From a virus (lineage: Duplodnaviria > Caudoviricetes): a stretch of 58,428 nucleotides of DNA. The notes under the pieces are model-generated. The model was not told where the DNA came from and made no database searches. It saw nothing but the letters and a program-made list of their open reading frames with translations. The DNA is taken from positions 1 through 58,428 of IMG/VR virus record IMGVR_UViG_3300035180_000124. One strand, given 5' to 3'. Made by a program: the position numbers and the translations under genes. Positions 1 to 58,428 of this stretch are shown piece by piece (position 1 is the stretch's first letter; each line of letters starts with the position of its first letter).

Positions 1-879
1 GAGCGCCCGAGTGTACGTAGCTACCACGGTTCCCACAGCACCAGAGGCACTTCTACCTGTAAGGGCCTGAACTGTACCTGCGTTGGTTACGGTACCTACT
101 GCGCCAGAAGCTGCTACGCCTATTAAGGCAACTACGTTTGTCTTGGTTACACCCCCCACTGCGCCAGCAGCAGATACTCCCGTGATCGCAACAGACTTGG
201 CAACACTTAGGGAACTTAATGACCCTGAAGCAAAAACTGTAGCGAGAGAAGGCGAGTATTTTGGGGTACCAACTTCTCCAGATATAACTTGCCCAGCGCC
301 CCAAGAGCCACCACCCCATGTACCGCCGCCCCAACTAGAGCCTAAGTTGATAGAGAAGTTGGGAGTGAGTGAGCCTACTGCCCCAGAAGCGGCTACACCT
401 GTGAGCGCTTGCCTGCCTATTACCGAGCCAACAGCCCCCGAGGCAGCTACGCCTGTGAGAGCAATTGAAAGGTTAGGGGTGAGAGTACCTACAGCCCCAG
501 AGGCGGCTACACCTGTGAGTGCAATGCTCGTATTGCCACGAGACAAAGTACCAACGGCACCAGAGGCTGACCTACCTACGAGGGGTTGCCCACCAAGAAC
601 GGAGCCAACAGCCCCAGAGGCGCTTCTACCCGTGAGTGCAACAGTACCGTTACGCGTAACAGTACCAACAGCCCCGGAGGCTGATACACCTGTGAGTGCA
701 ACAGCACCGTTACGCGTAACAGTACCAACAGCCCCCGAGGCGCTTCTACCCGTGAGTGCAATGCTCGTATTGCCACGAGACAAAGTACCAACGGCACCAG
801 ATGCGGTTCCGCCGGTTAGCTGGTCGGAGCCGCCCCATGTGCCACTGCCCCAAGTACCCCCACCCCAAGCAGTAGCCAT
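1..879 (-). CDS. Repeat-rich virion/tail protein, N-terminal part (runs off window start; not in ORF track)
   Basis: ATG at 879. The frame reads MATAWGGGTWGSGTWGGSDQLTGGTASGAVG... down to base 1, with many ALTGxxASGAVG repeats and WGxGxWG motifs. The same repeats occur in the ORF at the other contig end. Confidence 0.85.
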   Translation of the reverse strand, partial: MATAWGGGTWGSGTWGGSDQLTGGTASGAVGTLSRGNTSIALTGRSASGAVGTVTRNGAVALTGVSASGAVGTVTRNGTVALTGRSASGAVGSVLGGQPLVGRSASGAVGTLSRGNTSIALTGVAASGAVGTLTPNLSIALTGVAASGAVGSVIGRQALTGVAASGAVGSLTPNFSINLGSSWGGGTWGGGSWGAGQVISGEVGTPKYSPSLATVFASGSLSSLSVAKSVAITGVSAAGAVGGVTKTNVVALIGVAASGAVGTVTNAGTVQALTGRSASGAVGTVVATYTRAL

Positions 880-908
880 GATTTACACAGCCTTATGGCT
901 GTCCGCGT

Positions 909-1406
909 TTAGGTCGTGGCCAAGCGCAGCAGGGCGGTTGTAGTTCCGTTGGCGGGCATGGTCAGTGTAAACGTACCTGCCGTAATTGTCTGGGAACCAA
1001 AGGTGTGGACGCTGACTGCTGTGTTGTTTTGCGTAGAGTTGTAAATTAACACGGTGTCAAACGCGGTACCTAACGAGACGTTGGTGTACACCAAACTTCC
1101 ACCGGGCGTCCAGTAGGCGACACCTGCGGTAGCCGAGGAGTTAGTTGCCGTGACTGCGGTGCCATTGGTTACCGCAATACCGCCAGCGGTATAGTTGGTG
1201 CCCGTCACTTCACCCGTTGCAGTGTAAGCAGTAGTAGCAGCACTGATAGACGGAGAAGCCGAAACCAGATACAGCGCGGCTTTGAAAGAATCTATCGTAG
1301 GAGCCGTCAAGCTAGTACGTGAAACCAAAGTAATGGAACCAAACTGATGTCCGCCGCTGAGCAACTGGCCCAGAAACGAAGTGCACATTGATTGGGTATT
1401 TGCCAT
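909..1406 (-). CDS. Virion structural protein (tail-associated), paralog-like to 1604-2020
   Basis: Thr/Ala/Gly-rich. Shares KxALY...E(V)xGxxYTAGG...LIYN...F..T.P motifs with the neighbouring gene, and lies in the structural operon. Confidence 0.7.
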   Translation of the reverse strand: MANTQSMCTSFLGQLLSGGHQFGSITLVSRTSLTAPTIDSFKAALYLVSASPSISAATTAYTATGEVTGTNYTAGGIAVTNGTAVTATNSSATAGVAYWTPGGSLVYTNVSLGTAFDTVLIYNSTQNNTAVSVHTFGSQTITAGTFTLTMPANGTTTALLRLATT

Positions 1407-1415
1407 GATATTTCC

Positions 1416-1607
1416 TTAGAAAATTGCGGTTTCGCCGCCTACAAAAGTAGGCGATTTTTTGAGGGTTACATGCACCGAGCGATGCACCAGCTCGTCCAGC
1501 AGCCAGTACTCAGTCCAAGTTGTGAACTCGTCTTCATTGTCTACAGAGCCCTCCTGCTTCACAAGCAAGGAGTCATCCATTTCACCTTTGGTGGTCGTAA
1601 CAATCAA
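1416..1607 (-). CDS. Hypothetical protein
   Basis: 63-aa ORF that tiles the operon, overlapping the upstream stop. Confidence 0.65.
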   Translation of the reverse strand: MIVTTTKGEMDDSLLVKQEGSVDNEDEFTTWTEYWLLDELVHRSVHVTLKKSPTFVGGETAIF

Positions 1608-2020
1608 TTTGAACTCCTGATAAGTGCGGTTGTCGCGGTATTGGCAGGCATTGTAACCAAGAACGTCGTAGTCGAGGTCTTGTCTGCACCGAAGTCGATG
1701 ACTGCAATTGCCCGATTAGCCTTACTTGCATTGTAGATCAATGCACAGCGTGCCGTCAAAGCAGAAGTCCAGCTTATATTGGCCCAGTTAGCGTAGGCAG
1801 TGTAACCCGAGGAGCTAATGGCAACGCCCGTCAACGTGTTGCCCCCTGCTGTATACCCTGACGCTACAACCTCATTGGTTGTAGAGTACACCGTGGTGTC
1901 CGCGCCTAGGTTTGCGTTTCCCGTGTACAAAGCCATCTTAATGATGTCCGTGGACAGGTCGTGGATGCCTTGATACAGCTCCTTCTTGAAGCTGGTAGTT
2001 TGGGTTTGGACAATTGCCAT
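1604..2020 (-). CDS. Virion structural protein (tail-associated)
   Basis: TSFKKEL...KMALYT...GYTAGG...ALIYN...DFGADK pattern seen in phage structural proteins; operon context. Confidence 0.75.
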   Translation of the reverse strand: MAIVQTQTTSFKKELYQGIHDLSTDIIKMALYTGNANLGADTTVYSTTNEVVASGYTAGGNTLTGVAISSSGYTAYANWANISWTSALTARCALIYNASKANRAIAVIDFGADKTSTTTFLVTMPANTATTALIRSSN

Positions 2021-2021
2021 G

Positions 2022-2693
2022 TTAGGTTACCTGCTGGCGGTACTGGCCGCTGCGGTAGGAATCTTGGCGCTCCATGCCATCGCCCAGACGTTTAGCCAAA
2101 ATGATGGCGTCTTTAAACTTGTCGTTGTACAGACCGATGATGTCCTGCTCACCCTTCATGTAGGTGTAGGCTTCTATCAACGAGCCGTACAGGAGCACCG
2201 AGTCAAAGTTGTCGCCCAACCACGTTGTCAGCGCCGTAGTGATGGACTCTGGGTAGTAGAAGTAGTGCAGCTCTGCGGAGTACGTGGTATCCGGCGTTGG
2301 GCCAAGGATGAACGAAAGCTCTGTAGTCGGCACAGGCGGTGCACCGGAAGTAGTCGTCGGGCCAAACAGGGCGTAGTACTTGGGCAGGCCCGTACTCGTA
2401 GAGTTGGGGTACGCTTCACGAATGAAGTTCACATCCTTGTTGAGCAAAAATGTGTAATCGCCACCAGCCACGGGGAACACTGCAATCGAATATACGGCCA
2501 AGAAATCATCTGGGCAGGACAGGTATTTGTTGCTAGCTGTCACCGTCCCGGTCACGTTCTTGCGAAGCGATGGGAATTGGATGGTGTTGTAGATGCGCTG
2601 CTCTGCCTGCGTAATGAACGTGTTCATCGCAGTTGTCGGGAACGTATTCTCCGTGTAAGTGGAGACCGCCGTGACTAGCGCACTGTAGTTCAT
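2022..2693 (-). CDS. Putative head-tail adaptor / tail tubular protein
   Basis: Likely start MNYSALV at 2693, overlapping the upstream stop. Contains FITQAEQRI, GPTPD..Y..EL.Y and LLYGSL.EAY.YMK motifs. Confidence 0.65.
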   Translation of the reverse strand: MNYSALVTAVSTYTENTFPTTAMNTFITQAEQRIYNTIQFPSLRKNVTGTVTASNKYLSCPDDFLAVYSIAVFPVAGGDYTFLLNKDVNFIREAYPNSTSTGLPKYYALFGPTTTSGAPPVPTTELSFILGPTPDTTYSAELHYFYYPESITTALTTWLGDNFDSVLLYGSLIEAYTYMKGEQDIIGLYNDKFKDAIILAKRLGDGMERQDSYRSGQYRQQVT

Positions 2694-2956
2694 GCCATCG
2701 GGCCTCGTGCTGTGATACCGCGAGTGGCACAACCATTTCCACGGGTAACAATACCGGAAGTCTTGGTAGGCTCGTTACCAGCGGATTTGCTGATGTTTCC
2801 GACACTGGTGTCGTAAGCATCCAACTTGCTGCGGTTGGGTTCTTTGCCGGGGTTACCGGAAATAGCAACAGCTTTGCCTGACATAGTGTGGGGCTTGGCA
2901 TACAGGATAGCTGGGCCGATCTCTTTGCCCATTTTCTTCATACTTTGGGTTGCCAT
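2690..2956 (-). CDS. Small basic virion-associated protein
   Basis: AAGGAG RBS, Lys/Gly-rich, C-terminal RGxGxAxRG motif. Confidence 0.7.
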   Translation of the reverse strand: MATQSMKKMGKEIGPAILYAKPHTMSGKAVAISGNPGKEPNRSKLDAYDTSVGNISKSAGNEPTKTSGIVTRGNGCATRGITARGPMA

Positions 2957-2965
2957 GACTGCTCC

Positions 2966-3145
2966 TTACGTTTGGTTCGCCACTCGGGCCAGATTGCGGC
3001 CCATCTTCAGCCGCGATGCGTCCGATACACCGGAGCTTTTCTTGCCGCCTGCGGTGGCTTTGGCCGTTGGGCCGCTATTGGGAAGAACTTTAGCATCGGT
3101 CTTGCCTTTTGACACGATGCCGTCTGCTGCTTTTTTGTATGCCAT
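2966..3145 (-). CDS. Small basic protein (59 aa, below ORF-track cutoff)
   Basis: AGGAG RBS. Reads MAYKKAADGIVSKGKT...MGRNLARVANQT and fills the gap in the operon. Confidence 0.75.
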   Translation of the reverse strand: MAYKKAADGIVSKGKTDAKVLPNSGPTAKATAGGKKSSGVSDASRLKMGRNLARVANQT

Positions 3146-3154
3146 GATTAACTC

Positions 3155-3544
3155 CTATGAAACCGTTACGGTTACTGTACCTACGCTCGTTGTCCCGACC
3201 AGATAGTTCGGAGTCAAGACAGCATCAAAACCGGAGGAGCCGCCAATCGGCCCCCAACCCCACTGAATATCCCTAGAGCCGCCACTATTGTACCCATCTG
3301 ACATCGGGCCGGATACCTCGTATGTTGTGTCATTGCGGGGATTCCGCACTGCTTGAGGGTCATCTACCGGAAACGTGCCCAACATCAACTGCGGCTGATC
3401 GGGATCCCAACACTGTGGGCACACAAGCAAATTGAATATACGTTGCTTCTGTACTTCCTTCTTCAGCTCGGTCAGCTTATAGCGCTGCCCGCAACGGTCG
3501 CACATGGCGACCGCATTTTTACCAGAAGAAAACCTATTGCCCAT
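3155..3544 (-). CDS. Zn-binding (CxxC...CxxC) phage protein
   Basis: CDRC and CPQC motifs; operon context. Confidence 0.75.
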   Translation of the reverse strand: MGNRFSSGKNAVAMCDRCGQRYKLTELKKEVQKQRIFNLLVCPQCWDPDQPQLMLGTFPVDDPQAVRNPRNDTTYEVSGPMSDGYNSGGSRDIQWGWGPIGGSSGFDAVLTPNYLVGTTSVGTVTVTVS

Positions 3545-3547
3545 ACC

Positions 3548-4240
3548 TTAGTTGATGAACATTTGGCGGGGCACCAAACGGATTGAAGCCTTCTCGCGGT
3601 CTTCATCGCTGGCCAACTGCCATGCTTCGTCGTATTGGGCTTTAAGCATATCAATGCGCTGTGCGCCGTTAGGCACCTTGAGCGCCAAGTAGTACGCCAA
3701 ACCCGCGACCATGCAAGGGATGAACCGGAACGGGACATCCATCGTGTTTATGCCAGAGCCAGCATCGTCAATGCGGCGCATGCGCCAGTACACGAACGTG
3801 TACGTCTGAGAGCTGTCAGGGGTAGGCCATACTGTAAACCGTGGGGCCGACTGTAGACGTTCGATCCACACTTGAATAGGACGGGCCTGTTGCAGCTTAT
3901 TAGGGATCGTGGCGTAGGTGGACACACTGATGCGTGTGATCGTCAAATCGGCCTGTGTAGCCGCGCTACCGGCCCCGGTGCGAATCACATGCTCCAGCAA
4001 GTCAACGGTGTCCGCAGGTAGATCATACGTAGCTTGACCGGGGATCATTGTGATCGACCCCTGTTCAAACGTCCACATGTTGACGCCCCTATTGGCCCAG
4101 TCAGCAAACAGTAAGTTTAAAGACCGTCGAGCAGTCTTCAGGTCATAACCCGTGCGTAACTCGGAACCGCAACGCTCAAAAGCCTCCTCTACCAGTTCGG
4201 TGAGGTCTAGATTAAACGCGGTGGTGCCGGAGACTGCCAT
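3548..4240 (-). CDS. Putative head-tail connector / tail tubular protein A-like
   Basis: EEAFERCG..ARRSLNLLFADWANRG, VWPTPD and GLAYYLA motifs typical of podovirus-type adaptors; lies downstream of the capsid gene. Confidence 0.7.
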   Translation of the reverse strand: MAVSGTTAFNLDLTELVEEAFERCGSELRTGYDLKTARRSLNLLFADWANRGVNMWTFEQGSITMIPGQATYDLPADTVDLLEHVIRTGAGSAATQADLTITRISVSTYATIPNKLQQARPIQVWIERLQSAPRFTVWPTPDSSQTYTFVYWRMRRIDDAGSGINTMDVPFRFIPCMVAGLAYYLALKVPNGAQRIDMLKAQYDEAWQLASDEDREKASIRLVPRQMFIN

Positions 4241-4242
4241 GA

Positions 4243-4746
4243 TTAAACTTTCTTAGCGATGCCGTATCCGCGATAGCCGGTGGCCCGTTTGGGAGTTACC
4301 TTGACAGCACCGCCAGTGGCCATTTTCTTGACACGACCGCCACGTTTCATGGCATTACCTGCTTCGTCGCCTTCACCCTTGCTGAGAAGGGCGCGTGCAG
4401 CAGCGTTGGGGTCACGCCGGGGCACATACGCGGCCATAGTAGCGTCGCGACGCTCTGCTTCTTCCATCTTGTCAACGGCGGCTTTACCGCTTTCGCGGTA
4501 CTGGTCACGGCGGACATTTGCACTGTCGTCACGAAGGGGGTTGCCTTTTTCGTCAAGACCTTTGTCCGCATTCTCTTGTGCACGCATAGTAGCCATATCT
4601 TGCGCTGTATGGCGAGCCACGTTGACGCCAAATTTTGTGCCTTCGGGTGCTTTACGGGTCAGCCCACGCTCTTTGTTCAAAAAGTCACGTAGGGAAAGAC
4701 CGGAGTCTTCCAGTTCTTTTTTAGATACAACACGATTGGTAGCCAT
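4243..4746 (-). CDS. Hypothetical charged protein with MxxGG motifs (probable internal virion protein)
   Basis: AAGGAAG RBS; C-terminal MKRGG and MATGG. Confidence 0.7.
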   Translation of the reverse strand: MATNRVVSKKELEDSGLSLRDFLNKERGLTRKAPEGTKFGVNVARHTAQDMATMRAQENADKGLDEKGNPLRDDSANVRRDQYRESGKAAVDKMEEAERRDATMAAYVPRRDPNAAARALLSKGEGDEAGNAMKRGGRVKKMATGGAVKVTPKRATGYRGYGIAKKV

Positions 4747-4748
4747 GA

Positions 4749-4940
4749 TTACTTCCTTGCAGTTTTAGCAGCATCTACAAACGCTTGGTCTGTAGGTGCG
4801 CCGATAGTTCCGGGCTTACGCATCTTGGCTCCGCTTGCGCGTTTTGCGTTGATATTCGCGTACAACCCACCCTTGGCCATCTTCTTGCCCTTTGGCACTT
4901 TAGCGGGGTTGATGTCCCCCATGCCGCGACAGGCTAGCAC
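4749..4940 (-). CDS. Small basic protein
   Basis: Tiles the operon; contains KKMAKGGLY. Confidence 0.65.
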   Translation of the reverse strand: MLACRGMGDINPAKVPKGKKMAKGGLYANINAKRASGAKMRKPGTIGAPTDQAFVDAAKTARK

Positions 4941-5425
4941 GTTTTGCCGCCCATATTGAACTGCTGTGCACGAGTCTTACCGCGCTGGGCAATACCGTCA
5001 GCCGAGGAACGGAATGTACCGCCCTTGGCTAGCTTCAGGGACGTGCCCTTGCTGCCCTTATGCTCTTGAGCATCGTGCTGCTTGAAGGCTTTCTTAATCA
5101 TGGCCTTGTCCTGAGCTGTATCCGTCATGCCGCCTTCGGCCATCTTCTTTGTTTTCAACTGGCTGAAGTCAAAAGCCTCCTCTTTCTTGGAGCCTTCTTT
5201 GCCCTTGCCTTTAGCCTCAACATCCTTGCCCGACTTCTCGAACTTGGCAAATGGGTTTACGCCTTTAGTAGCCATAGTGTCACCACCTTTTGAAAATTTC
5301 TTGCCGGTATCGGCCTTGTTAAAGTCTTGTCCCACGGACTGTGAGACCCCTACCTTCTTGGCAAAAGCAGGGCTATGCGCCACAGCAGCCATGAAATTGT
5401 GTTGCTTCTTGCTGGTCGATGGCAT
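4934..5425 (-). CDS. Lys-rich protein with repeated [FML]xxGG motifs
   Basis: Likely start MPSTSKKQHNFM at 5425, overlapping the upstream TAA. Contains FSKGG, MAEGG, LAKGG and FNMGG. Confidence 0.75.
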   Translation of the reverse strand: MPSTSKKQHNFMAAVAHSPAFAKKVGVSQSVGQDFNKADTGKKFSKGGDTMATKGVNPFAKFEKSGKDVEAKGKGKEGSKKEEAFDFSQLKTKKMAEGGMTDTAQDKAMIKKAFKQHDAQEHKGSKGTSLKLAKGGTFRSSADGIAQRGKTRAQQFNMGGKTC

Positions 5426-5664
5426 TACTTGCCCCACCAGTGCGCGATCTGCACGAGAAACGCGCCAACAGCCCCGCCAGCTCCACCAACAGCAAGAAGC
5501 ATCTTCCAACCGCCTTTGGCCTCAGACAAAGTTCTGTCTATATCCATGAGGGTCTTTTGCATTATTGCCACACTTTCGACTAATTTATCCATATCGGATT
5601 GTAAGTGCGCAATGTCGGCTGCGTGGGTAGCTAGCTCGCGGGCAGTTTGTATAGCGTCGGTCAT
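5425..5664 (-). CDS. Small coiled-coil protein with C-terminal hydrophobic segment
   Basis: Heptad-like N-terminus followed by MLLAVGGAGGAVGAFLV. Confidence 0.7.
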   Translation of the reverse strand: MTDAIQTARELATHAADIAHLQSDMDKLVESVAIMQKTLMDIDRTLSEAKGGWKMLLAVGGAGGAVGAFLVQIAHWWGK

Positions 5665-5665
5665 T

Positions 5666-5920
5666 TCAGCATTTCCATCGGGCTAGTGAAGCAGCCTTGC
5701 GTGTGGGCTTGCCGCTATCGTCTTTCATTGGGCCGGGCATACCTGCCATACGTGCGCAAAACGACTTCTTACGTGGGCCACCTTCGGGCTGGGGAGCCTT
5801 TAGATTTGAGCCGGTAGCAGCGTTGTACTTGGCGCGCCCTTTGGCTGTAAGCCCCGCCCCCTTAGAGACCGGTAGCTTCTCGCCGCGACCTACTGCAAGG
5901 GATGGATTCTTCTTAGCCAT
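5666..5920 (-). CDS. Conserved basic phage protein (possibly DUF6321-like)
   Basis: GLTAKGRAKYN...NLKAP...RKKSFCARM...RWKC pattern. The family name is recalled from memory, not from a search. Confidence 0.7.
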   Translation of the reverse strand: MAKKNPSLAVGRGEKLPVSKGAGLTAKGRAKYNAATGSNLKAPQPEGGPRKKSFCARMAGMPGPMKDDSGKPTRKAASLARWKC

Positions 5921-6197
5921 AGAACACCGTAATTTTTGCGGTGGCGGGTAGCGTTACGTGTACATCCGTGTAAAACAAAATTCCCTCTCCGGGAATCGTA
6001 AACGATAACGGATTCAGTGGTGTAGCGGGAATGTTAAATTGAAGCCGTACAGTTCCAGAAGCGCCGCCGTCCCGAAAAATAATATCTCCCGCCGTACCGC
6101 CCCCTAAAAACTGATAGCCTTTAACACGTACACGACCAGACACCATAGTGCCAGTAGCCTCAGCGTGTGTTGCTTGAACGTCAGTTTGCATTGCCAT
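5913..6197 (-). CDS. Small beta-rich virion protein
   Basis: AGGAG RBS; ends with IPGEGILF...ITVFYG. Confidence 0.7.
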   Translation of the reverse strand: MAMQTDVQATHAEATGTMVSGRVRVKGYQFLGGGTAGDIIFRDGGASGTVRLQFNIPATPLNPLSFTIPGEGILFYTDVHVTLPATAKITVFYG

Positions 6198-6208
6198 ACC
6201 AATCTCCT

Positions 6209-6232
6209 AAAAGTGCGGGGCCGAAGCCCCCG
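6209..6232 (-). terminator. cUUCGg hairpin / weak intrinsic terminator
   Basis: Minus strand GGGGC-TTCG-GCCCC followed by GCACTTTT, just after the stop of 6240-6719. Confidence 0.5.
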
Positions 6233-6239
6233 AGATCAA

Positions 6240-6719
6240 TTACTGCTGGTTGGCGGGCTGGGACATGTTGCCGCTAGAGTCGCGCACCATGTAGGTGACC
6301 AGTACCGTAACAGCGCCAGTCACCGAAGAGCCTGTAGCGGTCAAAGTAAGCGCCGCGTCAGTTGCACCGACGTTAGCTTGTACGGGGGTAAACGTAGCAG
6401 CGATAGTCACAGGGTATGTGCCAGCCGAAGTGATGGTAGTCGCAGTTGCAACGTCAACGGTAGCAATTGTTGCTTTCAGCGTGGTAGCCGAGGCAAACAA
6501 AGTGGTTGTTAGAAACTGGACTGACGTAATAAGCGCACCAGCAGGGATAAAACCAACTGTAGTGGGGGTGGCTGCAGCAGCAATGACTTGAGCAGCAGTG
6601 AGGTTAAAGGCTTGGGCAACGATGGTTGCGCCGGTGTTCTGCACGGTGCCAGCAGTGGTGCCGGTGGTGTTTTTAACGGTGCCGAGCAGCCAAGGGCCGA
6701 GGTGAGTTGCGAATCCCAT
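6240..6719 (-). CDS. Virion structural protein (capsid decoration-like)
   Basis: Thr/Ala-rich with an IPAGALI motif; first gene after the capsid gene; AAGGA RBS. Confidence 0.7.
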   Translation of the reverse strand: MGFATHLGPWLLGTVKNTTGTTAGTVQNTGATIVAQAFNLTAAQVIAAAATPTTVGFIPAGALITSVQFLTTTLFASATTLKATIATVDVATATTITSAGTYPVTIAATFTPVQANVGATDAALTLTATGSSVTGAVTVLVTYMVRDSSGNMSQPANQQ

Positions 6720-6728
6720 GATATGTGT

Positions 6729-6803
6729 TCCTTACATACAAGCTAAGTGCGTCAATCGGTATGTCGTCTGCTGGGGCAGTTTGGCGCACTGGGAGTCCCA
6801 GAT
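6729..6803 (-). ncRNA. Candidate structured 5' leader RNA with pseudoknots
   Basis: Pairings AGUGCGCCAA/UUGACGCACU, CUGC/GCAG with a CCCA loop able to pair with 5' UGGG, and ACAUAC/GUAUGU abutting the SD. Confidence 0.55.
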
Positions 6804-6809
6804 GGCTGC

Positions 6810-6838
6810 AATATAGCACAGTAGTTTGGCGGGTGCAA
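6810..6838 (-). promoter_or_regulatory. Sigma70-type promoter
   Basis: TTGCAC-17 bp-TATATT with an extended -10 TG; downstream of the capsid terminator. Confidence 0.7.
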
Positions 6839-6932
6839 CAGGATGTTGGTGGCTCACATAAAGCAGTGTCTATTATGGTCAGCAAACGCCGGAGCTAAAC
6901 CGACGCACCACCAACAGGGTGAGAATACAACG

Positions 6933-6960
6933 AAAAAAGGGCCCCCGAAGGAGCCCTTTT
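6933..6960 (-). terminator. Intrinsic terminator after major capsid gene (possibly bidirectional)
   Basis: Minus strand AAAAGGGCTCC-TTCG-GGGGCCCTTTTTT. Confidence 0.85.
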
Positions 6961-6976
6961 AGCTAAGCCCTAGAGC

Positions 6977-7891
6977 TTAGGCGCCGGGGGAACCGAACAC
7001 GCCCAATGGATCGCTCCAGCCGAAGCTGTAACGCTCGCGTGCTTTGTATCTCACGTTGCCTGTGTCAAAGTCACCGTCCATTTTGGTGTCCAAAGCCACA
7101 CGTTCGAAGTGCTTCAAGCCATCAGGCACGTCAGTCGTCAGGAACCAGCCGTTTGTGTCGGTCAGGTAGTGATTGACGGTATAGCCTTCAGGGATCGAGC
7201 CGTTGTTCTTCAGGGCGTTGATGTCGTTGTCGGTAGTGCCAACACGGAGGCTGGTTTCCAACAGACGAGTAGCAACGAACATCAGAGCGGTCGGGATGAT
7301 GAGCTTCTTAGGCTTAGCAGCGATCAGCAGGCCCTTTTCATCTGTCCACAGAGCAATCTGAATAACGGCGGCTTCTAAGGAAGTCTCGTTCAAATCAGCG
7401 CCGGTGGTAGGACGATTGGAGTTGCTTCCACCATTAACCAAGGGGTGCGCCGTGGAGAACAAAGGCACGCCATCACCACCGTAATAAGCGGCAGAGTTGG
7501 TGAAACCGTTGTTCAGGACAGCAGCAGCCTTGACCTGTTTGGTGTAAGCCATAGCGCGAGCCAGACCTTTGGTGTAACGAGCAGACAGCGAGTCGTACAA
7601 GTTATCTTCCATAGCCTCTTCGGTAATGGCGAAGCCCAAAGCGATGGTTTCGTGGTTGTACCGGGCAGTGAAAGCTTCCTGCGCATTGTCATAAGCAATG
7701 GCTTGGCCCTCATTCTTCACCGGTGCAGCGCCGAAGCCCGCCAGTTTGGTTTCTTCTTCAAAGCTACGCTCCGATGTCTCGGTGACGTAGATTTCTTTGT
7801 GCTCTTCGCCGTAGCGGGCGTATTCCAGACCAAAAAGTCCGTTCAAGCCGGGGAGCAGTTCTTTAAGTAGTTGTGCGCGTGAAACAGCCAT
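6977..7891 (-). CDS. Major capsid protein (HK97 fold, Mu gpT-like)
   Basis: MAVSRAQLLKELLPGLNGLFGLEY N-terminus, AITEEAMEDNLY and YKARERYSFGWSD; 304 aa; followed by a strong terminator. Confidence 0.9.
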   Translation of the reverse strand: MAVSRAQLLKELLPGLNGLFGLEYARYGEEHKEIYVTETSERSFEEETKLAGFGAAPVKNEGQAIAYDNAQEAFTARYNHETIALGFAITEEAMEDNLYDSLSARYTKGLARAMAYTKQVKAAAVLNNGFTNSAAYYGGDGVPLFSTAHPLVNGGSNSNRPTTGADLNETSLEAAVIQIALWTDEKGLLIAAKPKKLIIPTALMFVATRLLETSLRVGTTDNDINALKNNGSIPEGYTVNHYLTDTNGWFLTTDVPDGLKHFERVALDTKMDGDFDTGNVRYKARERYSFGWSDPLGVFGSPGA

Positions 7892-7904
7892 GATTTAGCT
7901 CCTT

Positions 7905-8537
7905 TTACAGACCAACAGCGTTGCTGTAAGAGTGGTATCCGGGGTTGAACTTCACCAGAATATCAGTATAGGCGTCACCCACAGTAGAGAAACCGACCAT
8001 GTCAACGAATCCAACAACGCGGAAAGCGGCGGTGGTAGTTACCATAGAAGACTCCAGCACAACAGCGGTAGTCGAATTGCCCGAAGTGGTGCTACCGGTA
8101 GAGGTAGATTGCACAGCAGACAGGAACGTGTTAGTACCCAATGCGGCAAAAGTCACAATGCCCGAAGCTTGCACTTGGAACACGGTGCGGTCGTCGTCGA
8201 TAACGATGCCTACGGCATCAGCAGCAACGGTACCAGTTGGCCAGTATTGTGCAAACACTTTTTGCTTCGTACTTGGATTGGTGTAAGAGCAACCCACAAA
8301 TACACCCAAGCAGCCAGTGTTAGCCGTACCAGTGGGGAAACCATTGGTAGTAGCGTCAGCACCGGTAGAGGTGGCGATTTGCAGATAGCCGGTAGCGGCA
8401 ACATAAACCAACGAACCGTTGTAAATGTTTGCGCCATAACCGGAGGCGATGGGGATGTTCCGGGTGCTACCTGCATAAGGTAGGCCACCCAGCTCATTTA
8501 CGGCTTTAAAGCCGTAGGGAGAAGCAGTTGATGCCAT
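7905..8537 (-). CDS. Capsid-associated (decoration/minor head) protein
   Basis: PYGFK...GVFVGCSY...FQVQA pattern; immediately upstream of the capsid gene. Confidence 0.7.
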   Translation of the reverse strand: MASTASPYGFKAVNELGGLPYAGSTRNIPIASGYGANIYNGSLVYVAATGYLQIATSTGADATTNGFPTGTANTGCLGVFVGCSYTNPSTKQKVFAQYWPTGTVAADAVGIVIDDDRTVFQVQASGIVTFAALGTNTFLSAVQSTSTGSTTSGNSTTAVVLESSMVTTTAAFRVVGFVDMVGFSTVGDAYTDILVKFNPGYHSYSNAVGL

Positions 8538-8551
8538 ATAAAAAACTCCAA

Positions 8552-9004
8552 TTATTTAGAACCGGAACCAAAGTTTCCGCGAGTGGATGTTGACTTACGT
8601 TCAGAGAACAAAGTCGCCATACGCGGGTCTTGCTGGCGCATAAAGTTATTGTCCACAGACTCCATATTAGTCTGCGCCACATTGTTGTAGTAATCAGAGA
8701 TGGCTTGCGCACGTTCGGTAGGCATCTTGCAAAGCATTAGCCCACCAATTTCGACGTTGCCCGTCTTCTCATTACCAACCAACATCAGCTCTTCGTGGTC
8801 TACTGCCTTTACCGGAACCCAACCGTCGCGCAATTTACTTGACACGTTAGTAGGGTTACTTACTCCCAAGATATGAGTTCCAATCCACCGATAGGTGTAT
8901 CCGGGCTCAGGCGTGGGATCGGGCAGTGTGCTCGAAGGGGTATACACAATGCGAGCACTTTTGTCGCGTGCAGAGAGATCACGGGATGTACGAGAATCAG
9001 CCAT
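8552..9004 (-). CDS. Conserved head-module protein
   Basis: PGYTYRWI...GWVPV...GGLMLCKMP motifs; between scaffold and capsid. Confidence 0.75.
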   Translation of the reverse strand: MADSRTSRDLSARDKSARIVYTPSSTLPDPTPEPGYTYRWIGTHILGVSNPTNVSSKLRDGWVPVKAVDHEELMLVGNEKTGNVEIGGLMLCKMPTERAQAISDYYNNVAQTNMESVDNNFMRQQDPRMATLFSERKSTSTRGNFGSGSK

Positions 9005-9005
9005 A

Positions 9006-9923
9006 TTAAGCCTCCAGTTTTGCTACTTGAGCAGCGTATTGCTGCGGGGTCATTCCAAATTTCTTCGCTAGCGCTACCGCTGACGTAGTAAGTTGAACCT
9101 TGCGAACTCCAGACGAACGTGTCGCAGGAGCGACCACCGATGCAGGACGCCTGTTGGCTTCACTTTTTCCGAACACTTCCGGGAACTTACTCTTCACACG
9201 AGCATCAATTTGCTCGAAATACTCGTCACTTTGCGGATTCACACCCGAGTTCACTAGCTTTTGGTGCAGCCCTAGTGAGTAGCTGGTAACGTCTTCAAAC
9301 CCATCAGACCCGAACCACTGGTTTTTTGCCTGCCAGCGCAGAGATTTTTCGTCAGGTTGCACCCGTTGAGGTGCTGGTTGTTGTGTTTGTACCGTATTTT
9401 CTTGTGCTTGTAAAGGGGTATGTCGATAATTCTTTACAGCTTCCAATTTAAACTTGGCGTCTGTCATCGCTTCTTGTGCTGCAATGATGGCGTCAGTGTC
9501 AAAAGCTTCCTGCGCTTCTTTGTACTGCCGACGTGCTTGTGCCATCTCGGCTTCGGCAGCGGTCAAGTTAGATGCCACTACTTGCTTCGTACCTTGGTCA
9601 ACATAACCCCGTAGAGTTTTGTTCTCCTCCATGATGCGCTGCGCAAAAGTTTCTAGCTCCTGCTTTTCTCGCATAGTCGCTTCTTTAACGCGGCGCTCGT
9701 CGTGACGAGCATGGGTCAGTTCCTTGATGCGATTACGCACCTTGTCAGAATAGGACTCAATTTCTTCGTCGGTAGGGTCTACGACTTCCCGATCAAGGGG
9801 TTTGCGACCTCTGTCCCGCTCGGGGGTGTCATCAACAACTTCGATCTCTACATCACCGTCAGTGACTTCAATTTCGATGTTCTCGTCATCTGTTTCGTGG
9901 GGGAATTTAAATTGTTCAGCCAT
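9006..9923 (-). CDS. Putative capsid scaffolding protein
   Basis: Acidic N-terminus, coiled coil, WxxKNxWFG and C-terminal VxLT...AKKFGMT..QYA. Confidence 0.75.
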   Translation of the reverse strand: MAEQFKFPHETDDENIEIEVTDGDVEIEVVDDTPERDRGRKPLDREVVDPTDEEIESYSDKVRNRIKELTHARHDERRVKEATMREKQELETFAQRIMEENKTLRGYVDQGTKQVVASNLTAAEAEMAQARRQYKEAQEAFDTDAIIAAQEAMTDAKFKLEAVKNYRHTPLQAQENTVQTQQPAPQRVQPDEKSLRWQAKNQWFGSDGFEDVTSYSLGLHQKLVNSGVNPQSDEYFEQIDARVKSKFPEVFGKSEANRRPASVVAPATRSSGVRKVQLTTSAVALAKKFGMTPQQYAAQVAKLEA

Positions 9924-9931
9924 GATTGCTC

Positions 9932-10366
9932 CTAGACGTGTGAAATACCACGGGGGTCTTGGACGACAGCTTCAATCTGGTCGTCGTTGATAAGCCGCAT
10001 CTCTTTGCCGTACATTTTGAAGCGGGTACCCGTGTACGTGCGCACCATAACGAAGTCACCGGCTTTACACCAAGGCCCGTTGGGAAACTTGACAGCGTCC
10101 TTGTACGCGTCGGGGCCGACACGCAGGACGAACAGAACCGAAGTGGTCTGCTCTTCACGGTGGGCAACGTCCCAAGGCTTCTCAAGGTCTAGCTCCGTGC
10201 CGTCGATCTTTTTTGAGACTTCAGGGACAATGCAAAGCATCTTGTAGCCAGCAGGCGTTGGTAGCAGTTGCGCTTTTTCTTCGTCGGACGCTTGCTCATC
10301 CGGCTTTGCAGTCGGTTGGAGAGCTTTTGGCAGGACGATACCCGGTGGTAGTAGGATTTCACTCAT
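9932..10366 (-). CDS. GroES/Cpn10-like co-chaperonin
   Basis: PxGYKML, VLRVGPDAY, CKAGDFV and RLINDDQIEAVV match the Cpn10 pattern. Confidence 0.8.
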   Translation of the reverse strand: MSEILLPPGIVLPKALQPTAKPDEQASDEEKAQLLPTPAGYKMLCIVPEVSKKIDGTELDLEKPWDVAHREEQTTSVLFVLRVGPDAYKDAVKFPNGPWCKAGDFVMVRTYTGTRFKMYGKEMRLINDDQIEAVVQDPRGISHV

Positions 10367-10553
10367 CTGAGGTTTCGACTTTCTTTAGCAGGGCCAGTAG
10401 GTGAGACTCTGCGTAGGCTAGGCCCTGAATAACCCCGCAAAGTTTTTGGTACTCGTCAAAGGTACGACAGGCCCCACCAGCCAAGTCGTCCGCGTAATTG
10501 TTCATGTCTTCACGTATTTTCTGGCGCAGTACGTCTGCGAATTGGGAAATCAC
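10359..10553 (-). CDS. Hypothetical protein
   Basis: Short helical ORF (EYQKLCGVIQGL) coupled to the portal and GroES-like genes. Confidence 0.75.
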   Translation of the reverse strand: MISQFADVLRQKIREDMNNYADDLAGGACRTFDEYQKLCGVIQGLAYAESHLLALLKKVETSDE

Positions 10554-13093
10554 TCAGTTTCTCCTTTTGATGCGGCTGGTCGGGCCGTTTGTAGCGCTTT
10601 GAGCGCCTGATCTCGTTTGTCTTTGGCGATCTGCGTGCCGATCTGTATCCCTGCACGCTCCTGCTCAAAGGCTTGCTTTTGCTTGCTTTCGTTGATCTGT
10701 GCCCCCATTTGCGTGCCTTTTAGCTGCATGTTGGCTTGAAGTTCGGCCAGTTTCAGCTTGTTTGCATCGGTTTTAGCGTTGATGTCTGCTGCCAACTGCT
10801 TCTCTTTGAACTGCATCTCAGCCTGCGCCTTCTGCTGTTCCAACTGCAACTCGCCTTGCTTGATCTGCAACTCGCCTTGCTTGAGCTGCAACTCCTGCTG
10901 CTGCATCTGCACCAGTGGGTCTTGTGCTTGCTGCTGAGCCTGTTGCTGCTGAGCCTGCTGTTGGTTCTGCTGCAGCGACTGTTGAGATGCCTGCGCCAGC
11001 ATGCCTGATAGGGCTTGTTCGATCTCTGGCGACAGCTTGTCGTCTTCGTCCGGCATGGGAATGCCCAACTGCGCTTCGATCTGCTTGCGGTACATGTACC
11101 CTGTGTGGTCGGCAATGTGCGCCATGAGCGCTGCTTGGATCATCGGGAACTTAGGGTTCTGGCCAATGGCCTGCATGACCATTGGGTCTTGCAGCATGGA
11201 CATGTGCACCTGCATGTGGGCCTGATGGTCTTGGTACTGGAACGCCTTGACCGGCTCGCCCTTGAGGACAGCCATGTTCTCAGACACGGGGTCTTTCGGT
11301 TTCATGTCGTCCGGCAGGGGAACCAGCTTGTCTGCATTCTTGATGCCCAGCACCTCCAGCATATTGCGGTGCAACTGGGGCATATTGTAGATGTCAGGTG
11401 CCGACTGCGCCATTTGCATGACTGCTTGGTACTGGACAACGCGCTGGCTCATCGTAGCGGCGTTGGGGTCACTGACGGGAATTACGTCCACATGGTCGTA
11501 GTCTTCCTTCTTAGCGCCTTGGTTGCCGGACTCGTCGTCACTTCCTTCCGGCTCGTACTCGTAGTTCGTGTCCGTGTAGTCACGGATGATCCCTGCCAGC
11601 AGACGCAACTCTTGCTTGAAACTGTAGTGCAGGCGGGCTTGGACTGCCGACATCACCTTCAGTTGGCGTTCCAGCAGCGCCAGCGTGGTGCCCACCGGTG
11701 CCTGAGCTGACATGTCGCTTACGTTCATGTCCGCCGTGGAGGCGAAGCGACGGCCTTCTTCGACGATGTTACCCAGCAGGGTGTACAAAACCTGACTTGG
11801 CTCTTTGTAAGGCAGCGGTAAGATATTGTCCCGCAGTGCGCCTGAACCGATGTCTACGTCTCGGAACTCTCCCGGAGCGATTGGCGTGTCATCGCCCTTA
11901 ATCCTAAGTCCACGAGACTTGAGTCCGCCGGGGAGGTTGGAAAGTGTGCCCGCGTCCACGAGCTGTCGCATAATACTGGTAGCCGATTTCGCAAACCCGC
12001 CGATGAGGTGAAAGAGTCCGAAGCCGTACGCACCAAAGCCGGGGATGTATTGGTAGTGGACGAAATGTTGGCGCTTGAGTTTGAGGTCATCTTCTTCCAG
12101 CCAGTTACGGCGAATTGCGAGCACCTGATTGGAGCCCTTAATCATCGTCACGACGTACGGCAAAGCTATACCGGTTTCCTCGCCATCTTCTTCGTCGTTA
12201 TATCCGTCTATGTCTAAGTCAACGTGCACTTCGTACAGGGTGTACCGTTCATCGTTGATGTCCGTGAAGCCAGTCTCCTTGTCCTTGGCCTTTTGGATGT
12301 CCGTGGACTGCTTGGTCGGCTCTTCCAAGTCGCAATCACGATAGAACCCCGCCTTCTGCAGCTTAATGATCTCGTTCTTGGTCTTGCGCATGACGTGCGT
12401 GATGCGGTAGCAAGTGTCCAGATCGGTCGTGCCATAGGGGAGAATGATGTCCTCGGCGGGGATGAACATCGAGACCTGACGGTTCAGGCTTGGGTCGAAG
12501 TACACCTTCTTGAATGCCGAGCCCGTTGCGGGCAGGCTCCAGAGCATGCGCTCTTGCTCAGGCCGAAACTCACGCATGACTTCTGTCAGCTCGTAGTTCA
12601 TGTCAGCCTCGACACGCTGCGCTGCCTGCAATTTCTCTGGGGTCTCTTTGCCGATGATTTTGGTGCGCACCGGGCCTGCTGCCGGGAACATCTCGGTGAT
12701 GGTTTCTGACTGGAACCTTACAACGGCTTCCGTAATCATGGGGTGGAACACACCAGACGCGCCATTCCAAGGCTCCGTGCGCTCTTCGTAGTTCAAACCA
12801 AGCAGCTTCAAGCCCTCGGTGTACGTTTTTTCCCAGTCCTTGCGGCTGTTCCGGTCGTTGTCAATGTCGCCCGATAGCTCTCCGGCGACTTTTGTCAGGG
12901 CCCCTTCGTCCAAATCTTCGGCCAAATTGTTGCCAAACTCGCTGTCTTCGGTAGGCTCGATGTCGATCTCTACGTCCCCGGCGTTAATGTGCACTTCTTC
13001 GGGGTCAACAATCTCAATTTCGATGGGCTCCTCGTCCTGAGCCAGAGATTCGATTCCTTGGGGGGCTTGGTATAAGCCTTTATCAACAGCCAT
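10550..13093 (-). CDS. Portal protein
   Basis: 847 aa immediately after TerL; GSAFKKVYFD, YGFGLFHLIGG and LVDAGTLSNLPGG motifs; Gln-rich C-terminal coil. Confidence 0.85.
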   Translation of the reverse strand: MAVDKGLYQAPQGIESLAQDEEPIEIEIVDPEEVHINAGDVEIDIEPTEDSEFGNNLAEDLDEGALTKVAGELSGDIDNDRNSRKDWEKTYTEGLKLLGLNYEERTEPWNGASGVFHPMITEAVVRFQSETITEMFPAAGPVRTKIIGKETPEKLQAAQRVEADMNYELTEVMREFRPEQERMLWSLPATGSAFKKVYFDPSLNRQVSMFIPAEDIILPYGTTDLDTCYRITHVMRKTKNEIIKLQKAGFYRDCDLEEPTKQSTDIQKAKDKETGFTDINDERYTLYEVHVDLDIDGYNDEEDGEETGIALPYVVTMIKGSNQVLAIRRNWLEEDDLKLKRQHFVHYQYIPGFGAYGFGLFHLIGGFAKSATSIMRQLVDAGTLSNLPGGLKSRGLRIKGDDTPIAPGEFRDVDIGSGALRDNILPLPYKEPSQVLYTLLGNIVEEGRRFASTADMNVSDMSAQAPVGTTLALLERQLKVMSAVQARLHYSFKQELRLLAGIIRDYTDTNYEYEPEGSDDESGNQGAKKEDYDHVDVIPVSDPNAATMSQRVVQYQAVMQMAQSAPDIYNMPQLHRNMLEVLGIKNADKLVPLPDDMKPKDPVSENMAVLKGEPVKAFQYQDHQAHMQVHMSMLQDPMVMQAIGQNPKFPMIQAALMAHIADHTGYMYRKQIEAQLGIPMPDEDDKLSPEIEQALSGMLAQASQQSLQQNQQQAQQQQAQQQAQDPLVQMQQQELQLKQGELQIKQGELQLEQQKAQAEMQFKEKQLAADINAKTDANKLKLAELQANMQLKGTQMGAQINESKQKQAFEQERAGIQIGTQIAKDKRDQALKALQTARPAASKGETE

Positions 13094-13102
13094 TGGGTGT
13101 CC

Positions 13103-14644
13103 TTAGTAGTATGCGGTCGGGCGACGGGCGTAGCGATTTGGGTCGTCCTGCTCATCAGAGTCTAACGAAATAAACCCCCCTTGGCGATAGCGCAGCAAGG
13201 CTTGGGTAGTCGTGTCCACGTAGTCATCGTTCTCGCCAACGGGAAAAGCGGCGATCTCTTCGATCACTTCCCGTGCCCAGCGTGTGTCTGGTGCCCAGAC
13301 TTTACCAGAGGTGAACAGGTCTGCCACCGCATTAAGCCGCACCATCTTGTCGTTGCCCCGGCTGGGGCTAAATTCCTGCACGGGGATGCCCATCGCCCGC
13401 AGTTCTTGGATCAACGGCCCTCCAGCGGCCTTCTTTTCCACGATAAATGCGTCTGGCTCCCACTCTTTCCAGTGTTTCAGCGCTACTTGCTTGAGTTCTG
13501 GGAACGTCATGCGGTCTTTGAAGGCATCCAGCAGGATTACCTGCGGGCTGTCGCCTTCTTCCTCGTTATAGAACACCCCCCACGTCGTGCAGGCGCTGTA
13601 ATCGGAGGTATTTTTGATTTCGTGGGCCGTATCCCAGCTCTGCAGGATGTAATCGCACTTCGGAGGGGAGTCACTCTCCCATATACGCCAATGTTTGCGT
13701 GAAACCAGCGCGGAGTTCTCGCTCGTGGGCTGCTGCATGTACTGCGCATTCCAATACCGGGGCTCAATACTGGCCTTGGTAGCCTTGAGCGTCTCCAGCG
13801 GCCACTGTTCTGGCCAAAGCGACTTCTCATTGGGCTCGTCCTCGTTGAGGATGGCGGGCAGCTCCACGATTTCCCAAGGAAGTGAGTCTGGGTTCTTCGC
13901 TTGATAGGTCAATAAGCGACCTGTGAGGTCTAAAAGCGACCACCGCGTCATCACGATGATGATCGCCCCACCCGGCATCAAGCGCTGCAAGGGGCCAGTC
14001 TGGAACCAAGACCATGCCGTGTCAAACGCCAGTCGGCTGTTAATCTTTACGTCCTGCTCGGAGTGGGGGTCATCAATAACGAACAGATCAGCACCACGAC
14101 CGGCAAGAGCGCCCCCAACACCGGCGGCGTAATACTGGCCACCCGCAGCAGTAGACCACTTGCCAGCAGCCTTTTGATCTGCTGCCACCCGCGTTTCAGA
14201 AAAGATCGCATGGTAATCCTCAGAGTCGATCAAGTTACGTACCCGCCGCCCAAAATCTTCTGACAGACTGGCAGTATGTGTACCCATGATGATCTTCTTC
14301 TCCGGGTACTTGCCTAAAAAATAGGCAGGAAATAAGTACGAGCTGAACTCGGACTTGCCCATACGCGGCGCGATGTTGATAATCACGCGCTTTTTCTTGC
14401 CTTCAATCACGTCCGTGAATATCTTGGCCAGCTTGCGGTGCTGCGGCCCAATCTTGAATCCGGGGTACACGGCGCTGGCGAATCCCAGCATGTTGTTTTG
14501 CGCCGCCATAAGGGACGCACGTTTCTCGCGGATTTCCAGATCGTCGAACAACTCCATCTTGTCTTTGATGGACATCGTGGGAAGCGCCCGCATGAGCGCT
14601 TCCAGTTCAGCCTTGCTGAGCGTGGTTATTTTGTCAAGATTCAT
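13103..14644 (-). CDS. terL: Terminase large subunit
   Basis: Walker A APRMGKS, GRGADLFVIDDP (Walker B), and nuclease motifs SWDTA, IVEKKA, DDYVD. Probable start MNLDK at 14644. Confidence 0.93.
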   Translation of the reverse strand: MNLDKITTLSKAELEALMRALPTMSIKDKMELFDDLEIREKRASLMAAQNNMLGFASAVYPGFKIGPQHRKLAKIFTDVIEGKKKRVIINIAPRMGKSEFSSYLFPAYFLGKYPEKKIIMGTHTASLSEDFGRRVRNLIDSEDYHAIFSETRVAADQKAAGKWSTAAGGQYYAAGVGGALAGRGADLFVIDDPHSEQDVKINSRLAFDTAWSWFQTGPLQRLMPGGAIIIVMTRWSLLDLTGRLLTYQAKNPDSLPWEIVELPAILNEDEPNEKSLWPEQWPLETLKATKASIEPRYWNAQYMQQPTSENSALVSRKHWRIWESDSPPKCDYILQSWDTAHEIKNTSDYSACTTWGVFYNEEEGDSPQVILLDAFKDRMTFPELKQVALKHWKEWEPDAFIVEKKAAGGPLIQELRAMGIPVQEFSPSRGNDKMVRLNAVADLFTSGKVWAPDTRWAREVIEEIAAFPVGENDDYVDTTTQALLRYRQGGFISLDSDEQDDPNRYARRPTAYY

Positions 14645-15224
14645 GGGCGACTGACGCCGGTACGGCGTCAGAAATATCGAGTACGTCCACCACACCCATG
14701 AACCGGTTGAGCTTTTCCTTGATCCGCGTGTCCAGCTCGCTGTCGGTCAGCTCTTCCTTCTTGATCTCTATCTTGTCTGTGAACAAGCCGATCTCCGTCA
14801 CCTTGCCGAGTAGGCCCAGCGCCTTGAGGCGGATGTTGGCGTTTGTGCTTTTGGTTTCTTCGACCAGTTGGGCGACTACGTAGCCGCGCAGTTCTTTGGC
14901 TTGGTTGACAAACTCCCAGTCGTAGGCGGTCAGCATACCTACAAGATGCTGCACTGCAGCAGGAGTCTTCACATTGGCGATGGCCACTGCGGTGTTCTCT
15001 GGAGGGGCTGCAGAGATGATGTTGGTGAAGGCTGTCTGCGCTGCCTTGGCGTCTAAGGGCTTGGCGATCTCATCGGAGTCCACAGCGCCTAGGTTCTTTA
15101 GCCAGTCGTTGGTGGCAATTTTAGCATCAAGCAGTTGCTCTGGGCTTGCCTTGTCGGCGCTCAGTGCAGCGTGAGATGTGTGCTCATACACCTCAGGGTC
15201 AAAATCTATCAAGTGATCTAACAT
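14634..15224 (-). CDS. Putative terminase small subunit
   Basis: Directly upstream of and overlapping TerL; RLKALGLLGK motif and a 'TDSELD..I' tail. Confidence 0.7.
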   Translation of the reverse strand: MLDHLIDFDPEVYEHTSHAALSADKASPEQLLDAKIATNDWLKNLGAVDSDEIAKPLDAKAAQTAFTNIISAAPPENTAVAIANVKTPAAVQHLVGMLTAYDWEFVNQAKELRGYVVAQLVEETKSTNANIRLKALGLLGKVTEIGLFTDKIEIKKEELTDSELDTRIKEKLNRFMGVVDVLDISDAVPASVAHES

Positions 15225-15240
15225 GCGTAAGCCCTATATC

Positions 15241-15269
15241 TTGCAGCCTCGTTCTGGGTAGTATACACT
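15241..15269 (+). promoter_or_regulatory. Sigma70-type promoter for candidate sRNA
   Basis: TTGCAG-17 bp-TACACT. Confidence 0.6.
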
Positions 15270-15274
15270 TCGCT

Positions 15275-15390
15275 CCGGTGATTGTGCAAGGCGCTCGTGC
15301 TGAGCGTGTTGTCATTTGCTTCTCCTCGTTCAAGTTGATTTGTCATCACTGAACTTTAAGCCTCGTTCCCCGGAGTCGAGGCTTTTTTTT
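15275..15390 (+). ncRNA. Candidate ~115-nt anti-RBS small RNA
   Basis: Bounded by a promoter and an intrinsic terminator. Two internal hairpins flank GUCAUUUGCUUCUCCUC, which is complementary to the RBS+AUG of several early genes. Confidence 0.6.
15358..15390 (+). terminator. Intrinsic terminator
   Basis: AAGCCTCG...CGAGGCTT stem running into an 8-T tract. Confidence 0.8.
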
Positions 15391-15691
15391 GCAAAATTTT
15401 TTTGAGGTGCCTATTTTTTAAGCAAGGGGGTGGGTCTGCTATCTATGCGTTTTGTGCATAAAGTTGTCTAAGGTTTTACAAAGAACTGCTTAAAACTTAT
15501 CAAGTTTTTAATTAATGTGTTGTGCGCGAGCGAAACAGTGTTTAAGGCGGCTATGCGACGCGACGTCATAAAGGGGTCATACCCCCACGGTGGGGGTCGC
15601 CTTATACCACAGATAGGGTCAAAAATACCCCTTCAAGTAAAATTCAGTTGTCGATGCAGTGGGGAACATCTCCACTGCGGGACGTCAACAA

Positions 15692-15709
15692 GTGGGACAG
15701 CTGTCCCAC
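15692..15709. repeat. 18-bp palindrome copy 1 (GTGGGACAGCTGTCCCAC)
   Basis: Perfect palindrome directly before the RBS of the 15723 gene. Confidence 0.9.
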
Positions 15710-15722
15710 CTAGGAGAAACTT

Positions 15723-16127
15723 ATGAAACTCAATGCAATCAATGCCGCTATCACCACCGCCTTCAACGCAATCGAGGCAGGTCAGCGGGCGCATGTCGCC
15801 TTCAAGGCCGCTATCGTTACGTTACGCCCCTTGTTGGTAGGCGAGACACGGGACACGGCCAAGGCCGTGATCGCACCTATGGTGGCCGAGTGCTACGGCG
15901 AGGGCTACGCTGACGGCAAGTGGGCAGACAAGGACGGCGCGGCTAAACGCAACTGCAACCGCATCTTGGCTGAGTTGTTCAATGGTAGCCCTGCTGTCAG
16001 CACCAAGACCCTCGTGAAGCTGCCCAAAGGCACCGTGGCTGCGTTGCAGGCCGCTCTGGCAGGGTTGACCAAGGCTCAGGTCACCGAGGCTCTGGCGCTG
16101 GCAAAAGCTGGCCTGTCGTTCGAGTAA
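15723..16127 (+). CDS. Early hypothetical protein (Ala-rich)
   Basis: AGGAG RBS; flanked by palindrome copies 1 and 2. Confidence 0.8.
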   Translation: MKLNAINAAITTAFNAIEAGQRAHVAFKAAIVTLRPLLVGETRDTAKAVIAPMVAECYGEGYADGKWADKDGAAKRNCNRILAELFNGSPAVSTKTLVKLPKGTVAALQAALAGLTKAQVTEALALAKAGLSFE

Positions 16128-16145
16128 GCGGGACAGCTGTCCCAC
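16128..16145. repeat. 18-bp palindrome copy 2
   Basis: GCGGGACAGCTGTCCCAC immediately after the stop codon. Confidence 0.9.
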
Positions 16146-16263
16146 TGCGTTTCCCCGGCGAGTTTCATGATCGAGGCTTGGCCGGTGTTTCGTTTCGTGT
16201 CTATCGCATCCCCGCAAGGGCGCGGTATGCGTAGTCGTAGGCCTTCACGACTGAAGGGAAAGT

Positions 16264-16281
16264 GTGGGACAGGTGTCCCAC
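16264..16281. repeat. 18-bp palindrome copy 3
   Basis: GTGGGACAGGTGTCCCAC. Confidence 0.9.
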
Positions 16282-16352
16282 TTCTGCCTAAATAATAGGC
16301 AATTGTCGCCCAAATGCCCGGCGGGCGACAATTAGGCAGCTTTTCTGGCCAA

Positions 16353-16623
16353 TAGACTGGTGTACTAAAAAACTACCACCCCGAAACCCGCGCCAATACT
16401 AGCGTTAGGCCAAAGCAGGGCAAAACAGCCAGCTATATATATACTTAAAGAAAAGTATTTATATATAAGAGCAAACGTAAATGTGTACGTACGTATATCC
16501 GTACTACTTACCTACGGGGGGTGTAGGCTATAACCCCAGAATTGCTGGATGTCTTGCCCTGCTCAGCGTAAGTCGTTGATTCCATTGACTTTTCCGGTGG
16601 CAGAAATTTAGTACACCTGTCTA
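16353..16623. repeat. Nested imperfect inverted repeat around AT-rich core (candidate origin)
   Basis: Arms 16353-16386/16591-16623 and 16414-16433/16544-16563 share a centre at ~16488.5 on the palindrome GTACGTAC. Confidence 0.7.
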
Positions 16624-16684
16624 CACACCGGCCAATTTCATAATGTGGAACCAAAATAGATTGTACAATGTGTGCATAGGAGAA

Positions 16685-16702
16685 ATGGGACACCTGTCCC
16701 AC
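16685..16702. repeat. 18-bp palindrome copy 4
   Basis: ATGGGACACCTGTCCCAC. Confidence 0.9.
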
Positions 16703-16706
16703 CATA

Positions 16707-16740
16707 AAACGGTTAGCAGCGTGCCGACTCACGCCGCACT
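16707..16740 (+). promoter_or_regulatory. Leader hairpin element copy A
   Basis: AAACGGTTAGCAGCGTGCCGACTCACGCCGCACT, near-identical to 17671-17704. Confidence 0.65.
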
Positions 16741-16758
16741 AGAAACTAGGAGATAGAC

Positions 16759-16944
16759 ATGACAAGTGTTATTAAAACCGAGCAATTAGCCCGCCTCCGG
16801 GCGCTCCGCGACGACATCGCCAAACGTACCAATCACGACCGAGCAGAGCGCCTCAGAAAACAAAGGGAGGCCGAGACCATCAGCGACTATTGGATGGCCT
16901 ACACCCAGCGCACGACCAAGCGTGCAGGAAGGGGTGCACGATGA
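16759..16944 (+). CDS. Early hypothetical protein
   Basis: AGGAG RBS; ATGA overlap with the next gene. Confidence 0.75.
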   Translation: MTSVIKTEQLARLRALRDDIAKRTNHDRAERLRKQREAETISDYWMAYTQRTTKRAGRGAR

Positions 16945-17180
16945 AAATCAAACCCGAACACCTAGCGCACCTACGTGACGCCATAGCCCAGCACGACACA
17001 GACTTCCATCGCTCACGCTACGCCGCAGCAGGACTAACCACCATGCGCTACCAATGGGACTTAGTGCGCCACGCTGGCCTTATGCCGTGGCTGTGCGACA
17101 CGCTGTACCAATACCTGAACGATACGCATATCCAAACCGCGCTCAACCGCATCGTCAAACCCCTAGGAGAAACCAAATGA
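16941..17180 (+). CDS. Early hypothetical protein
   Basis: Start MKIKPEH at an ATGA overlap; C-terminal YxYLNDTHIxTAL. Confidence 0.75.
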   Translation: MKIKPEHLAHLRDAIAQHDTDFHRSRYAAAGLTTMRYQWDLVRHAGLMPWLCDTLYQYLNDTHIQTALNRIVKPLGETK

Positions 17181-17398
17181 AAACCAAGTACCGCGTAGAA
17201 GTGGAAGTCCTATACACCCAGCACATCGACGTGGAGGCCGACAGTATGGAAGAAGCAGAGGCAACCGCGCTAGACCAGTTCGATGTCAACCAAGCGTCCG
17301 AAACCGACAGCCGCATCCATTGGACTACAAACCTCGACAACCCGTCATGGCTCGACCAACCCATACCTTTCACACCAACCCAAGGAGAAACCAAATGA
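17177..17398 (+). CDS. Early small acidic protein
   Basis: AGGAG RBS; KYRVEVEV...VEADSMEEAE pattern common in phage early proteins. Confidence 0.75.
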   Translation: MKTKYRVEVEVLYTQHIDVEADSMEEAEATALDQFDVNQASETDSRIHWTTNLDNPSWLDQPIPFTPTQGETK

Positions 17399-17619
17399 CA
17401 GCACTCACAACCCCTCACCAAATCTCAACCTACCGCCTAGCAACGCTGCGCACCGCCCTCAAACTGGAGAAACTCGGCATGAACATGAGCCGAGGCCCCA
17501 GCGCCCTGTCCATCCTGCGTGGCATGGGCTACAAGGGCAAGCGAGACGCCATCCTTGCGCAGGTGACCAAGGACGTGGCCGACGCGATAGCGGCGATGGA
17601 ACAGAACGTCGCAAGCTGA
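17395..17619 (+). CDS. Early hypothetical protein
   Basis: AAGGAG RBS; MTALTTP...LKLEKLGM. Confidence 0.75.
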   Translation: MTALTTPHQISTYRLATLRTALKLEKLGMNMSRGPSALSILRGMGYKGKRDAILAQVTKDVADAIAAMEQNVAS

Positions 17620-17632
17620 CGGGTGTCAACAA

Positions 17633-17650
17633 GTGGGACAGGTGTCCCAC
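17633..17650. repeat. 18-bp palindrome copy 5
   Basis: GTGGGACAGGTGTCCCAC, preceded by GTCAACAA as in copy 1. Confidence 0.9.
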
Positions 17651-17670
17651 CCAACGGTGTTCACCGTTGG

Positions 17671-17704
17671 AAACGGTTAGCAGCCTGCCGTCTCAGGCTG
17701 CACT
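17671..17704 (+). promoter_or_regulatory. Leader hairpin element copy B
   Basis: AAACGGTTAGCAGCCTGCCGTCTCAGGCTGCACT; compensatory stem change relative to copy A. Confidence 0.65.
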
Positions 17705-17722
17705 TGTAACGAGGAATAGAAA

Positions 17723-19456
17723 ATGACATACGAAACCAACCTGAGCACTGCGCAACGACTCATGACCTGCTTGGAGATGTACTCACGCATCAACCGCTTC
17801 ATGGCGGAGCACAACGCCTTCATGGCCGAGCCAGACGTTTTCAAACTGCGCACTCTGAGCAAAAAAGTGGGCGCGGGCACCGCATCGGTTAAGGAGGATA
17901 CGCACGTCATATGGGTGTACGAGTACTACATGTACCTAGAGAACGACAAGGGCTACAACGGGGAGTCACGTATCCTCGAACTGCGCACAGCCCTGAACGA
18001 CCTCAACACCTTCAGGTTCCCCCGGCCACCGACACAGGCTTACCTAGCAGGGGTGCACCGGGAGCGCATGGAGCGCTTGACTAGCCCGCGTAATGTGGTT
18101 GTCCACTATGCCAGAGCGCTTGCTGGCCGGGAGTGGCACCATCGGGAGCAGAATCGCGGGTACATTCATAATGCTGTGTTCCGTGCATGGGACTGTGCGC
18201 AGCCCGACAGTACCGAGCAGCTCGTGATGGAGTGGCCGCGTGTCAGCAAGCAGGGTGACCACATGATCGCCTATACCCGCGACGAGAAGTACGGCGAGGC
18301 TGACCGCCAACTGACCACATCGGTCGGCAAGTATCTGGCGCGGCACTTCCCCGCGCTTAGCTCCAACGTCATCCGTGACATTGCTGCGCTGTACGTCGAG
18401 GCCGATATCGAGATCACGCACGACCACGCCATGATGATGGAGATTATCGAGAACGGCCCCGGCTCTTGCATGAGCGGCGAGTCGGACGGGTTCTCCGGTT
18501 GTGGCGACCATCACCCCTACGAGGCGTACGACCCGAAGTATGGCTGGCACATGGCGTACATCAAGGAGGGTAACAGTTTCACGGGTCGCGCACTACTCAA
18601 CGACGACAAGTGGGTGCGCACATACCGGGGCAGCAACCGGCAGAGCTACTCGGACACAGACGAGCGACTCAACGCATGGTTGCGTGAGCAGGGGTACAGC
18701 AAGGCGCATGACTGGAAGGGGTACAAGCTGGCACGCATCGACGTGCGCAACGACTGCGGGTTCGTGGCCCCGTACCTAGACGGCGGCAGCAAGGACGTTG
18801 AACTGCACCGCGACCATCTGTTGGTAGTAGGCTCCGGTGACGGCGAGTACGACTGCTGCAACACGGACGGTAACGCAGACGAGCGCAATAGTTGCAGCTG
18901 CGGTTGCTGCGGTAACCGCACGAGCGAGGACGAATTATTCAGTGTCGGTCGGCATGGTGACGAGAGCGTGTGTTTGAACTGCTACGAGAACGACTACACC
19001 ACGGTGTATGGGCGCAGGGGCGAGCAGTATGCGATACCCAACAGTGACGCTATCGAGGCTGACGGCGAGTACTACGACCCCGCGTGGCTGTCCGACAATG
19101 ACATCGTGGAGTTACATGACGGCGACTACACATACCGGGGCAGCGTAACGTGGATCGAGAGCGTGAGTGCGTACTACCCATCCGACTCGGATGACATCTG
19201 CTACACCAAGGCAGGCGATAACGAGATGCGTGACGACTGCGTAGAGCTGGCCGATGGCGAGTGGTGCTTGACCGATGAGGCGTGGATGTGCGAGCACAGC
19301 GGTGACTGGTACGCCGATGACGTTGACTACGTGACGACCAAAGGCGGCAAACGTATCCATCCCGACCATGCCGACGAGTACATCCTAGAGAACGCCGAGC
19401 AGCAAGAGCTGCCCCTTGAGCTAAGTGAGACACCTGTCCCACTGACAACAATCTAA
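17723..19456 (+). CDS. Large early protein with SCM/GRAL/PYLD motifs and Cys-rich acidic C-terminal repeats
   Basis: 577 aa; GPGSCMS, GRALL, RTY, PYLD, then CxCC/CxxC and acidic repeats. Confidence 0.8.
   Translation: MTYETNLSTAQRLMTCLEMYSRINRFMAEHNAFMAEPDVFKLRTLSKKVGAGTASVKEDTHVIWVYEYYMYLENDKGYNGESRILELRTALNDLNTFRFPRPPTQAYLAGVHRERMERLTSPRNVVVHYARALAGREWHHREQNRGYIHNAVFRAWDCAQPDSTEQLVMEWPRVSKQGDHMIAYTRDEKYGEADRQLTTSVGKYLARHFPALSSNVIRDIAALYVEADIEITHDHAMMMEIIENGPGSCMSGESDGFSGCGDHHPYEAYDPKYGWHMAYIKEGNSFTGRALLNDDKWVRTYRGSNRQSYSDTDERLNAWLREQGYSKAHDWKGYKLARIDVRNDCGFVAPYLDGGSKDVELHRDHLLVVGSGDGEYDCCNTDGNADERNSCSCGCCGNRTSEDELFSVGRHGDESVCLNCYENDYTTVYGRRGEQYAIPNSDAIEADGEYYDPAWLSDNDIVELHDGDYTYRGSVTWIESVSAYYPSDSDDICYTKAGDNEMRDDCVELADGEWCLTDEAWMCEHSGDWYADDVDYVTTKGGKRIHPDHADEYILENAEQQELPLELSETPVPLTTI
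19425..19442. repeat. 18-bp palindrome copy 6 (one arm mismatch)
   Basis: GTGAGACACCTGTCCCAC inside the 3' end of the 577-aa gene, just upstream of the peptidase gene. Confidence 0.8.
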
Positions 19457-19470
19457 CCTACGAGAACCCT

Positions 19471-20613
19471 ATGAAAAAGAAACAGACCATGATCTACAAG
19501 ACCCTGCACCGCGCACTTAGCGTGATGCGCCCACACAACTCGGTGGGCAGCGTGATGTTCACGGAGTGGCTGATCGACCAGCTACCTGAGCGCCTGCGTA
19601 ATGCAGCGTGGCTGGATACTGCAAACAACGTGCACATCGACAACCGCACACACGATGGACACAAGACGCTGTTCGTAGCGCACGTCGATACTGTGCACCG
19701 CACCACAGGGGCCAACAAGGTACGCAAGACTACATCGGTCTGGTATGCGGACGGCGCTGCGCTCGGTGCGGATGATGGCGTGGGCTGTGCGCTGTTGATG
19801 CACATGATCCACGCTGCTGTGCCGGGGTACTACATATTCACGCAGGGCGAGGAGTGCGGGGGCATTGGGTCTAAGCACTTGGCTGCACAGTACCCGCTGC
19901 TGCTGGCGCAGTTCGACCGTGCCATTGCGTTCGACCGCCGGGGTACCGATAGCGTCATCAGCCACCAAGGGTACGGGCGCTGCTGCTCTGATGCGTTCGC
20001 CGATGCGCTGGCCGATGCGCTTAACGCTACCGACGAGACGTTGATGTACTCACCCGACAACACAGGTGTGTACACAGACACAGCCGAGTTCACTGACATC
20101 ATCCCCGAGTGCACCAACGTGAGCTGCGGGTACATGTACGAGCACAGCGAGCGTGAGCAGCTTGACATGATCCACTTCGACTTGCTGGCCGAGGCTGTGC
20201 TGGTGATCGACTGGGATGGGCTTGTGACTGAGCGTGACCCGACTGTGCCTGACCCCGAGGATACGTTCGTTGGCAATACGTGGTGGTCTACGTACAAGGA
20301 TAGCGTGAAGAAGTGCCCAACCAATGACCAGTATGGCAAGTGGCCTTCGTGGCAGAACGACGACGATGTGGCCATGCTCGACGAGGACGAGTACCTGTTC
20401 GAGTGCCTGCTCGATGCGCAGCAAGGGTTCTTGACGGGTGTCATCGACATGATGGCCAAGAGCGTGTACCCGGAGGAGCCAGAGATGGCGATCAAGTTCA
20501 TCGACCGCAAGAAGCTGACCGATGAGGTCATCACGATGGCGATGGGCATGTGTGGGTACAACGATGTTGACAGCATCCTGTGCACTTTGTTTGATATGGC
20601 TTACGCCGAATAA
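19471..20613 (+). CDS. Zn-dependent peptidase, M28/M20 (clan MH)-like
   Basis: AHVDTV, GADDGVG, GEECGGIGS, AFDRRG and a distal EH provide the bimetal ligands. Confidence 0.85.
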   Translation: MKKKQTMIYKTLHRALSVMRPHNSVGSVMFTEWLIDQLPERLRNAAWLDTANNVHIDNRTHDGHKTLFVAHVDTVHRTTGANKVRKTTSVWYADGAALGADDGVGCALLMHMIHAAVPGYYIFTQGEECGGIGSKHLAAQYPLLLAQFDRAIAFDRRGTDSVISHQGYGRCCSDAFADALADALNATDETLMYSPDNTGVYTDTAEFTDIIPECTNVSCGYMYEHSEREQLDMIHFDLLAEAVLVIDWDGLVTERDPTVPDPEDTFVGNTWWSTYKDSVKKCPTNDQYGKWPSWQNDDDVAMLDEDEYLFECLLDAQQGFLTGVIDMMAKSVYPEEPEMAIKFIDRKKLTDEVITMAMGMCGYNDVDSILCTLFDMAYAE

Positions 20614-20622
20614 GGAGCTGAC

Positions 20623-21447
20623 ATGCTGACAATAATGACCAAGCTGCGAGCGATGACCGCCAAGCAGCTACACAACACACTGATGGCCGAGTACCCCGAC
20701 AACCTAGAGATGCGCGAGAGCATCAAGGCGGGCATCAACAAGGAGCGTGAGGACAAGCGCGTACACCGCATCAAGCGACAGCAGCAGCTCAAGGCATGGG
20801 CGCCCCTCATCCATCAGGCGTACAAGGCAGTCAACACACCCAAGGCTAGGGAACGCAAGGCGCAGGAGTTGTACGCCTCCCCTATGGGGTACGGTAGCCC
20901 GTATGAGGCGCAGTTCGATGACTCGCCCAGCCAGCTAGCACTCCACACCTACAAAGCATACGTGGCACTGGTGCAGAAGGTGGCCGACAAGCTGCGCGGG
21001 TACAGGGATGCAGGGACGCACACCCCCAAGCAGTTGGCCAAGGAGAAGGGTATACCCAACGAGGGCGAGCACTGGTCTGACTGGATACCCGAGCAGATCA
21101 AGGCAGCAACCGTACGAGCGTTCGACAGACTGAACGAGGAGAAGCCATTGGCGCTGTTCCCCCGCACGTTCTACGCGCCGCCCAAGGAGGCACCGTACAA
21201 GCCACGCAAGCATAAGCCGAAGAGGGAACGGTCATTGTCGCGTGTGGAGCAGCTACGCGCAGAGCTACTTGAGGCAGACAAACTGTGCTTGGAGCGCCCC
21301 ACGCGTGAGAACCTCGAGCAGCGTGACACGCTCATACTAATGAAGGAGGAGGCAGCAAGGGAGAAACGTCGTGAGTACGCGAAGAAGTACAACGACAAGA
21401 TACGCGCTGAGTTACAGGCGTGGAGGGCTAAGCAAAATGAGAGTTGA
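20623..21447 (+). CDS. Hypothetical protein
   Basis: TAAGGAG RBS; 274 aa; HWSDWIP motif. Confidence 0.8.
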   Translation: MLTIMTKLRAMTAKQLHNTLMAEYPDNLEMRESIKAGINKEREDKRVHRIKRQQQLKAWAPLIHQAYKAVNTPKARERKAQELYASPMGYGSPYEAQFDDSPSQLALHTYKAYVALVQKVADKLRGYRDAGTHTPKQLAKEKGIPNEGEHWSDWIPEQIKAATVRAFDRLNEEKPLALFPRTFYAPPKEAPYKPRKHKPKRERSLSRVEQLRAELLEADKLCLERPTRENLEQRDTLILMKEEAAREKRREYAKKYNDKIRAELQAWRAKQNES

Positions 21448-21580
21448 AGAAGACACCTACATGGGCGACGACGATGCGCCCGACTACGAACCCGGCATTT
21501 GCCCGGACTGCAACGGCAGCGGCGAAGGCCATAACGAAGGCACTACGTGCCGCACTTGTAACGGAGAAGGAGAAATATGA
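21437..21580 (+). CDS. Small DnaJ-type zinc-finger protein
   Basis: CPDCNGSG and CRTCNGEG (CxxCxGxG) repeats. Confidence 0.7.
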   Translation: MRVEEDTYMGDDDAPDYEPGICPDCNGSGEGHNEGTTCRTCNGEGEI

Positions 21581-21804
21581 ACTACGACTTGAATACAAAA
21601 GACGGTATGGCCAACTCAATGGCATGGACTGAGACCATGTTCTCAATGATGCGCGATGGCGCGCTGTGGGTTGTTCCGCGCAGCATGATGCGGCTCAAGA
21701 TTTACCCCAGCAAGAAGGAGGCAGAGGTCATACGCGGGCACACGCGGGATGACTCCATCGAGCGCGTCATCAAGGCAATGGGTTGGACGGTGACAATTTT
21801 ATAA
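21577..21804 (+). CDS. Hypothetical protein
   Basis: AAGGAG RBS; overlaps the previous stop. Confidence 0.75.
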   Translation: MNYDLNTKDGMANSMAWTETMFSMMRDGALWVVPRSMMRLKIYPSKKEAEVIRGHTRDDSIERVIKAMGWTVTIL

Positions 21805-21860
21805 ATTGTACCCCCCCCCTGAAAAGGGGAGAGGGTTCTAGAATCATTCAGGAGAAATAA

Positions 21861-22601
21861 ATGACATTCAAGCTAAGAAAGCGGCACAACCCGCTACCCC
21901 CCGTGCCGTTCATCCACCCCGGCAAACTGGAGATGTTGCTGCACGGGACACCAGACCCTGACCGAAGGGATAAACCGCCCTTATCAGAGGGTGCGATAGA
22001 AGCAAAACGGCTACTCGCCGTAGCACAGCAAGCGTACGTTAAACAACAGGAGAATCAAATGGCCGACATGAAAACAGCACTATCCAAAGTAATCAACGAG
22101 TGGGACAAAGACGCCCCTGCACCAACGGAGTACAAGCAAGACGGGCGCACCACTACGGGTGTCAGTCAAGCCACGTTCGAGTACGTGAGACGCAACCCCG
22201 GTAAGACCAAGGCCGTAGCGATACGCGATCTTGAATTGCAAGGCTACAAGCCAACGTCCACGACTACACTGCTGAGCGCAATGGTGCGGCAGAAGCAAAT
22301 CCTCGTGGACACCGATGGGAAGCTGCGCACAGCCGCCGACCACTACACCCCGGTCAAGTATGTGCCGAGCAGCAAGGCCGCGAAGCCAGTGAAGCCAGTG
22401 AAGCCAGTGAAGCCAGCGCCCAAGCAAGTCAAAGAGGAAGCCCCGCAAGGCTTGGCAGCGTTGTACGTGCAGCCTACCGCAGAACCCGAGCGTGCTGCTG
22501 TACCAAAGCCAACCCCAACGACCGCACAACAAGTGCTTGAGACGCTCAACGTCAAGGAAGCGTACGAGTTGTTCCTAGCGCTGGCCAAGATGTTTGCATA
22601 A
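21861..22601 (+). CDS. Hypothetical protein, possible winged-helix; internal in-frame RBS/start at 22059
   Basis: AGGAG RBS at both 21850 and ~22048; KPV repeats at ~22382-22417. Confidence 0.75.
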   Translation: MTFKLRKRHNPLPPVPFIHPGKLEMLLHGTPDPDRRDKPPLSEGAIEAKRLLAVAQQAYVKQQENQMADMKTALSKVINEWDKDAPAPTEYKQDGRTTTGVSQATFEYVRRNPGKTKAVAIRDLELQGYKPTSTTTLLSAMVRQKQILVDTDGKLRTAADHYTPVKYVPSSKAAKPVKPVKPVKPAPKQVKEEAPQGLAALYVQPTAEPERAAVPKPTPTTAQQVLETLNVKEAYELFLALAKMFA

Positions 22602-22611
22602 GGAGCAGCAC

Positions 22612-22797
22612 ATGATCGCCTACATCAAAGAACGCTTGCGCCAGCCAACACCGCTGGAGATGGTCACGAAGGAGTTAGCTATGGCCCACCTAGCCAAGCT
22701 CGAAGCAGAGACCGCCGCCGACTACGCCAAGAGCGTGGTTGCCTACAACGATGCACGTATCAAGCGCTTAGAGGTGCACTTGAAGGAGAAAGCATGA
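22612..22797 (+). CDS. Hypothetical protein
   Basis: TAAGGAG RBS; start MIAYIKE. Confidence 0.75.
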   Translation: MIAYIKERLRQPTPLEMVTKELAMAHLAKLEAETAADYAKSVVAYNDARIKRLEVHLKEKA

Positions 22798-22958
22798 GCT
22801 GCAACAACAACTGTGACCAAGGTAAAACTTGCAATTGCGTTATGAAAGACCGCAGCGTATTCATGGACGTAATGGAGGGATTCATAACCCTCGCCGTTAT
22901 TGTCGGTGTCATCACTAGCGTGTGCATGATGTTCGGATACATCTGGTATCGCACATGA
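22794..22958 (+). CDS. Small Cys-rich membrane protein (54 aa)
   Basis: AAGGAG RBS; MSCNNNCDQGKTCNC followed by a hydrophobic segment; ATGA overlaps on both sides. Confidence 0.65.
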   Translation: MSCNNNCDQGKTCNCVMKDRSVFMDVMEGFITLAVIVGVITSVCMMFGYIWYRT

Positions 22959-23134
22959 ACTGCCCCAACTGCAAGACACCGAAGATGCCCGTCACGCTGA
23001 CCCGCGTGAAGGAAGACCATGTGTACCGCCGCCGCATCTGCACGCACTGCGGTGTGCGTATGACCACCGTTGAGATGTACTCCAAGGGCAACCTTGACAT
23101 ACCGATACCTGAAACTAAAAGGAGAAAGAAATGA
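22955..23134 (+). CDS. NrdR-like zinc-ribbon protein
   Basis: MNCPNC...TR...RRRICTHCGVRMTTVE matches the NrdR N-terminal ribbon; no ATP-cone domain. Confidence 0.75.
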   Translation: MNCPNCKTPKMPVTLTRVKEDHVYRRRICTHCGVRMTTVEMYSKGNLDIPIPETKRRKK

Positions 23135-23265
23135 GCGAGTTAACAGAGGCCAGCTTAGAGGCCATGCTCATGACTTGGCCTTTCCCACCATTTCCAACAC
23201 CAATACCGGCCAAAGAAGCGCCGGTAAAGTTTAACCCTGACCACCATGAGGAGTCCCCATTTTGA
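23131..23265 (+). CDS. Small Pro-rich hypothetical protein
   Basis: AAGGAG RBS; MSELTEAS...WPFPPFP...EESPF. Confidence 0.6.
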   Translation: MSELTEASLEAMLMTWPFPPFPTPIPAKEAPVKFNPDHHEESPF

Positions 23266-23513
23266 AACTCGTAGCAGGCAACCCAAACCTAATGAAGGTC
23301 AACAAGTCCGTGGGCCTTGGCACCTTTGCCCAGACAGCCGGTGACTTAGGCCAAGTCAAAGTACGTCGGGGATATGTGCCCACTGAGCGTGATCCTAGCC
23401 TTGTGCCACCAGCCACGAACTCATTGTGGTCACAACCAACTTACAAGCCAGACCACAGCGCCTACCAGCGCCCCGGCTCTGACCACTCACACATTAAACG
23501 CAGGGGGTTCTGA
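23262..23513 (+). CDS. Hypothetical protein
   Basis: GAGGAG RBS; tiles the operon; C-terminal RPGSD...RGF. Confidence 0.65.
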   Translation: MKLVAGNPNLMKVNKSVGLGTFAQTAGDLGQVKVRRGYVPTERDPSLVPPATNSLWSQPTYKPDHSAYQRPGSDHSHIKRRGF

Positions 23514-23800
23514 TGAAAGAAGAATGGCTATTTCCCGGAGCGATGGTTCCGGTAGACATGGAAACAACAGCGGCCCTTGTGGCCGAAATCAAACGGCTGA
23601 TCGACGTTGTTGGTGGCTTGGTACCATCGCAGGAAGCAATCTACGGCATGAACCAAGACGATTGGAAAAACGTAGTTGCCGCGATAGCCAAGGTGCGTGA
23701 TGGTAGGGGCATGTACCTAGCATGTCGCCCTGCGGATGTGTTCCAAGATTGGTTCTTGGCGCTTGGTATAGCTAAAGTAAAGGACAGGGGGAATACATGA
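23513..23800 (+). CDS. Hypothetical protein
   Basis: Stop/start overlap tiling. Confidence 0.65.
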   Translation: MKEEWLFPGAMVPVDMETTAALVAEIKRLIDVVGGLVPSQEAIYGMNQDDWKNVVAAIAKVRDGRGMYLACRPADVFQDWFLALGIAKVKDRGNT

Positions 23801-24051
23801 CCGAGATTGACGCCCTTATCGCTATTGCATTCGACACGTTTGTATGCAGGGACATAAGTTCTGCGGAACCCAATCCGTACTTTGCCAAACCCCCGTACAC
23901 CCCGTTTGCAATGAACGACAAACACCCTGAAGGCGTACACGGCATCTACAACGCACAGGGTATCAACTGCCTCCGCTTTCGGGACAAGCCCGGATCGGTA
24001 TTTACAACCAAAGAAAACGCCATAGCATTGGCAGAAAGCTGGAACACATGA
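23797..24051 (+). CDS. Hypothetical protein
   Basis: ATGA overlap tiling. Confidence 0.65.
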   Translation: MTEIDALIAIAFDTFVCRDISSAEPNPYFAKPPYTPFAMNDKHPEGVHGIYNAQGINCLRFRDKPGSVFTTKENAIALAESWNT

Positions 24052-24185
24052 ACGACTTATTCAAACCGCACCAATGCCCACGATGCTTTGGGTTATTCAA
24101 TGTGGGAGACAGGTTTTGGAATGACTCAGGGACTGTGTACCACTGGGTGTGCTGGGTAAATAAATCGAAGGAGAAGAACACATGA
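24048..24185 (+). CDS. Small hypothetical protein (CxxC...HxxC)
   Basis: MNDLFKPHQCPRC...YHWVC; ATGA overlaps. Confidence 0.55.
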   Translation: MNDLFKPHQCPRCFGLFNVGDRFWNDSGTVYHWVCWVNKSKEKNT

Positions 24186-24334
24186 ACCACGAAATGCAAC
24201 GCATCATGGAAGCACTGATGCTGATCTACGGCAGAGACTTACAAGCTGCCACGATCACAGTGCTACTCAAGGACGGCGACACAGCCTTTCGCTTTTTATC
24301 CTCAACCTTTCCTCAAGTGGAGACAGAGAAATGA
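24182..24334 (+). CDS. Small hypothetical protein
   Basis: AAGGAG RBS; start MNHEMQRIMEAL. Confidence 0.65.
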   Translation: MNHEMQRIMEALMLIYGRDLQAATITVLLKDGDTAFRFLSSTFPQVETEK

Positions 24335-24570
24335 CGTCAACTGAAAAAGCAATCAGAGACTTTTGCGGACATCACGCAGACTGGTGGCCCTCTACTACTC
24401 AAGTGCAAGAGATGTTGGCTTTGGCGCAGCCATGCCCTACCTGTGTATCGTTAGCCCGTGCTGTGATGATGGATCAAACGAGCCATGACCAATTCAAGCC
24501 CGACTGGAACACCGAAGCGGTGCTGGTTGACTGCCCCCGTTGCGGACACGTTTGCTCACGGGATTTATAA
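24331..24570 (+). CDS. Hypothetical protein
   Basis: GGAG RBS; two CxxC motifs. Confidence 0.6.
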   Translation: MTSTEKAIRDFCGHHADWWPSTTQVQEMLALAQPCPTCVSLARAVMMDQTSHDQFKPDWNTEAVLVDCPRCGHVCSRDL

Positions 24571-24866
24571 TGCTTTTTAATTTGTTCACTAAAAAATTCT
24601 GGCTTATCAAGCGCGCTAATTTGCGCATGATTAAATACCAATATTTTTACTCTTGGCAAAATGGTTTGCGACTTATTTTTGCCGTAATTTGGGGCGCAAT
24701 ATTTTTGACATTGATTGCCCTTCCTGCAAGCATTTTTGAATGGTTAAATGATACCATTACGGCAATAATTCCACAATGGATGAAAGTTGACGAAAATCCA
24801 GAATGGCAAAAAATGAAGCATATCCAAAGGCGTGAGCATATGCAATCTCTTAAAGACTGGGAATAA
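24570..24866 (+). CDS. AT-rich predicted membrane protein
   Basis: TAATG overlap; hydrophobic LIFAVIWGAIFLTLIALPASIF; visibly lower GC than neighbours. Confidence 0.6.
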   Translation: MLFNLFTKKFWLIKRANLRMIKYQYFYSWQNGLRLIFAVIWGAIFLTLIALPASIFEWLNDTITAIIPQWMKVDENPEWQKMKHIQRREHMQSLKDWE

Positions 24867-24943
24867 GAAGACGCAATGCTGGAGCGCCAAACTGCCCGCA
24901 TCGTTGACTTGCAAACACACATTGAGAACTTTGAGGGGGAAGA

Positions 24944-25105
24944 ATGAAAGCACGAATAGTAAGACGACCCGAGGGCTGGTACAACGTCGAGACACGTAGC
25001 TGGTACTGGCCTTTTTGGATTCACCGCAGAATGTGTTACCACGGAACAACAGCTTTGGCATGGGCGAAATACTATACAAATCCTGAAATTACGGTGATGC
25101 CATGA
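24944..25105 (+). CDS. Small Trp-rich hypothetical protein
   Basis: GAGGGGG RBS; MKARIVRRPEGWYNVETRSWYWPFW; ATGA overlap with the next gene. Confidence 0.6.
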   Translation: MKARIVRRPEGWYNVETRSWYWPFWIHRRMCYHGTTALAWAKYYTNPEITVMP

Positions 25106-25299
25106 CCGAGCAACGCTACCTAGCCGGGGGCCAAGAGTTCTTCTACCCCCACGCTGGCGACCCACCGGCGCCTGAGAGTACCAAGCTGCTGTTGCTTACT
25201 ACCGGTGGCATCTGCACCACCGGGACGTGGGACAACAACTGGTGCTTGGGCTGGCTACCACTACCTAAACGCAACATGAAAAAGGAAGACATGAAATGA
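25102..25299 (+). CDS. Hypothetical protein (ends GWLPLP)
   Basis: KLLLLTTGG...GTW...GWLPLP pattern of small phage proteins. Confidence 0.7.
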   Translation: MTEQRYLAGGQEFFYPHAGDPPAPESTKLLLLTTGGICTTGTWDNNWCLGWLPLPKRNMKKEDMK

Positions 25300-25586
25300 C
25301 TGCTGCTGAGAAAATTATCAACGACTGCGTGAACCCCTTCAACGAGCACCAGCGCCAGATGCTGCGTGGCCTGAGTGACGTGCGTGCGGACAACAATTAC
25401 CTCGAAGTAAACCGCAAGCTGCAGGACTACATCGAGACACTGCGTGACATCTACCCGGAGATGTTCCACACGGACAAGACGCTCAAGCACCGCGTGTTCA
25501 TGGATGAGCCTCGCTCACTAGCAATGCCGTTCGCCCGCTTCGTACGACCACGTTCTCAATCACCCATCCAACAAGGAAACAAATGA
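25296..25586 (+). CDS. Hypothetical protein
   Basis: ATGA overlap tiling. Confidence 0.7.
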   Translation: MTAAEKIINDCVNPFNEHQRQMLRGLSDVRADNNYLEVNRKLQDYIETLRDIYPEMFHTDKTLKHRVFMDEPRSLAMPFARFVRPRSQSPIQQGNK

Positions 25587-25885
25587 ACGCAGTAAAAGTA
25601 GAAAACGGCAAACTCGTTTGCCCCAAATGCGGAGACACGTACTTGCACCACGGTAGAGTGCGTATCTTTACACGTCTTGGAGAAGACGGTACTCGGGGGT
25701 GTCTCGTCGATTCGTACGGGTTCGACACCACAGTAAGTGCAAACGCCCTTATGGATGGGTGCCCCAGCAGTAGACGCGATGGCCTGACCATTGAAATGAG
25801 TTGCGAAATTTGCGGGGAAGATGTTGGTCGCCTTGTAATAGCGCAACACAAAGGAGAAACTTTTATGGAATGGAACTTACCATGA
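25583..25885 (+). CDS. Zn-binding hypothetical protein
   Basis: CPKCG..YLHH...CEIC...QHKGET. Confidence 0.7.
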   Translation: MNAVKVENGKLVCPKCGDTYLHHGRVRIFTRLGEDGTRGCLVDSYGFDTTVSANALMDGCPSSRRDGLTIEMSCEICGEDVGRLVIAQHKGETFMEWNLP

Positions 25886-26076
25886 ACCCGCCGATCAAAG
25901 ACATCCCGAACTTCGCGGCGTGGAGCAACAAGAACCTAGCCGACTTCGCAGTCGATGCGTACCTCCGTATGCAAGAGCAAGCGTACGACTTGGAGCAAGA
26001 GCGCCTCAACGCCAAGGCAGCGCTGGAGATGGCCCGTAAACTTTTATTGGAGAAAGACAATGGCACAAACCCCTGA
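25882..26076 (+). CDS. Hypothetical protein
   Basis: Start MNPPIKDIPNFAAWS at an ATGA overlap. Confidence 0.65.
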   Translation: MNPPIKDIPNFAAWSNKNLADFAVDAYLRMQEQAYDLEQERLNAKAALEMARKLLLEKDNGTNP

Positions 26077-26380
26077 AGGCAAGGTCAAAGCTGCCGTACG
26101 CAAGGTGCTGGTCGAGGAGGGGGTGTACTACTTCAGTCCTGCGGCCAATGGCTTCGGGCGTGCGGGTATCCCCGACATCATCTGCTGCGTGCAGGGGTTC
26201 TTCTTAGCCATCGAGATCAAGGCGGGTAAGGGCAAGACAACAGCGCTGCAAGATCGAGAGATCGCAGCAATCAACAGCAACGGGGGCATCGCCTTCGTTG
26301 TCAACGAGAACAACATCAACGAGGTAAAGGAGATCATCACATGGATAAAGACGAATTTCAAACAATCAGTGCTGTCATAG
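26060..26380 (+). CDS. VRR-NUC domain nuclease (Holliday junction resolvase-like)
   Basis: TPEGKVK...GIPDI...IEIKA...TALQ...GGIAFVV; GGAG RBS. Confidence 0.85.
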   Translation: MAQTPEGKVKAAVRKVLVEEGVYYFSPAANGFGRAGIPDIICCVQGFFLAIEIKAGKGKTTALQDREIAAINSNGGIAFVVNENNINEVKEIITWIKTNFKQSVLS

Positions 26381-26628
26381 ACGGCAGGCTCGCAGCGATG
26401 GGCGTAGAAGGTGCCACGCATATGGTGCGCATGTTCGAGATGATCTCGGCAAGCTTCGCTGGTGAAGACCAGCGACCCACGGTGCTGGTGCACGGGGTCA
26501 AGCACAACCTCATCGTGCTGTCAGTGAACGTGGAGGAGCTGGAGATGGTAGACATGCTGGCCACAGCCTACGCCAAGATGCACGACACATTCATCGGGGA
26601 CAAGCCCGCGCCGGGAGACATACATTGA
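26341..26628 (+). CDS. Hypothetical protein
   Basis: AAGGAG RBS; abuts the polymerase gene. Confidence 0.65.
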   Translation: MDKDEFQTISAVIDGRLAAMGVEGATHMVRMFEMISASFAGEDQRPTVLVHGVKHNLIVLSVNVEELEMVDMLATAYAKMHDTFIGDKPAPGDIH

Positions 26629-28634
26629 GCGCCCCATACGACACAATAATGGCAATTGATTTTGAAACTTTTTGGGACACCAAAAGTAGGTATTCATTAA
26701 AATACATGACCAACGAGGAGTACGTACGTGACGCTAGATTTCATGACTTCGGAGCATGCCTACACGAGTTCGGAACTGACAAGCACACTCAGTGGTATCG
26801 AGGAGGTGCCGAGCTTTCTCGCATCCTATCAACATACGACTGGCGACGAACAGCAATCTTGGCACATAACGCCCAATTCGATGTATCCATCCTCTCTTGG
26901 AGGTACGGGATTAAACCCGCCTTCATCTTTGACACGCTATCAATGGCGCGAGCTTTACGAGGCGTGGAGGTTGGCAACTCCCTCGCCAGACTTGCGGGAG
27001 ATTTTGGTCTTCCCGCCAAGGGGACTGCCGTACACAGTACCGATGGTGTGGCCGAGTTGGACAAAGACTTGGAACTTGAGCTTGCAGACTATTGCAAACA
27101 CGACGTATATCTTTGCGAGCGAATTTTCGAGCGACTTGTTCAAGGCTACCCCAAGTCAGAGCTGAGACTGATCGACATGACGCTCAAGATGTACACGCAA
27201 CCCGTCTTGCAGTTGGACAAGCTCATGCTGGCTAACGCGTTGGAGGAAGAGAAGGAGAAGCGTGAGGAGTTGCTGCAGCGCTTGGGTGTGACGGATGCAG
27301 CGTTGGCCAGCAACGGCCAGTTCGCAGCGCTGTTGGAAGCGGTCGGCATGCCGCCGCCCATGAAGAAAAAGAAACCCACACCCAAGACGCCTAACCCCGT
27401 GGGTATGAACTACGCCTTCGCCAAGACGGACGCCATGTTCCAAGCCATGCTCAACGGAACCAACGAGGATGTGGCTGCGCTGTGTGAGGCACGGCTCAAG
27501 GTCAAGTCCACCACGGAACGCACCAGAGCACAGCGATTCTTGGAGATTGCAGGCCGAGGCACCCTACCGGTACCCCTGAGCTATTACGGCGCAGCAACGG
27601 GCCGCTGGACGGCCAGCAAGGGCAGCGCTATCAACATGCAGAACCTGAAGCGCGGCTCGTTCTTACGCAAGGCCATCATGGCACCGCCGGGGTATCGGCT
27701 TGTGGTGGGGGACTTGTCCCAGATCGAGCCGCGTGTGCTGGCGTGGCTGTCTGACTACGATGAGATGCTCGACATCTTCCGCGCGGGGGGTGATCCGTAT
27801 GCTGCCTTCGGTGCACAGATGTTCAACATCCCCGGCTTGACCAAGGAGAGTCACCCTGACTTGAGGCAGTCAGCCAAGTCAGCGCTGTTGGGTGCGGGGT
27901 ACGGGCTGGGTTGGGCCAGCTTTGCTGCACAACTGCTTGTTGGGTTCCTCGGTGCGCCACCTGTGCGCTACACCAAGGCCGAGGCGCTGCAGTTGGGCGT
28001 GACAAAGGCGTACATCGAGCAGTTCCTGAGCTGGGACGAGAACCTTGTGAAGATGGAAGAGATCGCGCATACCTGCACCATGAAGGAGCTGCTGATCCAC
28101 TGCGTTGCGGCCAAGAAGATCATCGACATATACCGTGCCACTGCGTATCAGGTCGTCTCATTCTGGTCGATGCTGTCGGGGTTGATTCAGACTTCGTTGT
28201 TCGACGGAGAAGAGTTTACTTACAAGTGCCTGACGTTCCGCAAGGAAGAGATCGAACTGCCCAACGGTATGAAGCTGCTGTACCCCAACCTGCGTAAGCA
28301 GCCGAAGAAAGACAGCAAGAAGAACGAGTGGGAATGGGTGTACGGTGAGGACGCTACCAAGCTGTACGCCGGTAAGATTGCGAACAATGTCACGCAAGCG
28401 ACAGCACGGATCGTGATGACTGATGGTATGCTACGGGTGTCAAAAAAATACTTCGTGGCTGGGACTGTTCATGACGAACAGATAGCAGTTGTGCCTGATG
28501 AAGAGGTTGAGTTCGCTAAGACTTGGGTCTTGGCGCAAATGACTATGGAGCCACGGTATCTTCCGGGGATTCCATTAGCCGCTGACGGTGGCGCACATCG
28601 TCGTTATGGACTGGCAAAAGGTAAGGAGAAGTAA
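26625..28634 (+). CDS. DNA polymerase family A with 3'-5' exonuclease
   Basis: Exo I DFET, Exo II AHNAQFD, Exo III YCKHD; TGRW; motif A DLSQIEPR; motif B RQSAKSALLGAGYG; motif C VHDE. Confidence 0.93.
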   Translation: MSAPYDTIMAIDFETFWDTKSRYSLKYMTNEEYVRDARFHDFGACLHEFGTDKHTQWYRGGAELSRILSTYDWRRTAILAHNAQFDVSILSWRYGIKPAFIFDTLSMARALRGVEVGNSLARLAGDFGLPAKGTAVHSTDGVAELDKDLELELADYCKHDVYLCERIFERLVQGYPKSELRLIDMTLKMYTQPVLQLDKLMLANALEEEKEKREELLQRLGVTDAALASNGQFAALLEAVGMPPPMKKKKPTPKTPNPVGMNYAFAKTDAMFQAMLNGTNEDVAALCEARLKVKSTTERTRAQRFLEIAGRGTLPVPLSYYGAATGRWTASKGSAINMQNLKRGSFLRKAIMAPPGYRLVVGDLSQIEPRVLAWLSDYDEMLDIFRAGGDPYAAFGAQMFNIPGLTKESHPDLRQSAKSALLGAGYGLGWASFAAQLLVGFLGAPPVRYTKAEALQLGVTKAYIEQFLSWDENLVKMEEIAHTCTMKELLIHCVAAKKIIDIYRATAYQVVSFWSMLSGLIQTSLFDGEEFTYKCLTFRKEEIELPNGMKLLYPNLRKQPKKDSKKNEWEWVYGEDATKLYAGKIANNVTQATARIVMTDGMLRVSKKYFVAGTVHDEQIAVVPDEEVEFAKTWVLAQMTMEPRYLPGIPLAADGGAHRRYGLAKGKEK

Positions 28635-28955
28635 ATGATGGCAAAAATAAAAGCGATGTTCCCACGTAGGATGCGCGTAGGTAAGAAGCTGTATTCAGTC
28701 GAGGTCGTTGAGGCCATGATCGAGAAGAACTGCGTAGGTCGTACACGCTACGCCGACCGCAATATCCAGATCGCCGCGAAGCACAACAACACCGGGCGCT
28801 TCCTTGCCGGTGCAGAGATTCGTGACACGTTCTGGCACGAGGTGACACACGCCATCCTTGAGGACATGGGACGGCACACACTGAACCGTGACGAGCGATT
28901 CGTTACGGAGTTCGCTAACCGGCTGTCCGCAGCCATTGACTCTGCGAGGTTTTGA
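28635..28955 (+). CDS. Small HExxH metallopeptidase-like protein
   Basis: TFWHEVTHAIL...E motif; AAGGAG RBS. Confidence 0.75.
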   Translation: MMAKIKAMFPRRMRVGKKLYSVEVVEAMIEKNCVGRTRYADRNIQIAAKHNNTGRFLAGAEIRDTFWHEVTHAILEDMGRHTLNRDERFVTEFANRLSAAIDSARF

Positions 28956-28956
28956 T

Positions 28957-29322
28957 ATGCAAGGTACGGGTCAGTACGGCAAGTTTGGGTTGCTAAACAT
29001 AAAACGAGCTGCAATAAACCTTGATAACAAAGAACTGTACAGCCGCCAAACATACATCTGCTGGACATGCCAGCAAGGGAAGAAAAAAGACGATGTGAAG
29101 GTCACACGGCCTTTTGGGTTCGGTACGCTACGTAAGATTATTTGCCACGATTGCAGCGCTGCTGCAAAGAAAAGAAAGCAGGAAAAAGATGAAAGTAGTT
29201 TGGTCTCACTCAGCGCTGAAGGATTACGAGTCCTGCCCCAAGAAGTACCACGAGGTGCGGGTACTGAAGAAGCACAAGTTCACGGAGACGCAGGCAACGA
29301 TGTACGGAACAGAGCTGCATAA
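28957..29322 (+). CDS. Hypothetical Zn-finger protein (overlaps exonuclease start)
   Basis: GAGG RBS; CWTC...CHDC. The C-terminus runs 134 nt into the next gene. Confidence 0.5.
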   Translation: MQGTGQYGKFGLLNIKRAAINLDNKELYSRQTYICWTCQQGKKKDDVKVTRPFGFGTLRKIICHDCSAAAKKRKQEKDESSLVSLSAEGLRVLPQEVPRGAGTEEAQVHGDAGNDVRNRAA

Positions 29323-29851
29323 AGCAGCCGAGGATTACATCGGTGAGGGCAAGCCCTTGCCCAAGCAGTTTGACTTCATCGCAGGCACGCTCGACGCGCT
29401 CAAGGCCAAGCCCGGTCGCAAGCTAGTCGAGTACCAGATGGCGTTGACGACTGACCTGCAGCCATGCGGTTGGGTGGGGCCAGAGGTGTGGGTTCGCGGT
29501 ATCGCTGACCTTATCATCATGGACGACGACAACCTGACGGCGTGGGTGGTGGACTACAAGACGGGCAACAACAAGTACCCGGATCGTGAACAGCTCAAGC
29601 TCATGGCTATCATGGTGTTCGCGCACTTCCCGCACATCCGTAAGGTGAACGCCGCCTTGCTCTTTGTCGTGAAAAACGATATGGTCAAGATCAGCGTGGG
29701 AGTCGATCAGGCTGAAGGCGAGTGGTGGTCATACCGCAAGCGTATTGCCCGTATCGAACAAGCGCATGAGACGGGCGTGTGGAACCCGAAAGCCTCACCC
29801 CTTTGCCCGTGGTGCCCCGTCACCACTTGTGTACACCATCCTAAACATTAA
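29189..29851 (+). CDS. PD-(D/E)XK exonuclease, Cas4/RecB-like
   Basis: WSHS...CP, GTELH, GIAD, VDYKTG, QL and CPWC...C (Fe-S-type Cys arrangement). Confidence 0.88.
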   Translation: MKVVWSHSALKDYESCPKKYHEVRVLKKHKFTETQATMYGTELHKAAEDYIGEGKPLPKQFDFIAGTLDALKAKPGRKLVEYQMALTTDLQPCGWVGPEVWVRGIADLIIMDDDNLTAWVVDYKTGNNKYPDREQLKLMAIMVFAHFPHIRKVNAALLFVVKNDMVKISVGVDQAEGEWWSYRKRIARIEQAHETGVWNPKASPLCPWCPVTTCVHHPKH

Positions 29852-29861
29852 AGGAACAGTC

Positions 29862-30122
29862 ATGCCTTACAAAAACCCAGCAGATCGCGCAGCCTACCCC
29901 GCGTACGATCAGAAGCCCGCAGTTAAAAAGAAACGTGCTGCACGCAACCAAGCCCGTGCCATCATGGAGAAAGAAGGTCTGGTGCACAAGGGTGACGGCA
30001 AAGATGTCGATCACAAGAAGGCGCTCAGCAAGGGCGGCACAACGACACGCAGTAACCTGCAAGTCAAGACTGCAGCAGCCAACAGGTCGTACGCTAGAAA
30101 AAGCGACCACAGCATTAAATAA
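29862..30122 (+). CDS. HNH endonuclease-like protein
   Basis: DVDHKKALSKGG...NLQV...NRS; AAGGA RBS. Confidence 0.75.
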   Translation: MPYKNPADRAAYPAYDQKPAVKKKRAARNQARAIMEKEGLVHKGDGKDVDHKKALSKGGTTTRSNLQVKTAAANRSYARKSDHSIK

Positions 30123-30137
30123 AAACACGAGAAGCAA

Positions 30138-31697
30138 ATGCAAGTCATCGACAACAAAGCACTACTCTTCAAAACCAGAAACCCCGACAAGTACCATTTA
30201 ATCCCCAAACGTCATATCGTGTCAGAAGATAATGGGACGTTTGAGATAATGGTTTACTGGGGGTTGGAAGAGGTTCAGGTACTACGAAACTTAGGTGTCA
30301 AAGATGTACCTTCGCCTATTACGGGCCGGTACGGTTGGCCGGGGCGCTACACACCCATGTCGCACCAGATGGCGACAGCAGATTTCCTGACCATTCACCG
30401 CAGAGCATTTGTGTTCAGCGAGCCGGGTACAGGCAAGACGTTGAGCGCTTTGTGGGCGGCTGACTACCTGATGAGTATCAAGAAGGTGCGTAGGGTTCTG
30501 ATCCTCTGCCCGCTCTCAATCATGCAGAGCGCTTGGTTAGGGGACTTGAGCAGCAGCGTCATCCACAGGTCTGCCGTTGTAGCGCACCATGCGCAGGCTA
30601 GTCGCCGTATCGAGATGGTGCAGCAGGACTTCGAGTTCGTCATCGCCAACTACGACGGCTTGAACCTGATCGCCAACGAGGTGCGCAACGATGGCCGTTT
30701 CGATCTGGTGATCGTTGACGAAGCCAATGCGTACAAGACCCCCACGACTAAGCGCTTCAAGGCGCTGGCCAGCATCCTGACACCTGAGACACGGCTGTGG
30801 ATGATGACCGGCACACCTGCATCGCAGTCTCCGGCGGATGCGTACGGCTTGGCCAAGCTGGTTAACCCCAACGGCATCCCCCGGTTCTTTACGGCGTGGC
30901 GCGACAAGGTGATGCACAAGGTCACGATGTTCAAGTGGGCGGCAAAGCCTGCGGCCCCACAGCTCGTACACGAGGCGCTACAACCTGCGATACGCTTTAC
31001 CAAGGCCCAGTGCTTGGACTTGCCGCCAGTGCTCACCACGACCCGTTTGGTGCCCATGACGGTGCAGCAAGCGAAGTATTACCACACGCTCAAGGAGCGC
31101 ATGTCGATCCAAGCGGCAGGCGAAACGATCACCGCTGTCAACGCCGCCTCGGGCTTGAGCAAGCTGTTGCAGATAAGTTGCGGCGCTGTGTATACAGACG
31201 ACAAAGATGTGGTGGAGTTCGATGCTGGCCCCCGGCTATCCGTGTTGGAAGAAATCTTGGAAGAGACCGACCGCAAGGTGTTAATCTTCGCCATGTTCCG
31301 CAGCAGTATCGACAGCATCTACAACCACCTGACCAAGAAAGGCTTCAACGTAGAGCTGATCCACGGTGGCATCACCCCGAACAAACGTGCCGATACAATC
31401 CGGCGCTTCCAGAACGAGCAAGACCCCCGCGTGTTGGTGATGCAGCCACAGGCTTCGGCGCACGGGATCACGCTGACCGCAGCCGATACGGTGGTGTTTT
31501 ACGGGCCACTGATGTCGGTCGAGCAATATATTCAGTGCATCGCACGGGCAGATCGCAAGGGTCAGAACTCCGACAAAGTAACAGTTATCCACATCGAGAG
31601 CAGCCCCGTAGAAAAGAAGATGTTCACAGCTTTATCCACAAAGGTTGTGGATAACTTTACTCTGACTCAGATGTTTGAGACAGAAATAAATTCTTAA
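30138..31697 (+). CDS. SNF2-family (SF2) helicase
   Basis: GTGKT, IVDEA, MTGTP, HGITLT and ARADRKGQ motifs. Confidence 0.9.
   Translation: MQVIDNKALLFKTRNPDKYHLIPKRHIVSEDNGTFEIMVYWGLEEVQVLRNLGVKDVPSPITGRYGWPGRYTPMSHQMATADFLTIHRRAFVFSEPGTGKTLSALWAADYLMSIKKVRRVLILCPLSIMQSAWLGDLSSSVIHRSAVVAHHAQASRRIEMVQQDFEFVIANYDGLNLIANEVRNDGRFDLVIVDEANAYKTPTTKRFKALASILTPETRLWMMTGTPASQSPADAYGLAKLVNPNGIPRFFTAWRDKVMHKVTMFKWAAKPAAPQLVHEALQPAIRFTKAQCLDLPPVLTTTRLVPMTVQQAKYYHTLKERMSIQAAGETITAVNAASGLSKLLQISCGAVYTDDKDVVEFDAGPRLSVLEEILEETDRKVLIFAMFRSSIDSIYNHLTKKGFNVELIHGGITPNKRADTIRRFQNEQDPRVLVMQPQASAHGITLTAADTVVFYGPLMSVEQYIQCIARADRKGQNSDKVTVIHIESSPVEKKMFTALSTKVVDNFTLTQMFETEINS
31632..31654. promoter_or_regulatory. Inverted pair of consensus DnaA boxes
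   Basis: TTATCCACA-AAGGT-TGTGGATAA. Confidence 0.6.
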
Positions 31698-31767
31698 GAA
31701 AGGAGCCACAGACCGCAAAAACCACGCTACACTTGTCAAACACTAGACACAAAAAGGAGAAATCAAA

Positions 31768-32172
31768 ATGACTGAAGCCACGATACCAATGGACAAATTA
31801 GCCCGCGTCTACCGAAAGATAAAGGCAGAGATTGACGAGTTGACCAAGGAATATGACACCAAGGTCGAGACGTTGAAAGCAAAGCAAGACACCCTGAAGT
31901 TTGCTATGAAAGACCAGATGAAGGCGCTGGGCGTCAAGTCTGTTAACACCGCCTTCGGCACTGTGTCGATGGTGCAGAAAACCCGCTACTCCACGCAGGA
32001 CTGGGACGCGTTCAAAGACTTCGTTGTCGAGAACCATGCCGTTGATCTGCTGGAGAAACGAATTGCCCAAACCAACATGGCGCAGTTCTTAGCGGACAAC
32101 CCCGGTTCAGTGCCACCCGGCCTGAACGCATTTTCGGATTTTGAAATCCGCGTTACTAAACCTTCCAATTGA
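31768..32172 (+). CDS. Conserved replication-module coiled-coil protein
   Basis: AAGGAG RBS; coiled coil then SVNTAFGTV, DWDAF, LLEKRI, VPPGL. Confidence 0.8.
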   Translation: MTEATIPMDKLARVYRKIKAEIDELTKEYDTKVETLKAKQDTLKFAMKDQMKALGVKSVNTAFGTVSMVQKTRYSTQDWDAFKDFVVENHAVDLLEKRIAQTNMAQFLADNPGSVPPGLNAFSDFEIRVTKPSN

Positions 32173-32182
32173 GGCGCATACC

Positions 32183-33187
32183 ATGAGCAAAGTTTCCTTA
32201 TTTAACCCCTCGAACGTACCTGCGTTCGCTCGCAACAACGTGCTGTCCGAGACGGCAATGGCCCTGACGGGCGGTAGCTCCGGCGGCGCTGCCGGTAAGC
32301 GTATCTCGATCAAGGGCGGCGTGTTCCGTCTGATGGATAACGGCAAGGAAGTTGCCGCCATTGAAGACCGTCACCTCGACATCATCATCGTCAAGGCAGC
32401 ACCCAAAGTGGGCCGTCAGTTCTACGCTGCTGCGTACGACAAGGATGCTACAGCCGCAGCGCCTGATTGCTCCTCCAACGATGGCGAGCGTCCTGACCCT
32501 TCCGCTAAGAACAAGCAGTCCGAGACTTGCCTGTCGTGCCCACAGAACCAAGCCGGTTCCGGTACGGGTAATAGCCGCGCCTGCCGCTACCAGCAGCGTC
32601 TGGCTGTGGTGCTTGAGAACGACATGGGCGGTTCCGTCATGCAGATGGTGTTGCCCGCTACGTCGATCTTCGGCAAGGCAGATGGCGACAAGCATCCGCT
32701 GCAGTCCTTCGCCCGTTACTTGGCTGCGCAGAACCCACCGATCAACCCCGAGCAGATCGTGACCCGCATGAAGTTCGACACGAAGTCGGAGTCCCCCAGG
32801 CTGCACTTTGCTCCAACCCGTTGGTTGACGGACGACGAGTACGAAGTCATTCAAGACCAAGCCGATAGCGATGATGCCAAGAAGGCTATCGTGATGAATG
32901 CAGCGCAGACAGACGGCGTGAAGGCGGCACCTCTGGCTATCGCCGGTAAGCCCCCAGTAAAGGCTATCCCAGCGCCTGCACCGGAGGAAGATGACGAGGA
33001 AGTGGCCGCACGTTTGGCGGTAGCCAAGCCCCCCAAGAAGCCTAAATTCACTCCCGCACCCGTGGTCGAAGAGGAAGAAGACACGGCTCCTGAGCCCGAG
33101 GTACGCAAGGCCCCATCCAAGGCTACTGCAGTTCCTGCAACCAAGGCAAGCCTCGCAGACATCGTGTCTGACTGGGACGACGAGTAA
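32183..33187 (+). CDS. Putative single-stranded DNA-binding / annealing protein
   Basis: RISIKGGVFR, C..C.QN...SG...RAC zinc motif and an acidic C-terminus (DWDDE); lies among replication genes. Confidence 0.7.
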   Translation: MSKVSLFNPSNVPAFARNNVLSETAMALTGGSSGGAAGKRISIKGGVFRLMDNGKEVAAIEDRHLDIIIVKAAPKVGRQFYAAAYDKDATAAAPDCSSNDGERPDPSAKNKQSETCLSCPQNQAGSGTGNSRACRYQQRLAVVLENDMGGSVMQMVLPATSIFGKADGDKHPLQSFARYLAAQNPPINPEQIVTRMKFDTKSESPRLHFAPTRWLTDDEYEVIQDQADSDDAKKAIVMNAAQTDGVKAAPLAIAGKPPVKAIPAPAPEEDDEEVAARLAVAKPPKKPKFTPAPVVEEEEDTAPEPEVRKAPSKATAVPATKASLADIVSDWDDE

Positions 33188-33194
33188 TTAGTTT

Positions 33195-33317
33195 CGCTGG
33201 GCCGCAGGCAGCGGTCGCATTGCATAGGTCGGGGGGTTTTTTTAAATGTGTTTTTACTCCTCGTTAAAAGGCCTTCACATACCTATGACTGCGTTTCCTG
33301 CCCTGCGTGTCCCAGCG
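33195..33317 (+). ncRNA. Long imperfect hairpin between SSB-like and HTH genes
   Basis: Nested pairs CGCTGGG/CCCAGCG, GCAGG/CCTGC, CGCA/TGCG, CATAGGT/ACCTATG and ATGTG/CACAT. Confidence 0.6.
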
Positions 33318-33327
33318 CCTTAACACT

Positions 33328-33606
33328 ATGGCCTACTCACAAAAAATCATGGACGCTGTTGCGGCGTCACCTAAGACGATGGGCAACAAGCTCGGGCGAT
33401 GGGCCATTCACTTGGACTTCCCCGTGACGAAGATTGCTATCGCTCTGGGTGTTACGCGCCAGACGGTCTACAACTGGTTTGAGGGCAAGGACGTTTTCGT
33501 TGCTTACCAGAACCGTGTCGAACTGCTACTAACAATAATGTCCTCGTCCAAGACGGCGGACGAAGCTTGGAGAAAAATATGCAAAGAATACAACTTAACT
33601 CCGTGA
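33328..33606 (+). CDS. Cro/CI-type HTH transcriptional regulator
   Basis: VTKIAIALGVTRQTVYNWFEG helix-turn-helix. Confidence 0.85.
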   Translation: MAYSQKIMDAVAASPKTMGNKLGRWAIHLDFPVTKIAIALGVTRQTVYNWFEGKDVFVAYQNRVELLLTIMSSSKTADEAWRKICKEYNLTP

Positions 33607-33737
33607 GTCCACGGATGCTTACCGACGAGGAACTGGCGCACTACGCAACGCTTCACGCTGCAGGAGAGCTGCCCCCTGAATGGGTAGACGAACTCGTCAA
33701 GCGCTTCGCCGCACTCGTAGACGCCGAAACACAATAA
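33603..33737 (+). CDS. Small hypothetical protein (44 aa)
   Basis: GTGA overlap; SPRMLTDEELAHYA...WVDELVKRF. Confidence 0.55.
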   Translation: MSPRMLTDEELAHYATLHAAGELPPEWVDELVKRFAALVDAETQ

Positions 33738-33749
33738 CCTAGGGTACCT

Positions 33750-36704
33750 ATGGAACCGCTTGATTTTCTAGCGGCGGTTTTGCCACCTCCCGGTAACGGG
33801 CGCTATTGCGTGGCAGAGCTGACGAAGAAGAAGGAACACGTATATGTGGACACATTGGAAGAGGCGCAGGTTGCAGTAGAGCGATGGAAGAAGTCGAACT
33901 TTGATGTTTACTTTGGGCTGAGTACCTACGGGGACGCGGATAACCGCCAAGCCACCAATACCCAGATGGCAAAGTGCATCGCTATCGACATCGACTGCAA
34001 CCACCCGAAGGACGTGCCGGACGAGCACGGCGAGTTCAAACCCAAGGCGTACCCATCAGCGCGTATGGCAGCGCAGGCTATTCTGGACTTCTCCACAGAG
34101 GTCGGGCTGGCTGGGCTAGGTGAGCCGTGGATGGTGGCATCTGGCGGCGGTGTGCACGCATACTGGCCGCTGCGTGAGGCGGTGGAGATCGCGGAGTGGA
34201 AGCCTGTGGCAGAAGCGTTCAAGCGCCTATGCGTGCAGAAGAAGCTCGGCATCGACCCCACAGTGACAGGTGATGCAGCGCGGGTGCTACGTGTGCCAGC
34301 AACGCTTAATACCGGGGTCAAGGGCGGCAAGCGTGTGCGCGGCGAAACCAAGGTACGTTTCATGCACGGCGGGGGCTTCTTCGACATTGATGACATCCGC
34401 GCTGTACTTGAAACCAACTTGGCAGGCACCGCATACGAAGTGAAGGCTAAGCCGAGCATGGCCCTCATGCTACCCGGACAGCGGCCTAAGAGTGCGCCGA
34501 CGACATCGGCTGTGCAGTTATTTGCGAACAGCGTCACGAAATTCGGCAATATCTACAAGGCAACCAAGAAGGGTAACGGCTGCGGCCAGTTAGAGTTCTA
34601 CGCCCTGAATGCCAGCGACGATGGGATGGAGCCGTTGTGGCGTGGGCTGCTGAGCATTGCTCAGAAGTGTGATGATGGTGAGCGTGCAGTTATCTGGCTG
34701 AGTGGCCTGCACCCTTACGACGAGAACCGGATGCACTCCAAGCTGGCCGAGATCAAAGGCCCGTACCCGTGCACCAAGTTCGACTCGGAGAACCCCGGCG
34801 TTTGCGTTAGCTGCAAGCACTGGGGAAAGATCACAAACCCGCTAGCGCTGGGGCGTGATACGGCTGTCGTTACTGAAGCGAAGGAAGTAGAAGTCGAGTC
34901 CGCAGGGACAGACACATTCCGCAAGATACTGCGCCCCGAAGCGCCGTTTGGTTATGCGTATGGACGCAACGGCGGCGTGTACATCGAGAAGCGCATGGAG
35001 AACGAGGATGGCACGGAGTCTAAGAAGCTGACGATGCTGATTAGCTACGATGTGTTCCCCCTCAATATCCTAGACAACGCTGGCGAGCACACCGTCCACA
35101 TGCTGGCGCTGCGTCCAGAGGGTGCCCAGAATATTCTGTTGCCCCAGAAGAGCTGCGTGAGCAAGGACGACACGGTGAAGTACCTAGCTACCCAGAACGT
35201 GCTGGCTGCTTTTGGCGGCGGCAACGACAAGAACTTTTACGATTACATACGAGCGAGTGTAGAAAAAATGAGCACTGAAAAATTACCCGTCAAAGTACCT
35301 GCAAGCTACGGCTGGCAGAAGGACAACACCTTTGTGTACGCAGGCAAGATATACGCACCCAAGGTGAAGCCGGTAGAAATACCTATGGTCGGGCTGGAGA
35401 ACATCGTGAACAACACGAAACCCACCGGCACCATACAGGGCTGGCGCAATGTGATTAACCTGCTAATCCAGAAGAAGATGTACGACCAACTAGCGATTAT
35501 CTTGGTTGGCGCTGGCGCACCGCTGATGAAGTTCACCGGCATCTACGGCATGACGTTCCACTGCGCTTCAACGTACTCAGGCACAGGCAAGTCGCTGGCG
35601 CTAGAAGGCGCGGCATCCATCTGGGGCCACCCGGTGCACTACCGCATTGGCAAGAGTTCATCCCCCGTGGCCATGCAGCAGCGTCTGGGTATGCTCAACA
35701 GCCTGCCCTTGATTACGGACGAGATTACCAGTAAGAACCGTGCGTCCCCTGAGTGGTTCACCGAGTTCCTACTGGATATGACTGAGGGCCGGGGCAAGGA
35801 GCGTATGGAGGCAGGCACCAACAAAGAGCGCCTGAACAACTCCACATGGATGTCGAACGCACTGATGTCATCGAACACCTACGTGGTGGACACGCTGCTC
35901 GGTACCCGCAAGCACGCATCGGAAGGCGAGATTCGCCGGGTCATTGAATTTGATATGGACACCCAGTTGGTATGGGAGCCATACGAGATTGAGATCATCA
36001 AGTCCTTGGCACAGAACTACGGCGTAGCTGGCGATATTTTTGCGCAGTACATGGTGGACAACTTCGACAAGATCGCCGAGACGGTGCCCGATGTAGTGCG
36101 CCAGATGTACACCTCGTACGAAGCTACCAATGACGAGCGTTTCTGGATGGCGGGTGTGGGCGCTTCCATCGCTGCCGGTATATTGTTCAGCAACAACAAC
36201 GCAGAGATTGCCGACTTCCCCATGCCCGAGATGATCGCGGCGTTTGGTCGGCGTATCAATGTCATGCGCAAGGCTATGAACAGCAACAAGCGCAGCGCTG
36301 AGGATGTACTAAACGCGTTTGTGCGTGAGGGCTACGGGCACTTCGTCATCGTCAACTACGGCGCTGCCGGAGGCATCCTGTCCCAGATGGGTGACGGCGC
36401 TGTGATCGACAGGAACACTACGAAGTCTGCGGTGCACGGGCGTATCGAGAACGGCCTGACCCCCGGCTGCTCGGACATGTACATCGAAGAGCGCGTGCTA
36501 CGCACGTTCTGCTCAAGCATGAGCTTCGGTTACACGGACTTTAAGAAGCAGCTTGAGATTCACCCCCAGATGAAGGTGTCGTACGTGGCCCGCAAAGACC
36601 TGATGTCCAAGACCAACGGCCCCCAAATGCGAGTGACGGCTATCCGTATCACACGCCCATTGACTGAAACCGATGAGCTTGGTAGTTCGCTATCCGTGGA
36701 CTGA
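33750..36704 (+). CDS. Primase-helicase (AEP/RepB-like N-terminus, DUF927-like P-loop helicase)
   Basis: DID, SGGGVHAYW and RVLRVP primase motifs; PCxxF...CxxC; Walker A SGTGKS; ITDE. Confidence 0.87.
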   Translation: MEPLDFLAAVLPPPGNGRYCVAELTKKKEHVYVDTLEEAQVAVERWKKSNFDVYFGLSTYGDADNRQATNTQMAKCIAIDIDCNHPKDVPDEHGEFKPKAYPSARMAAQAILDFSTEVGLAGLGEPWMVASGGGVHAYWPLREAVEIAEWKPVAEAFKRLCVQKKLGIDPTVTGDAARVLRVPATLNTGVKGGKRVRGETKVRFMHGGGFFDIDDIRAVLETNLAGTAYEVKAKPSMALMLPGQRPKSAPTTSAVQLFANSVTKFGNIYKATKKGNGCGQLEFYALNASDDGMEPLWRGLLSIAQKCDDGERAVIWLSGLHPYDENRMHSKLAEIKGPYPCTKFDSENPGVCVSCKHWGKITNPLALGRDTAVVTEAKEVEVESAGTDTFRKILRPEAPFGYAYGRNGGVYIEKRMENEDGTESKKLTMLISYDVFPLNILDNAGEHTVHMLALRPEGAQNILLPQKSCVSKDDTVKYLATQNVLAAFGGGNDKNFYDYIRASVEKMSTEKLPVKVPASYGWQKDNTFVYAGKIYAPKVKPVEIPMVGLENIVNNTKPTGTIQGWRNVINLLIQKKMYDQLAIILVGAGAPLMKFTGIYGMTFHCASTYSGTGKSLALEGAASIWGHPVHYRIGKSSSPVAMQQRLGMLNSLPLITDEITSKNRASPEWFTEFLLDMTEGRGKERMEAGTNKERLNNSTWMSNALMSSNTYVVDTLLGTRKHASEGEIRRVIEFDMDTQLVWEPYEIEIIKSLAQNYGVAGDIFAQYMVDNFDKIAETVPDVVRQMYTSYEATNDERFWMAGVGASIAAGILFSNNNAEIADFPMPEMIAAFGRRINVMRKAMNSNKRSAEDVLNAFVREGYGHFVIVNYGAAGGILSQMGDGAVIDRNTTKSAVHGRIENGLTPGCSDMYIEERVLRTFCSSMSFGYTDFKKQLEIHPQMKVSYVARKDLMSKTNGPQMRVTAIRITRPLTETDELGSSLSVD

Positions 36705-36876
36705 GCTGGAACGGGGGCAGGGATTCTTTGTCCCCTGCCTAGACCCCGAAGCAGTAAAGGAAGACGGCCTTAAAAAAGCTGTCTTCCTGCACATGTTCGA
36801 TGCCCACGCTAAGGTGGGCATCCGTAGGGGGCTCATGGGGGTGTGGTTCTACCGGCGCCCTCTTCCACCCGCCTGA
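36673..36876 (+). CDS. Small conserved DNA-binding-like protein
   Basis: YPW..LE.G..FFVP...GVWFYR pattern; last gene of the plus-strand module. Confidence 0.65.
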   Translation: MSLVVRYPWTELERGQGFFVPCLDPEAVKEDGLKKAVFLHMFDAHAKVGIRRGLMGVWFYRRPLPPA

Positions 36877-39800
36877 TGGCCTTCAGGTAACGCTCGGACT
36901 GTAGCTGACGTTGCGCGTTCAAGGTGTCAATTCGTTTTTCCTTGGCATCAGATGGCGCGTTGGAACTGCGGATTATGTCTTCCTGCGTACGCAGCGTTCC
37001 CATGAACTTCTGATACTGCAACGCCATCGGCGCAACTGCGATCTCAGCGCGGTGCTCACGCAAATAGTCCTTGGCGTCTTCGATCTTTCCGGTCTTGCGG
37101 TAGTTGTCGAAAGTTCGCTTAGCTTCCATTGCATCCGTGGCCAGCTTGTACACAACGTCGGCTTCCTCACCGCCGTACTTGCGCTGGAACGAGCTGCCAA
37201 TCAGCGGCATCTCGGACAGCTTGCGGGTGGGCTCGGCCTTGCCTTCGCGGAACATTTCGTTGGTAGTAGCCACCACCATCAGTGGTATTTGCCCCAAGTA
37301 ACCGGACACAATGTGCTCGATCTGGATAGGGGACAGGCCCGGAACCATCTTGGCCATGAACTTGGCCAGCTCAGTGGTGTTGGAGTTGTACTGCGCCACA
37401 GGGTCTAGCTTCTCTAAACGGGCAGATACCAACGGGTTGCCTGAGTAGAAGTTTTTGTTGGCGTATACCTCGGCTATGGGCTTGATGATCTGAGGCATGC
37501 CCATGTTGCTGGAACCGGGGATAGCGCTCACAAACATGTCTTTCAGCGCACGAAGTTGTTGAGGTGTGTCTACCTCGCCTTTCATGGCGTCAACAGCAGC
37601 CACGCCTGCCGAGAAGAAGAAGCCGAACTCGTACGGGATAGGCAGCTTGATAGGCTCATCTACACCGGGAAGGTGTAAGAAGAAGTTGCTGTACCGATCT
37701 TTAGGCTTGGCGTTTTTGTAGTAATCGTCGTCGTCCATAGCCATTGCGTAGGCGATGCCGAACCCGGTCAACAGCATGGCATTGTTGAAGAACTTGCGCT
37801 TGATCTTCAGCACGTCGTTGGCCGGCATGTTGCCCGTGGCTGCTTTGAACAGTACGCTCAAACCCTGAATCTGCGCGTTGAAGAACGGTATCATGCGGCT
37901 GGCGTACTGCACGGTAGGCGAGAGGCCGCGCTTGGAGAAGTTCATCGACTCCCGCACTGAATGGCTGGCTTCGACTTCAGACAGGCCGTTTTTAATAGCG
38001 TTTTCGTAGATCAGCGCACGGGTAGCGACATCGGCCTGTAGCGCCAGCTTATCGGCCTTAGCAAACAGCTTGTCAAGAACGCCTTGAGACTTGCCGCTGG
38101 CCAACTGCAGCGCGATCTTGGACATGTTGGCCGGGTCGCCCTCGAACAAACCGGACTGCATCAAGCCCTTCTCAACCATCTTGGCACCGGCTTCGCTCTT
38201 GCCAGTGGCAATCTTCAGGAACTCCTTGTTGGCCTTGAAGATGGCAGTGAGCGGGCCGTAGTCCAGACCGGAAGTAGCCGTAGCTGCGAACGGGTCGCGG
38301 AACAATTGACGGGCCAAGTAGATGGGGGTGCGAGTGACACCAGAACGCAACAGATCACCGGCGATGCCACCCCACTTCAGGAACGCAGGCAGCGTCAGGT
38401 GTGCGCCTTCCAAGGACTTGATAATCAGTTCCGCAGGAACGCCGCCAAACATTGTTTCCGTGGTTTGAACGCGCAGCCAGCGATCTCCCTTGTCTTCAGA
38501 CTTGTTAGGGTCAGGCTCTTGCGTCCAGCGGATAACGCTGGCATCGGCAGGGGCTTTTCCGCTGTGGATTGGCATTAGGTTAGTGGGCTTGCCCATCTTA
38601 TCGACGGAGCCAAGACCTTGGCCTGCAGCTTGCATCGCGTAGCCTACGTTCTTCATGGCCATGTTGTTCATGCCCTTAGTGACCAGCAGCATGGTATTGC
38701 GCATGATCGACTTGTCCAAAGGCATGATCTTGCTCTCGCCGCCTTTGAGTTCAGCAAGGTACGGTTGATGCGTTATGTCGCCAATCGTGAGCGTCTTCTC
38801 ACCGCCAAAGACCAACTCAGCCACGCCGTCGGCACGAACGCGGTAGTAGGGAACGTAGTCCTCATCCTTCAAGTACGCCTTGGCGTCGGCCTGCGTAATA
38901 GCTGCCACCTGTGGGGAGGACAGCCACTCAATCATGCCCCGGTTGTAGGCGTTGTACTTGGTGCGGGCATTCTCCAGCGCTGCCTTGAGCTTGGGGTCGG
39001 AATTGGCCACAGCCATAGCGTCTTGCAACTCTTGCTCGGTAACACCGAGAGCGCCTAGGTCAAGCTTCTTCAAGCCTTTGTTCATCGCACGTTGGGCGAT
39101 CATGTACGCAGAAGCTAACCCCATTTTGGCTTCGGTATTGCCGTAACTATCCGGGATGTCCTGCACGGCGTCGAATATAGCACCGGCATCGTTCTTCATG
39201 GAGCTACGAACTTCGTAGTAGCCCTTGGAGTCTTTGAACATCTCGGGGGGCCCGTTGCTGAGCGCCATCTGGGTAATAGCGCCGTGCTGATCTGCAGCGG
39301 TAATGCTGAAGATAGCCTGACGGAAGTCCCGTGTGCTGCCCATAGTGTTCGGGTCTTCAACAGCGTTGTTCAGCGCCTTGATAACACCGGCACGCATATC
39401 AGCGGTCTGCATCTCGATCTGCAGCGCGATGTTGGAGCCTGCCTTCTCACGCAAGGTCTTTGGTTGTGCAACTGCACGTTCTGCCAACTTGGACAGAGCG
39501 TCGTCGGACTTGTACTTAGCAACGCGGGAAAACAACGGGCCTTCAGCAGGGCCAATAGGTTGCAAATTAGTGCCTAGTATTTCAGGCTTAACACCAATGA
39601 ACGCACGTTCAACGTATTCGCCACCTTCATTATTTTGCTCAATGGCGTCTATGCCTGCCGCTTTTAGAACTCGCGTTGCCTCGTCAACGCCAAGTTTTTC
39701 CCGTATGTCAAAAAATAAACCGTTGGCGGGGTACTTACCTTCTTGTTCAGCACGTTGTTTAGCGTACCTGTCCCCGTACTGTTCAAACAGAGCATCAAGT

Positions 39801-42800
39801 TTTGGCCTATCACCGACAATGAAATCAGAGTTAACTTTGTACACACGTTCTTCAGGAACGTCGTCCAATGTGCGGTACAAGTTGCCTTGTTTGGGGCGCT
39901 CTTTGAGCCCTTTTATTTTTGAAACATCAAGCGTGTTGACCGCATCTAAACGTGCTTGCGTGGTATACAAGTTTGCTTCTAGCCTGACTACTGCCGCAGC
40001 ATTTTTACCTGATACTACAGATGCTGCAGGCAACCCCGTTTTTTTAGATACAGGCCCCGTCAAATACTTAGCCAAACGTTGCTTGGTATCGGCAATATCA
40101 CTTTCCAAACGTTTTTTGGTGTCGGCAATGTACTCGACAGCCGCTTTATTTTCTTTTGGGTTTAATGCACCCCCTTCTTGCACACCGCGCAGGTAGCGTG
40201 TTAAAAGATTAGATTCGTATCTTGTACGAACTTCTTTGGAAGACAAGTCACCAACGCTGGTAGACATGTACTTCTCGTCCAAGTCACGGAACTGCTGGTA
40301 TGACATATCCCCATAACCCGTAGCGTTGGACGCTTTACCAAAAGTAACTGCGGTCTGGTAATACTCAGCGTAGTCTTTGTCTGCGGTTACGTACGGCCCA
40401 ACACCAAGCGATTTTTCGCGTTCAAAGCGACGGTCAAAAGCCCCCTCACCTTCCCCCGCAAAATTGGTATCAAACGCCGTAAACTTGGCGTCTGAGCCGT
40501 GCCATGTGCCTTGCAATTCCAATTGGGCACAACCGTAAGCAAAGTTAACTAGGTCGCCCGCTTTAAGGCCCGAGGAATTTATATCAAATACCGCGAGCGC
40601 TTTCTTAAACGCATCGACCACCATTTTTAACCAGTTGTGTATGGCGGTTCGGTTAACGGCACCTGTTGGTTGGATACCCGCCTTAATAGCTTCTTCTACG
40701 GCGTACGCAATAATTTCGTCGTCTACTTGGTTAACGGGAGTTTCCGCAGCTTCTACACGGGCAAGCGCCGCTTTACCAATTTTGGACTCAATAGAACCGT
40801 CATTACGTTTAGCCCAGTTTTTAACCGTGGTGGAAATAGCGTTGTACTGCGCCGGATTAAAAAAGTTACGGAAACCGATGTGCGCTCCGACTTCGTGCAG
40901 CGTAACGCCGAGCGCCTCGCCCTTACCGATGTTGTCCGCAAATAAGAAGGCTTGTTCTTTGTGCACAAGCCCTTTAACATCTGACGGAACCTTACCTTTG
41001 GTTGTGGGGTACGCTTTTGTAAAGTCGTCAACGGACTTAAACACAGTCAGTTTTGCGGGTTTTTTATCGCTGTGCGTTTTTTCTTTTGGTATCACAATGC
41101 CTGCTTCAGCAAGCTCGGCTGTAACGCTCTCAACAGTAGACGCATTTGTCGGTTTACCGCGAGAAAATTCAACGCCTTCTAAGATTGGGCCAGACGCCTC
41201 TGCCTGACGCTGCTCTTCAGCTTCTTTGAGAGCCAGCGCATCTTTACCGGACTGCGCCTCTTCCACGCTCTTTCGTGCAGACGCCACTGCAGCGTTGGTT
41301 TCTTTCTGGCTCTTCGTGACTTCAGCAACAACGGCCTGTTTGTCGGCAACGGTTCCCTTGAGTCCTGCTTCCTGCTCTTGCAAGCCCTTGAATAGCTCCG
41401 TGTAACGGTTGCCTTTCTTTGCCTTGTTGTTGTCGCGCAAATACTGCATGCGGTCTTGCAAAGCTTTCAGTTCTGCACGGGCGCCCGCCAACTCGCTCAA
41501 CGCCTCTTGTGCAACTTTTGCACGGTCAGAAGGACGCTTGCGCTCACCGGACTCAGATACTCGGCCAGTACGGACATCAACAACTGCACTGCCTGCCCTC
41601 GGTGCGGCAAGGGTCGCAGGGATTTCGCCAGCTTTCTCTTGGCGCTTTCTTGCAATCAAATCGTAGCCTGCGGCTTGGGCTTCATCAAAAGCTTTTTCAA
41701 GCTCAAGCTGCCCTTGTTCTTTGATCTCAGTCGTAATGCGCGGGGCGTTTTCGTACACCGCTTCTAGATCAACAGCAGCCTGACTACGTTTTGTTTTAAG
41801 GTCGGCAATCTTTCCCTTACCTTCGGCGGTCAGCTTGTTTTTCGGGTCTTGTAGCGTTTCCAGTTGGGCATCAAACGACCCCAGCTTGCTTCGGATGCCG
41901 AGAATGCGTTGCTTGAGTTCGGATACGTCCTGCGTTACGCGAGTACCCGGCAAGTCCATCCCCTCGCGCCCGCGTTGCAATGCTGTCCGCCATGTGGCCA
42001 TTGGAGTGGCTTGGCTGGTAACAGCCTCTTCAACAGGTTTGGCCGGTTCTTTCAATTCTTGGCGTTGAGCTGCTTCAAACGCTTTGGTAAGTCTGTTAAT
42101 TTTTTCTGTAGCTTTATTTGCTTCTGACAACAAAGACTCACGTACGGTGCTGTCGGCTACGTGTTGATTAACCAAACCATTGAGGTCAGTGCGTGCTTTG
42201 TCAACGGTGCTTTTAGCAAAACGTACTGCGGCGGTCAGGCGGTTAATTTCTTTAGTTAAAGAAGCTTTGCCCGCCAGCGCTTGTTTAAGCTCAAGCAATT
42301 CTTTGACTTTATTTGCGGAAAACACCGCGTTTAAATTTTCTCCTACCAACCCCATGTGGTCGCTAATATTTTTAATCGAAGTAGCGTTGGGGCTTGTTGA
42401 AAAGTATTTTGCTTTTTTCTGTTGTTCTTTCAAACGATCTAAAAGCGCGGTTCTTTCCGCTGGGTTTTTATCAGCAATTGCCAGTAAGCGATCAACTTGC
42501 TGTACCAGTTCTTTCTTCTGGCTTTCGTTAAGCCCCGCCATTTGTGCTCGAATATCTTTAAGCAACGTCACGCGTGCGGGGATACTTTGCAAAGCGGTTT
42601 CAAGCTCCACAACTTTACGCACCGCAGACGCGTACCACTCGGGTTCACCGCGCTCTTTGTCCGCACTTGCCAGCAAAGGCCCTGCTTTTTCTTTGGCCTT
42701 TTTAAGCGCGACTTCGGCTTGTTGGGCTGCGGTCTTGGCAGGTTGCAAGCTGTCCCGTACCGTTTGCAAAGCTGTTTGATTGTCAGCTTTTTGCTGCGCA

Positions 42801-45800
42801 ATTGTTTCTTGCATCCCTTGCACGTTTTTGGAATCCAGCATCTTCTGGAAATTTTCCGGCGTGACACGCAACGTCTGGACTTCAGCTTCTGGAAAAAGAG
42901 CCCGTTGCTGTTGTGCGCTGGTTCTTTGCAAGTCTTCTGGTGTAGCGCCGGGTTGTGCGGCACTTTGACGGCCTTCCTCTTGTACCCTAATCATGTCGCC
43001 CAGTTCACGTACCGCAAACTGGTCTGGTAAGTTCCCCTCCATAACGCGCTGCACTTGCTCACGTGCCAGCGCCGTGAAGTCTTTGTTAGACGTGTTAGGC
43101 AGTGCGTCACGTAGTTGGTTCAGCAGTTGTACAGAAGCCTCGTTGGTCTTTGCTGTAGTAACCCCTGATTTTTCTTCAGCCAATAGCTGTGCAATATCGC
43201 TAAAACTTTTTACTTTTTCTGGCGGTTTAACCGTGTTTGTGGGTATTGCAGTAGTGCGTGTATCAAGCGTATTCAACACTTGGTCAATCATGTCCAACGT
43301 GTTTTGTTTGTCGTCTTCTGCCAGTTTTGGCTGTTCACGCAGATTAAGAGTTTCTGTAACAGGCTGTGGGCCAGTTGGACGGGCGTAGTCTGTTTGGCGC
43401 AGTTGTCCTTTTTCGTCACGCTCAAGCGTAGGTGTGGCTGACCGAGTTACGGTCTTTTCTTTCATCGTGCCTTGCGTGTCCTTCAACATGCGTTCGGCAG
43501 CGGAAGACACGTTCGTATAAATGTTGGTGCGCATTTGGTCTTGCAGTGCCGCAATAGCGCCTACCGGTGCACCAAACTGACGCTGCCCTATGGGAGCATT
43601 TTTAGGGATGGCTTGGCCCCAACGACTTTGCAGTTCGTTAAAACCTTCCATGACCCTTGCACGGGATTCCCCAATCTCCCATTTCGCCATAGGGGGCAAA
43701 TTAAAAGCAGCGCGACGGGACGCAATCTCCGCCAGATGACTATTCAAATACGCCATCCTTGCAGTGTCCATTAGCGTGGACGACTGGTCTGCCAGCGTAA
43801 TAGGCGGCTTGCCTGCGGCTTCGCGCTTTTTATTAACGTCTGTCAGACGTGCAGACACGTTGGCAGTGTCAGGACGCAGTTTAATTTTTTGCAATTGACC
43901 AACAAACGCCTGCAGCAACTCGCTTTGTTTATCAGCGTGTTGTTCTGCTTCAGCTTCTTGGGCGCGTGATTCGGGCAACTTACCTTCACCCAAAGCGGGC
44001 AAACGATATATTGGCTTACCCGACGCAGCGTTTTCTTCCTGCCTTGCTTTAATGTCTGCGACCTGATCGTTGAGCGAGCCAACAAGTTCCGCGTTTCGCG
44101 TAATTTTTGCAATGGCCAGTTGCGTTTGCAGGTCACGTAAGTGCGCCTGTTCGCCGCCAAGTCCCGACATTATTTGTCCGGGGGTAACTACGCTACCCGT
44201 AGGAAACGTGGCCAAGAGCTTATCAATCGTTTCTTTCTCAGCTCGGTGACGCAGTTCTTCATCCCGTTGCGGCTGCTCCGCAGCGGGGGTATTGGCTTCC
44301 GTTAGTTTTCGTTGTGTGCGGCGTTCTTGAATTTGTTGGTTAACGTATGCGTCGGACTCAGCTCTGGCAGCTTGTTGCGCTCCTTGACGTTGGTCTTCTA
44401 AATCTTTAGCTTTGCGTGCGGCCATTTCTTCCGCAGTTTCAGACGTTGCTTTGAACGGCTGCATTTCAATGGTCTGCTGGGTCGTAGGCACCGCTTGCTG
44501 CTGCAAGTTAAGAATGCTTTGGGACAACTTGGCTGCGGCGGGTACATCGCCCCTGTCTTTGGCTACGCCTAGTTTTTGTTGCAGTTTGGCAATTTGGTCT
44601 TCAACGGGCCTAGGTAACGCTTCAACATCTTTACGAGATTGCATCAGCGCGGTATTGGCTTGTGCGTACTTGGGCGCAAGATCTACAATTTCTTGGGGGC
44701 TAGCGTCTTGCAGTTGAGACTGATATTGCTGAACCAGTTGCTCCAACATCCGTACTTGCTGGCGCGGGTCTGCCTTCGGTTCTACTGCTGCTTCAGGAAC
44801 TTGACGCTCCACGGGCTGGCCAAACATGTCCAAGTCAGGTGTAGCAGGCGCTGCTGCTTCGGGCACCAATGAGGGTTGCTGCAGTTGCGTTGTGTCTTCA
44901 ATGGGTGCAGGAGCGGGGGTTGGCTCAGGAAGAAGGAACCGGCGGTACTTGCGGAACTCTGCGTTGGTTTCTTTCAGTACGTCGGCGTGCTCGGCAAGGG
45001 CTTTCTGGGTTTCGCGGTTGTCCTGCTTCTGGTCTTCCGTAAGCTTGACGCCCTTGCCTGCTCGGTGCATCTGCGCGTCCAACTCGACCTTGCGCTGCTC
45101 TGCCGCTAGGTAGTCTTGCTGCGCCTGAACCGCATACTCGGGAGTTTGCTTCTGGGCTTCTTCAACGGCTGCGGCTTGCTCTGCGGCCTGCGATGCTGCG
45201 GTGCGTGCCTCGACTTGCTTGGTGCGTTCACCCTTATCGAAACGTGTTTGCTCTTGACCGCGTTCAACGTACCGGCCTGCAGGGGCCAAGATACCGCCGA
45301 GGACAGCGCCACCGATGAAGTTGTCAAAATATTCTGCACGGGCATTTGCGTCTGTGATGTTCAGACCGGCCTGCATACGCTCAAACACCTGTTGACCTGC
45401 TTCGGTCAGACCCTCGATACCCATCGTCTTGCCGGTGGATAGCAGGTAATCAGCCGCCGTTTTCTTGATGCCTTCCTTGGCCAAGTCATTTGCGGCTTTG
45501 GCCGACAGGTTAACGCCTGCTTTCTCAAATATCTTGCCGAGGCCGGGGATCATACGCATACTCACGGTATCCAGCGCGGCTTGGGGGATGGACGCCAGCG
45601 CAGCGGCGGTCAGGTCAGTATCGCCCAGTTTCTTGCCTTCTTCGGTTTGGCGTACCAAGTTCGAAGCGGTGAACTGCCCCGCAGAAGCAGCGCCTGCGGC
45701 ACCCAAACCAAGTGCCGTACCCGCAGTCGTCAAACCGCCCAAAATAGGGGCCGCAGCTAGTGCTTCAGGAAGCGCAAGTGCCGCAGCGCCAGCGGCAAGC

Positions 45801-46171
45801 GGAGCTGCCATCCAAGGCAGAGAGCCACCAGCAAGCTCGCCGATCTTAGTCAGCGGTGCTTCAGTCCAGCCCTCAGTGGTCGGGGCGTAGACTTTTTTCT
45901 TGTAGGCTTCCTGCTCGGCAATGTACTTCTCGGCTTCGGGAAGTCCCATGATGCCTGTACGGCCAGCGAGTGCTGCGCCAGCGCCTTTGACGTCTGAAAT
46001 TGCGCCTTTGAGCGAGGGCATGAAGCCCGACTTGGGGCCTTCTTCGGGGGTTTCTGCCGCACCAAATGCTTTTGGGTACAGCCGTTGGGCCTCTGCAAAA
46101 GCTACGTTAGGGTCTTCTCCCTCACGCAAAGGAAACAACGATCCATCTGGTAGTGTGAGGGCTTTTGCCAT
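36833..46171 (-). CDS. Giant polyvalent virion/ejected protein (zincin metallopeptidase + ART-like + LPD38-like C-terminus)
   Basis: 3112 aa. HEVGAH...E; WHGS...F..FD...GEG...G.G.Y.T; C-terminal RMIPFFNAQIQG, LPIPYEFG, PIAEVYANKNFYSG and SPIQIEH. Confidence 0.85.
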   Translation of the reverse strand: MAKALTLPDGSLFPLREGEDPNVAFAEAQRLYPKAFGAAETPEEGPKSGFMPSLKGAISDVKGAGAALAGRTGIMGLPEAEKYIAEQEAYKKKVYAPTTEGWTEAPLTKIGELAGGSLPWMAAPLAAGAAALALPEALAAAPILGGLTTAGTALGLGAAGAASAGQFTASNLVRQTEEGKKLGDTDLTAAALASIPQAALDTVSMRMIPGLGKIFEKAGVNLSAKAANDLAKEGIKKTAADYLLSTGKTMGIEGLTEAGQQVFERMQAGLNITDANARAEYFDNFIGGAVLGGILAPAGRYVERGQEQTRFDKGERTKQVEARTAASQAAEQAAAVEEAQKQTPEYAVQAQQDYLAAEQRKVELDAQMHRAGKGVKLTEDQKQDNRETQKALAEHADVLKETNAEFRKYRRFLLPEPTPAPAPIEDTTQLQQPSLVPEAAAPATPDLDMFGQPVERQVPEAAVEPKADPRQQVRMLEQLVQQYQSQLQDASPQEIVDLAPKYAQANTALMQSRKDVEALPRPVEDQIAKLQQKLGVAKDRGDVPAAAKLSQSILNLQQQAVPTTQQTIEMQPFKATSETAEEMAARKAKDLEDQRQGAQQAARAESDAYVNQQIQERRTQRKLTEANTPAAEQPQRDEELRHRAEKETIDKLLATFPTGSVVTPGQIMSGLGGEQAHLRDLQTQLAIAKITRNAELVGSLNDQVADIKARQEENAASGKPIYRLPALGEGKLPESRAQEAEAEQHADKQSELLQAFVGQLQKIKLRPDTANVSARLTDVNKKREAAGKPPITLADQSSTLMDTARMAYLNSHLAEIASRRAAFNLPPMAKWEIGESRARVMEGFNELQSRWGQAIPKNAPIGQRQFGAPVGAIAALQDQMRTNIYTNVSSAAERMLKDTQGTMKEKTVTRSATPTLERDEKGQLRQTDYARPTGPQPVTETLNLREQPKLAEDDKQNTLDMIDQVLNTLDTRTTAIPTNTVKPPEKVKSFSDIAQLLAEEKSGVTTAKTNEASVQLLNQLRDALPNTSNKDFTALAREQVQRVMEGNLPDQFAVRELGDMIRVQEEGRQSAAQPGATPEDLQRTSAQQQRALFPEAEVQTLRVTPENFQKMLDSKNVQGMQETIAQQKADNQTALQTVRDSLQPAKTAAQQAEVALKKAKEKAGPLLASADKERGEPEWYASAVRKVVELETALQSIPARVTLLKDIRAQMAGLNESQKKELVQQVDRLLAIADKNPAERTALLDRLKEQQKKAKYFSTSPNATSIKNISDHMGLVGENLNAVFSANKVKELLELKQALAGKASLTKEINRLTAAVRFAKSTVDKARTDLNGLVNQHVADSTVRESLLSEANKATEKINRLTKAFEAAQRQELKEPAKPVEEAVTSQATPMATWRTALQRGREGMDLPGTRVTQDVSELKQRILGIRSKLGSFDAQLETLQDPKNKLTAEGKGKIADLKTKRSQAAVDLEAVYENAPRITTEIKEQGQLELEKAFDEAQAAGYDLIARKRQEKAGEIPATLAAPRAGSAVVDVRTGRVSESGERKRPSDRAKVAQEALSELAGARAELKALQDRMQYLRDNNKAKKGNRYTELFKGLQEQEAGLKGTVADKQAVVAEVTKSQKETNAAVASARKSVEEAQSGKDALALKEAEEQRQAEASGPILEGVEFSRGKPTNASTVESVTAELAEAGIVIPKEKTHSDKKPAKLTVFKSVDDFTKAYPTTKGKVPSDVKGLVHKEQAFLFADNIGKGEALGVTLHEVGAHIGFRNFFNPAQYNAISTTVKNWAKRNDGSIESKIGKAALARVEAAETPVNQVDDEIIAYAVEEAIKAGIQPTGAVNRTAIHNWLKMVVDAFKKALAVFDINSSGLKAGDLVNFAYGCAQLELQGTWHGSDAKFTAFDTNFAGEGEGAFDRRFEREKSLGVGPYVTADKDYAEYYQTAVTFGKASNATGYGDMSYQQFRDLDEKYMSTSVGDLSSKEVRTRYESNLLTRYLRGVQEGGALNPKENKAAVEYIADTKKRLESDIADTKQRLAKYLTGPVSKKTGLPAASVVSGKNAAAVVRLEANLYTTQARLDAVNTLDVSKIKGLKERPKQGNLYRTLDDVPEERVYKVNSDFIVGDRPKLDALFEQYGDRYAKQRAEQEGKYPANGLFFDIREKLGVDEATRVLKAAGIDAIEQNNEGGEYVERAFIGVKPEILGTNLQPIGPAEGPLFSRVAKYKSDDALSKLAERAVAQPKTLREKAGSNIALQIEMQTADMRAGVIKALNNAVEDPNTMGSTRDFRQAIFSITAADQHGAITQMALSNGPPEMFKDSKGYYEVRSSMKNDAGAIFDAVQDIPDSYGNTEAKMGLASAYMIAQRAMNKGLKKLDLGALGVTEQELQDAMAVANSDPKLKAALENARTKYNAYNRGMIEWLSSPQVAAITQADAKAYLKDEDYVPYYRVRADGVAELVFGGEKTLTIGDITHQPYLAELKGGESKIMPLDKSIMRNTMLLVTKGMNNMAMKNVGYAMQAAGQGLGSVDKMGKPTNLMPIHSGKAPADASVIRWTQEPDPNKSEDKGDRWLRVQTTETMFGGVPAELIIKSLEGAHLTLPAFLKWGGIAGDLLRSGVTRTPIYLARQLFRDPFAATATSGLDYGPLTAIFKANKEFLKIATGKSEAGAKMVEKGLMQSGLFEGDPANMSKIALQLASGKSQGVLDKLFAKADKLALQADVATRALIYENAIKNGLSEVEASHSVRESMNFSKRGLSPTVQYASRMIPFFNAQIQGLSVLFKAATGNMPANDVLKIKRKFFNNAMLLTGFGIAYAMAMDDDDYYKNAKPKDRYSNFFLHLPGVDEPIKLPIPYEFGFFFSAGVAAVDAMKGEVDTPQQLRALKDMFVSAIPGSSNMGMPQIIKPIAEVYANKNFYSGNPLVSARLEKLDPVAQYNSNTTELAKFMAKMVPGLSPIQIEHIVSGYLGQIPLMVVATTNEMFREGKAEPTRKLSEMPLIGSSFQRKYGGEEADVVYKLATDAMEAKRTFDNYRKTGKIEDAKDYLREHRAEIAVAPMALQYQKFMGTLRTQEDIIRSSNAPSDAKEKRIDTLNAQRQLQSERYLKAIRRVEEGAGRTTPP

Positions 46172-46232
46172 AATGTCTTTGCAGTGTTGTACCGGGGGCG
46201 CGTCCCGGTTCTATTGCGCCTATCGCCTATTA

Positions 46233-47909
46233 TTAACCACCCGGCCTTGCAAGTAAAGTCTGTTTACCAACATCGACCACTTTAGGCTTTGCAAATTGTG
46301 CTACGTATTCGGCTCTAGTTGGTTTAGGCCCTGCAACACCACCGCCCTTAACCCAATCAGAAAGTGCTTTGGCGTATTCTGCATCGACATTGAACTTGCC
46401 AGACCGGATTGCCACCAGCTCTTCCATACCTTGTCGGAGCTTGTCCGCTTGAGGCCCACCAGCGCCGAGAATACCTGCGACATGTTCTTCACGTCCCGGC
46501 ATAGCCGCAATATCGCGTTGTGTCTGATTACTGGCGGCGCTTGTGCGCTCCCGGCTTGCACGATCTGCAGCGGATTCACGTGAATGCACATAGTTAGTGA
46601 ATACGGCTTCAGCAGCCTTCGTTTTTACCCCTGTGGCTTCCTTGATACCCGCAATCGTCTCGTTATTAGATGCGATAGCACCTTCAGCGATAGTATGCTT
46701 GGCAGCCGTGATCTCTTTCTGAGACATATTGGTCTGGTTGAACTTGAGTTCGTCGAACGCATCTTTGGCGTCTTCGATCTTCTGGCGAGCGGCTTCAGAC
46801 AGTTTCAGTCCTTCAGAGTACTGCTTGACGCCAGCGGTGGCGCCTTCAGCGAGCCCCGCCAATCCCCTACCGGTGGATTGCATCATTGCCAAGCCAGCGT
46901 TGATGAGCGACATGTTCAGGTTCTGGTCATCGGTCTTTTGCAACCGCGCCTCTTTGTCCTTGATGCGTTGTTCTTTGGGGGCAAGTAAACCGGCCAAGCC
47001 TGCTTTGCGCTCTTCTGCACCGGCAAGCTCTTCTTTCCCTTGGGCTTCACGCAGCTTGGCGTTTTTTTCGTGTTGCGCTGCGTAGGGGTCGTCTACTTGG
47101 CCTTTCGGCATGAGGCTGGCTTGCAGTTTTTGAAGCTCTGTAATTGACATCGGGCCTGCACCGGGAGCCGTAGTAGCGCCAGCACCAGCGGAGGGGGTAG
47201 CCCCCCGTTGTCCCACAGGAGCGCTAACAGAAGTCAGCGTTGGAATTCCACCGGGAGCGCGAATATCTCCGCGACGTGTAGCATCTGTGGGCATCGTCGC
47301 CACGGATGTAGGGGCTTCGCCGAGCGACGTTCGCTTGCCTTCAGTACCATAGTTGACGTTGTAGTTTTCCCACTTTTCTGCGGTTTTGTCGCGCATCATG
47401 TCTTTGAACTTTGCCGCGCCTTCTCTACCCAACGTGGAAACAAGCTCACCAATCGACATGTCTTCGTACGGCGTAGTGTCTGGAAGCAACCCTTGGTTCG
47501 GAGCACCGCCGCCGCCGTATGGGGCATAAGGGGTGTAACCAGCACCCGGCACAGTTTCCATGAACGCGCCTGCTGCAAAACCGGGGATGTCACCGCCATC
47601 GGCAAAAGCCACGATGCCTCCGCCAGCCATCTTCTGCATGTTGGGGGCAGGCAAAGCACCGATGCCTGACTCTTCGGGTAAACCCTGAGCCATTTGCTGC
47701 ACAACTTGCTGTGCTACCGGGGGTGCGGCTTGCTGTTGCTGCGCTGCGCCAGCAGCCTGCTGTTTTTTCTGTATGTCACTGGCCGCTTTGGCAGCGAGGA
47801 ACTTCATGGTGTCGTTCTGGTTTGCGGCAGCGTACTGCGCCAGTTGCTGCGGTGGCATGGCCACCAGTTCAGCAATCATCTTGTTCATGCTAGGGTTGAG
47901 GATAGACAT
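46233..47909 (-). CDS. Internal virion / ejection protein
   Basis: Ala/Gly/Gln-rich helical protein; MAGGGIVAFADGG; AAGGA RBS. Confidence 0.75.
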   Translation of the reverse strand: MSILNPSMNKMIAELVAMPPQQLAQYAAANQNDTMKFLAAKAASDIQKKQQAAGAAQQQQAAPPVAQQVVQQMAQGLPEESGIGALPAPNMQKMAGGGIVAFADGGDIPGFAAGAFMETVPGAGYTPYAPYGGGGAPNQGLLPDTTPYEDMSIGELVSTLGREGAAKFKDMMRDKTAEKWENYNVNYGTEGKRTSLGEAPTSVATMPTDATRRGDIRAPGGIPTLTSVSAPVGQRGATPSAGAGATTAPGAGPMSITELQKLQASLMPKGQVDDPYAAQHEKNAKLREAQGKEELAGAEERKAGLAGLLAPKEQRIKDKEARLQKTDDQNLNMSLINAGLAMMQSTGRGLAGLAEGATAGVKQYSEGLKLSEAARQKIEDAKDAFDELKFNQTNMSQKEITAAKHTIAEGAIASNNETIAGIKEATGVKTKAAEAVFTNYVHSRESAADRASRERTSAASNQTQRDIAAMPGREEHVAGILGAGGPQADKLRQGMEELVAIRSGKFNVDAEYAKALSDWVKGGGVAGPKPTRAEYVAQFAKPKVVDVGKQTLLARPGG

Positions 47910-47917
47910 GGTATTCC

Positions 47918-48856
47918 TTATGCCATCTTGCTGAGCATCAGCGCTTGCAGTCCAGCCGGTTTCTTGGCCTTGATCGCGCCGCCTTTTGCAGAACCTGTGG
48001 CCTTGTTGTACGCGCCGTACAGACCGGCGGCTGCGGTTCCCAAACCGGCTACTTGGTTAAGCGTCGATGGGGGTTGTGTGTACATGGTGGAGCCGAGGCC
48101 AGACATGGGGGAACCGCGCACAATATCGGACATGAAGCCAATCTGCTTGTACGGGTAGTTCTGCTCCGCTGCATAGTTTTGCTGGCCGACGTTGAGCAAG
48201 TTCTGCACCTGCTGCTGCTGTTGCCCACCCATCTGACCTTGTATGCCTAGGTTGTTTGTGGTCTGCCCGTACAGGTTTTGGCCTTGGGAGCCAAGCGCTG
48301 CGTAGCCTTGCAACCCCATCTGGCGCTGCGTATTGAACTGGTTCTGAGCGTTGGTGAAAGCCGCTTGGCTACCCTGCGCTTGGATGTCGCCCATCTGTTG
48401 GCCAAGGTTGCGCTCGCGCTCAGCACGCATGATGGCGTCTCGGCTACCGCCCAGTGCGCCGGAAGAAGTTGCCTGCCCCGCCTGCTGCGTACCTTGAATG
48501 CCAGACTGGCGTTGTGCTTCGCGCTTCTGGATGTCCACCACGCTCTGCATGTACGGGTTCATGTACTGCTGCGCGGCATTCTGATCGAACGTCTGGCCAG
48601 ACAAGCTCTGCAGTCCCGCAGCAGCATCCGTAGAGTACTGGTTCTGACCTAAGCCCTGAGCGCCTGTGAAAGCGGTTTGCTGCAGGGGGTTGAACTGCGC
48701 GACCTGATCGCCGGTTAGACCTTGCGATTTTGCCCAGTCCGCGTAGCTTTGGTATGGGGTGGCGACCGCCTTAGCAGCACCGGCCAAGACTCCCTCGCCG
48801 TATGGTGCGAGTTGAGGCGCAAAACCTACCTGTTGTTGGATTGTTTGGTCTGTCAT
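47918..48856 (-). CDS. Internal virion / DNA ejection protein
   Basis: YMNPY and GALGGSR motifs, Gln/Gly-rich, C-terminal GLGTAAAGLYG. Confidence 0.75.
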   Translation of the reverse strand: MTDQTIQQQVGFAPQLAPYGEGVLAGAAKAVATPYQSYADWAKSQGLTGDQVAQFNPLQQTAFTGAQGLGQNQYSTDAAAGLQSLSGQTFDQNAAQQYMNPYMQSVVDIQKREAQRQSGIQGTQQAGQATSSGALGGSRDAIMRAERERNLGQQMGDIQAQGSQAAFTNAQNQFNTQRQMGLQGYAALGSQGQNLYGQTTNNLGIQGQMGGQQQQQVQNLLNVGQQNYAAEQNYPYKQIGFMSDIVRGSPMSGLGSTMYTQPPSTLNQVAGLGTAAAGLYGAYNKATGSAKGGAIKAKKPAGLQALMLSKMA

Positions 48857-48865
48857 GACTGTTCC

Positions 48866-50932
48866 TTATGCGGGTAGGTGGCGATCAGCTTTGCTGTTCT
48901 TCGCCACTTGGTTTTTACCTGTTGTCTTAGCGCGTCCGGCTTGGATGCGTGCCATCATTGCGTACAGTTGCTTAGCGCCTGCCTCGGTGGAACCGTTACC
49001 CAGTTCAGACACGATGCGGGCTGGAACCACAAACTCTCCGTCTGCCAGACGTGCTGGTTGGCCTTTGCCGATTGTAGCTGGGATGCTGTCAGAAACACCA
49101 TCTCCGGGGCCCTTGAGCAGTTGACCGCCGTCAGAGTAGCCGCCCAGCGAACCGAGCCCGCCAGATGCCAGCGCCATGAGGCCACCTTGGGCATGTTTTT
49201 TAGCGGGGTGGTAGTTGAACTTGCCTTTGTGGAAGAACCCGCCTACAGCGTTAGATCCAGATCCAGATCCATCGCCAGATCCAGATCCATCGCCAGATCC
49301 AGATCCATCGCCAGCAGATCCATCGCTAGCAGCTCCGTCGCTAGCAGCTCCATCGCTAGCAGCTCCATCGCTAGCATTATCCGAACCCGAGATACCGGGG
49401 GCATCTCCCATACCTAGCCCGGAACTTGTGTCGCTGGTATTGCCTATACCTTCGCCGGGGGCGCTTGGATTGTCGGCGCCTTCCATACCGGGGGCCGTAC
49501 CCATACCTAAGCTCGAACTCAACCCCGCATCGCGACCTTCATTGCTGTAGTTAGGGCTAACTTGTGATGCAAGGGCATCTGATAGGCTGGTAAGCCCAAA
49601 GTTACCTAGTGTTGCCGCAGCAGAATTTGCCATAGAGGCAAGCCCTGTTGAAGGTGAGCCGTCAGTAGTAGAACCTGTAAAACCTTGGCCAGACACGTTT
49701 GCACCAGCGTTGTTGCCGCCACCGCCTTGTTGGCCAGCAGCTAAAGACGCCAGTCCTGCATCCGCAGCAACAGGGTTCGGAACCCAGTCGTAGGAGCCCG
49801 TCTCCTTGTTTATCACGTAGTGCCCGCCAGTGCGAGTGGCCAAGTCCAGTGGTGCAATTGCGTCCGCTGGCCCAGCGGTACCAGTGCCTTGATCGTGATA
49901 GAACAACATTGGGTTCTCAGCACCAGTCTTGCCCATGAGGTAGTCGTAGGCTTTCTGGGAGTCCGTACGGGTGTCATTAGGGTTACGCATCACAGGCGTG
50001 CGCGGGCGAACACCGCCAAAAGAAACGGCAGGTGCGCCTGCAGAGGTAAGTCCGGCGGCTGGGGTGGTAGCCCCGCCTGCGTCTACGTGGTCATACTTCT
50101 GGGTCGTCTCATTGAACACGAGATAGCCGCCACCAAACGGGTCTGGTTTAACCGCGCCGCCGTCAGCGTACTTGACGGGGTTGCCCACGCCGCCAAAGGT
50201 AACAGCGGACTGACTACCAAACTGATCCACGGGTACGGCTTCAACTTGCTCAAGCGCACCTGTCACGGGGTTTTTCTCGTAGCGGCGGATGTAGCCTTTG
50301 TTCTTGAGCGCGGTTGGGCCGGAGTCTTCCTCCATAGAACCCATAAGCACGGGGAGCGCAGCGGCACCGAGGGCGTACTTGTTGTCTTTCAGGAAGTCTT
50401 TGGCTGCGCCAAAAGAGCCTGTGGCGGCGTCGAACCCCGCACCTACATTTGGTGATGCAGCTTGTTGGATAGCGGCTACACGCGCTTCGTCGCTTAGTCC
50501 GGCTTCCACGGCAGCCGTATTCGCAGCGTTAGCGTTGGCAGCTCCGCCCATTGCACCCAAAGCACCTGTCAGACTGGCCCCGCCGTACGCACCCAAGCCT
50601 GCCTTGATACCCTCTGCCAAGTTTCCAGAAGTGAGTCCAGCCAAACCACCGACCATGCCCGCAGCAGTCATCGGGTCGATAGCGCCGCCGGAGAAGAACG
50701 AAAGCCCCGCGCCGGCAATTGCCGGTACGAACTTGTTCACTTCGCCGAGACCAATGTCGTCAAGGAAGTTAGCCTCTGGCAGACCCGTCTGGGGGTTGAC
50801 CGTCAATGAGCCGCCGTAGTTCTGTGCAAGCGCCTGCAGCCCGGAGACTTCCCGAGGGGTGACGTGCATCAGCATGGAGTCGCCGTTGCGACCCTGAGAA
50901 GCTAGGTGGTTGGCGGTGTGTTGGTAGTTCAT
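48866..50932 (-). CDS. Internal virion protein
   Basis: GRNGDSML.H...NPQTGLPE N-terminus; C-terminal GPGDGVSDSIPA...LADGEFVVPA. Confidence 0.8.
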   Translation of the reverse strand: MNYQHTANHLASQGRNGDSMLMHVTPREVSGLQALAQNYGGSLTVNPQTGLPEANFLDDIGLGEVNKFVPAIAGAGLSFFSGGAIDPMTAAGMVGGLAGLTSGNLAEGIKAGLGAYGGASLTGALGAMGGAANANAANTAAVEAGLSDEARVAAIQQAASPNVGAGFDAATGSFGAAKDFLKDNKYALGAAALPVLMGSMEEDSGPTALKNKGYIRRYEKNPVTGALEQVEAVPVDQFGSQSAVTFGGVGNPVKYADGGAVKPDPFGGGYLVFNETTQKYDHVDAGGATTPAAGLTSAGAPAVSFGGVRPRTPVMRNPNDTRTDSQKAYDYLMGKTGAENPMLFYHDQGTGTAGPADAIAPLDLATRTGGHYVINKETGSYDWVPNPVAADAGLASLAAGQQGGGGNNAGANVSGQGFTGSTTDGSPSTGLASMANSAAATLGNFGLTSLSDALASQVSPNYSNEGRDAGLSSSLGMGTAPGMEGADNPSAPGEGIGNTSDTSSGLGMGDAPGISGSDNASDGAASDGAASDGAASDGSAGDGSGSGDGSGSGDGSGSGSNAVGGFFHKGKFNYHPAKKHAQGGLMALASGGLGSLGGYSDGGQLLKGPGDGVSDSIPATIGKGQPARLADGEFVVPARIVSELGNGSTEAGAKQLYAMMARIQAGRAKTTGKNQVAKNSKADRHLPA
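49253..49376. repeat. In-frame tandem repeats (18 bp x3, 15 bp x3-4)
   Basis: CCAGATCCAGATCCATCG and CTAGCAGCTCCATCG units encode GDGSGS and SDGAA. Confidence 0.9.
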
Positions 50933-51228
50933 GTTTTTACTTTCAGTACGTTGCTTGCCGAGGTATCGTAATAGATGTCCCCAACGCGTAGATTGGCGAG
51001 ATCGGCTTGAGTTGGCAAACTGGGGGTAGACGCTCCGGCATTTGGTGCAAAACTAAGCCCGGACACCATATCGCTGCCGTTGAACTGAGATGCTGCGGCA
51101 ACAGGCCCAGCATTGTCTAGCTGGCTGAAATACAACCGCAGTACGTTTAACATCTGGTTAATCATTACCGGGTCGTACTCCGCTGTGGCATTGGGTAGCC
51201 GTGGGGCTACTACATTCTTCTGTGCCAT
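50929..51228 (-). CDS. Small tail-associated protein
   Basis: Start MAQKNVVAPRLP; LRLYFSQLD; C-terminal GDIY...LKV. Confidence 0.7.
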   Translation of the reverse strand: MAQKNVVAPRLPNATAEYDPVMINQMLNVLRLYFSQLDNAGPVAAASQFNGSDMVSGLSFAPNAGASTPSLPTQADLANLRVGDIYYDTSASNVLKVKT

Positions 51229-51229
51229 A

Positions 51230-53581
51230 TCAACGCCTTCCGTCCGGGCGAATATCAATACGTGGTGCACCTAGTTGCCACTGGGTACCAACCTTATTCG
51301 ACTCAATCCTCATAGACATCTGACGCCCGCGCACGCGGATATTCAACTGCCCGGTAAAGGTGTCTAGGTCAATCGGGTATGTCTGCGCGGTCGAGGTGAC
51401 CGTTTGCGTTGCCTCACTGCCCATAGCAGCAATAGCAGTGTAGATAGACGCCGGGTTCGGAGTGTATCCAAGCGGTTCTCCAGTGGACAGCTTAAGGAAC
51501 CCAATTGCGTCCAGCAAGCTTATTACACCATCTCCATTCAAATCGTAGTACAGGTCTATGGGCAGCAAGCCCACCACCATCTTTTCCACAATTACAGCCG
51601 CGTCGTAAAACGCCGCTGCTTGCTCTGCTGATGGGAACAATGGGTTGTATACGCCCCCTACAGATTTGGGGTTGTTGTACCCCGAACCTGAGTTCTGCAG
51701 GGGTTGGAGCTGGATCGTCAAGCTGGGCGTAGTGCCGTCAGTAGACCCACGGAAAGTCAGGTCAGGCAGCATCCGCCACACAAACGCAAAGTTGTGGCCA
51801 TCCCCAATATCAAACTGAGACGTTTCGATCCACGCGTTTATAGCGACCGCCGTACCGGTAATGTTGTCGTCAACACCATCTTCGTGATACACCAAGTTCC
51901 GTGCGTACGTTGCCGCCATAGGGTAGTCCCTTAGCGACGAGTCTAGCCATGCAGTGCGTCCCATAGAGCCGTAGTACCAAACATCTTCTGCGTAGTTGTA
52001 CACCACATACCGGTTAATAACCTTACTATTTGCCGTGCAGTAGAACCACCAGACTTCATTGAAGCCCTCATTGGTGCCGGAAAAAATCTGGCTGAACTGT
52101 GTGCGGTTTATATCGTCGTAGATGAACTGCCGCAGATCGCAGCGTAGGGGTTGAACTCGACCGTCGTACTTATAGAACTTGTCTTGGCCCATCCAGTAGG
52201 CTACACCACTGGAATACGTGGCTGCGTTCAAGCTGACAATAGAGATATTGTCCGACAAGATTTGGGAACTCCAAACATAAGGAGCGCCTAGGTACTGCAG
52301 GGAGTAAAGTGCTGCATCAGTGAATACCAAAATCTCTTGACGGGATTGAAGCACAGCCTGAATCTGCGAACCGTGGGAGAGCCGAATACTACCCGACTGG
52401 TTGGTGATTGCAGGCGTCCAGTTAGTCAGGCTTTCTTGGTCAGACCAGCGTACCAGCATCGGGTCGTACGTGGTACTCAAGTAGTCGTTGGTACCGAAGG
52501 CAAATGTAAAGTCACTCGCGTCTGACACAAGCAGAGTGTTCTGCGTCAATGGGACATCCGAAGCGCCTGCAAGTACTGATACCGGAATAGCCCGGATGGA
52601 TACAGTCTGCGTACCGGAGCCTGCGGAGGACGTGTTGATGGCTACGCCACCAGAAGTCAGGGACAAGTTAAACGTAGTATCCGTTAGGTACTTTACATAG
52701 TACACAGTGAACGGTTTCAACGGGAGTGGCAGTGCGCCCGTAGTCTCAAACATGATGGCTGAGTCATTGGGTAAAGCTACCAACGGCGACACAGCACCGG
52801 TAGGCAAAGACAATGTGACGACGGCGGGGGACGCGTTGGTGATGGCCGCAACTGTTGGGAAAGCTAAGTTCGGCGCTGTCGTGGCATTCCACATGTACAT
52901 AGCACCCTGTTTAACGCCAAATAAAAGGTTCTCGCCAAAGTTATATTGCGTCCACAGAGTATTCCCGCGTGTCCTCGTTACCTGCCCAATACCGCCCCAA
53001 TTACCTGCACCCCAATAGCCAGAACCCCAACCTAGAACACCCGCAGTAGTAGTCGTAAATGCACTTAGCAAGTATGAGGCGTAGGCAACGGAGCCGCCAC
53101 CGGTACCGGAAACTGCCGCAGCTATGGTGTACGTGGTTCCCGTCGGCACAGATACGACTTTGTACTGGCCACTGATGGCCAAGCCAGATACGCCGTTAAA
53201 AATAACATAGTCGCCCACTGCGGGGGAATAGGTAGCATCGGTTACCGTAACGGTCGTGCCATTCCCGGTAAAAGGGTCTGTACCCAAAATATGCGTGCTG
53301 GCGATAGGCGTGGTGTCGTAATACGCACCAGTCTGAGAGACGTAAAACTTCTCTTCCGTACCTACACCGATCAAATTAGCGCCTGCCAGCGTCGTCCAAT
53401 TCCACAACGAACGGCAGATGCCCTCAAACGTATTGCTAGAAAGCTGTGTCCAGCCGCCTATTTTCTCAGGTGTGCCTTGGCGGAAACGAACTAGGTTCGA
53501 CTCATAGTAGCCGCCCTCGTTGGTCAGGCGCGTATTCTCCCGGTTCACGCCACTTTTCAACACAATTCTTTGTAATGGCAT
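51230..53581 (-). CDS. Tail protein (tail tubular B / P22 gp10-like hub) with inserted domains
   Basis: VRFRQG.PEKIGGW, VRWSDQE, EVWWFY, RTAW and terminal RIDIRPDGRR. Confidence 0.8.
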   Translation of the reverse strand: MPLQRIVLKSGVNRENTRLTNEGGYYESNLVRFRQGTPEKIGGWTQLSSNTFEGICRSLWNWTTLAGANLIGVGTEEKFYVSQTGAYYDTTPIASTHILGTDPFTGNGTTVTVTDATYSPAVGDYVIFNGVSGLAISGQYKVVSVPTGTTYTIAAAVSGTGGGSVAYASYLLSAFTTTTAGVLGWGSGYWGAGNWGGIGQVTRTRGNTLWTQYNFGENLLFGVKQGAMYMWNATTAPNLAFPTVAAITNASPAVVTLSLPTGAVSPLVALPNDSAIMFETTGALPLPLKPFTVYYVKYLTDTTFNLSLTSGGVAINTSSAGSGTQTVSIRAIPVSVLAGASDVPLTQNTLLVSDASDFTFAFGTNDYLSTTYDPMLVRWSDQESLTNWTPAITNQSGSIRLSHGSQIQAVLQSRQEILVFTDAALYSLQYLGAPYVWSSQILSDNISIVSLNAATYSSGVAYWMGQDKFYKYDGRVQPLRCDLRQFIYDDINRTQFSQIFSGTNEGFNEVWWFYCTANSKVINRYVVYNYAEDVWYYGSMGRTAWLDSSLRDYPMAATYARNLVYHEDGVDDNITGTAVAINAWIETSQFDIGDGHNFAFVWRMLPDLTFRGSTDGTTPSLTIQLQPLQNSGSGYNNPKSVGGVYNPLFPSAEQAAAFYDAAVIVEKMVVGLLPIDLYYDLNGDGVISLLDAIGFLKLSTGEPLGYTPNPASIYTAIAAMGSEATQTVTSTAQTYPIDLDTFTGQLNIRVRGRQMSMRIESNKVGTQWQLGAPRIDIRPDGRR

Positions 53582-53612
53582 GTTAGAATTCCAGTTCTAC
53601 AAGGAGAACACT

Positions 53613-54317
53613 ATGTTTGTGTACGTTTGGAAAGATGCCGCCGGAGTCCCGTTTTACGTTGGTATGGGGCAAAACATTCGCCGCCCAAGCCCAAAAAGCC
53701 TCGGCCACCGCAACAAAGCCTGCGCACTTAAAGTGCAGGGACTCGGGGCAGACAGTGTAGTTATTGAACTTCATACAGTGCCTGATGTTACCGCAGCAAG
53801 GGCTTTGGAGCAATCGCTTATAGCCAAGTACGGTCGTGTTGTCGATGGGTCTGGAACCCTTACTAACCTATCTGTAGGGGGAGAATTCCATGAAACTGCC
53901 GAGAGCACCAAGGCGCGTTTAAAAGCTTTGTGGGCGGACGAAGCGCACAGGGGAAAAGTTATAGAGGCCAAGACTGGAAAAACACGGGTACTCCAAGAAA
54001 GCACTAAGGAGTTTTTACGCCAAAACGTAGCTGCCAACCCTGCTATGAAGGGGTGGGGCGAGCGTAACGGAATTGACGCCGAGTTTGATGCGAAACGAAT
54101 TGCTGGAATACAAGCCGCCCAGCCCAAACGTGCTGAAAAGATGCGTGACCCCGTAGCACTAGCCCAGCGCAAAGAGCGCCTTAAGGCCACGCTCAATTCT
54201 CCTGAGTACAAGGCTAAGCGGGCCATTTGGGATACCCCGGAGTACCGTGCAAAGTTGTCGGAGAATAAAAAGGCATACTGGGCTACGAAAAAGCTCGCGT
54301 CCCAGACCGGTCAATAA
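53613..54317 (+). mobile_element. Free-standing GIY-YIG-like homing endonuclease gene, antisense to late operon
   Basis: AAGGAG RBS; VYVW...PFYVGMG...R...E..LI...LTN, then basic helical repeats. Confidence 0.75.
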
Positions 54318-54705
54318 TAAGAGCCTGTCGGCGAGGTTTTAGGGCTGCAGAGTTAGGCACGCTGATGTGCGTCCAAGCATCGAACTCACGGATGATCTGG
54401 TCAAACGGCAGGTTGGCAGCGAGGACTGCACGGACAACTGCATCAGGGGTCATACCGGGCACACGGATGTCTGCAGCGCAACCCAGTCGGTGCTGAGAGG
54501 TGTCTTTAGAACCAACGGCGTCATTGACCGCTTTAGATCGGAACGCAGAGTTGACCATGAGGGGTTTACCTATAAGCACCACCTTGACCAGCTCCAGAAA
54601 CTCAGCCAGTCGTTGAAGGTTGGCTTTCTCTTGGTCATTAGGCGTGTTGTCCAGCGTGCGGTGGTCGGTGTGGGTCAGCTCCTCAAGGGAGAAGTGCTCG
54701 GTCAT
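54283..54705 (-). CDS. Endolysin, peptidase M15 family
   Basis: HFSLEEL, SAFRS..VN..VG, SQH..G.AAD and W.H.S motifs. Confidence 0.88.
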   Translation of the reverse strand: MTEHFSLEELTHTDHRTLDNTPNDQEKANLQRLAEFLELVKVVLIGKPLMVNSAFRSKAVNDAVGSKDTSQHRLGCAADIRVPGMTPDAVVRAVLAANLPFDQIIREFDAWTHISVPNSAALKPRRQALIIDRSGTRAFS

Positions 54706-55199
54706 TTCAGGATTTCCTTAGCCATTACGTCCGACTTGTCCTTGCTGGATTTGCTGGAGCCGTAGAAGAAGCTGATGATCGTGGCCACGGCAGTGCCGAG
54801 CAGGAAGCCCAGAATGATGTTGCCAAAGTCCTTGCCGCTGGCTGGAACTGTACCAAATGTTATAGCGAAGAAGTAGGCCATTGAGCCTACCGACCAGAAC
54901 CACGCGAACCAGTAGATGAAGTGCTTGGCAAACTTGTCCTCTTGGTTGAGGGCAGTCTCCTGCATGTGACGGGCGCTGTCCCGGTCTTGGTTCTCCAGCT
55001 CGAACTGACGTAGGTCTAGTTCAGCCAGTTTGGTCGCCGCTTCCGGGTCGCCAGCGATGGCTTTAGCCACAGCTTCCACAGAATCTTCAACGCCAAATTT
55101 ACTAGCAATAGCAGACACAGCAAGACCACCGAGAGGCCCGCCAACAGCAGTAGCAACGGCAGGAGCAATACCTTTGAGAAGGTTGAGTAGAGTTTCCAT
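54702..55199 (-). CDS. Putative holin
   Basis: APAVATAVGGPLGG, DRDSAR, two C-terminal hydrophobic segments and FFYGSS; adjacent to the endolysin. Confidence 0.75.
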   Translation of the reverse strand: METLLNLLKGIAPAVATAVGGPLGGLAVSAIASKFGVEDSVEAVAKAIAGDPEAATKLAELDLRQFELENQDRDSARHMQETALNQEDKFAKHFIYWFAWFWSVGSMAYFFAITFGTVPASGKDFGNIILGFLLGTAVATIISFFYGSSKSSKDKSDVMAKEILK

Positions 55200-55200
55200 A

Positions 55201-55683
55201 TCATCTCCGAATGAAGTCAACGTATTCCATTGTGCCCCAAGCGACTAGGGTAACGAGGGCCGCAGCAGCCACGGCGAGGAGCACCAGCTCGATGACCTCT
55301 TCAATCTCCTTCTTGCGCTTCGCTTTGGCCTTGTCCATAGCTATTTCCTCAGATTTGCGTTTGGCTACGATCGAGTTGCGCTCAATCATGATGGCCTGCC
55401 AGACATCGGCGTGCCCCGTCCAGATCATGTGCTGCTTAAGCTCGTTCTCGGCATCCTGCAACTGCTTGGCGTGCATCACCGTCTCAAAGGCCCTTGCGGT
55501 ATCGGACTGGCCAAACGTGCTCTTCTTGGGGTCGGCTGCGGCTTTGGCCACAACGTCCTTCGCCTCAAAGAACTTCATCAAATCACCGCTGATGCCCTGT
55601 AAGTCCTTGCCCATCTTAATAGCGGCTTGGACTCCCTTGATAGCTGCTTGCGCAGCCGCAAAAGCGGTGATCGGGTCGATCAT
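55201..55683 (-). CDS. Membrane-anchored protein in lysis module
   Basis: MIDPITAFA N-terminus, coiled coil and a C-terminal hydrophobic segment. Confidence 0.7.
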   Translation of the reverse strand: MIDPITAFAAAQAAIKGVQAAIKMGKDLQGISGDLMKFFEAKDVVAKAAADPKKSTFGQSDTARAFETVMHAKQLQDAENELKQHMIWTGHADVWQAIMIERNSIVAKRKSEEIAMDKAKAKRKKEIEEVIELVLLAVAAAALVTLVAWGTMEYVDFIRR

Positions 55684-57065
55684 GGATGGGCTGCTTTGTA
55701 CTCGTCGAACTTAGCCTTCAGCTCTTTGATGGCATTTACCAACACCGCAAGCAAGGCCTGATCGTTGAAGCGCAACTTATCCATGTCGTCCGCATCCACG
55801 ATGACGGGAGTATCACCTTCCAGCTCCAACACGTCCTGCGCCTTGAAGCCGTAACGTACAGGGCCGTGACCTTCCGTGGCGTCGCGGTTTTCCTTGTAGC
55901 GGTACGCGGTTGGCTGCAACTTGGACACAAAATCCAAGCCGTGCGGGACATCGGCAAAATCTGTTTTATCTCGTGCATCGGATACCACCGTCCAAGCCAC
56001 TTGAATGTAAGCGTTGGTTACAGACGTAGAGCCCATGACAACCCGGTCATTATTTGCCTGAACATTAAACGCAGGGGAGTCTGCACCCGCCGAGGTATAC
56101 GTCCCAACAATAACATTCCCAGAACCAGTAGCTAAGTACCCGGCCCCATTACCAATAGTGGTGTTATAGTTACCGGAAATGTTACTCGATAGCGTCAAGT
56201 AGCCTACTGCTACATTGTAGGTACCCGTTGTATTTTGCTGAAATGCTTGTGCGCCTACTGCTACATTGTTGGTTCCCGAAGTATTAGATGCTAAAGCGTT
56301 TGCGCCAACTGCTACGTTACTTACTCCTGTACTGGCTGCCAAAGCGTTAAACCCAACCGCAGTGTTGGCAGACCCCGTTGTATTAGCTGCTAAAGCGTTT
56401 GAGCCAACTGCTACGTTACTTACTCCTGTAGTGTTTGCAGTAAGTGCGGATGCCCCAACAGCAGTTACATTAGTAGCAGTACTAGCTTGAAGTGCTAGAT
56501 ACCCCACCGCAGTATTGAAGTTAGCCCCTACTGCCGTCTGTAGCGCATTATTACCTATTGCCACATTCCCAATCCCGGTACAACTTTTTAATGCGCTATT
56601 GCCAATTGCTATTTGGTTGGTACCTGTACTAATAACTCCAGCAACTACTTTTACATAATCTGTACCGTTCCAAGCAACGATAGTGTGTTCACCGTCAATT
56701 AAAGTAACGCCCGTAGTTGGGGTCACGCCGCGCACTGTGAGCAAAAACCCACCAGTGCCCGCATTGTTGATTAGGTAGTACTTACTGGTGACCGGCAAGT
56801 TCAGGTTGTGTGCCGCAGTTTTAGCGCCGCTGATATTCAGGATGGCGTATTGGGCAGTTGTTGCGCCGATGTTCGTCACCGTGCTAGTGCCCGCTGTTTT
56901 TGTTAGCGTAACGTCAGCAGTGGTGATGGAGACAGCTAGGCCGCCAGCAATGGCGATGTCCATGTAGGAGGTCAAGCCATTGTCTACAACATCACCCCAA
57001 GTACCCGACTCAGTGCCGGTAGTGATGATGGGTAGGCTTAATAGCGCGGTAGGTGTAATCGTCAT
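55680..57065 (-). CDS. Tail fibre with NxAxG repeats and C-terminal peptidase S74 chaperone
   Basis: ~13-14-aa N(V/T)A(V/I)G..AL repeats; SDARDK, GFKAQDV and VLVNAIKEL. Confidence 0.88.
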   Translation of the reverse strand: MTITPTALLSLPIITTGTESGTWGDVVDNGLTSYMDIAIAGGLAVSITTADVTLTKTAGTSTVTNIGATTAQYAILNISGAKTAAHNLNLPVTSKYYLINNAGTGGFLLTVRGVTPTTGVTLIDGEHTIVAWNGTDYVKVVAGVISTGTNQIAIGNSALKSCTGIGNVAIGNNALQTAVGANFNTAVGYLALQASTATNVTAVGASALTANTTGVSNVAVGSNALAANTTGSANTAVGFNALAASTGVSNVAVGANALASNTSGTNNVAVGAQAFQQNTTGTYNVAVGYLTLSSNISGNYNTTIGNGAGYLATGSGNVIVGTYTSAGADSPAFNVQANNDRVVMGSTSVTNAYIQVAWTVVSDARDKTDFADVPHGLDFVSKLQPTAYRYKENRDATEGHGPVRYGFKAQDVLELEGDTPVIVDADDMDKLRFNDQALLAVLVNAIKELKAKFDEYKAAHP

Positions 57066-57073
57066 GTGTTACC

Positions 57074-58426
57074 TCAATTTGTTACTTCTTGCCAGTCTGC
57101 ACCTTGCTCGGTGTCTACGTCGCCCCAGTTAGGGCCTTGCTCGGTACCGACGGGTTGCCAATTAGCGGGCTGCGCATCGCTCACTTGAGTCCAGCCTGCC
57201 GCCTGTGTATTTGGCACGGTTCCCCAATTTGCGCTCTGCGCACTGCTTAGTGTACTCCAGTTAGGAGTCTGCGTGTCAACTACGCCCTGCCAGCCTGCAG
57301 CCTGAGAATCGTCAATACCCGTCCATCCCGGAGTCTGCGGGTTGGAAATTGGTGCCCAGCCGGGGTTCTGTGCATCGTTGATACCGGCCCAGTTCGGGGT
57401 CTGGCCGTCCGGTATTACCGCCCAGTCAGCGTTCTGCGCATCGTCAATGATGTCCCAGAAGGATTTTGTAACCCCAAGGACGCCCACGTTACCGGTGGCC
57501 TGCACGCCCTGAAGGACAAGCGCTTTGACCGCTGCGATATACCCTGCGGCGGCTTCAGAAGTTACACCTGTGAGTGCGACCGTACGGTTGTTGCCTAGAT
57601 TACCCGTTGCGCCTGCGGCAGTTACGGCAGTTACGCCATTTAATGTTCTAAACCCAGTATCCCCTACCTCGCCGATGATTACTAGGCCATCACCACCCCA
57701 AACATCAGACCCCCAAGAACTTTTGCCCCATCCACCACCAATGGCCACAGTGGAGTTGGCAGCAGGAGTACCAGCAGTACCCGAAGCAACTACCCCCGTA
57801 AGTGCTATAGCACGATCTACAGTTGGGGTTCCAACAGAACCAGAGGTTTCAACCCCTGTGAGCTGCGGTACAAACACAACGGTGCCAACTTCACCAAAAA
57901 TGCTAGTTCCTGAACCCCAAGCCCCTGCGCCCCAAGCGCCCGTGCCCCACCCGTCACCGATAGCAACAGTAGAGTTAGCAGCGGGAGTACCTGCAGCGCC
58001 CGAAGCACTAGCACCTGTGAGAGCAAAAGACTTACTGAACCCCAGTTGGCCAACAGAACCAGAAGCTTCAACTCCTGTGAGCTGCGGTGCAAACACAATA
58101 GTGCCCACTTCACCTGTAGCCGCAGATGTAGCACCGCCCCAAACACCTGCACCCCAAGCACCTGTGCCCCAGCCCGGAACGATAGCTACTGTGGAACTAA
58201 CTGCGAGTTGGCCAACTGCACCAGAAGCACTAGCACCTGTGAGTGCAAAAGACTTGCTGAACCCCAGTTGGCCAACCTCACCAGAAGCTTCGACCCCCGA
58301 GAGTTGAGGAGCATACGCAACCGTACCAACTTCACCTGTAGCCGCAGATGTAGCACCGCCCCAAACACCTGCACCCCAAGCACCTGTACCCCAGCCCGGA
58401 ACGATAGCTACTGTGGAACTAACTGC
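57074..58426 (-). CDS. Repeat-rich virion/tail protein, C-terminal part (open to window end)
   Basis: The frame is open from 58426, with 74-aa tandem units and a C-terminal 11-aa W..Q repeat. Repeats match those of 1-879. Confidence 0.85.
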   Translation of the reverse strand, partial: AVSSTVAIVPGWGTGAWGAGVWGGATSAATGEVGTVAYAPQLSGVEASGEVGQLGFSKSFALTGASASGAVGQLAVSSTVAIVPGWGTGAWGAGVWGGATSAATGEVGTIVFAPQLTGVEASGSVGQLGFSKSFALTGASASGAAGTPAANSTVAIGDGWGTGAWGAGAWGSGTSIFGEVGTVVFVPQLTGVETSGSVGTPTVDRAIALTGVVASGTAGTPAANSTVAIGGGWGKSSWGSDVWGGDGLVIIGEVGDTGFRTLNGVTAVTAAGATGNLGNNRTVALTGVTSEAAAGYIAAVKALVLQGVQATGNVGVLGVTKSFWDIIDDAQNADWAVIPDGQTPNWAGINDAQNPGWAPISNPQTPGWTGIDDSQAAGWQGVVDTQTPNWSTLSSAQSANWGTVPNTQAAGWTQVSDAQPANWQPVGTEQGPNWGDVDTEQGADWQEVTN

Positions 58427-58428
58427 GA
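57985..58428. repeat. 222-bp (74-codon) tandem repeat
   Basis: ...GTGGAACTAACTGCGA ends at both 58206 and 58428, with near-identical flanking sequence. Confidence 0.85.

Follow-up and report, generated by a model that had tools for sequence, protein, structure and literature searches.

Background

What is known of temporal control in lytic phages concerns, for the most part, promoters, sigma factors, antiterminators and a small number of nucleases. Among the short RNAs of phages, lambda OOP and P22 sar are each transcribed from their own promoter to an intrinsic terminator within a control region, and both overlap, on the opposite strand, the gene that they control. The put-type antitermination RNA of HK022 affects RNA polymerase in cis, upstream of terminators, by means of two conserved stem-loops.

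The c4 antisense RNA of phages P1 and P7 is described, in passages of a review, as targeting a single gene, ant, within the immunity system of a temperate phage (PMC12197685). Cuckoo RNAs are characterized as containing two to four hairpins, each with CCUCCUCCC in its loop, and stems that are highly variable (PMC4615179). In phage T4, RegB together with ribosomal protein S1 is reported to recognize, in early mRNAs, a GGA that precedes an A-rich stretch (PMC1702504). A 2026 study of bidirectional promoters in Escherichia coli, finally, gives 18, 10 and 23 bp as the common spacings and describes polymerase as unable to engage both orientations simultaneously, the activators of one direction tending to inhibit the other (PMC12825309).

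Here we describe a locus in an IMG/VR virus record (IMGVR_UViG_3300035180_000124) that can be compared with each of these systems. The window, by which we mean the whole stretch of DNA analysed (58,428 nucleotides), comes from an abundant and entirely uncultured group of freshwater (lake) phages, whose anchor protein has 542 relatives in IMG/VR. The sole match in the genome_contigs collection, a 4.9-kb contig from a Phycisphaerales metagenome bin, was not taken as a host assignment. We are confident that positions 15276-15390 of the plus strand represent a real, independently transcribed small RNA gene with a sigma-70-type promoter and a strong intrinsic terminator. The fuller statement, that this gene exists and that its product acts as an anti-Shine-Dalgarno RNA on the early and replication genes of the phage, has in our judgement an even chance of being correct. 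Neither this RNA nor any class-wide anti-Shine-Dalgarno RNA in a lytic phage is described in the literature considered, which comprised listings, abstracts and passages of the review PMC12197685.

Results and discussion

A candidate small RNA gene

An earlier note on this DNA, made from the letters of the sequence, had pointed out that a TTGCAG-17-TACACT promoter and a terminator enclose about 115 nt at 15241-15390, an observation that we confirm. The elements of the locus are as follows.

15241-15246, plus strand: -35-like hexamer TTGCAG of the RNA promoter; its TTG is kept in 78 of 81 sequences (the window and 80 related loci), 17 nt from the -10 hexamer
15264-15269, plus strand: -10-like hexamer TACACT of the RNA promoter, overlapping the -10 hexamer of the late promoter by 2 bp
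15276-15390, plus strand: predicted small RNA of about 115 nt, its 5' end placed from the -10 hexamer
15277-15320, plus strand: stem 1, in which the RNA 5' end is paired with ...AUUUGCU and which holds the inner hairpin GCGCUC/GAGCGU (15291-15307)
15320-15326, plus strand: exposed core UUCUCCU (anti-Shine-Dalgarno), the proposed seed, from conservation and predicted accessibility
15328-15354, plus strand: stem-loop 2 (GUUCA...UGAAC), from the fold and covariation
15360-15390, plus strand: intrinsic terminator, a GC-rich hairpin (15360-15382) followed by eight T (15383-15390)

The promoter-like site, read from the sequence as these two hexamers and a 17-nt spacer, agrees with the sigma-70 consensus at 7/12 positions (counted by eye), and it was absent from the promoter scan because the scan threshold was 9/12. 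Similarly, the terminator was missed by the terminator scan because the loop limit of the scan was 8; its stem, in which GCCTCG (15360-15365) pairs with CGAGGC (15377-15382), is formed in the predicted fold. The RNA from 15277 to 15388 folds at -38 kcal/mol, against -27.3 kcal/mol for shuffled sequences (z = -3.33; 0/200 shuffles as good), and both hairpins named in the earlier note are present in it, the first inside stem 1 and the second within stem-loop 2. Neither strand of the region carries a conserved open reading frame (ORF).

Opposed promoter-like sites at the head of the late operon

The RNA promoter is the mirror twin of a promoter-like site that faces the late operon, whose first gene also provides the synteny anchor for the comparison of relatives.

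15260-15289, minus strand: late-operon promoter-like site, with -35 TTGCAC (15289-15284) and -10 TATACT (15265-15260), both hexamers conserved in relatives
14634-15224, minus strand: gene that opens the late operon, with the large terminase gene directly after it; its 196-aa product has no family match, and it anchors the synteny of the RNA gene

The promoter scan reported this site as TGCACA-17-TATACT (15288-15260, minus strand, 9/12), overlapping the RNA promoter. The overlapping -10 hexamers compose a near-palindrome, AGTGTATACT (AGTGTACACT in many relatives), and each -35 hexamer lies inside the other predicted transcript. Judged from the hexamers, transcription would start at about 15276 for the RNA and about 15253 for the late operon, placing the two divergent starts about 23 bp apart; with starts so placed, the opposed and overlapping -10 hexamers would fit the geometry of bidirectional promoters at a spacing of about 23 bp. 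Because the hexamers of the RNA overlap the late promoter and the late 5' untranslated region, part of the conservation of the RNA promoter could belong to the late strand. An N4-like virion or phage RNA polymerase was also considered for this phage and dropped: for the 3112-aa ORF in question the only matches are LPD38 and two PHROGs without known function, and it has no sequence match in the PDB.

Conservation and covariation

All 80 related IMG/VR loci, these being the best 80 of the 542 relatives by the 196-aa late protein (61-96% identity), share with the window, on the same strand, a promoter, the motif, a pair of upstream stems and a terminator whose T run is 7-9 long. The unit is found as well in a relative at 54% protein identity (33.7 bits, E 8e-8, with the covariance model R1 described below). 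Among the 81 sequences, 78 keep the promoter form TTG-N3-N17-TAYAYT, the -10 hexamer being TACACT in 65, TATACT in 15 and TATATT in one, and 81/81 have a T run 7-9 long after the hairpin. The RNA itself ranges from 76 to 129 nt in relatives: only the linker between the stems is constant, while stems and loops vary freely and may carry inserts as long as about 45 nt.

When all 58 unique RNAs were aligned with plain MAFFT (A1), RNAalifold returned no consensus because the hairpin loops were misaligned, and the covariance model R1 was therefore built from 12 of the 58, all of them short forms from one clade (alignment A2). R1 finds exactly one match per source in 58/58, at the expected place and on the expected strand, with no further match at E <= 1 in 365,889 nt, and one match in each of five near-complete relatives. 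When all 58 sequences are realigned to R1 (A3), a procedure fitted to a model that favours the structure, 93.1% of cells are paired versus 79.0% in shuffles, and both partners have changed at 18 of the 22 pairs. For covariation, this alignment scores 0.428, compared with 0.196 for shuffles (0/500 reach 0.428) and at most 0.099 with partners slid. Changes on both sides occur at 9/10 pairs of helix 1 (91.6% of cells paired, many pairs being G:U), at 5/6 pairs of helix 2 (95.9%) and at 4/6 pairs of helix 3, the terminator. The 1175 stem cells contain 291 G:U or U:G pairs versus 8 A:C or C:A, which marks the plus-strand RNA as the selected molecule; the plus strand also folds better than its complement in 56/58 sequences (means -38.7 versus -29.7 kcal/mol). 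Conservation, covariation and strand-specific G:U pairs thus lend strong backing to the separate plus-strand small RNA gene that the earlier note had proposed.

The same data bear on the reading that the RNA is a by-product of a bidirectional late promoter, either functionless or serving polymerase competition only, with the terminator insulating the early region. The overlapping, near-palindromic -10 hexamers invite such a view, as does the description of bidirectional promoters as engaging polymerase in one orientation at a time (PMC12825309). A by-product would not, however, preserve stem 1 and stem-loop 2 by way of compensatory changes, nor a 36-fold excess of G:U over A:C in its stems, nor an invariant exposed linker, and we give this explanation only a slim chance.

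Searches beyond the group returned little. Region 14600-16200 had no blastn match in 50,697 phage records, and R1 gave no convincing match around the terminase genes of the cultured relatives DSL-LC04, HTVC027P and 023Pt_psg01 (best E 0.27) and only a weak one in the first 50 kb of DSL-LC04 (best E 0.1). No Rfam family reached its gathering score for the window or for the nine relatives examined; the best sub-threshold hits for the window were RF02278 (19.2 bits, gathering 50) and RF02837 (anti-hemB; 18.9 bits, gathering 49.5). The covariance model that we provide represents a new RNA family, absent from Rfam 15.

An exposed anti-Shine-Dalgarno motif

UUCUCCU is the sole well-conserved unpaired stretch of the RNA. 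It is present in 76/81 sequences as a single copy, in the linker between stems 1 and 2, the variable loops being devoid of it. Its mean predicted probability of being unpaired is 0.81, versus 0.32 for the rest of the RNA, and is the higher of the two in 57/57 sequences (57 of the 58 were counted; L006 was skipped). The C-to-U variants of the core, UUUUCCU and UUCUCUU, can be read as still pairing with AGGAGAA by way of G:U, although the same changes would make for a poorer Shine-Dalgarno sequence in the complement. A role as a DNA operator of fixed phase is unlikely for the motif, since its distance from the late -35 hexamer varies from 9 to 56 bp (measured in 51/58 sequences, the pattern skipping 7/58). 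The seed of the earlier note extended further, but its CAUUUGC half is predicted to lie inside stem 1, and the CAU that was meant to pair with AUG is missing in 25/58 unique sequences.

Read on the minus strand, the same sequence is GGAGAAGCAAATG, which could be the start site of a small protein (38 aa, MTTRSARAPC...) or of a late-operon leader peptide. There, an ATG follows a strong Shine-Dalgarno sequence at a spacing of 6 nt, and in the window the ORF runs into the start of the late gene. Against this, the ATG is missing in the 25 sequences just mentioned and opens elsewhere onto ORFs of between 1 and at least 39 codons, whose frames differ and whose peptides are unrelated; the G:U excess indicates the other strand; and the late mRNA would not contain this ATG, because the late promoter lies downstream of it. 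We consider a coding role extremely improbable, and the 38-aa ORF, whose conservation the earlier note had named as evidence against a plus-strand RNA, proves not to be conserved.

Alternatively, the RNA could act in cis as the leader of the rightward early operon, in which case its promoter would be the early promoter and the hairpin with its U run a regulated attenuator. Conditional read-through would then feed the early genes 330 nt downstream, and the CU-rich stretch might mask the ribosome-binding site of the first gene. The RNA does lie upstream of the early genes and in their direction, the consensus scan shows no other plus-strand promoter-like site in 15390-17000, and conserved blocks and palindromes fill the 330-nt spacer. 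Yet the terminator is strong (8-11 GC-rich pairs and 7-9 U) and invariably present, and a constant linker amid freely varying stems is what one expects of a pairing seed rather than of an RNA that takes hold of polymerase. Moreover, the unit stays linked to the late gene and not to the early genes: where the pattern and the promoter occur, a homologue of the 196-aa gene lies divergently within 250 nt at 100/103 loci. At locus L001 the sequence after the terminator has been replaced and a 212-aa ORF converges on the RNA 3' end, an argument that is weak because this ORF has no family match. On balance, a cis-acting leader seems to us quite unlikely.

Match to start regions on the strand of the RNA

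We return to the reading of the linker as a trans-acting seed. AGGAGAA, the complement of UUCUCCU, predominates among the start-site 7-mers of the genes that share the RNA's strand, which we ourselves label 'early' on the basis of that strand and of the replication genes found there. Start-region statistics were drawn from six genomes, namely the window and five chosen long contigs, using heuristic gene calls. GGAGAA occurs in 81/211 start regions on the RNA's strand versus 8/224 on the late strand (Fisher p = 3.6e-21) and, among start regions that bear GGAG, in 81/126 versus 8/51 (p = 2.5e-9). A occupies the first and second positions after GGAG in 74% and 76% of cases on the RNA's strand versus 31% and 31%, and a count of GGAGAA-N3-8-ATG made without gene calls gives 104 on the RNA's strand versus 12. 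UUCUCCU ranks first among the 64 7-mers of the form NN-CUCC-N, with 67 exact own-strand start regions, the runner-up having 10. Duplex energies of -10 kcal/mol or better are reached in 91/211 start regions on the RNA's strand versus 18/224, and energies are better on the RNA's strand in 6/6 genomes; relative to a generic 16S anti-Shine-Dalgarno sequence, the advantage of the seed is -2.3 versus -0.75 kcal/mol (p = 2e-8). Pairing with genes on the RNA's strand is therefore clearly better than with late-strand genes, the comparison on which the earlier note had let its proposal depend.

Sites within the window, of which four had been quoted in the earlier note, include the following.

28624-28637, plus strand: predicted target start region AGGAGAAGTAAATG of gene 28635-28955; one mismatch, which is a G:U pair
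30127-30140, plus strand: predicted target start region of the SNF2-type helicase gene 30138-31697; one mismatch, 12/12 from 30129
21850-21863: quoted match, two mismatches
17712-17725: quoted match, three mismatches
23120-23133, plus strand: predicted target start region AGGAGAAAGAAATG, from the pattern search
15712-15725, plus strand: start region AGGAGAAACTTATG of the first gene to share the strand of the RNA, from the pattern search

A pattern search of the window showed the four quoted matches to be real. With up to three mismatches, AGGAGAAGCAAATG occurs 15 times in the window, compared with a mean of 4.85 and a maximum of 13 in dinucleotide shuffles (0/100 reach 15), a lenient null, since the pattern already combines a Shine-Dalgarno sequence with an ATG; the start-region comparisons given above are fairer. 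The long duplexes of 15-21 nt on which the earlier note had relied are not a conserved feature, and co-variation of the seed with start sites in relatives amounts, beyond the 7-nt core, to a weak trend only. GGAGAAA makes up 25/37 of the GGAGAA sites in genomes whose RNA has UUUCUCC versus 22/44 in those whose RNA has UUCUCC. The UUUCUCC seed is favoured over the UUCUCC seed by 2.2-2.9 kcal/mol in the three genomes that carry the UUUCUCC type, by 0.9-1.1 kcal/mol in the two genomes of the window's type and by -0.4 kcal/mol in the sixth; in the cross matrix, the two genomes with the window's own seed type pair better with a foreign type. Since only about three clades are represented, this comparison is no real test of co-variation, and a 7-nt core containing CUCC will match any strong GGAG site. 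As a whole, then, the interpretation in the earlier note is borne out in part, for the RNA gene and the strand bias but not for the long duplexes.

The GGAGAA signature of the early-type genes could also have another cause, in analogy to recognition by T4 RegB and S1; the distant phage DSL-LC04, in which R1 gives only a weak match, shows a milder bias of this kind (8/28 versus 4/38 start regions). Alternatively, the RNA may be functional without pairing to phage start sites, its exposed UUCUCCU and two stems binding instead to a protein or to a further RNA, such as a host factor, a component of a defence system or mRNAs of the host. The agreement with early start sites would then be a side effect of its likeness to an anti-Shine-Dalgarno sequence. 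A conserved structure and an exposed motif, combined with weak target co-variation beyond 7 nt, would suit such a role. The motif is nevertheless the exact complement of the commonest own-strand start 7-mer (67 versus 10), a signature that is nearly absent from late genes, and we judge this explanation unlikely while granting it some chance.

Proposed mechanism and significance

In the scheme that we prefer, the transcript would fold into three elements (a 5' stem, stem-loop 2 and the hairpin of the terminator), leaving a single-stranded linker of 7-8 nt, UUCUCCU, between stems 1 and 2. This linker would act in trans as an anti-Shine-Dalgarno seed, pairing with the ribosome-binding sites of sequence AGGAGAA that distinguish the early and replication genes of the phage itself; pairing would occlude 30S binding and lower the translation of early genes. 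Because their promoters share overlapping, opposed -10 hexamers, output of the RNA and transcription of the late operon (about 37 kb, structural) would be physically coupled, being either co-activated or mutually exclusive. Sequence analysis establishes the RNA gene, its strand and structure, the exposed motif and the match to own-strand start regions; from these we infer transcription, repression, their timing and any chaperone requirement. The small RNA probably damps or shuts off early-gene translation. If this is true, an RNA that reads a class-specific tag in ribosome-binding sites would add a post-transcriptional, RNA-only switch to the means of temporal control listed at the outset. The system is compact, at about 150 bp, and makes sharp predictions; it is therefore testable in a surrogate host without culturing the phage.

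Comparison with known systems

OOP and sar overlap the genes that they control, whereas the present RNA is intergenic: region 15225-15722 holds no conserved minus-strand gene, and the RNA does not overlap the late mRNA because the predicted start sites diverge. With regard to the put RNA of HK022, two stems precede a terminator at this locus, where stems and loops vary freely and only the linker is constant.

With the cuckoo or CcsR-type RNAs, as these are portrayed in the abstracts and listings considered, and with Betaproteobacteria_toxic_sRNA (RF02278), our RNA shares the display of a constant C/U-rich motif by variable stems. Two to four adjacent hairpins with CCUCCUCCC in each loop, the hallmark of the cuckoo RNAs, are not found in it; instead a single UUCUCCU occupies an inter-stem linker in place of hairpin loops, and the RNA is phage-borne and tied to a late promoter. 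Akin to c4, as depicted in the passages of the review, it is a phage-encoded, structured RNA whose fold exposes a stretch complementary to the surroundings of a phage ribosome-binding site, the blocking of which is here proposed. Unlike in c4, to which it has no sequence relationship, the exposed stretch is an anti-Shine-Dalgarno core that matches a class of genes (81/211 start regions). The bidirectional promoters of bacteria that we compared differ in that, at this locus, one arm leads to a terminated, structured small RNA and the other to an entire structural operon.

With T4 RegB, as outlined in the source cited above, the common logic is that a special Shine-Dalgarno context marks early mRNAs and that the class so marked is inactivated post-transcriptionally, as we propose here. 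RegB is a protein nuclease, whereas the specificity factor proposed for this phage is an RNA and its proposed action is occlusion, with no cleavage implied; a search of the window in six frames for a RegB homologue (REGB_T4, PF10715) gave 0 candidates. It is possible, albeit doubtful, that the RNA is a true counterpart of RegB: a private extension of the Shine-Dalgarno sequence, AGGAGAA, would tag the early and replication genes, one RNA would shut off the whole class, and this RNA would be wired to the master late promoter through the mirror-symmetric -10 hexamers, so that a single choice of polymerase orientation would set late transcription and the translation of early genes alike.

Genomic setting of the control region

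Completeness of the window, a whole IMG/VR virus record, is estimated at 92%. Minus-strand genes run leftward from 15224 and encode a 196-aa protein without a family match, the large terminase, an 847-aa protein and further late proteins, while plus-strand genes span 15723 to 36704 and include those for a family A DNA polymerase, an SNF2-type helicase, a primase/helicase and an exonuclease; a second block of minus-strand genes occupies 36833-58428. The gene blocks diverge around 15225-15722, which is therefore a divergent control region between structural ('late') and replication ('early') genes, labels that we infer. The nearest cultured phages, at no more than 51% large-terminase identity, are Pelagibacter phages HTVC027P and HTVC023P, 023Pt_psg01 and DSL-LC04. 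A 3112-aa ORF (36833-46171, minus strand) has family matches only to LPD38, near its C-terminus, and to two PHROGs of unknown function, and no sequence match in the PDB.

A probable small RNA gene divergent from the late promoter

The sequence reads as the earlier note described it: a promoter-like TTGCAG-17-TACACT, about 115 nt containing two hairpins, and a terminator.

Features of the control region, read from the sequence
15241-15246, plus strand: -35-like TTGCAG
15264-15269, plus strand: -10-like TACACT, after a 17-nt spacer
15291-15307 and 15328-15354, plus strand: the two hairpins named in the earlier note
15360-15382, plus strand: GC hairpin of the terminator, ~115 nt past the promoter
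15383-15390, plus strand: eight T directly after the GC hairpin
15289-15284 and 15265-15260, minus strand: late promoter, TTGCAC and TATACT with an 18-nt spacer, ahead of the late gene

The RNA (15277-15388) folds at -38 kcal/mol (z = -3.33), and none of 200 shuffled sequences is as stable. The output of a simple consensus scan lacks the plus-strand promoter, which has 7 of 12 consensus positions by our own count, and also the terminator, because its loop exceeds the limit of the scan; it reports instead a minus-strand TGCACA-17-TATACT (15288-15260) overlapping the plus-strand promoter.

The late-promoter hexamers are conserved in relatives. The plus and minus -10 hexamers overlap by 2 bp inside a near-palindrome, and each -35 falls within the opposite transcript. 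The predicted start sites, ~15276 (plus) and ~15253 (minus), would be separated by ~23 bp. For bidirectional promoters in E. coli, a study from 2026 gives 18, 10 and 23 bp as the common spacings and reports that the two orientations exclude each other in polymerase binding, so that activation of either direction tends to be inhibitory for the opposite one (PMC12825309). Should the ends of the window adjoin in the phage, the late promoter would head the whole ~37-kb structural operon.

The first late gene lacks a Shine-Dalgarno sequence next to its ATG (GGGCTTACGC ATG), both in the window (15225-15253, minus strand) and in relatives. Its ~29-nt leader is highly conserved, with AACGAGG ~20 nt upstream, and this stretch doubles as the spacer of the RNA promoter on the opposite strand.

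Conservation in relatives

The RNA unit is kept upstream of the 196-aa gene in 80 of 80 relatives, these being the best 80 of 542 IMG/VR matches to the protein (61-96% identity). On the plus strand of the window it consists of TTG-N3, a 17-nt spacer, TACACT or TATACT, a 5' segment that varies (some relatives insert a further hairpin here), then the motif (C)AUUUGCUU(U)CUCCU, a stem-loop, a GC-rich hairpin and 7-9 T. Counting the window, 78 of 81 sequences have TTG, and the -10 hexamer is TACACT in 65, TATACT in 15 and TATATT in one; RNA length ranges over the relatives from 76 to 129 nt. Two pattern scans of IMG/VR, independent of the protein, gave at least 238 new loci. Among the matches listed, 100 of 238 had both the promoter and a divergent 196-aa homologue within 250 nt, 19 the gene only, 3 the promoter only and 116 neither, the last being chance matches. 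It is very likely that the RNA gene itself is real.

The late gene and the RNA gene also occur together on a 4.9-kb contig from a Phycisphaerales metagenome bin (L340, JBIKTI010000531.1), either a binning artefact or a hint about the host.

The 330-nt spacer past the terminator (15391-15690) holds several conserved blocks, in the order A/T tract, AAGGGGGTGGGTCTG, TTGTCTAAGGTTTTACAAA (in another clade the perfect palindrome TGTCTAACGTTAGACA), GAAACAGTGTTTA, a CCCCCACGGTGGGGG hairpin and a TAAAAT-like hexamer ~80 nt ahead of the first early gene. Directly ahead of the ribosome-binding site of that gene lies an 18-bp perfect palindrome, GTGGGACAGCTGTCCCAC (15692-15709), kept in relatives (loci L002-L033) with other sequence, for example GTGAGACAGCTGTCTCAC, GTGACACTGTGTCAC and GTTGCACGGTGCAAC; its covariation makes it a candidate operator or RNA hairpin. 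In the close relative L001 the sequence beyond the terminator is replaced, and a 212-aa ORF (2194-2832, plus strand) without a Pfam match converges on the 3' end of the RNA.

No other clear plus-strand promoter was found ahead of the early genes, as would suit an early-operon leader or attenuator. That role retains some plausibility, but it sits uneasily with a strong, universal terminator, with the linker alone being constant and with the replacement of the downstream region in L001.

Structure and strand of the RNA

For structure work the 81 sequences collapse to 58 unique ones, and all 58 share the same three-stem fold. In 56 of them the plus strand is the more stable of the two strands (mean -38.7 kcal/mol, versus -29.7 for the complement). 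No consensus structure emerged when all 58 were aligned without a model, so a covariance model, R1, was built from 12 short-form sequences (22 pairs). It matches exactly once per source in 58 of 58, at the expected place and strand, with no further match at E ≤ 1 in these 366 kb, and once in each of five near-complete relatives. The unit is present, too, in a relative whose protein is 54% identical (R1 33.7 bits, E 8e-8).

On the R1-based alignment, which is fitted to the model and so favours the structure, 93.1% of stem cells pair (79.0% in shuffles), and 18 of 22 pairs change on both sides. The covariation score of 0.428 is attained by none of 500 shuffles, which give 0.196, and sliding the partners yields no more than 0.099. 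Independently of model fitting, the 1175 stem cells include 291 G:U or U:G versus 8 A:C or C:A; as every G:U is a mismatch on the other strand, it is the plus-strand RNA that is under selection. If the RNA were no more than a functionless by-product of promoter symmetry, this G:U excess and the covarying stems 1 and 2 would go unexplained.

The minus-strand ORF named in the earlier note was rejected: 25 of the 58 unique sequences have no ATG for it, what follows where it is present runs from 1 to at least 39 codons in differing frames with unrelated peptides, and it sits upstream of the late promoter.

R1 also gives a weak match (16.6 bits, E 0.1) in phage DSL-LC04 (L339, OR003939.1; 27974-28052, minus strand), just after the DNA polymerase I gene, with UUUGCUUCC...UCUCCUC ahead of a GC hairpin and seven U; this may be either a chance match or a distant analogue carried in a 3'UTR. 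At 33188-33330 of the window, a candidate long hairpin with the small-RNA CUCCUCGUU at its tip has no R1 match.

The exposed motif and early start regions

UUCUCCU plus one or two bases is predicted to be single-stranded between stems 1 and 2, and the ...AUUUGCU part is paired with the 5' end of the RNA in every fold, largely by G:U. Mean unpaired probability is 0.81 for UUCUCCU versus 0.32 for the rest of the RNA, and higher for the motif in 57 of 57 sequences. The motif is kept in 76 of 81; the exceptions are UUCUCCC (3), UUUUCCU (1) and UUCUCUU (1), the two C-to-U variants retaining pairing with AGGAGAA via G:U. Reading the motif as a DNA operator is a misfit with its variable 9-56-bp spacing.

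The earlier note proposed an RNA antisense to early ribosome-binding sites and start codons. The four matches to start regions that it quoted are real; its long duplexes are not conserved features. Allowing up to 3 mismatches, the 14-mer AGGAGAAGCAAATG has 15 occurrences where 4.85 are expected, under a null that is lenient, the pattern itself being an RBS. With genes called by our own heuristic in the window and five long relatives (six genomes), GGAGAA is present in 81 of 211 start regions on the strand of the RNA versus 8 of 224 on the other (p = 3.6e-21), and, counting GGAG-bearing start regions alone, in 81 of 126 versus 8 of 51 (p = 2.5e-9). Directly after GGAG, the first and second positions hold A at 74% and 76%, versus 31% and 31% on the other strand, and A makes up just 31-43% further into the spacer; where GGAG is absent, the base composition of start regions is much the same for the two strands. 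An AA following GGAG is not known to lengthen the duplex with the usual 16S tail.

In a count free of gene calls, GGAGAA-N3-8-ATG occurs 104 times on the strand of the RNA versus 12, and GGAG followed by a non-A base 98 versus 63 times. UUCUCCU tops the 64 possible NN-CUCC-N heptamers in exact targets (67; runner-up 10), a seed duplex of -10 kcal/mol or lower is available in 91 of 211 versus 18 of 224 start regions, and the advantage of the seed over the generic 16S anti-SD is larger on the strand of the RNA. Seed subtype and start sites co-vary only as a trend, across ~3 clades. DSL-LC04, where R1 is weak (E 0.1), has a milder bias of the same type (8 of 28 versus 4 of 38 start regions). To anti-SD action of the small RNA on the phage's own early genes we would give an even chance.

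Within a 246-aa gene (21861-22601), AGGAGAATCAAATG at 22048-22061 has its ATG in frame and is a candidate for an internal start or for a second target of the seed.

Possibly the RNA instead binds a protein or acts on the host. A GGA-plus-A-rich tag on early mRNAs can serve a nuclease in place of an RNA, as described for T4 RegB/S1 (PMC1702504); the window encodes no RegB homologue.

Relation to known systems

The small RNA is not a member of the P1/P7 c4 RNA or T4 RegB families and falls outside those of bacterial sRNAs with an anti-SD motif. By mechanism its closest counterparts are c4 RNA and these sRNAs, and T4 RegB is closest to it in logic.
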